Source of the DNA: Flavobacteriales bacterium | Lineage (GTDB): Bacteria > Bacteroidota > Bacteroidia > Flavobacteriales_F > PHOS-HE28 | DNA: 32,000 nucleotides | Assembly: GCA_016704485.1 (NCBI GenBank) | Contig: JADJAA010000001.1 | Coordinates: forward strand, 2,271,975-2,303,974 | Direction: 5' to 3' | In this document: piece by piece, positions 1 to 32,000 of the stretch | Numbering within the stretch: the first letter of the stretch is position 1 | Layout: each line of letters opens with the position of its first letter | Made by a program: the position numbers and the translations under genes | The notes under the pieces: generated by a model | The model's input: the letters and a program-made list of their open reading frames with translations, nothing else | Told to the model about the DNA's origin: nothing | Database searches by the model: none

Positions 1-158
1 TGAGGCGGTGAGAAAGTCGACCCGGTTCCCACGTTATTATAAGAAGGCCTTGAACTGGTGACGTGCATGATCGGTCATTCCACAGCCCTATGTGCATGAC
101 CATTTTCCTGAGGTTACTGCTCACCTGATCCACCCACCTACTTTCACCGGCCAGCACT

Positions 159-1475
159 ATGGCCAACGGTAAACAAACCACATCAGCCGTCATTATTCTT
201 GGCGCGCTCTTTTTTCTATTCGGTTTCACAACGTGGATCAATGGTCCACTGATCAGCTATTTGAAGATCATTTGTCAGCTGGATGCTGGCGCCGAACCGT
301 TCTACGTAACGTTCGCCTTTTACATTGCTTATTTCTTTACTGCCTTACCCATGGCATGGGTACTTGGGCGAACTGGTATGAAACTGGGCATGACCTATGG
401 CCTGCTTACCATGGCACTGGGCGCATTGCTATTCATACCCGCAGCACAAATTCGGTCTTATCCGTTGTTCCTGCTGGGGTTGTTCGTCATTGGCACTGGC
501 CTGTCCTTGCTCCAGACAGCGAGTAATCCCTACATCACCGTGGTCGGTCCTATCGAAAGCGCCGCGGCACGGATCAGTATCATGGGCATCTGCAATAAGA
601 TGGCCGGTGTATTGGCACCGATCGTTCTGGGAGCGGTGTTGTTGAGCGATGCGTCCACGCTACAGGCTGAATTGGATGCATTGCAAAGCGTAGCTCAAGA
701 AACCCGTTTGGATGAGATCGCTTCAAGGGTGATCATGCCTTATGCGGTAATGGCGGCGATCCTTGCTGCGCTGGGGCTGCTTGTGCGTTGGTCTCCGTTG
801 CCGGAATTGGAGCAGGAGAGCATAAAGGATAAAGAAACCCACAAGGCGCGATCAGTTTTCACGTTTCCGAACCTCATACTTGGGGTAATTGCGCTGTTCT
901 TGTATGTAGGTGTTGAAGTGGTAGCGGTGGATACGATCGGTGTTTACGGAGAAGCATTGGGAGTGTCACTGGACCATGCCAAGTTGTTGCCCAGTTATCC
1001 GTTGATCGCCATGGTTCTGGCCTATATCGTGGGTATTGCGTGCATTCCTCGTTTCTTTTCGCAGACAACGGCATTGGTTGTTTCCGCATTGCTTGGAATT
1101 GTGTTCGCCCTTGGCGTGATCTTCGTTCCTATCGGCTCTGTTATTTCACTACCCGGATTCGATCTGCTCACCTTCAGCGCCACGAGGATGGAAGTTCCGG
1201 TCAGTGTATTGTTCTTGGCCTTGCTCGGTTTGGCGAATGGGTTGATGTGGCCAGCGATATGGCCTTTGGCAATAAATGGGCTTGGACGTGCGATCAACGT
1301 GGGTAGCGCAATGCTCATTATGGCAATAGCTGGAGGCGCCATCCTTCCTTTGATCTATGGTTGGTTCAGCGCATTACCGAGCATAGGCGTACAGCATGCG
1401 TATTGGCTGTTAGTGCCATGCTACGTTTACATTCTGTGGTATGGGGTCAAAGGCTCACGCATATTGAAGTGGTGA
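159..1475 (+). CDS. Sugar MFS transporter, FucP/GluP (fucose or glucose/galactose:H+ symporter) family
   Basis: 438-aa ORF, hydrophobic throughout (about 12 TM segments by eye). The blocks LGALFFLFGFTTWINGPL..LK, LFIPAA, LQTASNPY and ARISIMGICNKMAG match the FucP/GluP family pattern as I recall it. No search run. Confidence 0.8.
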   Translation: MANGKQTTSAVIILGALFFLFGFTTWINGPLISYLKIICQLDAGAEPFYVTFAFYIAYFFTALPMAWVLGRTGMKLGMTYGLLTMALGALLFIPAAQIRSYPLFLLGLFVIGTGLSLLQTASNPYITVVGPIESAAARISIMGICNKMAGVLAPIVLGAVLLSDASTLQAELDALQSVAQETRLDEIASRVIMPYAVMAAILAALGLLVRWSPLPELEQESIKDKETHKARSVFTFPNLILGVIALFLYVGVEVVAVDTIGVYGEALGVSLDHAKLLPSYPLIAMVLAYIVGIACIPRFFSQTTALVVSALLGIVFALGVIFVPIGSVISLPGFDLLTFSATRMEVPVSVLFLALLGLANGLMWPAIWPLAINGLGRAINVGSAMLIMAIAGGAILPLIYGWFSALPSIGVQHAYWLLVPCYVYILWYGVKGSRILKW

Positions 1476-1641
1476 TCTGTGTATTTCGGATCTTAATTTC
1501 AACAGCTCACGGATCTGCGTATGCCACGGCGTTCGTGTCATACAAGGTGTATGGCATTCTCCGTTAGACAATAAGTGTTGAAAACTGAAGCCTTTTGAGG
1601 ATCTGGCCGTATAACGCAATGTTACCTTCGCTTCCCAACAT

Positions 1642-2562
1642 ATGAAACACCGTATTCGAATGGTTTTGCCATACTCAATAAAGTCCGCGGTTGGCGCGGG
1701 TCTTTGTCTATTCTTATTCGCCTGTGGTGATCCAGCTCACGAAACGGATAGCACTAAGGCCGTAGACTCCTTGACCACGACGACACCGAAAGAAACCGAA
1801 GTACTTAACATCGGTGGTAAGCTTTTCAGCATTCCTTCGCCAACACAAACGGCCATGGCAATGCGAAGTGCAGGCCTTGAATATCATAAGGAAAGTACAG
1901 CACCTTTGGAGAAAGGTGGGACGGCAACGAGTAAAACTAGCCAGAGCTTATTGCTCGGGGTATTCGGTGCGGATCTGTCCTATTCCACTGTGCATAAGGA
2001 TGGTCAACGTGCTCTAGCTACCATGCAAGCGATCGAGAAACTGGGCGGTAAGCTGGAAGTGGCAAATGCCTTCGATAAAGCGCTGTTGGATCGTTTCAAA
2101 TCGAACCTAGGTAGTGAGGATAGCTTGATGCGGTTCAGCGGGATCGCCTTCCGAGCTGCAGATAAGTACTTGAAGAACAATAAGCGGGATGACGTGAGTT
2201 CGCTTGTGCTTGCAGGTGGATGGGTTGAATCACTATATCTGACCGTATCCGATCCTTCCGCGGTGAAAAGTGAAGCGCTGATGAATCGCATTGGTGAGCA
2301 GAAGAATGTCCTCAATGGCCTCATTGAGATCCTTGTTGCTTCGGATACTGACAACAGTGCCGGGGAATTGGTGAAGGAACTAAAGGCATTGCAAGGCCAC
2401 TTTGCTGGGGTTACAAGCACATATACTTTTGAGCAGCCAGTTACCGAAACTGCTAGCAAAACGACTTATATCAAAAGCAAGACCTCGGTGACCATTCCTG
2501 AGAATACGTTACAGGAGATCGTCAAGTCGGTTACTTCCATTCGTTCTATGATCATCGCCTGA
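1642..2562 (+). CDS. Hypothetical lipoprotein
   Basis: 306-aa ORF. The N-terminal signal peptide ends in a lipobox-like LFLFAC followed by GD. The rest is hydrophilic with no recognisable catalytic motif. The stop lies 2 nt before the next ORF. Confidence 0.6.
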   Translation: MKHRIRMVLPYSIKSAVGAGLCLFLFACGDPAHETDSTKAVDSLTTTTPKETEVLNIGGKLFSIPSPTQTAMAMRSAGLEYHKESTAPLEKGGTATSKTSQSLLLGVFGADLSYSTVHKDGQRALATMQAIEKLGGKLEVANAFDKALLDRFKSNLGSEDSLMRFSGIAFRAADKYLKNNKRDDVSSLVLAGGWVESLYLTVSDPSAVKSEALMNRIGEQKNVLNGLIEILVASDTDNSAGELVKELKALQGHFAGVTSTYTFEQPVTETASKTTYIKSKTSVTIPENTLQEIVKSVTSIRSMIIA

Positions 2563-2564
2563 AC

Positions 2565-2981
2565 ATGTACAGGAAACTACTTCTTTCAACAGTGATCGCC
2601 ACAACTATGTCGGCGTCAGCGCAGAATATGTGTGAATCCATCGCAACCCGATGTGAGCAGCACATTACCGAGAATTACATCCCCGATGGTCAGTTCTATA
2701 GAGCCTTATTACAAGGCGACGAGATAGCTGAATTCAGCATGACCTTGTTCGGCGGAACTACTTACCGAATAGCCGCTTGTAGTGGTGAAACCGACGGGAT
2801 CCTGCTCTTTACGGTCTATGATAGAGAGCATAATATCCTTTATACCAACAAGGATCATTTCAATGCTCCCTATTGGGACCTTTCCATTGCCAACACCATG
2901 GATGTTACGGTGGAAGCTGATCTTGATGCATCAAAAGCAGGCAGCGGATGTGCCGTTCTGCTCATGGGCTTCAAGAAATAG
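2565..2981 (+). CDS. Hypothetical secreted protein
   Basis: 138-aa ORF tightly coupled to the preceding gene. Signal peptide MYRKLLLSTVIATTMSASA/QN. No family recognised. Confidence 0.55.
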   Translation: MYRKLLLSTVIATTMSASAQNMCESIATRCEQHITENYIPDGQFYRALLQGDEIAEFSMTLFGGTTYRIAACSGETDGILLFTVYDREHNILYTNKDHFNAPYWDLSIANTMDVTVEADLDASKAGSGCAVLLMGFKK

Positions 2982-3011
2982 GAAGTTCTCCGTTACATAC
3001 CGCAACATTTC

Positions 3012-3047
3012 GAACGCTCCTCCCGTAAAGAGGGGCGTTCTTCTTTG
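3012..3047 (+). terminator. Rho-independent terminator candidate
   Basis: GAACGCTCCTC (3012-3022) pairs with GAGGGGCGTTC (3030-3040): 11 bp including one G-U. The loop is CCGTAAA, followed by TTCTTTG. It lies 31 nt after the stop at 2981. Confidence 0.5.
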
Positions 3048-3072
3048 CCGTAATGCGAAGGGGAAGTGATGC

Positions 3073-6000
3073 ATGAGTGAGAAGATACTTAAGGCCTTAT
3101 TGCAATTGTTCGCCATTATTGCGAAAGGCGATTCCGTTGGTAACGGTGATCGGCCGGAGAACTCGCTTCCATTGGAACGGTTCCTACGAAAACAGTTCAG
3201 TCCGGAAATAGCACTTGCGCACATGGCCAGGTACCATGCATTCGTGCAGGCATTTCATGCAAGTGGTGGTGAAAGCCGCTCAGGGCGAAAGCGTACTTCG
3301 TTGAATTCGGTCAAAGTGCTTAAGATCTGCACGCAGGTGAACGAAGAGCTTAACCAACGGCAGAAATTCGTGGTGCTTGTTCATCTATTGGAGTTCATTG
3401 TAGCCAATGGCGAGGTGAGCGCTCAAGAGAATGATTTTGTTGCCACTGTGGCCGAAACGTTCAATATTGGTCAGCAGGATTTCAACCGATGCAAGGTCTT
3501 CGTTGAACAGAATACCAAGGAACGTCAGGACGCAACGCACCTCCTCTACATCAATGCAGCAGTTGAGAATACGTTTGACTCTGCAAAGCACCTGCACGCG
3601 CATGGCCTGGAAGGTGAATTACGCGTTCTCCATCTGCCAAGCGTGAACCTGTACGTTATGCGTTACACCGGCCAGGATGAAGTCATGATGAACGGTCAAC
3701 GCATGGCTCAGGACAGTCATTACGTGTTGAGCAATGGTACCAGCGTACGCCCGCCGAACGGTGTGCCGATCTACTATAGTGATATCCTGAGTGCGTTCAT
3801 GGCCAAGAAAGGTCGTGCACGGTTGGTATTCAAAGCGGATGGGATCGAATACAAGTTCCCTAACGGGCGCATGGGCCTACATGAATTGCACATGGTGGAA
3901 CCCGGTGGCAAGCTCATCGGCATCATGGGAGGCAGTGGAAGTGGTAAGAGCACATTGCTGAACGTATTGAACGGGAATCTAGCGCCGAGCCGCGGGCATG
4001 TTACGATCAACGGCATAGATGTACATACTGAACGCGATCGTATACGGGGAGTCATTGGCCATGTTAGCCAAGATGATCTATTGATCGAGGAACTCACCGT
4101 GTTCCAGAATCTATTCTACAACGCAAAATTGAGCTTCGGTGACCTGAATGATGAGCAGGTAAGTGAGCGCGTAATGCGAATGCTTCAAACGCTTGGCCTT
4201 TACGATACCAAAGATCTTAAAGTGGGCAGTCCACTGGAGAAGACCATCAGTGGCGGTCAACGCAAACGCGTGAACATCGCACTGGAATTGATCCGAGAAC
4301 CGAGCGTGTTGTTCGTTGATGAACCTACCAGCGGTCTTAGTTCGCGGGATAGTGAGAACATCATGGACCTGCTGAAGGAACTCGCGCTCAGAGGTCGTTT
4401 GGTATTCATAGTGATCCATCAACCCTCATCGGAGATCTTCAAGTTGTTCGATCGCTTGCTGCTCATGGATCAGGAAGGTCATCCGGTCTATCACGGTGAT
4501 CCTGTGGATGCAGTTGTCTATTTTAAACGTGTAACCGGTCAAGTGAACAGTGAAGTAGGACAATGTGCGGCGTGTGGCAACGTGAACCCCGAACAGATCT
4601 TCAATATTCTTGAAGCTAAGCTAGTGGATGAATACGGGAACGAGACCGATCAAAGGCGCATAAGCCCGGAAGCATGGAACGAAGTGTTCCGTGCACAAGC
4701 GCCGGCACGTATTGCTCAGGTCGCCGATGAACGAAGTATTCCGAAAAGTACGTTCGCGATCCCGCGGAAGATCAGACAGCTCCAGGTGTACTTCAAACGT
4801 GATCTGCTTAGCAAACTGGCCAACCGCCAGTACGTGCTGATCAACTTATTGGAAGCTCCTATTCTGGCCTTTGTAATGGCCTTCTTTCTGAAGTTCTATC
4901 GCACAGGACCAGGTACCAGTGGCGAATACATTTTCAGAGAAAATGAGAACCTTCCGCAATACTTGTTCATTGCCGTAATTGTTGCGCTTTTCTTAGGATT
5001 GACGGTAAGTGCCGAAGAGATCATTCGGGACCGCAGGATCCGCCAACGCGAAAAATTCCTGGACCTAAGCTATACCAGCTATCTCCTAAGCAAGATCAGT
5101 ATTCTCTTCATGATCTCTGCATTACAGATGATCTTCTTCGTGCTGGTTGGCAATGCCGTTCTAGGGATCAGTGGTCTCACATTCGCACATTGGCTATTGC
5201 TGTTCAGTATTTCCTGTTTTGCGAACGTATTGGGACTGAATGTCAGTGCGAGTTTCAATAGTGCGAAGGTCATCTATATCATGATCCCGGTGCTGATCAT
5301 CCCTCAGCTTCTGTTCAGTGGCATCATCGTTAAGTTCGATAAACTGCACCCGTGGTTCGCATCGCAGAATAGTGTGCCGTTCATTGGTAACGTAATGGCA
5401 TCGCGCTGGGCTTACGAAGGGCTTGCCGTTACGCAGTTCATGGATAATGAATATGAACGGAACTTCTATGCGTTGGACCAGCGCATGAAGACCGCGAACT
5501 GGAAGAAAGACCTATGGGTGCGTGAATTGCAGAATTCCGTTGGTAACGTGCGGCGTGGATTGGATGGGCACATGGAGAATTTGAACATGGCCTATGAACT
5601 CGAGCTGTTGCGCGGGGAGCTGACCAAGGAGACTGAACGACTGAATGGATTCTCCGTTCCGGATCTGCAAAAGTTGGATCCAGAGCACGTTACACAGGGT
5701 GCACTGGACAGGGTAGATGAGAGCTTGAACATCCTGACCGAACATTACCGGTGGACCTATAAATCCGCGGAATCACTCAAGGAAGAACGCATCGCAAAAA
5801 TGACCGGTACGCCGGAAGCACGTGAGGCCTATTTTGAACTGTTGGATCAGTATAGGAATGAGAGCCTTGCCGATATCGTCACGAACAAGAACGATGTGAA
5901 CGTGATCGTATCCTACAAAGGTGAACTTGTACAAAAGAACGACCCCGTCTACTTGGAACCGGTCAAAGCTGGATTGTTCGGCGCTCAGTTCTATGCACCC

Positions 6001-6147
6001 GCGAAATATGTATTCGGGTTCCGGATACCTACGTTATGGGCCAACACGTTCGTGCTTTGGCTGATGTCCTTACTGCTTGCGATCGCGCTGAAATTCGAGA
6101 TCTTCCCCAAGCTGATGCATTTGATCCCGAACAAACGGTCTCACTGA
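3073..6147 (+). CDS. ABC transporter, fused ATP-binding and ABC-2-type permease (ABCG-like half transporter) with long N- and C-terminal extensions
   Basis: 1024-aa ORF. Walker A GGSGSGKST, signature ISGGQRKRVNIA, Walker B LFVDEPTSGLS and the H-loop region VIHQPS are followed by about 6 TM segments. An N-terminal extension of about 260 aa and a charged, coiled-coil-like segment of about 200 aa precede a final TM helix. Confidence 0.85.
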   Translation: MSEKILKALLQLFAIIAKGDSVGNGDRPENSLPLERFLRKQFSPEIALAHMARYHAFVQAFHASGGESRSGRKRTSLNSVKVLKICTQVNEELNQRQKFVVLVHLLEFIVANGEVSAQENDFVATVAETFNIGQQDFNRCKVFVEQNTKERQDATHLLYINAAVENTFDSAKHLHAHGLEGELRVLHLPSVNLYVMRYTGQDEVMMNGQRMAQDSHYVLSNGTSVRPPNGVPIYYSDILSAFMAKKGRARLVFKADGIEYKFPNGRMGLHELHMVEPGGKLIGIMGGSGSGKSTLLNVLNGNLAPSRGHVTINGIDVHTERDRIRGVIGHVSQDDLLIEELTVFQNLFYNAKLSFGDLNDEQVSERVMRMLQTLGLYDTKDLKVGSPLEKTISGGQRKRVNIALELIREPSVLFVDEPTSGLSSRDSENIMDLLKELALRGRLVFIVIHQPSSEIFKLFDRLLLMDQEGHPVYHGDPVDAVVYFKRVTGQVNSEVGQCAACGNVNPEQIFNILEAKLVDEYGNETDQRRISPEAWNEVFRAQAPARIAQVADERSIPKSTFAIPRKIRQLQVYFKRDLLSKLANRQYVLINLLEAPILAFVMAFFLKFYRTGPGTSGEYIFRENENLPQYLFIAVIVALFLGLTVSAEEIIRDRRIRQREKFLDLSYTSYLLSKISILFMISALQMIFFVLVGNAVLGISGLTFAHWLLLFSISCFANVLGLNVSASFNSAKVIYIMIPVLIIPQLLFSGIIVKFDKLHPWFASQNSVPFIGNVMASRWAYEGLAVTQFMDNEYERNFYALDQRMKTANWKKDLWVRELQNSVGNVRRGLDGHMENLNMAYELELLRGELTKETERLNGFSVPDLQKLDPEHVTQGALDRVDESLNILTEHYRWTYKSAESLKEERIAKMTGTPEAREAYFELLDQYRNESLADIVTNKNDVNVIVSYKGELVQKNDPVYLEPVKAGLFGAQFYAPAKYVFGFRIPTLWANTFVLWLMSLLLAIALKFEIFPKLMHLIPNKRSH

Positions 6148-6533
6148 CCGTCGACCTCTTCAATAAGGATCATTTTGAACGGTACGTTAATGATCCCAGC
6201 GTAGTCCTCACCGGCTTCGTGCATGTCCTCATCATCCGCTTCGTAATGCCACAGAATGATCACTTCGTTCCCGGCAGCACGGATGGCTTCCAATTTCTTG
6301 AAAACATCCAGAATGGACTTGGAAGAACTGGTATTGAAATATTCCAGTTGCATATGTAGCGTCGACTTGGCCTTTGGAGACCTACCGTATTGGTCGATCC
6401 AGTCGATCAATGGCTTGTAGAATTCAATGGAATTCTCCGGTATGGAGCGTCCTTTCAATTCCATGAGACCGCTCTCAGGATCGAAGTTCACATGAGGTGT
6501 CTTTGGTGAGCCTTCTAATTTCAACGATTCCAT
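6141..6533 (-). CDS. SiaC-like DUF1987 partner-switch phosphoprotein
   Basis: 130-aa ORF. The N-terminus LEGSPKTPHVNFDPESGLMELKGRSIPENSIEFYKPLIDWI and the YFNTSSSK motif match the DUF1987/SiaC family as I recall it. It sits directly downstream of a SiaB-like gene. Confidence 0.7.
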   Translation of the reverse strand: MESLKLEGSPKTPHVNFDPESGLMELKGRSIPENSIEFYKPLIDWIDQYGRSPKAKSTLHMQLEYFNTSSSKSILDVFKKLEAIRAAGNEVIILWHYEADDEDMHEAGEDYAGIINVPFKMILIEEVDGQ

Positions 6534-6544
6534 CAGTAATTGGT

Positions 6545-7102
6545 CTATTTGATCACATTAACGTTAAGGCTGAAGAACGAATTGTGCTCATCGTAGGGCA
6601 CGAAACCATACTCGAGCTTGCCTCCGCTCTTTCTGGCAATGTCGATCATTCCTAATCCTCCTCCTCCGTTGGCGCTGAATTTGCCGTTGGTCAGTGTTTC
6701 CTTGTAGAGATCCCGGAGTCCATCGGGCTCCAATCCATTGATCTTGTCCAAATGGATCTTCATTTTTTCCACGTCCTTCCCAGCAATGAAGTTACCTGTG
6801 ACCACGGAATATCCTTCTTCAAAGTGCGCGATCATCACAACGCCATGTGGATCTTTGAGATGGGCATCCTGCCCATTGTCAACTTGCTTTACCGCGTTGT
6901 GATGAAATAGATTCTGAAGGCATTCCATGACCACATTGAAGACCCGTTTACGCGTCTTTGCGTCGGATTCAATGATATCCATTTTCTGCTCGATCATGCC
7001 CAATAACGCTGTGATCAACTCCGGTGTTAGGGAGCCCTTGAACGACAGCATTACGCGCTGGCGTTCCAAGGAATCATACAGGTCATGTATTTGGTCGAGC
7101 AT
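6545..7102 (-). CDS. SiaB-like protein kinase (RsbW/HATPase-like fold)
   Basis: 185-aa ORF 11 nt upstream of the DUF1987 gene. Its size, the C-terminal GGGGLGMIDIARKSG ATP-lid-like motif and the pairing with DUF1987 fit the SiaB family. Confidence 0.65.
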   Translation of the reverse strand: MLDQIHDLYDSLERQRVMLSFKGSLTPELITALLGMIEQKMDIIESDAKTRKRVFNVVMECLQNLFHHNAVKQVDNGQDAHLKDPHGVVMIAHFEEGYSVVTGNFIAGKDVEKMKIHLDKINGLEPDGLRDLYKETLTNGKFSANGGGGLGMIDIARKSGGKLEYGFVPYDEHNSFFSLNVNVIK

Positions 7103-7210
7103 TTCTTAGCGTTGGCAGCACCTCGCAGTACATCCACCCTGCAAAGAAAGCTGCATTGCAGGAGGTTTTCCAGAACAAGATGCGGAGTTATGCACGTATT
7201 TGTTAACGGT

Positions 7211-7975
7211 ATGGATCCTTTACTTTCGCCGCCTTGTATTACGCTAATGAGCTGGTTCACCCAATGGTTCGGTACCCGTTATTATGCGTTGCTCTATGGG
7301 CATCGCGATAGTGATGAAGCACAACCATGGGCCAGTTCCATCCTGGAGAAATGGAACTTGAAAGCTGGTTCCGACCTATTGGATATGGCCTGTGGGAGAG
7401 GAAGGCATGCCTTGTGGTTCGCGGAACATGGCATGAACGTGATCGGTATAGATCTATCCGAACAAAGCATCGCGGATGCGCGGATCGCTGCACCGGCCGT
7501 TGAGTTCCACGTACACGATATGCGCATCCCTTTCGCTACCGATCGTTTTGACGGTGCATATTGTTTGTTCACGAGTCTGGGTTATTCGGATTCGTTGGAA
7601 GATGATCACAAAGTGTTCGCTGGGGTGATGCAAGCGTTGAGACCTGGTGGCCGGTTCGTGCTTGATTTCATGAATACACACGCTGTGCTTCGCGATCTTG
7701 TACCAATGGAAGAAGTGGTGCGTGATGGGGTTCATTTCAAAATTGAACGCGGTCTTGAAGAGGCTATCCTCGTGAAGCGGATAACCGTCACGGACAGTGA
7801 TCAGGTTCATCATTACCAAGAACGGGTACAAGCACTAATGCCCGAAAAGCTTATCGAAATGGCAGTGGCGGCCGGTCTGGTCATCGATGACCTTACAGAT
7901 GGGCCAGTTCCAGTGCCATTTGATAAAGACACTTCCAGCCGTTTTGTTCTTTGGGCCCATAAACCGAACGCATGA
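7211..7975 (+). CDS. Class I SAM-dependent methyltransferase
   Basis: SAM-binding motif I LLDMACGRGRHA, plus DLSEQSI, HDMR and LRPGGRFVLDF blocks. Start is taken at ATG 7211, with ATG 7247 as an alternative. The track start 7085 adds an unlikely leader that overlaps the divergent siaB-like start. Confidence 0.8.
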   Translation: MDPLLSPPCITLMSWFTQWFGTRYYALLYGHRDSDEAQPWASSILEKWNLKAGSDLLDMACGRGRHALWFAEHGMNVIGIDLSEQSIADARIAAPAVEFHVHDMRIPFATDRFDGAYCLFTSLGYSDSLEDDHKVFAGVMQALRPGGRFVLDFMNTHAVLRDLVPMEEVVRDGVHFKIERGLEEAILVKRITVTDSDQVHHYQERVQALMPEKLIEMAVAAGLVIDDLTDGPVPVPFDKDTSSRFVLWAHKPNA

Positions 7976-8694
7976 TAGTCACGGTAGGGATCCTCTTTTT
8001 TGTGCTGCCCCTGCTCGCAGGAGGAACGGTGCGTTTGCTTAAGCCGGACCCCAAGTGGTTACGCTTATTGCTTTCATTCAGTGGTGCTTTCCTACTTGGT
8101 GTCGTATTCCTGCACATGTTGCCGGAGCTGTATCACCATGTTGGGACGGGTATAGGCCTATGGGTGCTGGCGGGCTTCCTGCTGCAGGTGGTACTTGAGT
8201 TCTTCAGCCATGGTATCGAGCACGGACATTTGCACGTCCATGGAGCGCATGGAAAAGCGCTGCCCTTGATCACGTTGCTCAGTTTATGTATCCATTCCTT
8301 CGCTGAAGGAATGCCATTCGCACAAGAACACGTTGCGAGCGACATGCCTTTCCTATTCGGTGTTCTGTTGCATAAGATGCCAATGGCCATTGCGCTGGCT
8401 ACCGTCCTGCAACGCACAGGTACCAATGGACTACAAGGGTGGCTCCTCCTTATTATTTTCGCTCTCGCTGCGCCAATGGGAATTCTTGTTGGACATTTGG
8501 TAGGGGAGGGAATCGGCATGCAACCGCTGGACAATATGCTCGCGCTTGCAATTGGCATGTTGTTGCACATCAGCACCACCATCATCTTCGAGAGTGCTCC
8601 GGAACACCGATTCAACGCTGCACGTTTCGTTGCTGTGTTGATCGGTGCGGGCCTTGCGGCGCTTATGCTGCTGGGTGAAGGGCATGTGCATTAG
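7972..8694 (+). CDS. ZIP family metal (Zn/Fe) transporter
   Basis: 240-aa polytopic ORF. It has HMLPE, a His-rich loop HGIEHGHLHVHGAHG, and HSFAEG and HKMP blocks typical of ZupT/ZIP proteins. A 4-nt ATGA overlap joins it to the upstream gene. Confidence 0.8.
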   Translation: MIVTVGILFFVLPLLAGGTVRLLKPDPKWLRLLLSFSGAFLLGVVFLHMLPELYHHVGTGIGLWVLAGFLLQVVLEFFSHGIEHGHLHVHGAHGKALPLITLLSLCIHSFAEGMPFAQEHVASDMPFLFGVLLHKMPMAIALATVLQRTGTNGLQGWLLLIIFALAAPMGILVGHLVGEGIGMQPLDNMLALAIGMLLHISTTIIFESAPEHRFNAARFVAVLIGAGLAALMLLGEGHVH

Positions 8695-8789
8695 GATTGG
8701 TTGGGTACTAGCGATACGGACCTTGTTTTATACCAATTCACGGGGACACCATAATGCGAATTCACGCCCGGTTTCATAAGAGAGTTTAG

Positions 8790-8797
8790 TCTTTATA
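8790..8797. repeat. Left 8-bp target-site duplication TCTTTATA
   Basis: An identical octamer occurs at 10023-10030, and the two copies directly abut the two terminal inverted repeats. Confidence 0.7.
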
Positions 8798-8892
8798 GGG
8801 TTAATGGACAAAACGAATGGTAAAACCTTCTGAAAGTCCTGCCTGGCTTAGGTTAGAGGCCTTTCAAAGGTCATGAACCAAAAAAGTGCTCT

Positions 8893-9813
8893 TTGTGTGG
8901 TGGTCCAGTTATTAACAAATACGGCCAGGTTCGGGGTAAGCAACGGTACCGTTGCCGCACTTGTGGTAAGCAATTTTTAGGCGGCCAAACAAAGCAGCCC
9001 GAAGAACTATGGTTTGAGTATCAAGCTGGCAAACAGACTTACAGGCAGTTGGCTCTCAAGTATGGTTGTTCTATTCGGACCATACAGCGGACGTTGGACA
9101 AATACACAGGCACTGAAGCCAAGGCTGTTCTGCCATCTTCAGCCGTGGTTTTAATGGATACGACCTACTTCGGGAGAACCTTCGGTGTAATGGTGTTCAG
9201 GGATGCAACTACAGGCACAGTCCTGTATAGGAAATACGTAAAACATGAGACCAACCAGCTTTATGCGGATGGTCTGAAATTCCTTCGTGGACAAGGCGTG
9301 GAGATAAGCGCCGTTGTTTGTGATGGCCGACGAGGCCTGTTGCAACTCTGCAGAGGAATCCCGGTGCAAATGTGCCAATTTCATCAAGTAGCGATCATTA
9401 CCCGCTATCTCACTAGAAAGCCCAAGTTGCCAGCAGCCATTGAGCTGCGCCAATTGACACAGATGCTGAAGAAGACCGATAAGGAAAGCTTCACTGGGGG
9501 TCTACAACTATGGCATACCAAATGGAAGGCCTTCCTCGCTGAACGAACTGTGGAATCAACCACCGGCAAGTCACGTTATACGCACGGTCGCCTGCGGAGC
9601 GCACACCGGAGCCTATCGTGCAATCTGCCTTGGTTGTTCACTTGGTACGACTATCCTGAACTGGATATTCCCAACACCACCAATGCAATAGATGGCTACT
9701 TCGCAGACCTGAAGAACAAGCTTCGCAATCACAATGGCCTCTCCTTGACTCGGAAACAAAAATTTATCGATGAGTTTTTGAAGGCATGCGGACCTCGCGA
9801 TGGGAACGGTTGA
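8893..9813 (+). CDS. Transposase (N-terminal CxxC..CxxC zinc ribbon, HTH, DDE-type core), 5' end interrupted
   Basis: 306-aa ORF. It has RYRCRTCGKQF, an HTH-like YRQLALKYGCSIRTIQR, acidic-core candidates MDTTYFG and VCDGRRG, and TNAIDGYFADLKNKLR. The track start is TTG 8893. The first Cys pair (KKCSLCGG) extends upstream of it, with the only ATG (8873) out of frame across an A6 run. Confidence 0.75.
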   Translation: MCGGPVINKYGQVRGKQRYRCRTCGKQFLGGQTKQPEELWFEYQAGKQTYRQLALKYGCSIRTIQRTLDKYTGTEAKAVLPSSAVVLMDTTYFGRTFGVMVFRDATTGTVLYRKYVKHETNQLYADGLKFLRGQGVEISAVVCDGRRGLLQLCRGIPVQMCQFHQVAIITRYLTRKPKLPAAIELRQLTQMLKKTDKESFTGGLQLWHTKWKAFLAERTVESTTGKSRYTHGRLRSAHRSLSCNLPWLFTWYDYPELDIPNTTNAIDGYFADLKNKLRNHNGLSLTRKQKFIDEFLKACGPRDGNG

Positions 9814-9959
9814 TCCGAAGGTTCCGTTCCCATCCGATCATCGCTCAGTCATCAGGTTTATCCCTGGCAGGTTGCTCTCCAGCAGAGCCTACTTCCGTTT
9901 CGCCAGACACCCAAAGATCAGAATCGCAATTAGGTTCTCCAACAACGGTTGATAACTCG

Positions 9960-9978
9960 CCATTCGTTTTGTCCATTA
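9960..9978. repeat. Extra subterminal copy of the IS end sequence
   Basis: CCATTCGTTTTGTCCATTA is a perfect reverse complement of 8802-8820. It lies 40 bp inside the terminal copy at 10000-10018. Confidence 0.8.
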
Positions 9979-10022
9979 GAGACAAACGTCTCCCAAAAGC
10001 CATTCGTTTTGTCTATTACACC

Positions 10023-10030
10023 TCTTTATA
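10023..10030. repeat. Right 8-bp target-site duplication TCTTTATA
   Basis: Identical to 8790-8797 and directly abuts IRR. Confidence 0.7.
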
Positions 10031-10045
10031 ACAGGTGGACAGAGT

Positions 10046-10086
10046 GGACAGGGCAGCCGACGCGGCTCCCTGTCCTCCTTTGGTTT
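10046..10086 (+). terminator. Rho-independent terminator candidate, probably the displaced terminator of the ZIP gene
   Basis: GGACAGGG (10046-10053) pairs with CCCTGTCC (10068-10075). There is an inner AGCCG/CGGCT stem, followed by TCCTTTGGTTTT. Confidence 0.5.
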
Positions 10087-10139
10087 TAGCCTAAAACACT
10101 CTCCCCCATACTGATCAATCACAAACCACGTTCTTTACT

Positions 10140-10164
10140 TAACTTTGTACCGCAAAGTACTTTG
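10140..10164 (+). promoter_or_regulatory. Candidate Bacteroidota -7 box (TAACTTTG) overlapping a three-half-site operator-like motif
   Basis: TAACTTTG (10140-10147) fits TAnnTTTG. ACTTTG (10142-10147), a 5-nt spacer, CAAAGT (10153-10158) and ACTTTG (10159-10164) follow. CAAAGTACTTTG is a perfect 12-bp palindrome ending 2 nt before ATG 10167. Confidence 0.35.
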
Positions 10165-10166
10165 TA

Positions 10167-10823
10167 ATGGAAAAGCACGATCAACTCAATGACCTCGCCC
10201 ACATCCGTGGGTTGATGGACCGTAGTACCCGTTTTCTCAGCCTGAGCGGGATAAGTGGCGTTATTGCCGGAGTGGTGGCACTCGGTGGCGCAGCACTTGC
10301 GCAACATCATATTGCCGAGGCGTTGGGCTCTTCGCGCGATGTACTCACGTACGGAACCGGGAGCGAGTATGGCCAGGTGGATGAACTCCTGGTAACGCTG
10401 ATCACCGATGCTGCGATGGTTCTTGTCATTGCGCTCTCAGGTGCAGCGTGGTTCACGTGGAGGCGAGCTAAACGTACAGGACAGAACATGTGGGACGCAA
10501 GCGCGAAGCGGTTGTTGTGGAACATGATGATCCCGCTTTCTGCTGGCGGGGTGTTCTGCTTGGCCCTATTCTACTACGGCTTGCCCGGATTGGTGCCGCC
10601 AGCCACACTGGTGTTCTATGGCCTTGCACTCTTCAATGCAAGCAAGTTCACGTTGGATGAAGTGAAGTGGCTTGGTATAAGTGAACTGGTATTAGGCATC
10701 ATCGCATTGTTCTGGCTGCAGGCCGGACTGATGTTCTGGGCATTGGGCTTCGGCGTACTACACATTTTTTATGGCGGGTTGATGTATCTACGGTATGAGC
10801 GCAAGGATGCGATCAACAAATGA
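10167..10823 (+). CDS. Hypothetical membrane protein (first gene of the regulator-containing operon)
   Basis: 218-aa ORF with about 5 TM segments after the hydrophilic N-terminus LAHIRGLMDRSTRFLSLSG. An ATGA overlap joins it to the next gene. Confidence 0.6.
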   Translation: MEKHDQLNDLAHIRGLMDRSTRFLSLSGISGVIAGVVALGGAALAQHHIAEALGSSRDVLTYGTGSEYGQVDELLVTLITDAAMVLVIALSGAAWFTWRRAKRTGQNMWDASAKRLLWNMMIPLSAGGVFCLALFYYGLPGLVPPATLVFYGLALFNASKFTLDEVKWLGISELVLGIIALFWLQAGLMFWALGFGVLHIFYGGLMYLRYERKDAINK

Positions 10824-11107
10824 TCGAGCAACTCAATAAAGCATTCGAAAGTCGCGTTCGGCTGGGGATCATGGCCGTGCTGGTAGTACACCAGTGGGTT
10901 GACCATTCCATGCTGAAAGAACTTCTGGGTGTTACGGATGGCAATCTCGCTAGCCATCTCGCGGCCCTCGAACAATTGAAATATGTGCAAGTACGTAAGC
11001 GCTTCGTTGGAAAACGACCAAATACCAGCTACAAGGCAACACCCAGCGGAATTAAAGCGTTCCGCGATCACATTGATGCCATCGAACGTTTGATCCCTAA
11101 ACCCTGA
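10820..11107 (+). CDS. Small winged-helix transcriptional regulator (HTH_34/ArsR-like)
   Basis: 95 aa. The pattern FESRVRLGIMAVL....LKELLGVTDGNLASHLAALEQLKYVQVRKRFVGKRPNTSYKATPSGIKAF matches the winged-helix HTH_34-type family as I recall it. Confidence 0.8.
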   Translation: MIEQLNKAFESRVRLGIMAVLVVHQWVDHSMLKELLGVTDGNLASHLAALEQLKYVQVRKRFVGKRPNTSYKATPSGIKAFRDHIDAIERLIPKP

Positions 11108-11113
11108 CCCCCC

Positions 11114-12700
11114 ATGAATTCCTCCCCACAACCTTCTTACCCCTTGTTCAATATGGAACTCCCAGCGACTCTTGGTCGGTGGGTCCCGATAGCGACGGTC
11201 GCTGTTACCACTTTCGTTTTCGACTTTCTGTTCTGGGAACGTTCGGCCGGGATCAACGTGACGCTCTTCACGTTCTGGTCCACTGTTTTCTTGGTCATGC
11301 GTTACGGCTGGAAGGGACTTTCAACACCAGCAAAGTTCGCGTTGTTCGGCGCGCTGATATCGGCGGTCACGGTGTATGTCCATGACAGTTCGATCGCACT
11401 TGTCGCTAGCATATTTTCGCTCAGTGTTGCTGTTGCATTCGCGCATGAACCGCAGCTGCGAAGTGTGCTCTATGCATTGCCGCAGAGCATAACAAGCTTT
11501 GTCATGGCACCGCTTGCTGCATGGCAAGGGTGGGATGGTCTAGACGATGAGCAGAGTGCCAAAGGGAGCAAATGGGCTTGGTTCAGAGTGGCGTTGATCC
11601 CGCTTCTGATCGGGGTGTTGTTCCTGCAACTTTACAAAGCCGGGAACCCCAAATTCAATCAACTCACGGCCGGTTTTCTGGATGAATTCTATGATCTGCT
11701 GGCAGAGTTCTTTACGCCCCACATTTTCTTCTTGCTGCTGGCGATGGTGGTGAGTGCGGTGATCATGCGTCGCATCGCGCCAAGGTCTTTGAGTAATTCA
11801 GAGTCGCGCTGGACCGATGTGTTGTTGCGCAAACGGAAAACACGGCCACATTGGTTGGCGCCGGCATCCATGGGGCCGTTGGAACGTGAGCGCAAAGCTG
11901 GTCTGGTGCTGCTTGTGATCATGAATGCCATGTTGCTCGTGGTGAACGTGATCGATATCGATTGGTTCTGGTTCGGATTTACCGTACCCGAGAACTTCAG
12001 TCTGAAACAATTCGTGCATTCCGGAACATGGATGTTGATCATCAGTATCCTGTTGAGCATCATTATCCTCCTTCATCTTTTCCGTGGAAACCTTAATTTT
12101 TACAAGCGTTCCGGCTCCATGCGTGTGTTAGGAATAGCATGGATCGTGCAGAATTTCATCCTAGGCATTTCGGTGTTCTTGCGCAATTACCATTACATCA
12201 GCTTCCATGGATTGGCATATAAGCGGATCGGTGTTATCGTGTTCTTGCTATTGGTGCTGGTAGGGCTGGTAACGCTCTTCTTGAAAGTGCGTGATCGGAA
12301 AAGTTTCTTCTACCTCGCACGGTTGAATACCTGGGCATTGTTCATCACACTTGTCGGTCTGGCCTGTGTGGATTGGGATACGTTCATCGTACGGCACAAC
12401 CTGCATCACCAGAACAAAGGCGAGATCGACATCGATAATTACTTACACATGAGCGATAAGGTCTTGCCACTGCTCTATGTCAATTTAGATGTGATAGAAG
12501 CCCAAATGGCGCAGCACAGTAAGAATGAAGTGCGATGGGTATATCACTTGAACCCCGTTGAATTTCGTCGTGAACTGGATGTCAAGTACAGGGCATTTCA
12601 AGACCGTTACGCCGGGCAGCATTGGCAGGAATCTTCGTTGGCAGATGATGACACAGCTTTTCAAATGAGAAAGCTTGCCTTATGGACCGATAAACAATGA
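11114..12700 (+). CDS. Large polytopic membrane protein (DUF4153/DUF4173-like; assignment from memory)
   Basis: 528-aa ORF with at least 10 hydrophobic segments and a hydrophilic C-terminal domain of about 110 aa. It starts 6 nt after the regulator stop. Confidence 0.65.
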   Translation: MNSSPQPSYPLFNMELPATLGRWVPIATVAVTTFVFDFLFWERSAGINVTLFTFWSTVFLVMRYGWKGLSTPAKFALFGALISAVTVYVHDSSIALVASIFSLSVAVAFAHEPQLRSVLYALPQSITSFVMAPLAAWQGWDGLDDEQSAKGSKWAWFRVALIPLLIGVLFLQLYKAGNPKFNQLTAGFLDEFYDLLAEFFTPHIFFLLLAMVVSAVIMRRIAPRSLSNSESRWTDVLLRKRKTRPHWLAPASMGPLERERKAGLVLLVIMNAMLLVVNVIDIDWFWFGFTVPENFSLKQFVHSGTWMLIISILLSIIILLHLFRGNLNFYKRSGSMRVLGIAWIVQNFILGISVFLRNYHYISFHGLAYKRIGVIVFLLLVLVGLVTLFLKVRDRKSFFYLARLNTWALFITLVGLACVDWDTFIVRHNLHHQNKGEIDIDNYLHMSDKVLPLLYVNLDVIEAQMAQHSKNEVRWVYHLNPVEFRRELDVKYRAFQDRYAGQHWQESSLADDDTAFQMRKLALWTDKQ

Positions 12701-13179
12701 GCGATCTGCACTACATCCGGATATGGATCATCATCTTCATGGTAGCATTGATGATCAGTGGACTTACAGCTGTTCCGCTGGAGTGGGGTACACAATTATT
12801 GGCCGAGGTCACTGAGCCTTGGGGAGAACCTTGGTCCGGTTGGAGTGCTTATTCCGCAGAAGCTGTTGCACACGTGGGTAATACCTATCCAATGTTGTTC
12901 TACGGAACCGATTGGTTGGCCTTCGCCCATGTGGTCATCGCTCTTGCTTTTGTTGGTCCGTATCGCGATCCGGTGCGCAATCGCTGGGTGATCGAATGGG
13001 GACTCTGGTGTTGTCTGCTTGTGCTGCCATTGGCATTTCTATGGGCACCGGTCCGTGGTATTCCCTTCTTCTGGAGATGTGTTGATGCATCATTCGGTGT
13101 CATTGGCGCCATACCGCTTTGGCTTGTTCTTAAACGCATTGATCGCTTGGCTGTTCGAAATTCCGGTAGTGCCACATGA
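12697..13179 (+). CDS. Hypothetical membrane protein
   Basis: 160-aa ORF with about 4 TM segments. ATGA overlaps occur at both ends. Confidence 0.6.
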   Translation: MSDLHYIRIWIIIFMVALMISGLTAVPLEWGTQLLAEVTEPWGEPWSGWSAYSAEAVAHVGNTYPMLFYGTDWLAFAHVVIALAFVGPYRDPVRNRWVIEWGLWCCLLVLPLAFLWAPVRGIPFFWRCVDASFGVIGAIPLWLVLKRIDRLAVRNSGSAT

Positions 13180-14117
13180 AAGTTTTCTCACGCACCAAAC
13201 AAACCGAACTCCTCGTTGCATCATTGGTGCTGACCTTGGCGACAGGCCTTGCGATCGCTCCTGATGCGTACATCCCTATGCTTGCGCGGGCATTCCTGCT
13301 GCAATGGGCTGCCGTCTTTGCATTGATCGCTGTATTGGCTTTGAGTGCTATGCGTTGGTGGCTATTTCTCTCAACATCATTCGCTGTAGGACTTATCCTG
13401 ATCCAAGTGCGCGACCCGCAGATCGCAACCACAACTGTTGATATTGCTGGGCCATCCTTACGCATTGCACATATGAATGTGTTGCAACCCAATCTGAAGC
13501 ATGCGGATGCGATCGCGATCGCTGAAGAAAGCAATGCGGATCTGGTCTCATTCCAAGAAGTAAGTCCGGAATGGGCAGTTGCCTTGTCCAATGGATTATG
13601 CACCAGTTATCCATATCAACACCTGGAGCCACGCTCGAATTGCTACGGGATCGCGCTGTTCAGCAAGCTGCCATTCAACTCGGTGAATACATTGATCGTA
13701 GAGCATTCTCCGTTCATTGAAGCCATTGTACCTGTTGGTGGCGAAGCTGTACGTGTTCTAGCAATTCATGCGACCTCACCGATATCCTACGGTCATTTTC
13801 GGGAGCGTAATGCCCAATTGGATGAGGTGGCTCGTATAGTCGCTGCCGTAAGCATGCGCACCGTGGTCATCGGTGATCTCAATACCGTGCATTGGGACCG
13901 CGTCTATACACGCTTCTGTGCTAGTTCTGGACTCTTACCTACCACACGAACAGACCAACGGACATGGCCTTCCGTAGGGCCTTTGGCGTTGATACCGATC
14001 GACCATTTGCTTGTTTCGAAAGGGCTTTGCTCTGCAGAGGTCAGCTCTTTCGAAATTCCCGGAAGTGATCATAGAGGCTTATTGGCCGATCTGAAATTCA
14101 CACAGAATGCGCCCTGA
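13176..14117 (+). CDS. Membrane-anchored endonuclease/exonuclease/phosphatase (EEP) family protein
   Basis: 313 aa. About 3 N-terminal TM segments precede the EEP motifs IAHMNV, SFQEV, IHATSP, GDLNT and GSDHRGL, so all catalytic positions appear present. Confidence 0.8.
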   Translation: MKVFSRTKQTELLVASLVLTLATGLAIAPDAYIPMLARAFLLQWAAVFALIAVLALSAMRWWLFLSTSFAVGLILIQVRDPQIATTTVDIAGPSLRIAHMNVLQPNLKHADAIAIAEESNADLVSFQEVSPEWAVALSNGLCTSYPYQHLEPRSNCYGIALFSKLPFNSVNTLIVEHSPFIEAIVPVGGEAVRVLAIHATSPISYGHFRERNAQLDEVARIVAAVSMRTVVIGDLNTVHWDRVYTRFCASSGLLPTTRTDQRTWPSVGPLALIPIDHLLVSKGLCSAEVSSFEIPGSDHRGLLADLKFTQNAP

Positions 14118-14886
14118 CATTCAACGGATTTTCCTTTGGATGGCCGTATTCTTCATCGCAATGGCCTTTCTTGAAAGTGCCGTGGTTGTGTATCTCCGGG
14201 CCATGTACTATCCGGAAGGGTTTGATTTTCCATTAGTTGCTATGGATGGGCTTCTCGTGAATACAGAGGTCGGGAGGGAGATCGCAACAATGGTCATGCT
14301 ATTGGCGCCAGCAGCTCTGGTGACACGTTCCCGGCTAGAGCGGTTCGCATGGTTCTGTTTTGGCTTCGGGATCTGGGATATCTTCTACTATGTTTGGTTG
14401 AAAGTGCTTCTGGATTGGCCTGCATCCCTCACCGATCCTGACCTTTTGTTCCTTGTCCCGGTGCCTTGGGTGGGGCCGGTCTGGGCGCCTTGTGTAGTTT
14501 CTATAGGTCTGATAGCACTGGCGATAGTGATCCTGCGAGGCCGTTCCAACGTACATGGCTTTACTATCGATACGCGTTCATGGGTATTACTGATCGGTGG
14601 CGCCATGTTCATGATCCTTTCATTTACACTGGAACCGCTTCAAAGGTCGTTTGGCATTGATGCCTTGATGGATGGAACGCTGATGGCTGAAAGCCGGGCA
14701 AGTGGCTTGACGGATGGGCGATCATATATACCTGATTCCTATCCAATGCACTGGTTCTTAGTTGGTTGTGGCATGACGATCACTGGCTTGTTCTTTACCT
14801 ATACGAGAGGTGCTTCACGGGCTGATAATGGTAGTTCGTCAGCGCTAGGAATGCATTCATCTGCCGTTTCTGTTGATAAATTGTAA
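14107..14886 (+). CDS. Hypothetical polytopic membrane protein
   Basis: 259-aa ORF that overlaps the EEP gene by 11 nt, with about 6-7 TM segments. No family recognised. Confidence 0.6.
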   Translation: MRPDIQRIFLWMAVFFIAMAFLESAVVVYLRAMYYPEGFDFPLVAMDGLLVNTEVGREIATMVMLLAPAALVTRSRLERFAWFCFGFGIWDIFYYVWLKVLLDWPASLTDPDLLFLVPVPWVGPVWAPCVVSIGLIALAIVILRGRSNVHGFTIDTRSWVLLIGGAMFMILSFTLEPLQRSFGIDALMDGTLMAESRASGLTDGRSYIPDSYPMHWFLVGCGMTITGLFFTYTRGASRADNGSSSALGMHSSAVSVDKL

Positions 14887-14928
14887 CCATGGATGAAGCA
14901 ACCACGTTGAAAATGCAGCGTCTACATT

Positions 14929-15252
14929 ATGGAAAATCGAAAACAAATGGTTGCAGAAGCTAGAATATTCATCCGGTTGGCTCTATTGTCTTTCGTTGGA
15001 TTTGGATTCTACTACGCGCATTTATTCTTTGGGATCTTCGATAATGGCCTGGCGTTCAAAACGCTAGCAGTTACGTTCTTATTGGCTACAGTGCCTTTGC
15101 CGATCATCGCCATGAATAACAAGAAGCTCTTTCCGGAACTCAATAAGAGTGGTAAGAATGTGTTGACGTTGGTATCAGCGTTGTTGCTCTTTCATCACTT
15201 TTTGATGACCTTCATCTTCGTGATGTTCCTGAAAGGCGAAGTCTTATTCTGA
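14929..15252 (+). CDS. Small hypothetical membrane protein
   Basis: 107-aa ORF with about 3 TM segments, on the same strand 42 nt after the previous gene. Supported only by ORF length and hydrophobicity. Confidence 0.4.
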   Translation: MENRKQMVAEARIFIRLALLSFVGFGFYYAHLFFGIFDNGLAFKTLAVTFLLATVPLPIIAMNNKKLFPELNKSGKNVLTLVSALLLFHHFLMTFIFVMFLKGEVLF

Positions 15253-15353
15253 TCGGACCTAGTCCAGCGTGTAAAGTGGCCAGAAGTCCTGATCTATTCG
15301 TCTATTGATCTCCGCGACCCATTATTGAACCGCCTCTCTATCTTGGGGCCTTA

Positions 15354-16088
15354 ATGTGCTTGATCATCGTCGCTATTGGAGAACACCCTGAGTTCCCCTT
15401 GATCATTGCTGCCAATCGCGATGAATTCTTTGAGCGCCCAGCAAGACAAGCTGAGTTCTGGAATGATGCGCCACATATTCTAGCAGGTAAAGACCTACGC
15501 CGTGGTGGAACTTGGTTGGGAGTGACCAGAACGGAACGGTTCGCAGCGCTTACGAACTTTCGGGATCTCTCCCGTCCTATCGCTAATGGCCCTTCTCGTG
15601 GAGAACTTGTGCGCAATGCGTTGGATGCTGATATCGACCCTACGAGTTCGGAACAATACGATGGCTTCAATCTAATTTATGGGCCTATGGATGCGTTGAG
15701 ATATCACAACAACATTGATGGGTCGGATCTGCTGTTGAGCTCCGGCATTCATGGATTGAGCAATCATTTATTGGATACGCCATGGCCGAAAGTGGTTTCT
15801 GCCAAAATAGCTGTTGCAGCTGCAATGGATGGATCGACCGATCTTCTTGTGGATCGTCTTTTTTCTGTGCTTGGTTCTGCCGAACGTGCATCAGATAGTG
15901 ACCTTCCTAAAACCGGTGTTCCGCTTGAGTGGGAGCGATCCTTGTCTTCAATTTTCATTGCAACGAACGGTTATGGCACGCGTTGCTCAACGGTTCTCCT
16001 GGTCGACTTGCATGGAACGGTGACGTTCGAGGAAAGGACTCATTCGCCTGTTGCTTTACCAGCGGTTAAGTTCAGCTTTAAGGTCTGA
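15354..16088 (+). CDS. NRDE family protein (TANGO2/DUF833-like)
   Basis: The N-terminus MCLIIVA....PLIIAANRDEFFERP contains the Cys2 and NRDE motif that name the family. Confidence 0.85.
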   Translation: MCLIIVAIGEHPEFPLIIAANRDEFFERPARQAEFWNDAPHILAGKDLRRGGTWLGVTRTERFAALTNFRDLSRPIANGPSRGELVRNALDADIDPTSSEQYDGFNLIYGPMDALRYHNNIDGSDLLLSSGIHGLSNHLLDTPWPKVVSAKIAVAAAMDGSTDLLVDRLFSVLGSAERASDSDLPKTGVPLEWERSLSSIFIATNGYGTRCSTVLLVDLHGTVTFEERTHSPVALPAVKFSFKV

Positions 16089-16286
16089 AGCTTCCACTGT
16101 TCGATCCGTGAACTGAATCATTGACTTGAACAAACTCGATCCTACTGAAACTATTTGTAACACGGTTGCGTTATAAAGGCAGGGTTCGGGAAACCGTTCC
16201 CAAGGCATACTGATCACCAAGGGAAACTGCCTCGCGGCGTTAAAAATCCCGATCCGGGCCCGTAAGCCGGGAGATCAGGAAGAAAT

Positions 16287-16312
16287 GAAACCAGCCCCGT
16301 AAGGCTGGTTTC
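16287..16312. terminator. Bidirectional terminator hairpin between convergent genes
   Basis: GAAACCAGCC (16287-16296) and GGCTGGTTTC (16303-16312) form a perfect 10-bp stem with loop CCGTAA. T-rich sequence follows on the + strand. Confidence 0.5.
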
Positions 16313-16339
16313 GCCGTTTCTGAATGTTTCGTTTCAGGA

Positions 16340-17620
16340 TCAATGCGCTCCAATAATAAGCCGTTGTGAATAAGAGCCGACCCGAAGAATATGCATACCG
16401 ACGGCCAAACCCTGAAGATCGAGGCTTGCTGAGTTCTTGTTCACCACTTTGGTTACAACGGACTTGCCCTGTGCATCGTAAAGGATGATCGATCCTAATG
16501 GTTCTGAACCCGAATTCGATATATAAGCCGTGGTCCCTATGATCTGGATCGACGGTTCATTAGCAAGAGCCACATTGGGTAATCCATTCGTACCGTCGAT
16601 ACACGCTTCGAAGAGATCGAATTCAAGTGGGGTAGGCAAGGACCACACGACCGGTGTGTTTGGTCCATTAAGCCAGCCCGCAGCCTGTATACCGAATGTG
16701 GATTGTCCACCAGAAGGCGGATCTTGCGGGAAACAATCCATTGTATAGCTGCCCGGTGGAAGGCAGATCGTGTCCTGAACGTATTGGATCGTATCGGTCA
16801 TTGTCCAGGTGCCTGAACCCATGATGTTTGCATTCGTATCACTAATGGTCCAATCAAATTCACCAATGGCCAACCCTCCCCCGAAATTTTGGATCGTCGG
16901 ATAAACCGCAACGCATGGATCGGCCGGGCACAGATCGAACAAGGGAGTCCAAGAGCACGCGAGTTCGGTCGTAAAACCGGTCCACAGTTCCAAGGTGCCA
17001 AGGAATGGACTTTCAGGAACGACCGCACCTTGAACTAGTGGCAGAACATGCCAATTATCAATCCCGATACCAAAGAAATTCGTGATCTCCATCGCTAATG
17101 TATCGCCATTCGCATCGAATAGAATGAAGTTCGGATAGTCGAACAGGGTATTCAAGTTCATGTTAGATACATGGATCACGATCGAGGTATCGGTGAATGG
17201 ATGCCACTGGATGCTGATAACGTCTAAACTATCGCATGCTGCTCCTCCCGTAGTTACTTCAAAGAAATGTTGGCCCACAGCGGCGAGATCATCCACCTGT
17301 GTACCGTTGATCACAATGGTATACTGGCCGGCATCGAGCATGCCGAGCGTTATTGTTTCAGTGTGTGGTACGATCACTGTGGCCCCACCATCATCCATTG
17401 CAGTGATATAAATATTCACCACATTGTTCGTTATTGTAGCGCTTGCCGCACTGACGTATGCTCCGGTGCTGGATAGGCCACCGGTCAGTTCGATCGATAC
17501 ATTATCCGCTGTTGTGGGATCGTTAGGTTGCACATCAATATCACTGATGTAGAAATAGGTCTGCGCATTCAATTGAAATGCGAATGTGATGATCAACGAG
17601 GAGAGTATGATTCGTAGCAT
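16340..17620 (-). CDS. Secreted protein with T9SS type A C-terminal sorting domain
   Basis: 426 aa. Signal peptide MLRIILSSLIITFAFQLNA/Q. The C-terminal ~70 aa (ILYDAQGKSVV...LDLQGLAVGMHILRVGSYSQRLII) fits the Por/T9SS CTD pattern. Confidence 0.75.
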   Translation of the reverse strand: MLRIILSSLIITFAFQLNAQTYFYISDIDVQPNDPTTADNVSIELTGGLSSTGAYVSAASATITNNVVNIYITAMDDGGATVIVPHTETITLGMLDAGQYTIVINGTQVDDLAAVGQHFFEVTTGGAACDSLDVISIQWHPFTDTSIVIHVSNMNLNTLFDYPNFILFDANGDTLAMEITNFFGIGIDNWHVLPLVQGAVVPESPFLGTLELWTGFTTELACSWTPLFDLCPADPCVAVYPTIQNFGGGLAIGEFDWTISDTNANIMGSGTWTMTDTIQYVQDTICLPPGSYTMDCFPQDPPSGGQSTFGIQAAGWLNGPNTPVVWSLPTPLEFDLFEACIDGTNGLPNVALANEPSIQIIGTTAYISNSGSEPLGSIILYDAQGKSVVTKVVNKNSASLDLQGLAVGMHILRVGSYSQRLIIGAH

Positions 17621-17667
17621 GAGAAAGGGTTTGCAAATGAGACGGCTCGAACGGTTAAAAAGCTGCC

Positions 17668-18159
17668 TCAGCTCTTCATATTATCGAAGGTCAACGGCAA
17701 CTCGAAGTCCTTTTCTTTACAAAGAGCCATCATCGCCTGAAGGTCGTCTATCTTTTTACCGGTCACCCGGATCATATCATCCATGATCTGTGGCTGCACT
17801 TTCAAACCACTTTCCTTAATCGCTTTAATGATCTTCTTCGCTGTTTCGCGCTCTATCCCTTGCTTGATCTTGATGATCCGATAAAGCACTTTTCCGCTTG
17901 GCACCGGTTCCTCCGAAAGATCATAACTGCGCACATCAACTTTCTGCTTGCCACTACGCTCCAACAATAGATCCAGAATGGAATCAAGTTTCATGTGATC
18001 CTCCGTGCTGATCTTGATCGTGAGTGCTTTTTGATCCGCTTCTACTTTGCTATTCGTACCGCGCAGATCATAGCGTGATTCGAGTTCGCGTTTAACAACG
18101 TTCACGGCGTTATCGAGCATTTGAAGGTCGACTTTCGAAAGGATATCTACGGATGGCAT
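17668..18159 (-). CDS. yajQ: YajQ family nucleotide (cyclic di-GMP)-binding protein
   Basis: 163 aa. MPSVDILSKVDLQMLDNAVNVVKRELESRYDLRG matches the UPF0234/YajQ N-terminal signature and size. Confidence 0.9.
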   Translation of the reverse strand: MPSVDILSKVDLQMLDNAVNVVKRELESRYDLRGTNSKVEADQKALTIKISTEDHMKLDSILDLLLERSGKQKVDVRSYDLSEEPVPSGKVLYRIIKIKQGIERETAKKIIKAIKESGLKVQPQIMDDMIRVTGKKIDDLQAMMALCKEKDFELPLTFDNMKS

Positions 18160-18226
18160 GGTGGATCTGCGTGCTAGTTCACCGCGAAGATATGATCAGC
18201 ATAAGAACCATCAGTGAACGGCTTAA

Positions 18227-19174
18227 TCAGAAGTAAGCGGTTATCACACATGAACCCCAAGCATGGTCACGTCCTGTGGTGAATTGGCGCGTAATGAAAC
18301 TCTTGGTGTAACTAAGTCCGATCCCGCGGTAGCGGAGCGTTACTCCGCCCTCTGCAAAAAGCACGATCCGTTCCATATTCGTCGGTGCGATCACGTGCGG
18401 ATCATAAGTGTTGAAGAGTCCTCCTTGAAAGGTGGCATCGTAACCAACAAAGCGAGCATTCCCTTGCAAGAATGTACTGATCCGAAGTTTCTTCAGGATA
18501 TCCACGGGTTCATCAAAGTGTGAATTGAACAGACCGATCTCTCCTCGCAAGTTCACGTCCGCGTGTGTTCGAAAGCTTCCAACAGTTGCACCAGCCCCAC
18601 CGCTGATCTCGGCGAATCGCGATGCGATCAACCGTTGGTCGAACTGTAGTGCGTAATTCACGATCACATCGTTCTGTATCTGGAATTGCCAACCCAAGGG
18701 TTCAATATTATTCAGTGCTTTATGGATCCCACGCTGTTCTCCGGCACACAAGGCGCATGGCCCGATAATGCCAATGGAAAGCGCTGATGTAAGCTGTTCT
18801 TTCCGATCCGTGTTGGTGGATTTTGAACGTTGGCCGATGTACAATGCTGCTGCGAAAGGACGATCGGTGCGCAAGATGGTATCGCGCCGGATGCTGGTCG
18901 GCGTAAAGCATTCCTGTTGTGCGAAGAGATTATCCTGCTGTCTGGCCGCACCGCTGAAACGTGGTAATACGTGGCGAAGCGGTGAGCTCGAGATCCACGG
19001 AGTACGTAATTCCAACCGTATGCCTTGAGTGAAGTATTGATCGGTTGCCGTGAAAAAATCATTGTCATACCGAAAGCGGAACCAGCGTTCTTCGGGAGTT
19101 CCACCGAATAGGTATGATGCACTAACACAATTAAAAATGATCACAACTAGTGTGAGCACGAAACGGGTCCCCAT
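18227..19174 (-). CDS. LpxR-like lipid A deacylase family outer-membrane protein (DUF2219)
   Basis: 315 aa with a signal peptide. The FRYDNDFFTATDQYFTQG motif, beta-barrel-like alternating sequence and C-terminal aromatic residue fit. Family recalled from memory. Confidence 0.6.
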   Translation of the reverse strand: MGTRFVLTLVVIIFNCVSASYLFGGTPEERWFRFRYDNDFFTATDQYFTQGIRLELRTPWISSSPLRHVLPRFSGAARQQDNLFAQQECFTPTSIRRDTILRTDRPFAAALYIGQRSKSTNTDRKEQLTSALSIGIIGPCALCAGEQRGIHKALNNIEPLGWQFQIQNDVIVNYALQFDQRLIASRFAEISGGAGATVGSFRTHADVNLRGEIGLFNSHFDEPVDILKKLRISTFLQGNARFVGYDATFQGGLFNTYDPHVIAPTNMERIVLFAEGGVTLRYRGIGLSYTKSFITRQFTTGRDHAWGSCVITAYF

Positions 19175-19233
19175 GCCACATTTACGTGCAACGATACTGA
19201 TCGGATCGCTGAATTACGGTCGTTAACCACTTC

Positions 19234-19254
19234 CTTTGTACATTCAAAGCTTTA
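19234..19254 (+). promoter_or_regulatory. Operator-like motif upstream of mmsA
   Basis: CTTTG (19234-19238), a 6-nt spacer, CAAAG (19245-19249) and CTTTA (19250-19254). This is the same forward-reverse-forward half-site arrangement as at 10142-10164. It ends 14 nt before ATG 19269. Confidence 0.3.
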
Positions 19255-19268
19255 TACGATCTCATCAC

Positions 19269-20741
19269 ATGGCGACCGAAACATTTAAATATCCCGAAAC
19301 GACAAATTACATCGCTGGTAAACCAGTGAACGGCACTCCCAAGAAAATGGATGTTCGCTCGCCGTTGGATGGGAGCATAATCAGTACCGTTGCACTTTCA
19401 ACCGCAAAGGATCTTGATGTCGCTGTGAAAGCCGCGGAAGCCGCATTCCCAGCGTGGAGCGGCACTCCGATCAAAGAGCGATCGCAGATCTTTTTCAGGT
19501 ACCGCGAATTACTATCCAAGAATCGTGAAGAATTGGCCCTGCTCGTGCATACAGAGAACGGCAAGACTATGGATGAGTCCTATGCCGAGGTGGACAAGAG
19601 CATGGAACTTACGGAATTTGCTTGTAGCCTGCCGCAGTTGGTACAAGGTGAATTGCTCGAAGTGAGTAAAGGCGTAGAGTGCCGTATCGAGCGCAAACCA
19701 TTGGGAGTGGTAGCCAGCATTGCACCTTTCAACTTTCCGAACATGGTGCCGCATTGGACCATCCCGAACGCATTGATGTTGGGCAATACCATGATCCTGA
19801 AGCCAAGTGAAGTGGTGCCGATCAGTGCCATTCGCATTGCTGAATTGCTGAAGGAAGCCGGATTGCCTGATGGTGTGTTCAATGTGGTGAACGGTGATCG
19901 CGAGATCGTTGAAGCGATATGTGATCATCCCGGAATTAAGGCGGTGAGTTTTGTCGGTAGTACCAAGGTTGCAAAACTGGTGTACATCCGTGCATGCGCA
20001 TCCTTGAAGCGTGCGTTGTGCCTGGGCGGAGCGAAGAACCACCTGCTCGTTCTACCCGATGCACATCTGGAAATGACAGCCAGTAACGTTGTAGCGAGCA
20101 TGAGCGGATGTGCTGGACAGCGTTGTATGGCCGCAGCGCAAATGGTGGGGATCGGCGCTGTGGACCACATTATTCAACAGATGCTTATCGAAGCCAAGAA
20201 GTTGATCCCCGGAAAGAATTTGGGACCTGTGATCAGCAAAGCATCCTACGAATGGATCCTCGGTTTCATAGATGAAGCGGAAAAGGCAGGTGCAAAAGTG
20301 ATCCTCGATGGTCGCAACCCAAAAGTGGATGGTGGTGCAAAAGACGGATACTATCTGGGGCCCACGATCATCGATCACGTTACTGCGGACATGCGCATTT
20401 CAAAAGAAGAAGTGTTCGGTCCCGTCATCAGCATTATACGAGCAAAGGACCTCGATGCCGCGATCGCGATCGAGAACGCAAACCCGTATGGTAATGCCGC
20501 TGCCGTCTTCACACAAAGTGGTGGACAGGCGCGTCAAGTCATGGAACGCGCCAGTGCCGGTATGATCGGTGTAAACATCGGTGTACCCGTGCCACGCGAA
20601 CCCTTTAGTTTCGGCGGTTGGAATGATAGCAAGTTCGGTACTTGCGACATCACGGGAAAAAGCTCCATTGAATTCTGGACACAACTGAAAAAGACCACCA
20701 CCAAGTGGAATCCTGAGGGGAAGACGAATTGGATGAGCTGA
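19269..20741 (+). CDS. mmsA: CoA-acylating methylmalonate/malonate-semialdehyde dehydrogenase
   Basis: ALDH fold with FNFPNMVPHWTIPNALMLGNTMILKPSE and catalytic Cys in GCAGQRCMA. GGAKNH replaces the usual ELGG Glu motif, which is typical of MmsA. Start is taken at ATG 19269 rather than the track's TTG 19236. Confidence 0.9.
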   Translation: MATETFKYPETTNYIAGKPVNGTPKKMDVRSPLDGSIISTVALSTAKDLDVAVKAAEAAFPAWSGTPIKERSQIFFRYRELLSKNREELALLVHTENGKTMDESYAEVDKSMELTEFACSLPQLVQGELLEVSKGVECRIERKPLGVVASIAPFNFPNMVPHWTIPNALMLGNTMILKPSEVVPISAIRIAELLKEAGLPDGVFNVVNGDREIVEAICDHPGIKAVSFVGSTKVAKLVYIRACASLKRALCLGGAKNHLLVLPDAHLEMTASNVVASMSGCAGQRCMAAAQMVGIGAVDHIIQQMLIEAKKLIPGKNLGPVISKASYEWILGFIDEAEKAGAKVILDGRNPKVDGGAKDGYYLGPTIIDHVTADMRISKEEVFGPVISIIRAKDLDAAIAIENANPYGNAAAVFTQSGGQARQVMERASAGMIGVNIGVPVPREPFSFGGWNDSKFGTCDITGKSSIEFWTQLKKTTTKWNPEGKTNWMS

Positions 20742-20746
20742 TAAAT

Positions 20747-20840
20747 AGAACGCTGATGACGCTGAAAGATCTGATGATCACAGATAGATGCTCCCTTTCA
20801 GATGCGCGTTGATCCATTCTTTCCCCGTCATCTGCGTTCC
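20747..20840 (+). repeat. Gene-less inverted-repeat (hairpin) element homologous to the arms that flank the GxxExxY genes
   Basis: The left end AGAACGCTGATGACGCTGA shares its 18 nt GAACGCTGATGACGCTGA (20748-20765) with 31185-31202. The right end GTCATCTGCGTTCC resembles GTCATCAGCGTTCC at 31641-31654. 19 of the outer 22 arm positions are complementary. Confidence 0.65.
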
Positions 20841-20862
20841 ATTATCTATGTAATTGCACACT

Positions 20863-20934
20863 ATGAGCACGACCACCAAGACCAACCCCGCCGAGATCCA
20901 CAAGGACAATCTCGAGCATTCGGTCTATAGCTGA
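20863..20934 (+). pseudogene. 5' relic (23 codons) of a class-III aminotransferase gene
   Basis: It translates to MSTTTKTNPAEIHKDNLEHSVYS*. That matches the first 23 aa of the intact gene at 22966 (MSMQTKTNPSEILKDNLEHSIFS) at 16 of 23 positions. TGA replaces the TGG of Trp24, and similarity is lost after about 20940. Confidence 0.7.
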
Positions 20935-21046
20935 ACAAGTGATCTGGCCCTTCCTCGGTTTAAAGACAACAGTCGGAAGCCTGAGCGCGGGGAAGTGGGG
21001 CGGCAACCCTGATCCCTGCTAGTTCAAACCGCATACATTTACCATC

Positions 21047-22726
21047 ATGGAAGGTGTATCGCCCGTAATAGCGCCGCTTAGCCCCGAAGAGGTGCAGACC
21101 GTTGAGGAGTTCCGTAAGCGGCGGAATACGGCGGTGCTCGCCGTGATGTTCACGGATATTGTGGGCAGCACCAATGCAACGGAACGCTTGGGTGAAAAGG
21201 TATACACGGGCTTGCGGCATTTGCATGACGAGTTGGTTCGAAAGATCATTACTCGTGATGGAGCGGGTACTATCGTTAAAGAGATCGGTGACTCTTTTCT
21301 ATGCGTTTTCGCCGAGCCTTCTGCCGCTGTGGAACGTGCGGTGGAAGTTCAGCGGGCCATCCATATGAACCGCGAAAACCTTTCCGCAGGGGAATACACG
21401 CTCACAGTGCGGATCGGCATCCACATGGGACAGGTGGCTGTTGAGGATTCCTTGCGACAGGATGTTTTCGGTAGGCAAGTAAATATGGCGGCGCGTATCG
21501 AATCATTGGCCAGCGGTGGGCAAGTGCTTACGTCCCGGTCCGTATGGGAGAATGCCGTCGGTTGGGCCGCTAACGATCCATCGGCTGACATCGGCCATAT
21601 CCGCTATGGAAAAGCCAAACTAAAAGGCTTCGATGAGCCGGTGGAGCTCTTCGGCTTCCATTCGAAAAAGGCCGTTGTCCCGCCAGCGCCAGCGCCGATC
21701 AAGTCGCAAAAAAGACGATCCTTGTTTGCTGCGGTTTCAATAGGGATCCTCGTGGGCGCTATGGTCTACGGCCTATTCAAGTTGTACAACGGCCGAGTGG
21801 CTCCCAAAGATGTGGCATTCACCGACGGCAAACCGTATTACATCCAATTCGATTTTTCCGCCTTGCAGCCGGACAGCACTGCCGCTTGGGTGGACACGGC
21901 GGCCATTAAGAGCGCGTTCGTATCACAGGCCATTTTCGTGTTTGCACCCATGGCTGTTTGGGGCGAGGATGAGCTTAGGGCGCATTGCGCGAATGCGGGA
22001 ATTACATATAAGCGCCATCAGAATGAAAGTTCATTGGATTCACCTTTCTTTCGAGATACTTTGGGGCTCGCTGGTGCCTTTTTCATCACAGCCTTGCCAA
22101 TGGTCAAAGGTTCGGTCGATGATACGCTTCGGACGAAGGTGCGGAGCGATCTCTATCCGGAATCGACAACGTCAAACGCTGCAGTCGTCATGTGCTTTAT
22201 GACTGCGAAGGGGTTGGAGAAAGAGGCTCGGAACACTTTGCAGTATATAATGGATGTGAGTAAGCGGAAGAGCCTTGGAACGGTGATCATGGTGGACGAC
22301 AATACCTTCACCTTCAGGTTGGCGCCTGGTGCGGTCGTGTCCAAAGGAGCTAGGGTTTTCTTGAGACGGTATTACGTTGGCTACGAAGGCCTAAAAGTGC
22401 GACTGGCCGATACACATATGTATTTAGAAAACTACCGGAATGTTCTGCGGGATCCTGCGAAATGGGATGATTTGGTAGAGCCTGATGAATTACCTGAGGG
22501 CATGACGGTTCAGGATGCGCTGATGGCGGTCATCGGAAGTTTGGAAGGCGATTCGGTCGAGATCCAGAAGCAGCTGAATGATGATCCGAATTTCAGCGGT
22601 ACGTATTATCCTAGTGTCGCTGTGGGCGGCTTCGTCACCGCGATAGCCGATTCCGTGGCGCAGACCACGTGGGAAGGGGACTACCCTGACCGGCCACGAC
22701 CGGGCGATGATGTTCAGCTTGAATGA
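21047..22726 (+). CDS. Class III adenylate cyclase: N-terminal catalytic domain, one TM helix, uncharacterised C-terminal domain
   Basis: 559 aa. It has FTDIVGST (metal Asp), VKEIGDSF (Lys plus the second metal Asp), RIGIHMGQV and DVFGRQVNMAARIES. The Lys/Asp specificity pair predicts ATP. The TM segment is LFAAVSIGILVGAMVYGLF at about aa 226-245. About 310 aa follow with no motif I recognise. Confidence 0.85.
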   Translation: MEGVSPVIAPLSPEEVQTVEEFRKRRNTAVLAVMFTDIVGSTNATERLGEKVYTGLRHLHDELVRKIITRDGAGTIVKEIGDSFLCVFAEPSAAVERAVEVQRAIHMNRENLSAGEYTLTVRIGIHMGQVAVEDSLRQDVFGRQVNMAARIESLASGGQVLTSRSVWENAVGWAANDPSADIGHIRYGKAKLKGFDEPVELFGFHSKKAVVPPAPAPIKSQKRRSLFAAVSIGILVGAMVYGLFKLYNGRVAPKDVAFTDGKPYYIQFDFSALQPDSTAAWVDTAAIKSAFVSQAIFVFAPMAVWGEDELRAHCANAGITYKRHQNESSLDSPFFRDTLGLAGAFFITALPMVKGSVDDTLRTKVRSDLYPESTTSNAAVVMCFMTAKGLEKEARNTLQYIMDVSKRKSLGTVIMVDDNTFTFRLAPGAVVSKGARVFLRRYYVGYEGLKVRLADTHMYLENYRNVLRDPAKWDDLVEPDELPEGMTVQDALMAVIGSLEGDSVEIQKQLNDDPNFSGTYYPSVAVGGFVTAIADSVAQTTWEGDYPDRPRPGDDVQLE

Positions 22727-22888
22727 TAAAGTGCAACTCGGCTACATTTCAGGGCTTGGGATTCGACAGACCTATGACCTGTCCTGATCCAATATGCCAC
22801 TCCAATTATACGTGACTTTCAACAAAAGAACGCAGGCGAATAGCCTAGAAGAGCTTCAGATAAACCGAAGATAAATTGTTGAACTTTG

Positions 22889-22896
22889 TACGTTTG
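22889..22896 (+). promoter_or_regulatory. Candidate Bacteroidota -7 promoter box TACGTTTG
   Basis: A perfect TAnnTTTG match 70 nt upstream of ATG 22966. There is no properly spaced -33 TTTG; the nearest TTG is only 10 nt upstream. Confidence 0.3.
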
Positions 22897-22965
22897 AATG
22901 GAATCCGGATCGCTCCGGACCATCAACTAGCGAAATAGAAAGACCATGGCCCTGCGCCAACCAAC

Positions 22966-24318
22966 ATGAGTATGCAAACCAAAACCAACCCCTCCGAGAT
23001 CCTAAAGGACAACCTCGAACACAGCATTTTCAGTTGGAGCAAGCAAAGCGGCTTGATTCCACTGAACATCGAACGTGCAAAAGGGCTTTACCTCTACACA
23101 CGAGAGGGAAAGAAGATCCTCGATTTCAGTTCGCAATTGATGAACGTGAATATTGGGCATGGACATCCGAAAGTGGCGGAAGCCGTGGCGAAACAGATGG
23201 CTGAGCTGAGTTACGTGCATCCCGGTATGATCACCGAGGCTCGTGGAAAGTTGAGTAAGAAATTGAGCGAGATCACTCCTGGTACTTTGAACCGTACGTT
23301 CTTTACGAACGGCGGTACCGAAGCAGTGGAACATGCAATGAAGTTGGCCCGTTTGCATACCGGTCGTCACAAGATCATTACACTTTACCAGAGCTACCAC
23401 GGTGCTACATATGGTGCATTAACGGCAGGTGGCGATCCACGCGGATTGCCTCATGATAGCCAAGGTGTACCCAACATCATCCATGTTGAGAATCCGTACT
23501 TCTATCGCTGTCCTTGGAATAGCAAGACGCCTGAAGAGTGCACCGAGAACGCACTAGCACATTTGGAACGCGTGATGAAATTCGAAGGCCCGCAATACAT
23601 CGCGGCCATCATGATGGAAGGGGAGAGCGGTTCCAGTGGCTGCATTAAATACCCACCGGGTTATTGGAAAGGCGTTAGCGCAATTGCCGAGAAGTACGGT
23701 ATTCTGACAATTTGCGATGAGGTGATGAGCGGCTTTGGTCGCACCGGAAAGTGGTTCGGTATTGATCATCATGGTGTGGTGCCGGATATCATGTGCATGG
23801 CGAAAGGACTCACTGCCGGTTACATCCCACTCGGAGGTATCATCGTGAAAGAAGAGATCATCAAGCACTTCGATGATAAGCCATTACCCATCGGACTGAC
23901 ATACAGCGCGCATGCCGTGGCTTGTGCTGCGGGCAATGCTGTTCTTGATATTTACGAAGAAGAGAACCTGGTTGAGAATGCTGCCAACATGGGCCGCTAT
24001 GTGGATGAAAGTGTGGCCAAACTCGCCCAGAAACACCCGAGCATCGGAGATTTCCGCAATACAGGGTTGCTCGGTTGCATTGAACTGGTAAAGAACCGCG
24101 ATACCAAAGAACCCATGGCACCTTGGAACGCAACACCTGATCAAATGGGCGTCATGAACAAAGTGGCTGCCAAGCTGACCGAGCTCGGCATGTTCACTTT
24201 CGTGCGCTGGAACTGGATCTTCGTTGCACCGCCACTTACGATCGGCAAAGAAGGGATTGATGAAGGGATGGAGATCATCAGCAAGGCCTTGAGTATTGCG
24301 GATGAGGGGTGCAACTAA
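22966..24318 (+). CDS. Class-III (omega / beta-alanine:pyruvate-type) aminotransferase
   Basis: 450 aa. The blocks FTNGGTEAVEHAMKLAR, ICDEVMSGFGRTGKWFG and the PLP-Lys region DIMCMAKGLTAGYIPLG are present. The pathway context predicts beta-alanine/beta-aminoisobutyrate as substrate (inference). Confidence 0.9.
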   Translation: MSMQTKTNPSEILKDNLEHSIFSWSKQSGLIPLNIERAKGLYLYTREGKKILDFSSQLMNVNIGHGHPKVAEAVAKQMAELSYVHPGMITEARGKLSKKLSEITPGTLNRTFFTNGGTEAVEHAMKLARLHTGRHKIITLYQSYHGATYGALTAGGDPRGLPHDSQGVPNIIHVENPYFYRCPWNSKTPEECTENALAHLERVMKFEGPQYIAAIMMEGESGSSGCIKYPPGYWKGVSAIAEKYGILTICDEVMSGFGRTGKWFGIDHHGVVPDIMCMAKGLTAGYIPLGGIIVKEEIIKHFDDKPLPIGLTYSAHAVACAAGNAVLDIYEEENLVENAANMGRYVDESVAKLAQKHPSIGDFRNTGLLGCIELVKNRDTKEPMAPWNATPDQMGVMNKVAAKLTELGMFTFVRWNWIFVAPPLTIGKEGIDEGMEIISKALSIADEGCN

Positions 24319-24374
24319 ATCACGGATCGTGTGCGGGGTATCTTAACTGATCCGTTAAGGGCGTTATCGCTTCC

Positions 24375-24923
24375 ATGCCGAAGTCCACTACCTATATTCT
24401 GCTCTTTAGAGGTGTTGGCGGAGAAACACAACTACCTGTTGACCCATTGCGAAAGGCGCTTACGGAATTGGGCTTCACTGGAGTGACCACGTACATCAAC
24501 AGCGGCAACGCATTGGTGCGGAGCACGTTTACTCGGGATAAGACTCTTGCCAAAGTAGTGGAACTGTGCAAGGAGCAGTTCGGTTTCGATAAACCCATTT
24601 TCGCGTCAACGGCTGCGGAATGGGCTGAGGTGATCGCCAACAACCCGTTCCCGAACGCCTTAGCGACACCCAAGTTCTTGCACGCGGCATTGTTGGCTTC
24701 TGCAGCCGATGCGGCCCGTATAAAAGCCATTCAAGCTATAGCTGTGGATGGCGAGCAACTGAAGGTGGTGAAGTGCGTGGCCTACATCCACACTCCGAAT
24801 GGCTTCGGCACTTCCAAAATGGCCGCCAAATTCGATAAGGGTATTGGAGTAGTGAACACTGCCCGCAATTGGAACACTGTGCTGAAGTTACACGAGTTGG
24901 CCTTGGCGTTGGAAGAGATGTGA
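24375..24923 (+). CDS. DUF1697 domain protein
   Basis: 182 aa. YILLFRGVGGETQLPVDPLRKALTELGFTGVTTYINSGNALV matches the DUF1697 N-terminal pattern. Confidence 0.75.
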   Translation: MPKSTTYILLFRGVGGETQLPVDPLRKALTELGFTGVTTYINSGNALVRSTFTRDKTLAKVVELCKEQFGFDKPIFASTAAEWAEVIANNPFPNALATPKFLHAALLASAADAARIKAIQAIAVDGEQLKVVKCVAYIHTPNGFGTSKMAAKFDKGIGVVNTARNWNTVLKLHELALALEEM

Positions 24924-24992
24924 CGTAGAGGGCTCCGTGAGTTGATCTGTGAGCTGGTTCGCAATTGGTGTTTGAAGCCTTTGCGGAGTAAC

Positions 24993-25760
24993 TCACTCCT
25001 TATACCAATCCACCAGACGTACTTCGATCTTTGGATCACCCGTGTTCACCAGTTCTTTGAACCGTTCCACATCACTTAACCCTTCCGGACCGCGGTAGTG
25101 GCATGGATACACCACTTTCGGCTGAAAAGCAAGCACACCGCTAGCCGCTTGGTCTACTGTCATGGTGTATGGTAGGTTCATGCAAACAAAGGCGATGTCG
25201 ATGTTCTTCAGTGCGCGCATTTCCGGGATGTCCTCTGTATCACCGGAGATGTAAATGCGCTCTCCCCCCATAGTGAGCACATAGCCGTTGCCGCGTCCTT
25301 TTGGGTGGCGTGGGTCGTTAGGGTCGGGCATATTATACATTGGTATGGCCTCAATACCAATGCTGTTCTTTTCGATAGATGCGCCATTGGCAAGTACGGA
25401 AGTGATCTTTTGCAACGCTTCGGGGAGTAGGTCCATTACAGCTTGCGGCGCAATGATTTGCGCTTTGCTCAGATCAAATTCTTGCAAGGTCTTTGCATCA
25501 AAGTGGTCTCCGTGGATGTCCGTGATCAGGATCAGATCCGGTGCGGCATACTGCTTGAAACGATAAGCGCCATCGTGCGGGTCCACATAGACCGTTACGC
25601 CGTTCCATTCCAACACCAAGGCGCTATGGTGAACAGGTGCGATCTTGACGGCAGTTGCTTCGCTGTGGATCATATTCTGAGCGCTTGTCGTATTCATGGC
25701 AAAGGCGCAAGCGAGCGTAGCGCCAATGATTAGTAAATGGGAAGGTAGGGACGCTAACAT
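24993..25760 (-). CDS. Secreted MBL-fold metallo-hydrolase
   Basis: 255 aa. A signal peptide ends in SAQN. It has LITDIHGDHFD (an HxHxDH-like motif), ISGDTED and a distal H. This is the Lactamase_B_3-type small MBL architecture. Confidence 0.75.
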   Translation of the reverse strand: MLASLPSHLLIIGATLACAFAMNTTSAQNMIHSEATAVKIAPVHHSALVLEWNGVTVYVDPHDGAYRFKQYAAPDLILITDIHGDHFDAKTLQEFDLSKAQIIAPQAVMDLLPEALQKITSVLANGASIEKNSIGIEAIPMYNMPDPNDPRHPKGRGNGYVLTMGGERIYISGDTEDIPEMRALKNIDIAFVCMNLPYTMTVDQAASGVLAFQPKVVYPCHYRGPEGLSDVERFKELVNTGDPKIEVRLVDWYKE

Positions 25761-25883
25761 GGCCCGAAGTTACGGTAAGGCCTTTTCGATATGATCGATC
25801 AAGTTGTCGTCAAGAGGAGTAAGCTTTGTATGCACTCCGATCCCAGATCGAACAACATTCCGTTCCTTGGCCCCATTAACGCA

Positions 25884-27578
25884 ATGGTAGATCAACCGTT
25901 CACGCACAGCATCAAAAACTCCCCACTCTACAGCGAAGACCTGGCGCCGATCCCAGTAGAAAAACGCACGTGGAGCAAATGGAACCTCGCGGCATTATGG
26001 GTGGGAATGGCCGTATGCATTCCTACGTACCTATTGGCGAGTTACATGATGCGCGCTGGCCTTAGCTGGCAAGCCGCACTTACTATTATCGGCTTGGCTA
26101 ATTTGGTGATCACCATACCTATGGTCCTCAATGGCCATGCGGGCGTGAAGTATGGTATTCCTTTTCCTGTGCAAGGTCGTGCAGCTTTCGGAACGGTCGG
26201 CATTCACATTCCAAGTATCGTAAGAGCGATCGTTGCATGTGGATGGTTCGGCGTGCAAACATGGATCGGAGGTTTGGCGATCTATTCCATATGGAATGCT
26301 GCAACTGGTGATGTTGGTGATCTTGGATTGAGCGCTGGAAAATTCATTGCGTTCGGGATCTTCTGGTTGATCCAGATCTGGTTCATTTGGCGCGGTACCG
26401 AAAGCATAAAATGGCTGGAGACATGGGCTGCACCGATCCTGATCATCATCGGGATGCTATTGATCGGCTGGGGTGCAACGAATGCGGGCGGATTAAGTGT
26501 AGCACTGGAACAAGGCAAACAATTGCAACATGCAACTGCCGTGTTGGTGCCTTACGCGGATGCCACTACCGGTCACGAATTGCGATTAACGCCGTTGGTC
26601 GGTTCGGATGGAGTACCAAAAGCCACGGAGTATCGAATTGTTCCTAGAACTAAAATGGATGGCGGATCGGATGCTTGGCTACCGATCACTAGTTCGACGA
26701 CAAGTCATGCAATGGGAGTTGAACCATCAGTGAATGTTCAGTTCCGGAACGCTGAAGGGCAAGAGTCAACCATACTAAAAGTTGGTGCTAGCCCCGGTGT
26801 GCCGGAAAGTGCAGGTTTTATGAGCTACTTATTGTGGTTCACAGCAATGGTCGGTTTTTGGGCAACCATGGCGATCAGTATCTCGGACATTACACGTTAT
26901 GCAAGTAGCCAGAAGGATCAATTGGCCGGGCAGTTCATCGGCTTGCCGGGTACCATGATCTTTTATTCGTTCGTCGGGATCTTCGTCACAAGCGCGGCGG
27001 TCATCGCCTTCCGGGATGTACTTATTGCAGAGGATGCACCGTGGGATCCCGTTTCGTTGGTCAGCAAATTCTCCAGTCCAGGCGTTGTCATTTTTGCACA
27101 ATTGGCGATGTTGATCGCAACACTCAGTACCAATATTGCAGCCAACGTCATAGCACCCGCGAACGCATTCAGCAACTTGTTCCCACAGAAGATCAGTTTC
27201 AGGGTTGGTGGTGTGATCGCTGGGTTGATCGGTATCTTGATCTGCCCATGGTGGTTGCTCGATGAGATCAGCGGACTTCTGATCTTCGTGAGCGGATTGC
27301 TTGGTCCGGTGTTGGGCATTCTGTTGTGCGACTATTTCATCATCCGCAAGAAAGAATTGTCAGTGCCAGATCTTTTCGCGGTGGACGGCAAGTACCGTTT
27401 CACTTCTGGCTTTAACATAGTAGCGATCGTCGCGCTTGTTGTCGGTGTGTTCGCCGCACTTATCGGTTTCTGGGTCGAAGCGCTGGCTTTGCTTTATCAA
27501 CTTTCTTGGTTCACTGGGTTCGTAGTAGCCTTTGTGGTGTATTGGCTTGGAATGAGGCCACGACCCCAAGTCATCTGA
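25884..27578 (+). CDS. NCS1 family nucleobase:cation symporter (uracil/cytosine/hydantoin-type permease) with a large loop insertion
   Basis: It has NSPLYSEDLAPIPVEKRTWSKWNLAALWVGM, FPVQGRAAFG, the SISDITRYASS region and about 12 TM segments. Start is taken at ATG 25884. The track start 25791 would leave only 30 nt to the divergent gene. Confidence 0.85.
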   Translation: MVDQPFTHSIKNSPLYSEDLAPIPVEKRTWSKWNLAALWVGMAVCIPTYLLASYMMRAGLSWQAALTIIGLANLVITIPMVLNGHAGVKYGIPFPVQGRAAFGTVGIHIPSIVRAIVACGWFGVQTWIGGLAIYSIWNAATGDVGDLGLSAGKFIAFGIFWLIQIWFIWRGTESIKWLETWAAPILIIIGMLLIGWGATNAGGLSVALEQGKQLQHATAVLVPYADATTGHELRLTPLVGSDGVPKATEYRIVPRTKMDGGSDAWLPITSSTTSHAMGVEPSVNVQFRNAEGQESTILKVGASPGVPESAGFMSYLLWFTAMVGFWATMAISISDITRYASSQKDQLAGQFIGLPGTMIFYSFVGIFVTSAAVIAFRDVLIAEDAPWDPVSLVSKFSSPGVVIFAQLAMLIATLSTNIAANVIAPANAFSNLFPQKISFRVGGVIAGLIGILICPWWLLDEISGLLIFVSGLLGPVLGILLCDYFIIRKKELSVPDLFAVDGKYRFTSGFNIVAIVALVVGVFAALIGFWVEALALLYQLSWFTGFVVAFVVYWLGMRPRPQVI

Positions 27579-27684
27579 GAGCTAGATCTAGAAAGCGTAG
27601 CGACGATCAACGATCAGCCAAAATTGATAGTTGAGCTTATGTGATTACGCTTCAATAGCTAATACTTCTTGGTTCCAGGAAAAT

Positions 27685-28122
27685 TCAAACGCTTACCGCC
27701 TCTTGCTGGAATATCCAATCCAATGCTTCCGATGGTTTAGGGAACCATGCTACTTTGAACGTGAGCTGACCATGGACTGCGGTGAAGGACCGCTGAACAC
27801 TGGTCTGGTTGAAGTAGTCAGACGATTCCAAGATCGCCATTTTTTCTAACCGCGAATCAAATAATTTCGGGAACCAGACCTCGTTCGCCCACTGCTCATC
27901 CGATTTAAGGATCGCCGTCATTTCGCGTAGGTCGGCGATCCAATACACCAGATCAAACTTCACGACAATATCCAGCGCCAATTCGAGGCTTGAACGATAC
28001 TGGTCGCTGCGCGCATGGCCCTTCCATTCTAAGTGGATCAATTCATTATTTGCTGACCTGCGTATCGATAAATACGGCTCGTCCAATACAGTGATCATAC
28101 TATGAAGTGGCGACAGTTCCAT
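27685..28122 (-). CDS. Hypothetical protein (possibly STAS/SpoIIAA-like fold)
   Basis: This is the 145-aa C-terminal part of the 323-aa track ORF, starting at MELSPLH (ATG 28122). The upstream part of the track ORF reads through the palindromic repeat and runs antisense to the dihydropyrimidinase gene. Confidence 0.5.
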   Translation of the reverse strand: MELSPLHSMITVLDEPYLSIRRSANNELIHLEWKGHARSDQYRSSLELALDIVVKFDLVYWIADLREMTAILKSDEQWANEVWFPKLFDSRLEKMAILESSDYFNQTSVQRSFTAVHGQLTFKVAWFPKPSEALDWIFQQEAVSV

Positions 28123-28249
28123 TGGTGTGCGAAAAGTACTCAGATCAGAGCGAAAATGCCAGTGATATAGCACGAAATGGTAGTTAGTAAGGAAGAGTTT
28201 GATGTTCACTGATGAGATAATCTGGACTTGCGTGAGGGATAGTAGTGGA

Positions 28250-28317
28250 AAGCCCGTAAGCGAGGAGTCCCGCAGTCCGCCGTACGGCGGACTGCGGGAC
28301 TCCTCGCTTACGGGCTT
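28250..28317. repeat. 68-bp perfect palindrome (34-nt arms, no spacer)
   Basis: AAGCCCGTAAGCGAGGAGTCCCGCAGTCCGCCGT (28250-28283) is the exact reverse complement of 28284-28317, with centre CCGTACGG. Verified base by base. Confidence 0.95.
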
Positions 28318-28319
28318 GC

Positions 28320-28385
28320 ACCCTTCGACTCCGCTCAGGGCAACTCCAAACCCGACCCGAAGTTCCCTGAGCGGAGCCGAAGGGT
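28320..28385. repeat. Second hairpin (21-nt arms, 24-nt loop) adjacent to the palindrome
   Basis: ACCCTTCGACTCCGCTCAGGG (28320-28340) matches the reverse complement of 28365-28385 (ACCCTTCGGCTCCGCTCAGGG) at 20 of 21 positions. Confidence 0.9.
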
Positions 28386-28415
28386 ACGAAGGGGCACGCC
28401 CAACTTCTGATCCAA

Positions 28416-28428
28416 CCAAGTAACTTGG
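28416..28428. promoter_or_regulatory. 13-bp palindrome CCAAGTAACTTGG, operator candidate
   Basis: Perfect 6-bp arms around one central base. It ends 25 nt upstream of ATG 28454. Confidence 0.25.
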
Positions 28429-28453
28429 AGCCGATACTGACACCCTATTGATC

Positions 28454-29833
28454 ATGAGCATACTGATAAAGAACGGAACCGTTGTAACCGCCGCTGATTT
28501 CCACCGCGCCGATGTCCTCATTGAAGGCGAACACGTAAAGGCCATTGGCCATGGTCTTGCTGCTGAAGGAGCTGAGGTGATTGATGCGAAAGGTATGTTC
28601 GTATTGCCCGGAGGTATCGATCCGCATGTGCATTTGGACATGCCGTTCATGGGCACGTTCAGCAGTGATAATTACGAGACCGGAACGCGCGCTGCCTTGC
28701 ATGGCGGTACAACTACTGTGATCGATTTCATACTACAGACCCAAGGTAAAAGTTTGCGACATGCGCTGGAACAATGGCAAGGCCGCATGCAGGGCAATCT
28801 TTTCGGTGATCTCAGCTGGCACATGGCCGTTACCGATTTCAACGATGAGACGAAGAAGGAAGTGAAGGAGATGATCGAGCAGGAAGGCATCACCAGTTTC
28901 AAAACCTTCATGGCCTACAAGGGCGCGTTGATGATCGATGACCGCCAAATGGTTGGTCTGATGAACGAAGTGAAGGCGCAGGGCGGACTCGTTACGGTGC
29001 ATGCGACGAACGGCGATATGATCGATTTTCTGGTTCAGAAACACCGGGCTGAAGGGAAGATGGCACCGCTGTACCACTACTTATCTCAGCCAGAGATCAC
29101 CGAGGCTGAAGCGAGTGGCCGCTTTGCGGATATGGCTTGGCACACGGGTGTACCGGCGTACATCGTACACATGACCTGCGAAGGTGCATTGAACCATGTT
29201 CGCGATGCGACGCGACGCAACCAGCGCGTGTTGGCCGAGACATGCATTCAGTATTTGTTGCTGGATGCTTCGCTTTATGAACAGGCTGATGGCGCGAAAT
29301 GGGTGATGAGCCCGCCGTTGCGTGAGAAGAAGGATCAGGCCGCTTTGTGGGGTGCGATCGAGCAAGGTTCCATCCAGGTAGTAGCAACGGATCATTGCCC
29401 CTTTATGATGGCGCAGAAAGCGATGGGTTCCGCAGATTTCTCGAAGATCCCCAACGGACATCCAGCGATAGAACACCGGATGGAGTTGCTCTTCAGCGAA
29501 GGTGTGAACAAGAAACGGATCTCATTGAACAAGTTCGTGGAAGTGACCGCTACGAATCCTGCCAAGATCTTCGGGATGTTTCCGCGCAAAGGGACGATCG
29601 GCATTGGAAGCGATGCGGACATTGTGATACTTGATCCGAACGAAAAGCATACACTCAGCGCCAAAACGCACCACATGAACGTGGACTATAGTGGCTATGA
29701 AGGCATGCAACTGACCGGCAAGGTTAAGACCGTGATCCTACGTGGACAAGTGGCTATCGACAAAGGCGAGGTGAAGATCAAGAAGGGATACGGGCAGTTC
29801 ATAAAGCGGAACAAGGTGAGTGGAATGCTTTGA
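28454..29833 (+). CDS. Dihydropyrimidinase (D-hydantoinase)
   Basis: MSILIKNGTVVTA...VLPGGIDPHVHLDMPF is the HxH metal site. FKTFMAYKG holds the carboxylated Lys. VHATNG and VATDHCPF supply the remaining ligands. Start is taken at ATG 28454 rather than TTG 28448. Confidence 0.9.
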   Translation: MSILIKNGTVVTAADFHRADVLIEGEHVKAIGHGLAAEGAEVIDAKGMFVLPGGIDPHVHLDMPFMGTFSSDNYETGTRAALHGGTTTVIDFILQTQGKSLRHALEQWQGRMQGNLFGDLSWHMAVTDFNDETKKEVKEMIEQEGITSFKTFMAYKGALMIDDRQMVGLMNEVKAQGGLVTVHATNGDMIDFLVQKHRAEGKMAPLYHYLSQPEITEAEASGRFADMAWHTGVPAYIVHMTCEGALNHVRDATRRNQRVLAETCIQYLLLDASLYEQADGAKWVMSPPLREKKDQAALWGAIEQGSIQVVATDHCPFMMAQKAMGSADFSKIPNGHPAIEHRMELLFSEGVNKKRISLNKFVEVTATNPAKIFGMFPRKGTIGIGSDADIVILDPNEKHTLSAKTHHMNVDYSGYEGMQLTGKVKTVILRGQVAIDKGEVKIKKGYGQFIKRNKVSGML

Positions 29834-29840
29834 AGGAATG

Positions 29841-30302
29841 GCACGCTGATAACGCAGTAAGAACGGATAAACACTGATATGAAGGATGGACAGGAATATT
29901 TACATAGTGAGTTGACCGATGTTATTATTAAAGCGTTCTATGCTGTGTATAATAGGTTGGGTTATGGCTTCCTTGAGAAGGTTTATGAAAATGCCATGTT
30001 GTTGGAATTAAAGGAGATGGGACTTTCAGTTGAGCGGCAAAGACCAATTACCGTACTATATCATGATCAAGAAGTTGGGCAATACTATGCAGACCTCATA
30101 GTCGATAATAAAGTGATCCTGGAATTGAAGGCAGCAGATGGATTACGAGATGAGCATGTTCATCAATTGATCAACTATCTCAAAGCTACACGTATCGAAG
30201 TCGGCATACTGTTTAACTTCGGGACCAAACCGCAATTCAAAAGAAAGATCTTCACGAACTCTTGATCTGCGTTGATCAGTTCTTTCAGCGTTATCAGCGT
30301 TC
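29841..30302 (+). mobile_element. Inverted-repeat-bounded GxxExxY gene cassette 1
   Basis: 29841-29878 is complementary to 30265-30302 at 31 of 38 positions, with a perfect 13-nt core (ACGCTGATAACGC 29843-29855 with 30288-30300). The arms end exactly at the ATG (29879) and begin at the last base of the stop codon (30265). Mobility is inferred, not shown. Confidence 0.55.
29879..30265 (+). CDS. GxxExxY protein (PD-(D/E)XK nuclease-like superfamily)
   Basis: 128 aa. GFLEKVY is the GxxExxY motif. ADLIVDNKVILELKA supplies a D...ExK nuclease-like signature. Confidence 0.85.
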   Translation: MKDGQEYLHSELTDVIIKAFYAVYNRLGYGFLEKVYENAMLLELKEMGLSVERQRPITVLYHDQEVGQYYADLIVDNKVILELKAADGLRDEHVHQLINYLKATRIEVGILFNFGTKPQFKRKIFTNS

Positions 30303-30318
30303 TCTATTTTCCTAGAAC

Positions 30319-31185
30319 ATGCCAAGAAAAATAAAGTCCGGTCTTATCCAAATGAGCCTGCCCATGACCGAGGGCGAAGGAACGATCCCAGAGATCATCA
30401 ACGCGATGGTGCAAAAGCACATTCCGATGATCGAGGAAGCAGGCAAAAAAGGTGTGCAGATCCTGTGTTTGCAGGAGATCTTCAATACGCCCTATTTCTG
30501 TCCCGGTCAAGATCATAAATGGTACGAAAGCGCGGAAAGCGTTCCTGGACCTACCACGGAATTGATGCAGACCTACGCGAAGAAGTACAACATGGTGATC
30601 ATCGTTCCGATCTATGAGAAGGAATCAGCCGGTGTGTTGTACAACACAGCCGCAGTGATCGATGCGGATGGCACCTACCTTGGAAAGTACCGCAAGAACC
30701 ACATTCCACATACCACAGGCTTCTGGGAGAAATTCTTCTTCAAGCCCGGCAATCTTGGTTATCCCGTCTTCCAAACGAAGTATGCCAAAGTGGGTGTGTA
30801 CATCTGCTATGATCGTCACTTTCCTGATGGTGCGCGTTGCTTAGGACTGAACGGTGCTGAGATCGTATATAACCCTTCAGCCACAGTAGCCGGTTTAAGT
30901 GAATACCTCTGGAAACTTGAGCAACCAGCGCATGCCGCGGCGAACGGTTACTTCATGGGTTGCATTAATCGCGTTGGTGAGGAGAAACCATGGAACCTCG
31001 GAAAGTTCTACGGACAATCATATTTTGTGGATCCACGCGGTCAGATCTTCGCACAAGCAAGCCGCGATGATGATGAATTACTGATCGTGGAATTCGATCT
31101 GGATATGATCGAGGAGGTGAGAAGCACTTGGCAGTTCTACAGAGATCGGCGACCGGAGACATACGGTAGACTCACGGAACTATAG
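30319..31185 (+). CDS. Beta-ureidopropionase / N-carbamoyl-beta-alanine amidohydrolase (nitrilase superfamily)
   Basis: 288 aa. The CN-hydrolase catalytic triad context is LCLQEIF (Glu), YRKNHIP (Lys) and VYICYDRHFP (Cys). It is adjacent to the dihydropyrimidinase gene. Confidence 0.85.
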   Translation: MPRKIKSGLIQMSLPMTEGEGTIPEIINAMVQKHIPMIEEAGKKGVQILCLQEIFNTPYFCPGQDHKWYESAESVPGPTTELMQTYAKKYNMVIIVPIYEKESAGVLYNTAAVIDADGTYLGKYRKNHIPHTTGFWEKFFFKPGNLGYPVFQTKYAKVGVYICYDRHFPDGARCLGLNGAEIVYNPSATVAGLSEYLWKLEQPAHAAANGYFMGCINRVGEEKPWNLGKFYGQSYFVDPRGQIFAQASRDDDELLIVEFDLDMIEEVRSTWQFYRDRRPETYGRLTEL

Positions 31186-31653
31186 AACGCTGATGACGCT
31201 GATTGATATGATAGAGAATGATGAAAGCCAACTTCTGGATGCTGGGAATTACAAGCATTCGGAGTTGACGGAACAAGTCATTAAGGCGTTCTACACAGTG
31301 TACAACACGTTGGGCTACGGGTTCCTTGAAAAGGTTTACGAGAACGCGATGCTCCATGAGCTGAGGAAAATGGGATTGAATGTTAAGAACCAGCACCCGA
31401 TAACGGTCTTCTATGATGGTGTGAAAGTGGGAACCTACTCTGCAGATCTTTTGGTTGAAGAACTCGTCATTATTGAGTTGAAGGCGGCAAAGGACTTCTG
31501 CGAGGCAGACGAATACCAATTGGTTAATTACCTCAAGGCAACAAATAGTGAAGTAGGTCTTTTACTGAACTTTGGGAAGAAGCCACGCATCAAAAGAAAA
31601 GTCTTCTCAAACCTATCATAAGTTGATCATAAAGATCAGCGTCATCAGCGTTC
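31185..31653 (+). mobile_element. Inverted-repeat-bounded GxxExxY gene cassette 2
   Basis: GAACGCTGATGACGCTGAT (31185-31203) is the perfect reverse complement of ATCAGCGTCATCAGCGTTC (31635-31653). A further 6-bp pairing, TATGAT/ATCATA, follows a 3-nt mismatch. The left arm starts at the last base of the upstream stop codon. Confidence 0.6.
31193..31621 (+). CDS. GxxExxY protein (PD-(D/E)XK nuclease-like superfamily), second paralog
   Basis: 142 aa as tracked, with the same GFLEKVY and ADLLVEELVIIELKA motifs. It is roughly 60% identical to the first copy by eye. ATG 31193 lies inside the inverted repeat, and ATG 31208 is an alternative start. Confidence 0.8.
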   Translation: MTLIDMIENDESQLLDAGNYKHSELTEQVIKAFYTVYNTLGYGFLEKVYENAMLHELRKMGLNVKNQHPITVFYDGVKVGTYSADLLVEELVIIELKAAKDFCEADEYQLVNYLKATNSEVGLLLNFGKKPRIKRKVFSNLS

Positions 31654-31663
31654 CTCTATTACC

Positions 31664-32000
31664 ATGGCAGAATACAAGAAACCAACCACCGAAGCCGAGT
31701 TCAACGCCAACTTCCATCCGAAGAAACCGTTGATGACGGATACCGAAGCATATTACGAAAGCTCGCGCTGTCTGTATTGCTACGACGCGCCATGTGTAAC
31801 TGCTTGCCCGACAGGGATCGACATTCCTCAGTTCATTCGGCAGATCAATAGTGGAACCAATGAAGGTGCCGCCAAAACGATCTATGATAGCAATTGGATG
31901 GGACATGCTTGCGGCAATGTCTGCCCAACAGAGGAACTGTGCGAAGGTGCTTGTGTATACAATCATAGCGATGTGAAACCGATCGAGATCGGAAGGTTGC
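31664..32000 (+). CDS. PreT/dihydropyrimidine dehydrogenase-like Fe-S flavoprotein subunit, 5' partial (runs off window)
   Basis: My own translation from ATG 31664 gives MAEYKKPTTEAEF...SRCLYCYDAPCVTACPTGIDIPQFIRQINSGTNEGAAKTIYDSNWMGHACGNVCPTEELCEGACVY. This matches the N-terminal 4Fe-4S domain pattern of DPD/PreT/GltD-like proteins. It is not in the ORF track because it is open at the window end. Confidence 0.8.
   Translation, partial: MAEYKKPTTEAEFNANFHPKKPLMTDTEAYYESSRCLYCYDAPCVTACPTGIDIPQFIRQINSGTNEGAAKTIYDSNWMGHACGNVCPTEELCEGACVYNHSDVKPIEIGRL

What the first reader, a model, noticed from the sequence alone, without database searches (positions are those of the whole stretch)
20863..22965. 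Diverged 5' relic of an aminotransferase gene marks a rearrangement junction now occupied by an adenylate cyclase gene
Twenty-two nt after the hairpin element there is a start codon and 23 codons. They align to the start of the intact aminotransferase gene 2.1 kb downstream, with 51 of 72 nt and 16 of 23 aa identical by hand alignment. The relic ends at TGA where the intact gene has TGG, and similarity stops near 20940. Seven conserved residues use different synonymous codons. This suggests the relic diverged while it was still a functional homolog and is not a recent duplication. The simplest reading is that the original order was mmsA-hairpin-aminotransferase. A segment carrying the cyclase gene and a different aminotransferase allele, with its own candidate promoter at 22889, then replaced the native gene by illegitimate or homeologous recombination.
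Basis: partly seen in the sequence, partly recalled or inferred. Interest (0 to 1): 0.6.

Follow-up and report, generated by a model that had tools for sequence, protein, structure and literature searches.

The report
Aminotransferase gene stub beside inserted cyclase
A real 23-codon leftover of a second copy of a pyrimidine-breakdown aminotransferase gene sits where that gene normally starts, and marks the edge of a 2-kb cyclase gene cassette that was swapped in by recombination between related bacteria: an ordinary but well-documented scar of gene exchange.

Summary
Window 20863-20934 is a 23-codon ORF matching the start of the intact class-III aminotransferase (AT, 22966-24318) at 51/72 nt and 16/23 aa. 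The next best match anywhere in the 4.36-Mb genome is 39/72.

Synteny supports the ancestral order. In about half of the 30 congener loci examined, and in another family, mmsA is followed directly by AT. In 11 congeners the same palindromic spacer precedes AT, 9 of them with mmsA directly upstream. The stub therefore sits at the native AT start.

The stub is not a copy of the neighbouring gene. It is 96% identical over 56 nt to the AT start of another species (G080) but 80% to its own. Its GC3 is 0.87 against 0.56-0.60 for the host genes.

The cyclase with its two spacers (about 20941-22965) is a cassette. It is absent from the sister species G037 (RpoB 99%). It occurs at the same mmsA|AT interval in one distant metagenome lineage, with dS 0.34 against 1.7-2.1 for the flanking genes.

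Two further congeners carry independent AT 5' stubs.

The best reading is a scar of one-sided (homology-facilitated illegitimate) recombination at a recombination-prone locus. Which AT allele was the incomer is unresolved. This is an ordinary kind of event, and interest is modest.

The parts
19269..20741 (+). mmsA-type (methyl)malonate-semialdehyde dehydrogenase. It forms the left flank, and it is closest to sister species G037 right up to its 3' end.
   Evidence: Pfam Aldedh, E=7e-134. The likely ATG is at 19269. Identity to G037 is 85% overall and 0.92 over the last 90 nt.
20747..20840 (.). Gene-less palindromic spacer element, with arms at about 20750-20763 and 20827-20840. It is conserved at this position upstream of AT in 11 congeners, 9 of which have mmsA directly upstream.
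   Evidence: Sequence. The same element lies upstream of AT in G115, G063, G070, G076, G038, G089, G040, G074, G110, G080 and G087. It is 83-84% identical to the spacers of G087 and G063. Dispersed copies exist elsewhere in the genome.
20863..20934 (+). Relic: the first 23 codons plus TGA of a second AT allele, at the native AT start site. With a 1-nt gap, AT-like sequence continues to 20939.
   Evidence: It is 54/56 identical to the G080 AT start and 61/72 to G080, against 51/72 to its own AT. GC3 is 0.87.
20924..20941 (.). Junction zone. The last AT-like bases overlap the first bases alignable with the cassette leader of L049. The patchy microhomology means the breakpoint cannot be placed more precisely.
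   Evidence: Local alignments against G080 AT and against L049. The blastn match to L049 starts at 20941.
20941..21046 (+). Cassette leader ('X'). Its only homolog is L049:1382-1484, which follows a truncated DUF5615 gene there.
21047..22726 (+). 559-aa class-III nucleotidyl cyclase, with the catalytic domain at residues 31-167. This is the cargo of the cassette.
   Evidence: Pfam Guanylate_cyc, E=2.6e-19. It is 89% aa identical to L049, and the next homologs are at most 47%. dS is 0.34 against L049.
22727..22965 (+). Cassette-specific spacer between the cyclase and AT ('IGR2'). It is 84% identical to L049 up to about 6 nt before the ATG. A TAnnTTTG box lies at 22889-22896.
22966..24318 (+). 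Intact class-III aminotransferase, the beta-alanine/aminoisobutyrate step of the pyrimidine-catabolic cluster.
   Evidence: Pfam Aminotran_3, E=4e-93. Sister to G037 AT in the protein tree, with support 96/87. GC3 is 0.58.
24375..25760 (.). DUF1697 gene (24375-24923, +) and metallo-beta-lactamase-fold gene (24993-25760, -). In this species they lie between AT and the NCS1 permease. In most congeners AT abuts NCS1 directly.

Best explanation
The 23-codon ORF is a dead 5' fragment of an aminotransferase allele. It sits at the ancestral start site of that gene, directly behind mmsA and the conserved palindromic spacer. It is fused at about codon 25 to the leader of a roughly 2-kb cassette made of leader, membrane-anchored class-III cyclase and 239-nt spacer.

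The junction is the scar of a recombination event that was homologous on one side and illegitimate (microhomology-type) on the other. This is homology-facilitated illegitimate recombination between DNA of related species.

Shown here:
- The relic is real and orthologously placed.
- It derives from a different, high-GC3, G080/G087-like allele than the intact gene.
- The cassette is absent from the sister species.
- The cassette shares a much more recent ancestor with its only other known copy than the flanking genes do.
- The same gene start carries independent relics in two other congeners.

Inferred:
- The mechanism.
- The event postdates the split from G037.
- The order of events.

My rough odds for the order of events:
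- 40%: the relic allele was resident when DNA carrying cyclase plus AT came in.
- 25%: relic and cassette arrived together from a donor in which the scar had already formed.
- 15%: a later short foreign patch was joined to a cassette already in place.
For: - Relic significance.
- Ancestral mmsA-spacer-AT order: seen in G011, G037, G115, G063, G070, G068, G076, G119, G038, G089, G040, G074 and G110, and in family-level outgroup G029.
- Different alleles:
  - The relic is 96% identical to G080 over 56 nt.
  - At sites where G080 and the window's own AT differ, the relic sides 12:2 with G080.
  - Relic GC3 is 0.87, against 0.56-0.60 for host genes and a maximum of 0.80 in any 25-codon window of mmsA, cyclase or AT.
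- Cassette:
  - Only 41-47% homologs exist elsewhere in 60 congeners, and none is adjacent to AT.
  - G037, with RpoB 99% identical, has mmsA-AT without it.
  - L049 carries it between mmsA and AT. There dS is 0.34 for the cyclase, 2.06 for mmsA and 1.66 for AT.
  - The leader and spacer match nothing but L049.
- Recurrence: G057 has a 33-codon relic and G116 a 13-codon relic upstream of their own AT genes.
- Other inserts lie between mmsA and AT in G006 and G003.
- Precedent for this mechanism and for such scars: PMC3240628, PMC5361080.
Against: - No donor genome was found, so neither crossover point can be shown.
- The junction shows only patchy similarity over 16 nt, not a clean microhomology.
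- L049 has the cassette without a relic, so cassette arrival and relic formation may be separate events.
- The relic is only 72-77 nt and gives mixed signals. Its first 39 nt are G080-like (38/39). Codons 16-20 share AAT, CAT and the rare TCG serine codon with G037 only.
- The 12:2 site test uses the best of 27 relatives. Against the genus consensus the count is 9:3 (P=0.15).
- All same-species contigs are identical across the junction, so population data give no timing.
Confidence: 0.65

Rival explanations
1. One incoming segment carried the cyclase and a foreign AT allele, possibly through DUF1697 and the MBL gene. It replaced the native AT from codon 25 onward. The relic is then the lineage's own vertically inherited gene.
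For: - The relic is contiguous with native mmsA and the native-type spacer.
- In G057 and G116 the relic likewise keeps the recipient-type upstream context, while the intact gene carries a new leader.
- DUF1697 and the MBL gene are also extra relative to congeners.
- The relic shares the TCG-Ser20, AAT16 and CAT19 codons with sister species G037.
Against: - The intact AT is sister to G037's AT, and its GC3 of 0.58 matches the host.
- The relic has GC3 0.87 and is 96% identical to a distant, high-GC congener. That is not expected of an allele long resident in a clade whose genes have GC3 0.5-0.63.
- Homology with L049 ends at the AT stop codon, so DUF1697 and MBL are not part of the shared block.
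Confidence: 0.3
2. This is a local duplication model. Insertion of the cassette, by a Campbell-type single crossover of a circular intermediate or by replication slippage, duplicated the first 80 nt or so of the resident AT. The left copy then decayed.
For: - The two copies are direct repeats flanking the insert exactly.
- The shared cassette sequence ends about 6 nt before the ATG on the right and at about codon 25 on the left.
- The excess of third-position differences (P=0.02) could come from continued selection on the right-hand copy.
Against: - The relic is closer to alleles of other species (61/72 to G080, 60/72 to G087 and G070) than to its neighbour (51/72).
- It shares only 3 derived positions with the neighbour.
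- Its GC3 does not match the neighbour's.
Confidence: 0.07
3. The short ORF is functional. It could be a leader peptide or upstream ORF that couples cyclase expression to read-through from mmsA, kept by selection.
For: - It keeps the native start context and an open frame of 23 codons.
- It shows zero polymorphism in at least 10 same-species contigs.
Against: - The whole species shows almost no diversity (5-18 SNPs in 5 kb), so identity is uninformative.
- L049 expresses the same cassette context without any such ORF.
- Four of the five relic-unique changes, including the stop codon, cluster in the last 12 nt at the junction.
- There is no Rfam match.
Confidence: 0.03

Closest known systems
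Homology-facilitated illegitimate recombination (HFIR), described for Acinetobacter, Streptococcus pneumoniae, Pseudomonas stutzeri and E. coli conjugation (PMC3240628; de Vries & Wackernagel 2002 and Meier & Wackernagel 2003 as cited in PMC5361080)
   Same: Foreign DNA is integrated next to a homologous anchor. The other end is joined inside a resident gene at a short, imperfect microhomology. This leaves a truncated resident fragment beside the new DNA.
   Different: Here the process is inferred from comparative genomics only. Donor, anchor and exact breakpoint are not identified. The organism is an uncultured Flavobacteriales bacterium whose DNA-uptake route is unknown.
Sequential displacement of T6SS effector-immunity modules in Vibrio cholerae, and orphan 3' ends at Rhs/CDI loci (PMC5361080)
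   Same: There is recurrent replacement at one locus among related strains. Each event leaves remnants of the displaced gene, and several lineages carry independent remnants of different lengths.
   Different: Those systems leave 3' ends or immunity genes downstream and are driven by interbacterial competition. Here 5' ends of a housekeeping catabolic gene are left upstream, and the cargo is a signalling enzyme. No selective rationale has been shown.
Ordinary pseudogene remnant at the border of a genomic islet
   Same: A short, non-functional gene fragment marks where an insertion interrupted an ancestral gene order.
   Different: The intact gene is still present immediately downstream. The fragment comes from a different allele, so a simple insertion into the gene does not explain it.

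Membership tests
Class-III aminotransferase gene fragment (pseudogene relic) | Statistically significant similarity to the N-terminus of the family member | tested here: met
   tblastn E=5.7e-7 genome-wide. The relic scores 51/72, against a genome-wide maximum of 39/72.
Class-III aminotransferase gene fragment (pseudogene relic) | Orthologous position: same upstream gene and spacer as intact genes in relatives | tested here: met
   mmsA plus palindromic spacer directly precede AT in 9 congeners (11 have the spacer before AT). The spacer is 83-84% identical.
Class-III aminotransferase gene fragment (pseudogene relic) | Lacks the catalytic (PLP) domain, so it cannot be functional as an enzyme | tested here: met
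   Only 23 codons are present. The Pfam Aminotran_3 match in the intact protein starts at residue 26.
HFIR scar | Adjacent DNA is foreign to the lineage | tested here: met
   The cassette is absent from sister species G037 and from 59 other congeners. dS is 0.34 against L049, compared with about 2 for the flanks.
HFIR scar | Illegitimate junction at a short microhomology | tested here: inconclusive
   A 16-nt zone (20924-20939) aligns patchily with both AT and the L049 leader region. No clean shared block is present.
HFIR scar | Homologous anchor and crossover identifiable on the other side | tested here: inconclusive
   Sliding-window comparisons show no mosaic breakpoint in the intact AT against G037, G063, G115 or L049. 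Synonymous sites are saturated.
Tandem or target-site duplication | The two copies are each other's closest relatives | tested here: not met
   The relic is 61/72 identical to G080 but 51/72 to the adjacent gene. The site test gives 12:2.
Functional upstream ORF or leader peptide | Conserved wherever the downstream gene arrangement is conserved | tested here: not met
   L049 has the same cassette but no such ORF. No Rfam element is present.
Integron-type gene cassette | attC-like site with RYYYAAC / GTTRRRY cores and a nearby integrase | tested here: inconclusive
   By eye, the palindromic spacer arms (GAACGCTGATGACG / CGTCATCTGCGTTC) do not fit the attC core consensus. No integrase search of the window was run.

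The most novel reading that the evidence does not exclude
The start of this aminotransferase gene, together with the palindromic elements that populate the pyrimidine operon, may act as a recurrent capture point for gene cassettes in this Flavobacteriales genus.

The observations that leave this open are:
- Three of 42 AT-bearing congeners carry independent 5' relics.
- In G057 and G116 the incoming leader begins at the same nucleotide (TAA + GGGCGGGAA hairpin).
- The cyclase cassette has the same left and right limits in two different contexts, an AT stub in G000 and a DUF5615 stub in L049.

That pattern could reflect a structure- or nuclease-directed recombination mechanism rather than random illegitimate joining.
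Probability: 0.1. Interest if true: 0.6.

Novelty: new member of a known kind. Interest (0 to 1): 0.3.

Why it matters
The case gives a clean, datable example of how an accessory signalling gene was wedged into a catabolic operon in an uncultured wastewater bacterium, with the scar still readable. It also shows that the mmsA|AT interval is a recombination hot spot across a whole genus. For annotation, the 23-codon ORF should not be called a gene. The cyclase should be treated as recently mobile cargo, not as part of the pyrimidine pathway. The mechanism is well known, so the value is documentary rather than conceptual.

Tried and rejected
- GC and GC3 profiling of 20940-24318 against the flanks shows no foreign signal. 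GC is 0.50-0.56 and GC3 0.58-0.60, against 0.51-0.56 in the flanks.
- An mmsA protein tree is unresolved because the protein is too conserved, so it could not be used as a local species proxy.
- Sliding-window searches for a mosaic breakpoint in the intact AT found nothing. The same search at the 3' end of mmsA also found nothing, and mmsA stays G037-like to its last codons.
- Population data do not help. At least 23 same-species contigs from wastewater metagenomes share the arrangement, and the 10 compared show zero SNPs across the junction, so timing cannot be inferred.
- A search of the genus for the relic-to-leader junction found it nowhere else.
- Rfam and the sigma-70/terminator scans gave nothing above background. 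The sigma-70 model is also inappropriate for Bacteroidota.
- Campbell-type integration was considered. It predicts a relic whose 5' half resembles the native (G037-like) allele, and the opposite is seen.
- I first thought the relic's similarity to G037 (72%) was too low for vertical descent. I rejected that argument because W-G037 synonymous divergence (dS 0.4-1.5) allows it.
Full report
**What is there.**
- Window 20863-20934 is an ATG-initiated ORF of 23 codons ending in TGA.
- Aligned without gaps to the start of the intact class-III aminotransferase (AT, 22966-24318), it matches at 51/72 nt and 16/23 aa.
- Seven conserved residues use different codons, and the relic's TGA faces TGG in the intact gene.
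- There is no similarity upstream of the ATG. With a single 1-nt gap, AT-like sequence continues to 20939.
- The match is far beyond chance. tblastn of the peptide against the whole 4.36-Mb genome gives E=5.7e-7, against E=4 for the next hit.
- Sliding the AT 72-mer over both strands of all seven contigs finds nothing above 39/72 except the relic. The repeat finder recovers the pair independently.

**Gene context.**
- The window carries, in order: LpxR (-), mmsA-type aldehyde dehydrogenase (+), the palindromic spacer, the relic, and a 559-aa class-III nucleotidyl cyclase.
- These are followed by a 239-nt spacer, AT, a DUF1697 gene, a metallo-beta-lactamase-fold gene (-) and an NCS1 permease.
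- Earlier notes of this scan place these genes in a reductive pyrimidine-catabolic cluster. Those notes also describe the palindromic elements as a repeat family.
- The organism belongs to a genus of uncultured Flavobacteriales, mostly activated-sludge MAGs.

**Synteny.**
- AT orthologs occur in 42 of 131 congeners.
- In about half of the 30 loci examined, mmsA lies directly upstream of AT, with a spacer of about 110-130 nt. The same adjacency is seen in G011 and in a genome of another family, G029.
- In 11 congeners that spacer is the same palindromic element as at 20747-20840. It is 83-84% identical in G087 and G063.
- The relic therefore occupies exactly the ancestral AT start site.
- Other congeners carry unrelated inserts at the same interval. 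G006 has 1.6 kb with a reverse-strand ORF, and G003 has 1.3 kb of repeat-rich DNA. In most congeners AT abuts the NCS1 gene directly.

**The relic is a different allele, not a copy of its neighbour.**
- It is 61/72 identical to the AT start of G080 and 60/72 to G087 and G070, but 51/72 to its own genome's AT.
- BLAST gives 96% identity over the first 56 nt to G080.
- At sites where G080 and the window's AT differ, the relic sides 12:2 with G080. This gives P=0.013, uncorrected for picking the best of 27 relatives. Against the genus consensus the count is 9:3.
- The relic's GC3 is 0.87 (20 of 23 codons). Host genes, including mmsA, cyclase and AT, have GC3 0.56-0.60, and no 25-codon window in those three genes exceeds 0.80.
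- P(≥20/23) is 0.003 at the host GC3 of 0.58, and 0.05 at the 0.70 of the AT N-terminus.
- Most congeners have AT GC3 of 0.72-0.93. Only G000 and G037 are low.

**The intact AT looks native.**
- RpoB identifies G037 as the sister species at 99% aa identity. The next closest genomes are at 93-94%.
- In an AT protein tree the window's AT is sister to G037's, with support 96/87, within a 100/99 clade that also holds G063 and G115.
- Nucleotide identity to G037 is 82% for AT, 85% for mmsA and 83% for NCS1. The surrounding window is 84-88% identical.
- dS against G037 is 0.43 for rpoB, 0.56-0.97 for the two neighbours, 1.14 for mmsA and 1.49 for AT.
- mmsA stays closest to G037 up to its last codons.
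The relic is the outlier.

**The cyclase is a cassette.**
- Among 60 congeners searched, only 41-47% identical homologs exist, and none is next to AT. G037 has mmsA-AT with no cyclase between them.
- A search of 5.8 billion proteins finds only the species' own sequence and one 89% identical protein. Everything else is at 46% or below.
- That 89% protein lies on metagenome contig L049. Its order is mmsA, 34 nt, DUF433, a DUF5615 gene cut to its first 28 profile positions, cyclase, spacer, AT.
- Against L049, mmsA is 81% identical and its homology stops at the stop codon. Homology resumes at window 20941, just after the relic, and runs to the end of AT.
- Within that stretch the cyclase is 87-97% identical, apart from a variable segment at 21900-22250. 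The 239-nt spacer is 78-87% identical up to about 6 nt before the ATG. The first 150 nt of AT are only 69-74% identical.
- dS is 0.34 for the cyclase, against 2.06 for mmsA and 1.66 for AT.
- L049's AT belongs to a different clade, with G065, G052 and G119.
- The unit of leader, cyclase and spacer therefore shares a far more recent ancestor in the two lineages than the genes around it. That divergence is smaller than even the rpoB divergence between G000 and its sister species.
- I infer that the cassette moved horizontally after the G000/G037 split. The leader and spacer match nothing else in any locus fetched.

**Recurrence.**
- G057 has a 33-codon AT stub, 83/99 identical to its own AT, lying 37 nt upstream of the real start.
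- G116 has a 13-codon stub, 28/39 identical, lying 46 nt upstream.
- In both, the stub is followed by TAA and a GGGCGGGAA..TTCCCGCCC hairpin leader. That leader is the native AT leader type of G011 and G119.
- No stub was seen in about 50 AT loci outside the genus.
- Allele replacement with a left breakpoint inside the first 100 nt of AT has thus happened at least three times in this genus.

**Mechanism.**
- A truncated resident-position fragment is fused to non-homologous DNA, and that DNA is followed by a complete homolog. This is the expected product of homology-facilitated illegitimate recombination: a homologous anchor on one side and a microhomology join on the other (PMC3240628).
- Comparable strings of remnants are described for T6SS effector modules and Rhs loci (PMC5361080).
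- The junction here is a 16-nt zone (20924-20939) that aligns patchily with both AT and the L049 leader region. Four of the five relic-unique substitutions, including the stop codon, fall in its last 12 nt. This fits a messy join better than long neutral decay.

**What remains open.**
- The order of events and the identity of the incomer are unresolved.
The incoming AT must then have come from a very close relative.
- Alternatively, relic and cassette arrived together from a donor in which the scar already existed. A third option is that a short foreign patch was later joined to a cassette already in place. L049, which has the cassette but no relic, shows such a state exists.
- The relic itself gives mixed signals. 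Its first 39 nt are G080-like (38/39), while codons 16-20 share AAT, CAT and the rare TCG serine codon only with G037.
- At least 23 same-species contigs from wastewater metagenomes show the identical arrangement, and the 10 compared have no SNP across the junction. The scar is therefore fixed, but it cannot be dated from population data.

**Minor points.**
- The candidate promoter at 22889 matches the Bacteroidota -7 consensus TAnnTTTG. That consensus is from my own knowledge of Bacteroidota promoters. The box is not conserved in L049.
- The sigma-70 and terminator scans and Rfam gave nothing useful.

**Verdict.** The finding is a real recombination scar of a known kind, at a locus that is unusually recombination-prone in this genus.

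Noticed in passing
L057 (G057:C11) 1712-1810 and L036 (G116:C221) 808-846: Two other congeners carry independent 5' stubs of the same aminotransferase gene, of 33 and 13 codons, just upstream of their intact copies. In each case the stub is followed by TAA plus a GGGCGGGAA..TTCCCGCCC hairpin leader. In both genomes the incoming leader starts at the same nucleotide.
   Followed up: partly
L049 1075-1430: In the only other lineage with the cyclase cassette, a DUF433 gene and a DUF5615 (PIN-like toxin) gene lie between mmsA and the cyclase. The DUF5615 gene is truncated to its first 28 profile positions. This looks like a broken toxin-antitoxin pair at the same junction.
   Followed up: partly
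window 21900-22250: Between G000 and L049, the segment of the cyclase just after the predicted membrane helix is much more diverged (dN 0.17, nt identity 0.73-0.81) than the rest of the gene (0.87-0.97). It may be a fast-evolving or mosaic part of the uncharacterised C-terminal domain.
   Followed up: no
L144 (G037:C144) 4773-6380 and 10255-11028: Sister species G037 has a 41% identical cyclase paralog and a 68% identical homolog of the window's MBL-fold gene about 4 kb apart, in an unrelated locus. G000 has single copies of both, and both flank AT. This could reflect a functional or physical linkage of cyclase and MBL genes.
   Followed up: partly
window 18227-19174: The LpxR gene lies between DUF520 and mmsA in this species. 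In G006 and G011, DUF520 and mmsA are less than 100 nt apart. In G037 there is an 800-nt gap with no LpxR match. This looks like another lineage-specific insertion at the edge of the cluster.
   Followed up: no
L058 (G080:C10) and L059 (G087:C16), about 130 nt upstream of AT: In G080 and G087 the palindromic spacer and AT are preceded by only about 12 nt resembling the mmsA 3' end (..GGATGA..TGA). No mmsA lies within 6 kb. This suggests a rearrangement on the other side of the same spacer.
   Followed up: no
L008 (G011:C3), AT gene: The G011 AT ortholog, which is adjacent to mmsA, shows several frameshifts and four in-frame TGA codons. It is either a pseudogene or the product of assembly errors in a 78%-complete MAG.
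   Followed up: no
window 20747-20840: The gene-less palindromic element after mmsA is present at the same position upstream of AT in 11 congeners, at 70-84% identity. It is therefore an old, maintained feature of this interval and not a recent empty site. In G037 it has degenerated.
   Followed up: partly

What the first reader, a model, noticed from the sequence alone, without database searches (positions are those of the whole stretch)
29841..31653. GxxExxY nuclease-like genes sit exactly in the loops of long inverted repeats that fill consecutive intercistronic gaps of the pyrimidine-catabolism operon
Two diverged GxxExxY ORFs separate dihydropyrimidinase, beta-ureidopropionase and the PreT-like gene. 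Each ORF is bracketed by homologous inverted repeats with core ACGCTGAT[G/A]ACGC. Cassette 2 has 19-nt perfect arms. Cassette 1 has 31 of 38 complementary positions, with arms ending precisely at the ATG and at the last base of the stop codon. Each element begins 0-8 nt after the upstream stop and ends 10-17 nt before the next start, next to a shared TCTATT motif. The arms are better conserved than the proteins, so the structure itself seems to be under selection. The GxxExxY family is known only as a multi-copy PD-(D/E)XK-like family of unknown function. Hypothesis (inference): these are selfish, hairpin-targeting cassettes, with the protein acting as a structure-specific nuclease that homes into hairpin or cruciform sites. 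Alternatively the stem is an RNase III-type processing or insulation signal that lets the insert be tolerated inside an operon, as with ORF-bearing intervening sequences in 23S rRNA.
Basis: partly seen in the sequence, partly recalled or inferred. Interest (0 to 1): 0.75.

Follow-up and report, generated by a model that had tools for sequence, protein, structure and literature searches.

The report
Nuclease genes nested in palindromic repeats
Two small nuclease genes wedged between the genes of a pyrimidine-breakdown operon belong to an apparently undescribed family of palindromic repeat elements, found from Bacteroidota to archaea, that either carry or lack a RecB/Cas4-like nuclease gene and most likely behave as selfish DNA riding on host operon transcription.

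Summary
Both ORFs are GxxExxY proteins (PF13366/TIGR04256). Each is bracketed by inverted arms that fill the gaps dihydropyrimidinase / beta-ureidopropionase / PreT. A third copy without an ORF (20745-20842) follows the aldehyde dehydrogenase gene. The arms are not local. In 44 of 80 homologous loci from many phyla, both flanks carry the same inward-facing terminus, ATRG[A/C]AC[G/A]CnGAT, followed by three more 9-10-nt units ending in GAT. Element lengths fall into two classes, about 80-150 nt without an ORF and about 450-550 nt with one. When sampled by arm sequence, ORF-less copies outnumber ORF-bearing ones by more than 10 to 1, and GxxExxY is the only cargo found. ORF-bearing copies sit in the sense orientation between co-directional genes (54 loci against 1). 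Their left end lies a median of 5 nt after the upstream stop codon. Orthologous operons show empty, filled, decayed and differently filled gaps. The arms are conserved as sequence, not as base pairs: G·U and A·C mismatches are equally common and there is no compensatory change within elements. The most likely reading is a REPIN/RAYT-like or MITE-like selfish repeat system whose enzyme is a minimal RecB/Cas4-type nuclease. An RNA-level role like that of 23S rRNA intervening sequences is not excluded.

The parts
29838..30308 (+). Cassette 1: a complete ORF-bearing element. Left terminus ATGGCACGCTGAT..., right terminus ...ATCAGCGTTC+TCTATT.
   Evidence: Inverted repeat I1. Terminus 10-mers at 29841 (+) and 30302 (-). 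The RNA minimum-free-energy and centroid folds close the arm stem.
29841..29878 (+). Left arm of cassette 1, made of four units ending in GAT or GT (GCACGCTGAT AACGCAGT AAGAACGGAT AAACACTGAT). It ends one base before the ATG.
29879..30265 (+). GxxExxY ORF A (128 aa), a RecB/Cas4-like PD-(D/E)XK nuclease domain with D72, E82-x-K84 and Q96-x3-Y100 invariant across the family.
30265..30302 (+). Right arm of cassette 1. It starts on the last base of the stop codon.
31182..31660 (+). Cassette 2: a complete ORF-bearing element. Its left terminus TATAGAACGCTGAT contains the TAG stop codon of beta-ureidopropionase (31183-31185).
   Evidence: Inverted repeat I3 (distance -1); RNA fold z = -4.3 with the arms paired.
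31185..31212 (+). Left arm of cassette 2. It overlaps the annotated 5' end of ORF B.
31193..31621 (+). GxxExxY ORF B (142 aa from the first ATG). The N-terminal extension is encoded by the arm. Alternative starts lie at 31208 and 31220. The conserved core begins at about residue 20.
31626..31653 (+). Right arm of cassette 2.
20745..20842 (+). ORF-less copy of the same element (two arms and a short loop), 3 nt after the double stop of the aldehyde dehydrogenase gene. Its left 18 nt are identical to both arms of cassette 2.
   Evidence: It folds as one long hairpin of -34 kcal/mol, z = -2.8.
28448..29833 (+). Host gene: dihydropyrimidinase (Amidohydro_1).
30319..31185 (+). Host gene: beta-ureidopropionase (CN_hydrolase).
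31664..32000 (+). Host gene: PreT-like subunit of dihydropyrimidine dehydrogenase (Fer4_20). It runs off the end of the window; in L001 it is 447 aa and is followed by PreA.
19236..20741 (+). Host gene: aldehyde dehydrogenase, upstream of the ORF-less copy.

Best explanation
The two cassettes, and the ORF-less copy at 20745-20842, belong to a widespread family of small palindromic repeat elements.

Anatomy. Each arm is about 40 nt long. It has a conserved outer terminus, (A)ATRG[A/C]AC[G/A]CnGAT, followed by three more 9-10-nt units that each end in GAT. The units are thus spaced about one helical turn apart, which suggests a phased array of protein-binding sites. The long form (about 450-550 nt) carries one promoterless gene between the arms. 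This gene encodes a 125-aa RecB/Cas4-like PD-(D/E)XK nuclease of the GxxExxY family. The short form (about 80-150 nt) is just the two arms, and it is far more numerous.

Proposed mechanism. The nuclease recognises the arm repeats as DNA and promotes copying or maintenance of the elements. It could do so by cutting at or near arm pairs, with repair templated by another copy (homing or gene conversion into ORF-less hairpins). Alternatively it could work by excision and insertion, as RAYT transposases do for REP/REPIN repeats.

Why they sit where they do. The gene has no promoter, so only copies in the sense orientation inside transcribed operons stay expressed. Only insertions in the few bases between a stop codon and the next gene's initiation region are tolerated. 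That explains why the copies fill intercistronic gaps so exactly.

Shown: family membership; conservation of the arms across phyla; the two length classes; the excess of ORF-less copies; the sense and intercistronic placement; empty, filled and decayed orthologous sites; homogeneity of copies within a genome; conservation of the arms as sequence rather than as pairs.

Inferred: that the nuclease binds the arms; that it acts on DNA; that it mobilises the elements; and the route by which it does so.
For: 1. Arm and ORF travel together. In 44 of 80 GxxExxY loci, both flanks carry the 10-mer terminus in inward orientation within 130 nt, and 15 more carry it on one side; chance is about 0.003 per flank. 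These loci come from Bacteroidota, Ignavibacteriota, Desulfobacterota, Gammaproteobacteria, Chloroflexota, Patescibacteria, Cloacimonadota and a Methanoperedenaceae archaeon. The arm consensus is shown.
2. Lengths fall into two classes: 48 elements of 50-200 nt and 42 of 400-600 nt. Every long one holds GxxExxY.
3. Among 120 metagenome loci selected by arm sequence, about 56 arm hits belong to ORF-less hairpins, 49 are apparently solo arms and 3-4 belong to ORF-bearing elements. GxxExxY is the only cargo, and 10 of the 120 loci hold the gene.
4. Placement. Both neighbours are co-directional with the ORF in 54 loci, against 1 antisense. The upstream stop lies a median of 5 nt from the terminus, and in 9 of 42 cases the upstream TAG is the TAG of aTAGAAC. 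The next start codon lies a median of 18 nt beyond the right terminus. Of 90 ORF-less copies, 88 are intergenic: 43 between tandem genes, 10 between convergent genes and 4 between divergent genes.
5. Site polymorphism in the orthologous operon. Both gaps are empty in Cellulophaga (11 and 31 nt). A decayed or solo arm sits at gap 1 in L147. Cassette 1 is present in two other species. In one of them it has nested double arms, outer-left, inner-left, ORF, inner-right, outer-right.
6. Turnover. Between species 2 and 3 the flanking genes have dS 0.57-0.83 and 90-95% protein identity, whereas the cassette ORF at the same site has dS about 3.5 and 82% identity.
7. ORF-less copies within one genome are 85-90% identical over their full length, against 62% between genomes.
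8. The arms are conserved as sequence. G·U v A·C mismatches are 65 v 69 and 61 v 68. Complementarity between the two arms of one element scores 16.6, against 16.7 for arms of different elements in the same locus, and both are below left-to-left similarity at 24.3. RNAalifold gives a covariation term of -0.32 kcal/mol.
9. The protein looks catalytically intact and DNA-directed. D72, E82, K84, Q96 and Y100 are invariant in 18 diverse members. D...ExK...QxxxY is the RecB-family signature (my own knowledge of the family). The AF2 model has pLDDT 88.6. The best structural matches are Cas4 SSO0001 and lambda-type exonucleases, and there are weak Cas4 HMM hits. dN is far below dS.
Against: No target-site duplication could be defined. 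The 3-4 nt outside GAAC are themselves inverted (ATA/ATG on the left, TAT/CAT on the right), so a palindromic TA duplication cannot be told apart from the inverted repeat.

No pair of near-identical ORF-bearing copies at different sites was seen. The two copies in the window are only 62% identical with saturated dS. All ten near-identical strains carry both cassettes. Any movement of the ORF-bearing form is therefore slow or rare, and cassette 1 has occupied the same gap in three species.

No stand-alone PD-(D/E)XK protein is known to transpose DNA by itself (my knowledge).

The family is almost absent from plasmids (8 of 72,556 records) and absent from 50,697 phage genomes. The vehicle for its cross-phylum spread is therefore unknown.

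The architecture is not uniform. In about 15-25% of loci the ORF lies between complete hairpins rather than in a loop. Solo arms exist. One plasmid copy has direct rather than inverted arms.

Homogeneity within a genome could come from tandem duplication and gene conversion without any dedicated enzyme.
Confidence: 0.55

Rival explanations
1. The element works at the RNA level, like an intervening sequence. In the polycistronic transcript the arms pair. The stem is cut by RNase III, or by the encoded nuclease acting as an RNase. Alternatively the stem simply brings the upstream stop next to the downstream start. Either way the insert is excised or insulated, and operon expression and translational coupling survive. 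The arms are kept for that purpose.
For: The minimum-free-energy and centroid RNA folds of both cassettes close the arm stem, and the ORF-less copy folds as a single hairpin. The sense orientation is nearly absolute, 54 loci against 1. The element abuts the upstream stop codon, so a terminating ribosome would reach the stem. In two related genomes the same gap holds a PF05635 23S_rRNA_IVP gene with its own inverted repeats. Other IVP genes in my loci are also bracketed by iterated inverted repeats. 23S rRNA intervening sequences have an inverted-repeat stem, an ORF and RNase III excision, and the Coxiella one carries tandem GACAGAT heptamers before its ORF (PMC4990558). tRNA-splicing endonucleases appear among the weak fold matches.
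Against: There is no excess of G·U over A·C mismatches on the sense strand, many mismatches are transversions and only about 80% of positions pair. There is no compensatory change within elements and almost no covariation. The primary sequence of the arms is conserved across phyla, which a generic RNase III stem would not need. Solo arms and hairpin-ORF-hairpin arrangements exist. The protein's signature and best fold matches are DNA nucleases of the RecB/Cas4/lambda-exonuclease type. ORF-less copies show no significant orientation bias relative to transcription (32 v 20 loci, p = 0.13).
Confidence: 0.2
2. The repeats are a host-level system rather than a parasite. On this reading the hairpins serve the host as REP sequences are proposed to: as mRNA 3'-end stabilisers, attenuators between cistrons, or binding sites for nucleoid or topology proteins. 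The GxxExxY protein would be a domesticated factor that binds or trims them, or a defence or repair nuclease that happens to be kept next to them.
For: The location is almost exclusively intergenic, enriched downstream of genes and depleted between divergent genes. Cassette 1 has stayed in the same gap in three species, and all strains of the source population carry both cassettes. The protein is under strong purifying selection, 60-74% identical across phyla with 48 invariant columns. The family is near-absent from plasmids and phages.
Against: The same operon works without any element in Cellulophaga and in L147. The gaps are variously filled by unrelated hairpins or by IVP genes, some of them pseudogenised. 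ORF copies at one site turn over faster than the host genes around them. The gene is multi-copy and patchily distributed, including in an archaeon, with arms and gene moving together. It does not match any model of a known defence system beyond weak Cas4 similarity.
Confidence: 0.15
3. The inverted repeats are chance matches or ordinary gene-specific terminators or attenuators, unrelated to the ORFs.
For: Intercistronic hairpins of other kinds do occur in these genomes, for example L092 7395-7500 and window 28248-28319.
Against: The same terminus and unit structure flank GxxExxY genes in dozens of genomes from different phyla. The motif is strongly over-represented in the window. There is no T-run typical of an intrinsic terminator.
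Confidence: 0.01

Closest known systems
REP/REPIN repeats with their RAYT transposase (REPtrons and TIRtrons; PMC3733652, PMC6006769)
   Same: Short palindromic, intergenic repeats that are numerous and homogeneous within a genome. They often occur as arrays. They lie mostly downstream of genes. The cognate enzyme gene is itself flanked by the repeats in inverted orientation. Non-coding copies vastly outnumber the gene.
   Different: The enzyme here is a 125-aa RecB/Cas4-like PD-(D/E)XK nuclease, not an HUH/Y1 (IS200/IS605-type) transposase. The termini are ATRG[A/C]AC..., followed by four phased units ending in GAT, not a GTAG- or CGTC-tagged stem-loop. The gene is multi-copy (two copies within 1.4 kb here), promoterless and embedded in operons in the sense orientation. 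The arm sequence is conserved across phyla rather than being species-specific.
ORF-bearing intervening sequences of 23S rRNA (S23p / PF05635; Coxiella, Leptospira; PMC4990558)
   Same: A small ORF of about 120 aa lies in the loop of a stem formed by terminal inverted repeats, inserted in a highly transcribed host RNA in the sense orientation. ORF-less short forms also exist. Iterated short units lie next to the ORF start (GACAGAT heptamers in Coxiella). A PF05635 gene occupies the very same intercistronic gap in two related genomes.
   Different: The host site here is an mRNA intercistronic gap, not rRNA helix 25 or 45. The cargo is a nuclease, not a four-helix-bundle protein. The arm family is different. 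RNase III excision is demonstrated for intervening sequences but is untested here, and the arms show no RNA-type covariation.
MITEs and their autonomous TIR transposons
   Same: Terminal inverted repeats with subterminal iterated motifs. Short non-autonomous copies consist of little more than the two ends. Longer copies carry a single gene. Nested insertion is seen (L091).
   Different: There is no DDE or other known transposase. No target-site duplication can be demonstrated. The long form is only about 470 bp. Orientation and position are tightly constrained to operon gaps.
Free-standing homing endonuclease genes (for example the phage T4 seg and mob genes) and PD-(D/E)XK homing endonucleases such as I-Ssp6803I
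   Same: A small, promoterless nuclease gene inserted between conserved genes, co-transcribed with them, and present or absent at the same site in related genomes. The ORF at a fixed site turns over.
   Different: Homing endonuclease genes are not bracketed by conserved inverted repeats and have no abundant ORF-less derivatives. Their target is the empty allele of the host site, not a repeat. No sequence membership in a characterised homing-endonuclease family was found.

Membership tests
GxxExxY protein family (TIGR04256; Pfam PF13366 PDDEXK_3) | HMM score above the curated cutoff | tested here: met
   PF13366: 143 and 140 bits against a cutoff of 22. TIGR04256: 135 bits for both against a cutoff of 35.
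GxxExxY protein family (TIGR04256; Pfam PF13366 PDDEXK_3) | GxxExxY motif and the PD-(D/E)XK catalytic residues | tested here: met
   G30-F-L-E33-K-V-Y36, D72, E82-L-K84 and Q96...Y100 are invariant in an alignment of 18 sequences that includes both window ORFs.
PD-(D/E)XK nuclease fold, RecB/Cas4-like branch | Alpha-beta-beta-beta-alpha-beta core resembling solved members | tested here: inconclusive
   The AF2 model has pLDDT 88.6. The Foldseek top hits are Cas4 SSO0001 (E 5e-4, TM 0.43-0.51) and lambda-type exonucleases, but the TM-scores are low. There is no sequence hit in the PDB.
REPIN/RAYT (REPtron) systems | Abundant short palindromic intergenic repeats that are homogeneous within a genome | tested here: met
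REPIN/RAYT (REPtron) systems | Enzyme gene flanked by the repeats in inverted orientation | tested here: met
   44/80 loci have arms on both sides. The hairpin-ORF-hairpin arrangement is seen in L037 and L074.
REPIN/RAYT (REPtron) systems | The enzyme is an HUH/Y1 transposase of the IS200/IS605 type | tested here: not met
   The only Pfam match is PF13366.
REPIN/RAYT (REPtron) systems | The repeat carries a GTAG (or CGTC) tag at one end of the stem | tested here: not met
   The terminus consensus is aATaGAACgCnGAT or ATGGCAC.... The defining feature is taken from PMC3733652.
23S rRNA intervening sequence (IVS) elements | Inserted in 23S rRNA (helix 25 or 45) | tested here: not met
   Both cassettes lie between protein-coding genes. 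No rRNA or other Rfam family was found in the window region or in 15 homologous loci.
23S rRNA intervening sequence (IVS) elements | Terminal inverted repeats form a stem that encloses the ORF | tested here: met
23S rRNA intervening sequence (IVS) elements | The cargo is an S23p / PF05635 four-helix-bundle protein | tested here: not met
   The cargo is PF13366. PF05635 genes occupy the same gap in L148 and L149, but with different arms.
23S rRNA intervening sequence (IVS) elements | Excised from the transcript by RNase III | not testable with these tools
MITE / TIR transposon | Terminal inverted repeats shared by short non-coding copies and longer coding copies | tested here: met
MITE / TIR transposon | Target-site duplication flanking the element | tested here: inconclusive
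   The flanks ATA/ATG on the left and TAT/CAT on the right are inverted, not direct. A palindromic TA duplication cannot be separated from the inverted repeat.
MITE / TIR transposon | The autonomous copy encodes a recognised transposase (DDE, serine, tyrosine or HUH) | tested here: not met
Free-standing homing endonuclease gene | Presence/absence polymorphism of the nuclease gene at an otherwise conserved intergenic site | tested here: met
Free-standing homing endonuclease gene | The nuclease cleaves the allele or site that lacks the gene | not testable with these tools
   This needs a biochemical cleavage assay on empty gaps and on ORF-less hairpins.
Known anti-phage defence systems (PADLOC) | Match to a defence-system protein model | tested here: not met
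   Only marginal hits were found: Cas4 E 0.004 and PDC-M36A E 0.002.

The most novel reading that the evidence does not exclude
GxxExxY cassettes and their ORF-less hairpins are a new class of prokaryotic mobile element. Its only enzyme is a minimal RecB/Cas4-like PD-(D/E)XK nuclease that recognises phased 9-10-nt GAT units in the element ends. It spreads either by cutting ORF-less or empty repeat sites, so that repair copies the gene in, or by a hairpin- or cruciform-resolving excision reaction. This would be a mechanism of mobility distinct from the DDE, HUH, serine and tyrosine enzymes. The class would be the mRNA-operon counterpart of 23S rRNA intervening sequences, and could explain where those come from.
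Probability: 0.35. Interest if true: 0.9.

Novelty: new variant of a known kind. Interest (0 to 1): 0.8.

Why it matters
GxxExxY proteins are annotated by the thousand in Bacteroidota and many other phyla, and no function is known for them. The only papers I found that mention the family either list it as 'unknown' or name it in passing. This analysis ties the family to a specific cis element that is conserved across phyla, and it shows a consistent lifestyle.

That gives the family a testable function: does the protein bind or cut the GAT-unit arms? It identifies a large class of unannotated intergenic repeats. It explains the odd small genes that split otherwise tight operons. It also links them by architecture, and by sharing the same insertion gap, to the long-puzzling ORF-bearing intervening sequences of 23S rRNA.

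If the nuclease does mobilise the elements, it would add a new enzymatic route to DNA mobility. It would also supply a compact, sequence-directed nuclease with a defined target of about 40 bp.

Tried and rejected
- Rfam. A permissive scan of window 20000-32000 and a gathering-threshold scan of 15 homologous loci found nothing on the arms. The only hits were spurious miRNA matches to an unrelated GC-rich palindrome.
- Literature. 'GxxExxY', PF13366/PDDEXK_3, the TIGR and IPR accessions and six arm-sequence strings gave no paper describing the element.
- Viral contigs. A search by arm pattern returned 51 stretches. About half look like chance matches inside genes, and the rest are solo arms or arms around non-coding repeat DNA. 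None carries a GxxExxY gene, so phages are not an obvious vector. The phage genome collection gave no protein match and the plasmid collection gave only 8.
- Other cargo. None was found between arms in any sample. The PF05635 genes in my loci have their own, different inverted repeats.
- Target-site duplication. None could be defined.
- Orientation bias of ORF-less copies relative to transcription. Inconclusive: 32 v 20 loci, p = 0.13. The per-element count is inflated by arrays.
- My first duplex-energy test was blurred because arms from different genomes pair with each other. I replaced it with motif-based counts.
- A stricter alignment-based search for partner arms under-called partners, because arms are only about 80% complementary. 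The regex-based counts are the ones I used.


Full report
**1. What is in the window**

ORF A (29879-30265) and ORF B (31193-31621) are clear members of the GxxExxY family: PF13366 with E about 1e-41, and TIGR04256 with 135 bits against a cutoff of 35. They are 62% identical to each other.

They separate dihydropyrimidinase, beta-ureidopropionase and a PreT-like gene. PreA and a deaminase follow just beyond the window.

Each ORF lies between inverted arms: 36 nt at 83% complementarity for cassette 1, and 28 nt at 89% for cassette 2, the outer 19 nt of which are perfect.
- In cassette 1 the arms end at the ATG and start at the last base of the stop codon.
- In cassette 2 the element's first bases include the TAG stop of beta-ureidopropionase.
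- The core 13-mer is strongly over-represented in the window.

The same search exposed a third copy without an ORF, at 20745-20842, 3 nt after the aldehyde dehydrogenase stop. It folds as one long hairpin. The 'TCTATT' motif is simply the outermost part of the inverted repeat.

**2. The arms are a family trait, not a local feature**

The protein family is very large and tightly conserved. There were more than 7,800 hits, and the top 120 were 64-100% identical.

I fetched 80 homologous loci from species-representative genomes. They span Bacteroidota, Ignavibacteriota, Desulfobacterota, Gammaproteobacteria, Chloroflexota, Acidobacteriota, Cloacimonadota, Patescibacteria, Calditrichota and a Methanoperedenaceae archaeon.

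Reading the flanks showed the same sequence around the ORF in distant phyla, for example aatagaacgcggatgacgcggattgagcggat. I then searched for a 10-mer describing the terminus, G[AC]AC[GA][CT][GTA]GAT.
- It lies inward-facing on both sides of the ORF in 44 of 80 loci, and on one side in 15 more. About 17 chance hits were expected in all 378 kb.
- Most remaining loci have arms in other arrangements or with slightly different termini.

Position-wise consensus gives aATaGAAC[g/a]CnGAT gAC[a/g]CnGAT tnAACnGAT tnaCACnGAT for both arms. That is four iterated 9-10-nt units ending in GAT. The arms run into the variable N-terminal extension and C-terminal tail of the ORF, which explains the ragged ends of the protein alignment.

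**3. Two forms, and the ORF-less form dominates**

Distances between facing termini fall into two classes: 48 elements of 50-200 nt and 42 of 400-600 nt. Every long one contains GxxExxY.

To sample without bias towards the protein, I scanned metagenome contigs with the window's arm sequence.
- Of 134 arm hits in 120 loci, 56 belong to short hairpins, 49 have no recognisable partner, 20 lie at contig ends and only 3-4 belong to ORF-bearing elements.
- Ten of the 120 loci contain a GxxExxY gene, always next to the arms.
- No other cargo was found.

ORF-less copies often form tandem arrays next to an ORF copy (L037, L074, L214). Copies from one genome are 85-90% identical over their whole length, against 62% between genomes.

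**4. Placement**

In 54 loci both neighbours run the same way as the GxxExxY ORF. In only one are both antisense.

For 42 ORF-bearing elements in such a context:
- the outer GAAC lies a median of 5 nt after the upstream stop;
- in 9 cases the stop is the TAG of aTAGAAC, as in window cassette 2;
- the next start codon lies a median of 18 nt after the right terminus.

The two distances add up to about the size of an unoccupied gap, which is 11 and 31 nt in Cellulophaga. ORF-less copies are intergenic in 88 of 90 cases, mostly between tandem genes: 43, against 10 convergent and 4 divergent.

**5. Orthologous operons show gain, loss and turnover**

All ten near-identical contigs of the source population (a Flavobacteriales MAG from activated sludge) carry both cassettes.
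- Two other species carry a cassette in the dihydropyrimidinase / beta-ureidopropionase gap. In one of them the arms are doubled and nested: outer-left, inner-left, ORF, inner-right, outer-right.
- Host proteins are 90-95% identical between these species, but the cassette protein is only 73-82% identical. Between species 2 and 3 the host genes have dS 0.57-0.83, whereas the cassette ORF has dS about 3.5. This suggests the resident ORF has been replaced or converted, rather than simply inherited.
- At the second gap, species 2 has an unrelated GC-rich hairpin. Species 3 has only a left terminus, TAGAACGCGGAT, followed by rearranged DNA. A Gelidibacter-like MAG has an empty gap 2 and a decayed arm in gap 1. 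Cellulophaga has both gaps empty.
- Two further genomes carry a PF05635 '23S rRNA intervening sequence protein' gene in gap 2, apparently pseudogenised, with its own different inverted repeats.

**6. Is the hairpin itself selected?**

I tested this in four ways.
- (a) Transition mismatches in the stems. On the sense strand, G·U against A·C is 65 v 69 for ORF-bearing elements and 61 v 68 for ORF-less ones. Only about 80% of positions pair, and many mismatches are transversions. A structured RNA would show a strong excess of G·U.
- (b) Arms of the same element are no more complementary than left and right arms of different elements in the same locus (16.6 v 16.7). Left arms of different elements resemble each other more (24.3).
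- (c) RNAalifold on 51 ORF-less copies from different loci gives -4.78 kcal/mol with a covariation term of -0.32. At the one variable paired position, A·C and G·U are equally common, 7 each.
- (d) Nevertheless both window transcripts, and the ORF-less copy, do fold with the arms paired.

The arms therefore can pair, but what is conserved is their sequence. This points to recognition by a sequence-specific protein. The obvious candidate is the equally conserved protein they accompany (inference).

**7. The protein**

D72, E82-x-K84 and Q96-x3-Y100 are invariant. D...ExK...QxxxY is the signature of RecB-family nucleases (my knowledge of the family). The AF2 model is confident, with pLDDT 88.6. 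Its best structural matches are Cas4 SSO0001, a Spirosoma 'restriction endonuclease-like' protein and lambda-type exonucleases, all with modest scores. Weak Cas4 HMM hits agree with this.

There is no PDB sequence relative, no PHROG match and no defence-system match. dN is far below dS.

**8. Interpretation**

The data fit a repeat-element system in which abundant non-coding palindromes coexist with rarer copies carrying a cognate nuclease gene. This is the logic of REPIN/RAYT systems or of MITEs with their autonomous partners, but with a PD-(D/E)XK enzyme and a distinctive end structure.
- The sense-strand, intercistronic placement follows if the gene is promoterless and needs operon read-through. 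It also follows if only insertions that spare the next gene's initiation region survive.
- The mechanism of spread is not shown. Homing or conversion into ORF-less hairpins would fit the nested copy and the ORF turnover. Excision and insertion is the other possibility.
- Counter-evidence includes the absence of a definable target duplication, the absence of young ORF-bearing duplicates, long residence at one site, variable architectures, and near-absence from plasmids and phages.
- An RNA-level role like that of an intervening sequence remains a live rival, because of the shared gap with IVP genes and the Coxiella precedent. It lacks RNA-type evolutionary signatures.

**9. Novelty**

I found no paper that assigns the family a function or describes these arms. 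The kind of thing, a palindromic repeat with a cognate enzyme, is known. This enzyme class, this end architecture and this operon-gap lifestyle appear not to be. I rate it a new variant of a known kind, of high interest.

Noticed in passing
L148 4394-4744 and L149 4401-4748 (the gap between beta-ureidopropionase and PreT): In two related Flavobacteriia, the gap that holds cassette 2 in the window instead holds a PF05635 '23S rRNA intervening sequence protein' gene. The gene has in-frame stops and its own short inverted repeats (GGTATCTG...CAGATACC). Two different small-ORF cassette families therefore use the same intercistronic site. IVP genes in L013 (78-416) and L018 (512-850) are likewise bracketed by iterated inverted repeats.
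   Followed up: partly
window 28248-28319: A perfect GC-rich palindrome of about 34 bp per arm lies upstream of the dihydropyrimidinase gene and is unrelated to the GAT-unit arms. It caused spurious miRNA hits in Rfam.
   Followed up: no
window 20864-20935, compared with 22966-23040: Directly after the ORF-less element lies a 23-codon remnant that is about 80% identical to the 5' end of the aminotransferase gene, ending in a stop. It is followed by an adenylate-cyclase-like gene (21047-22726) and then by the full aminotransferase. This looks like an old rearrangement or insertion that displaced the aminotransferase from the aldehyde dehydrogenase gene.
   Followed up: partly
L092 7395-7500: In species 2, the gap corresponding to cassette 2 holds a different GC-rich hairpin built from iterated units of about 11 nt (GTTGCGGGTTA... 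/ ...TAACCCGCAAC). It appears to be another family of intercistronic palindromic repeats.
   Followed up: no
L091 7630-7990: An array of about thirteen 27-nt tandem repeats (CCTC[C/T]GCAAGAATGCTGAACC...) follows a lone left terminus of the element, at the spot where the operon is broken in species 3. A ParE toxin gene lies downstream.
   Followed up: no
L098 1719-1790, and about 12 related IMG/VR contigs (L102, L105, L109, L111, L121, L124, L130, L133, L137, L139, L141, L145): A complete four-unit arm (GAACGCAGATGACGCAGATAGAACGGATTTACACAGATT) fills a stop-to-ATG gap between phage structural-looking genes. It has no partner arm and no GxxExxY gene nearby. It is either a solo arm or a relic inside viral genomes.
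   Followed up: partly
L122 264-807; also L107, L127 and L142: Arm pairs of a GC-rich variant (GGAACGCGGATGACACGGATGCTGCG...) bracket several hundred nt of non-coding DNA. That DNA is full of other repeat families, including the motif GTCATTGCGAGG...GCAATCTC.
   Followed up: no
L214 2602-4132 and L251 2048-3272: Long tandem arrays of 79-80-nt ORF-less elements occur at a period of about 89-96 nt (spacers of about 10-15 nt). Some units are 100% identical, and a GxxExxY gene sits inside each array.
   Followed up: partly
L271 2190-2920 (Fusobacteria bacterium ZRK30 plasmid pZRK30-1): This is one of only 8 plasmid-borne copies. Here three arm-like sequences (...ATCAGATTTAATCCGTGTACCTAT) lie in the same orientation before and after the ORF. 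They are direct rather than inverted, and the terminus is a variant, ATAGGTACACGGAT.
   Followed up: no
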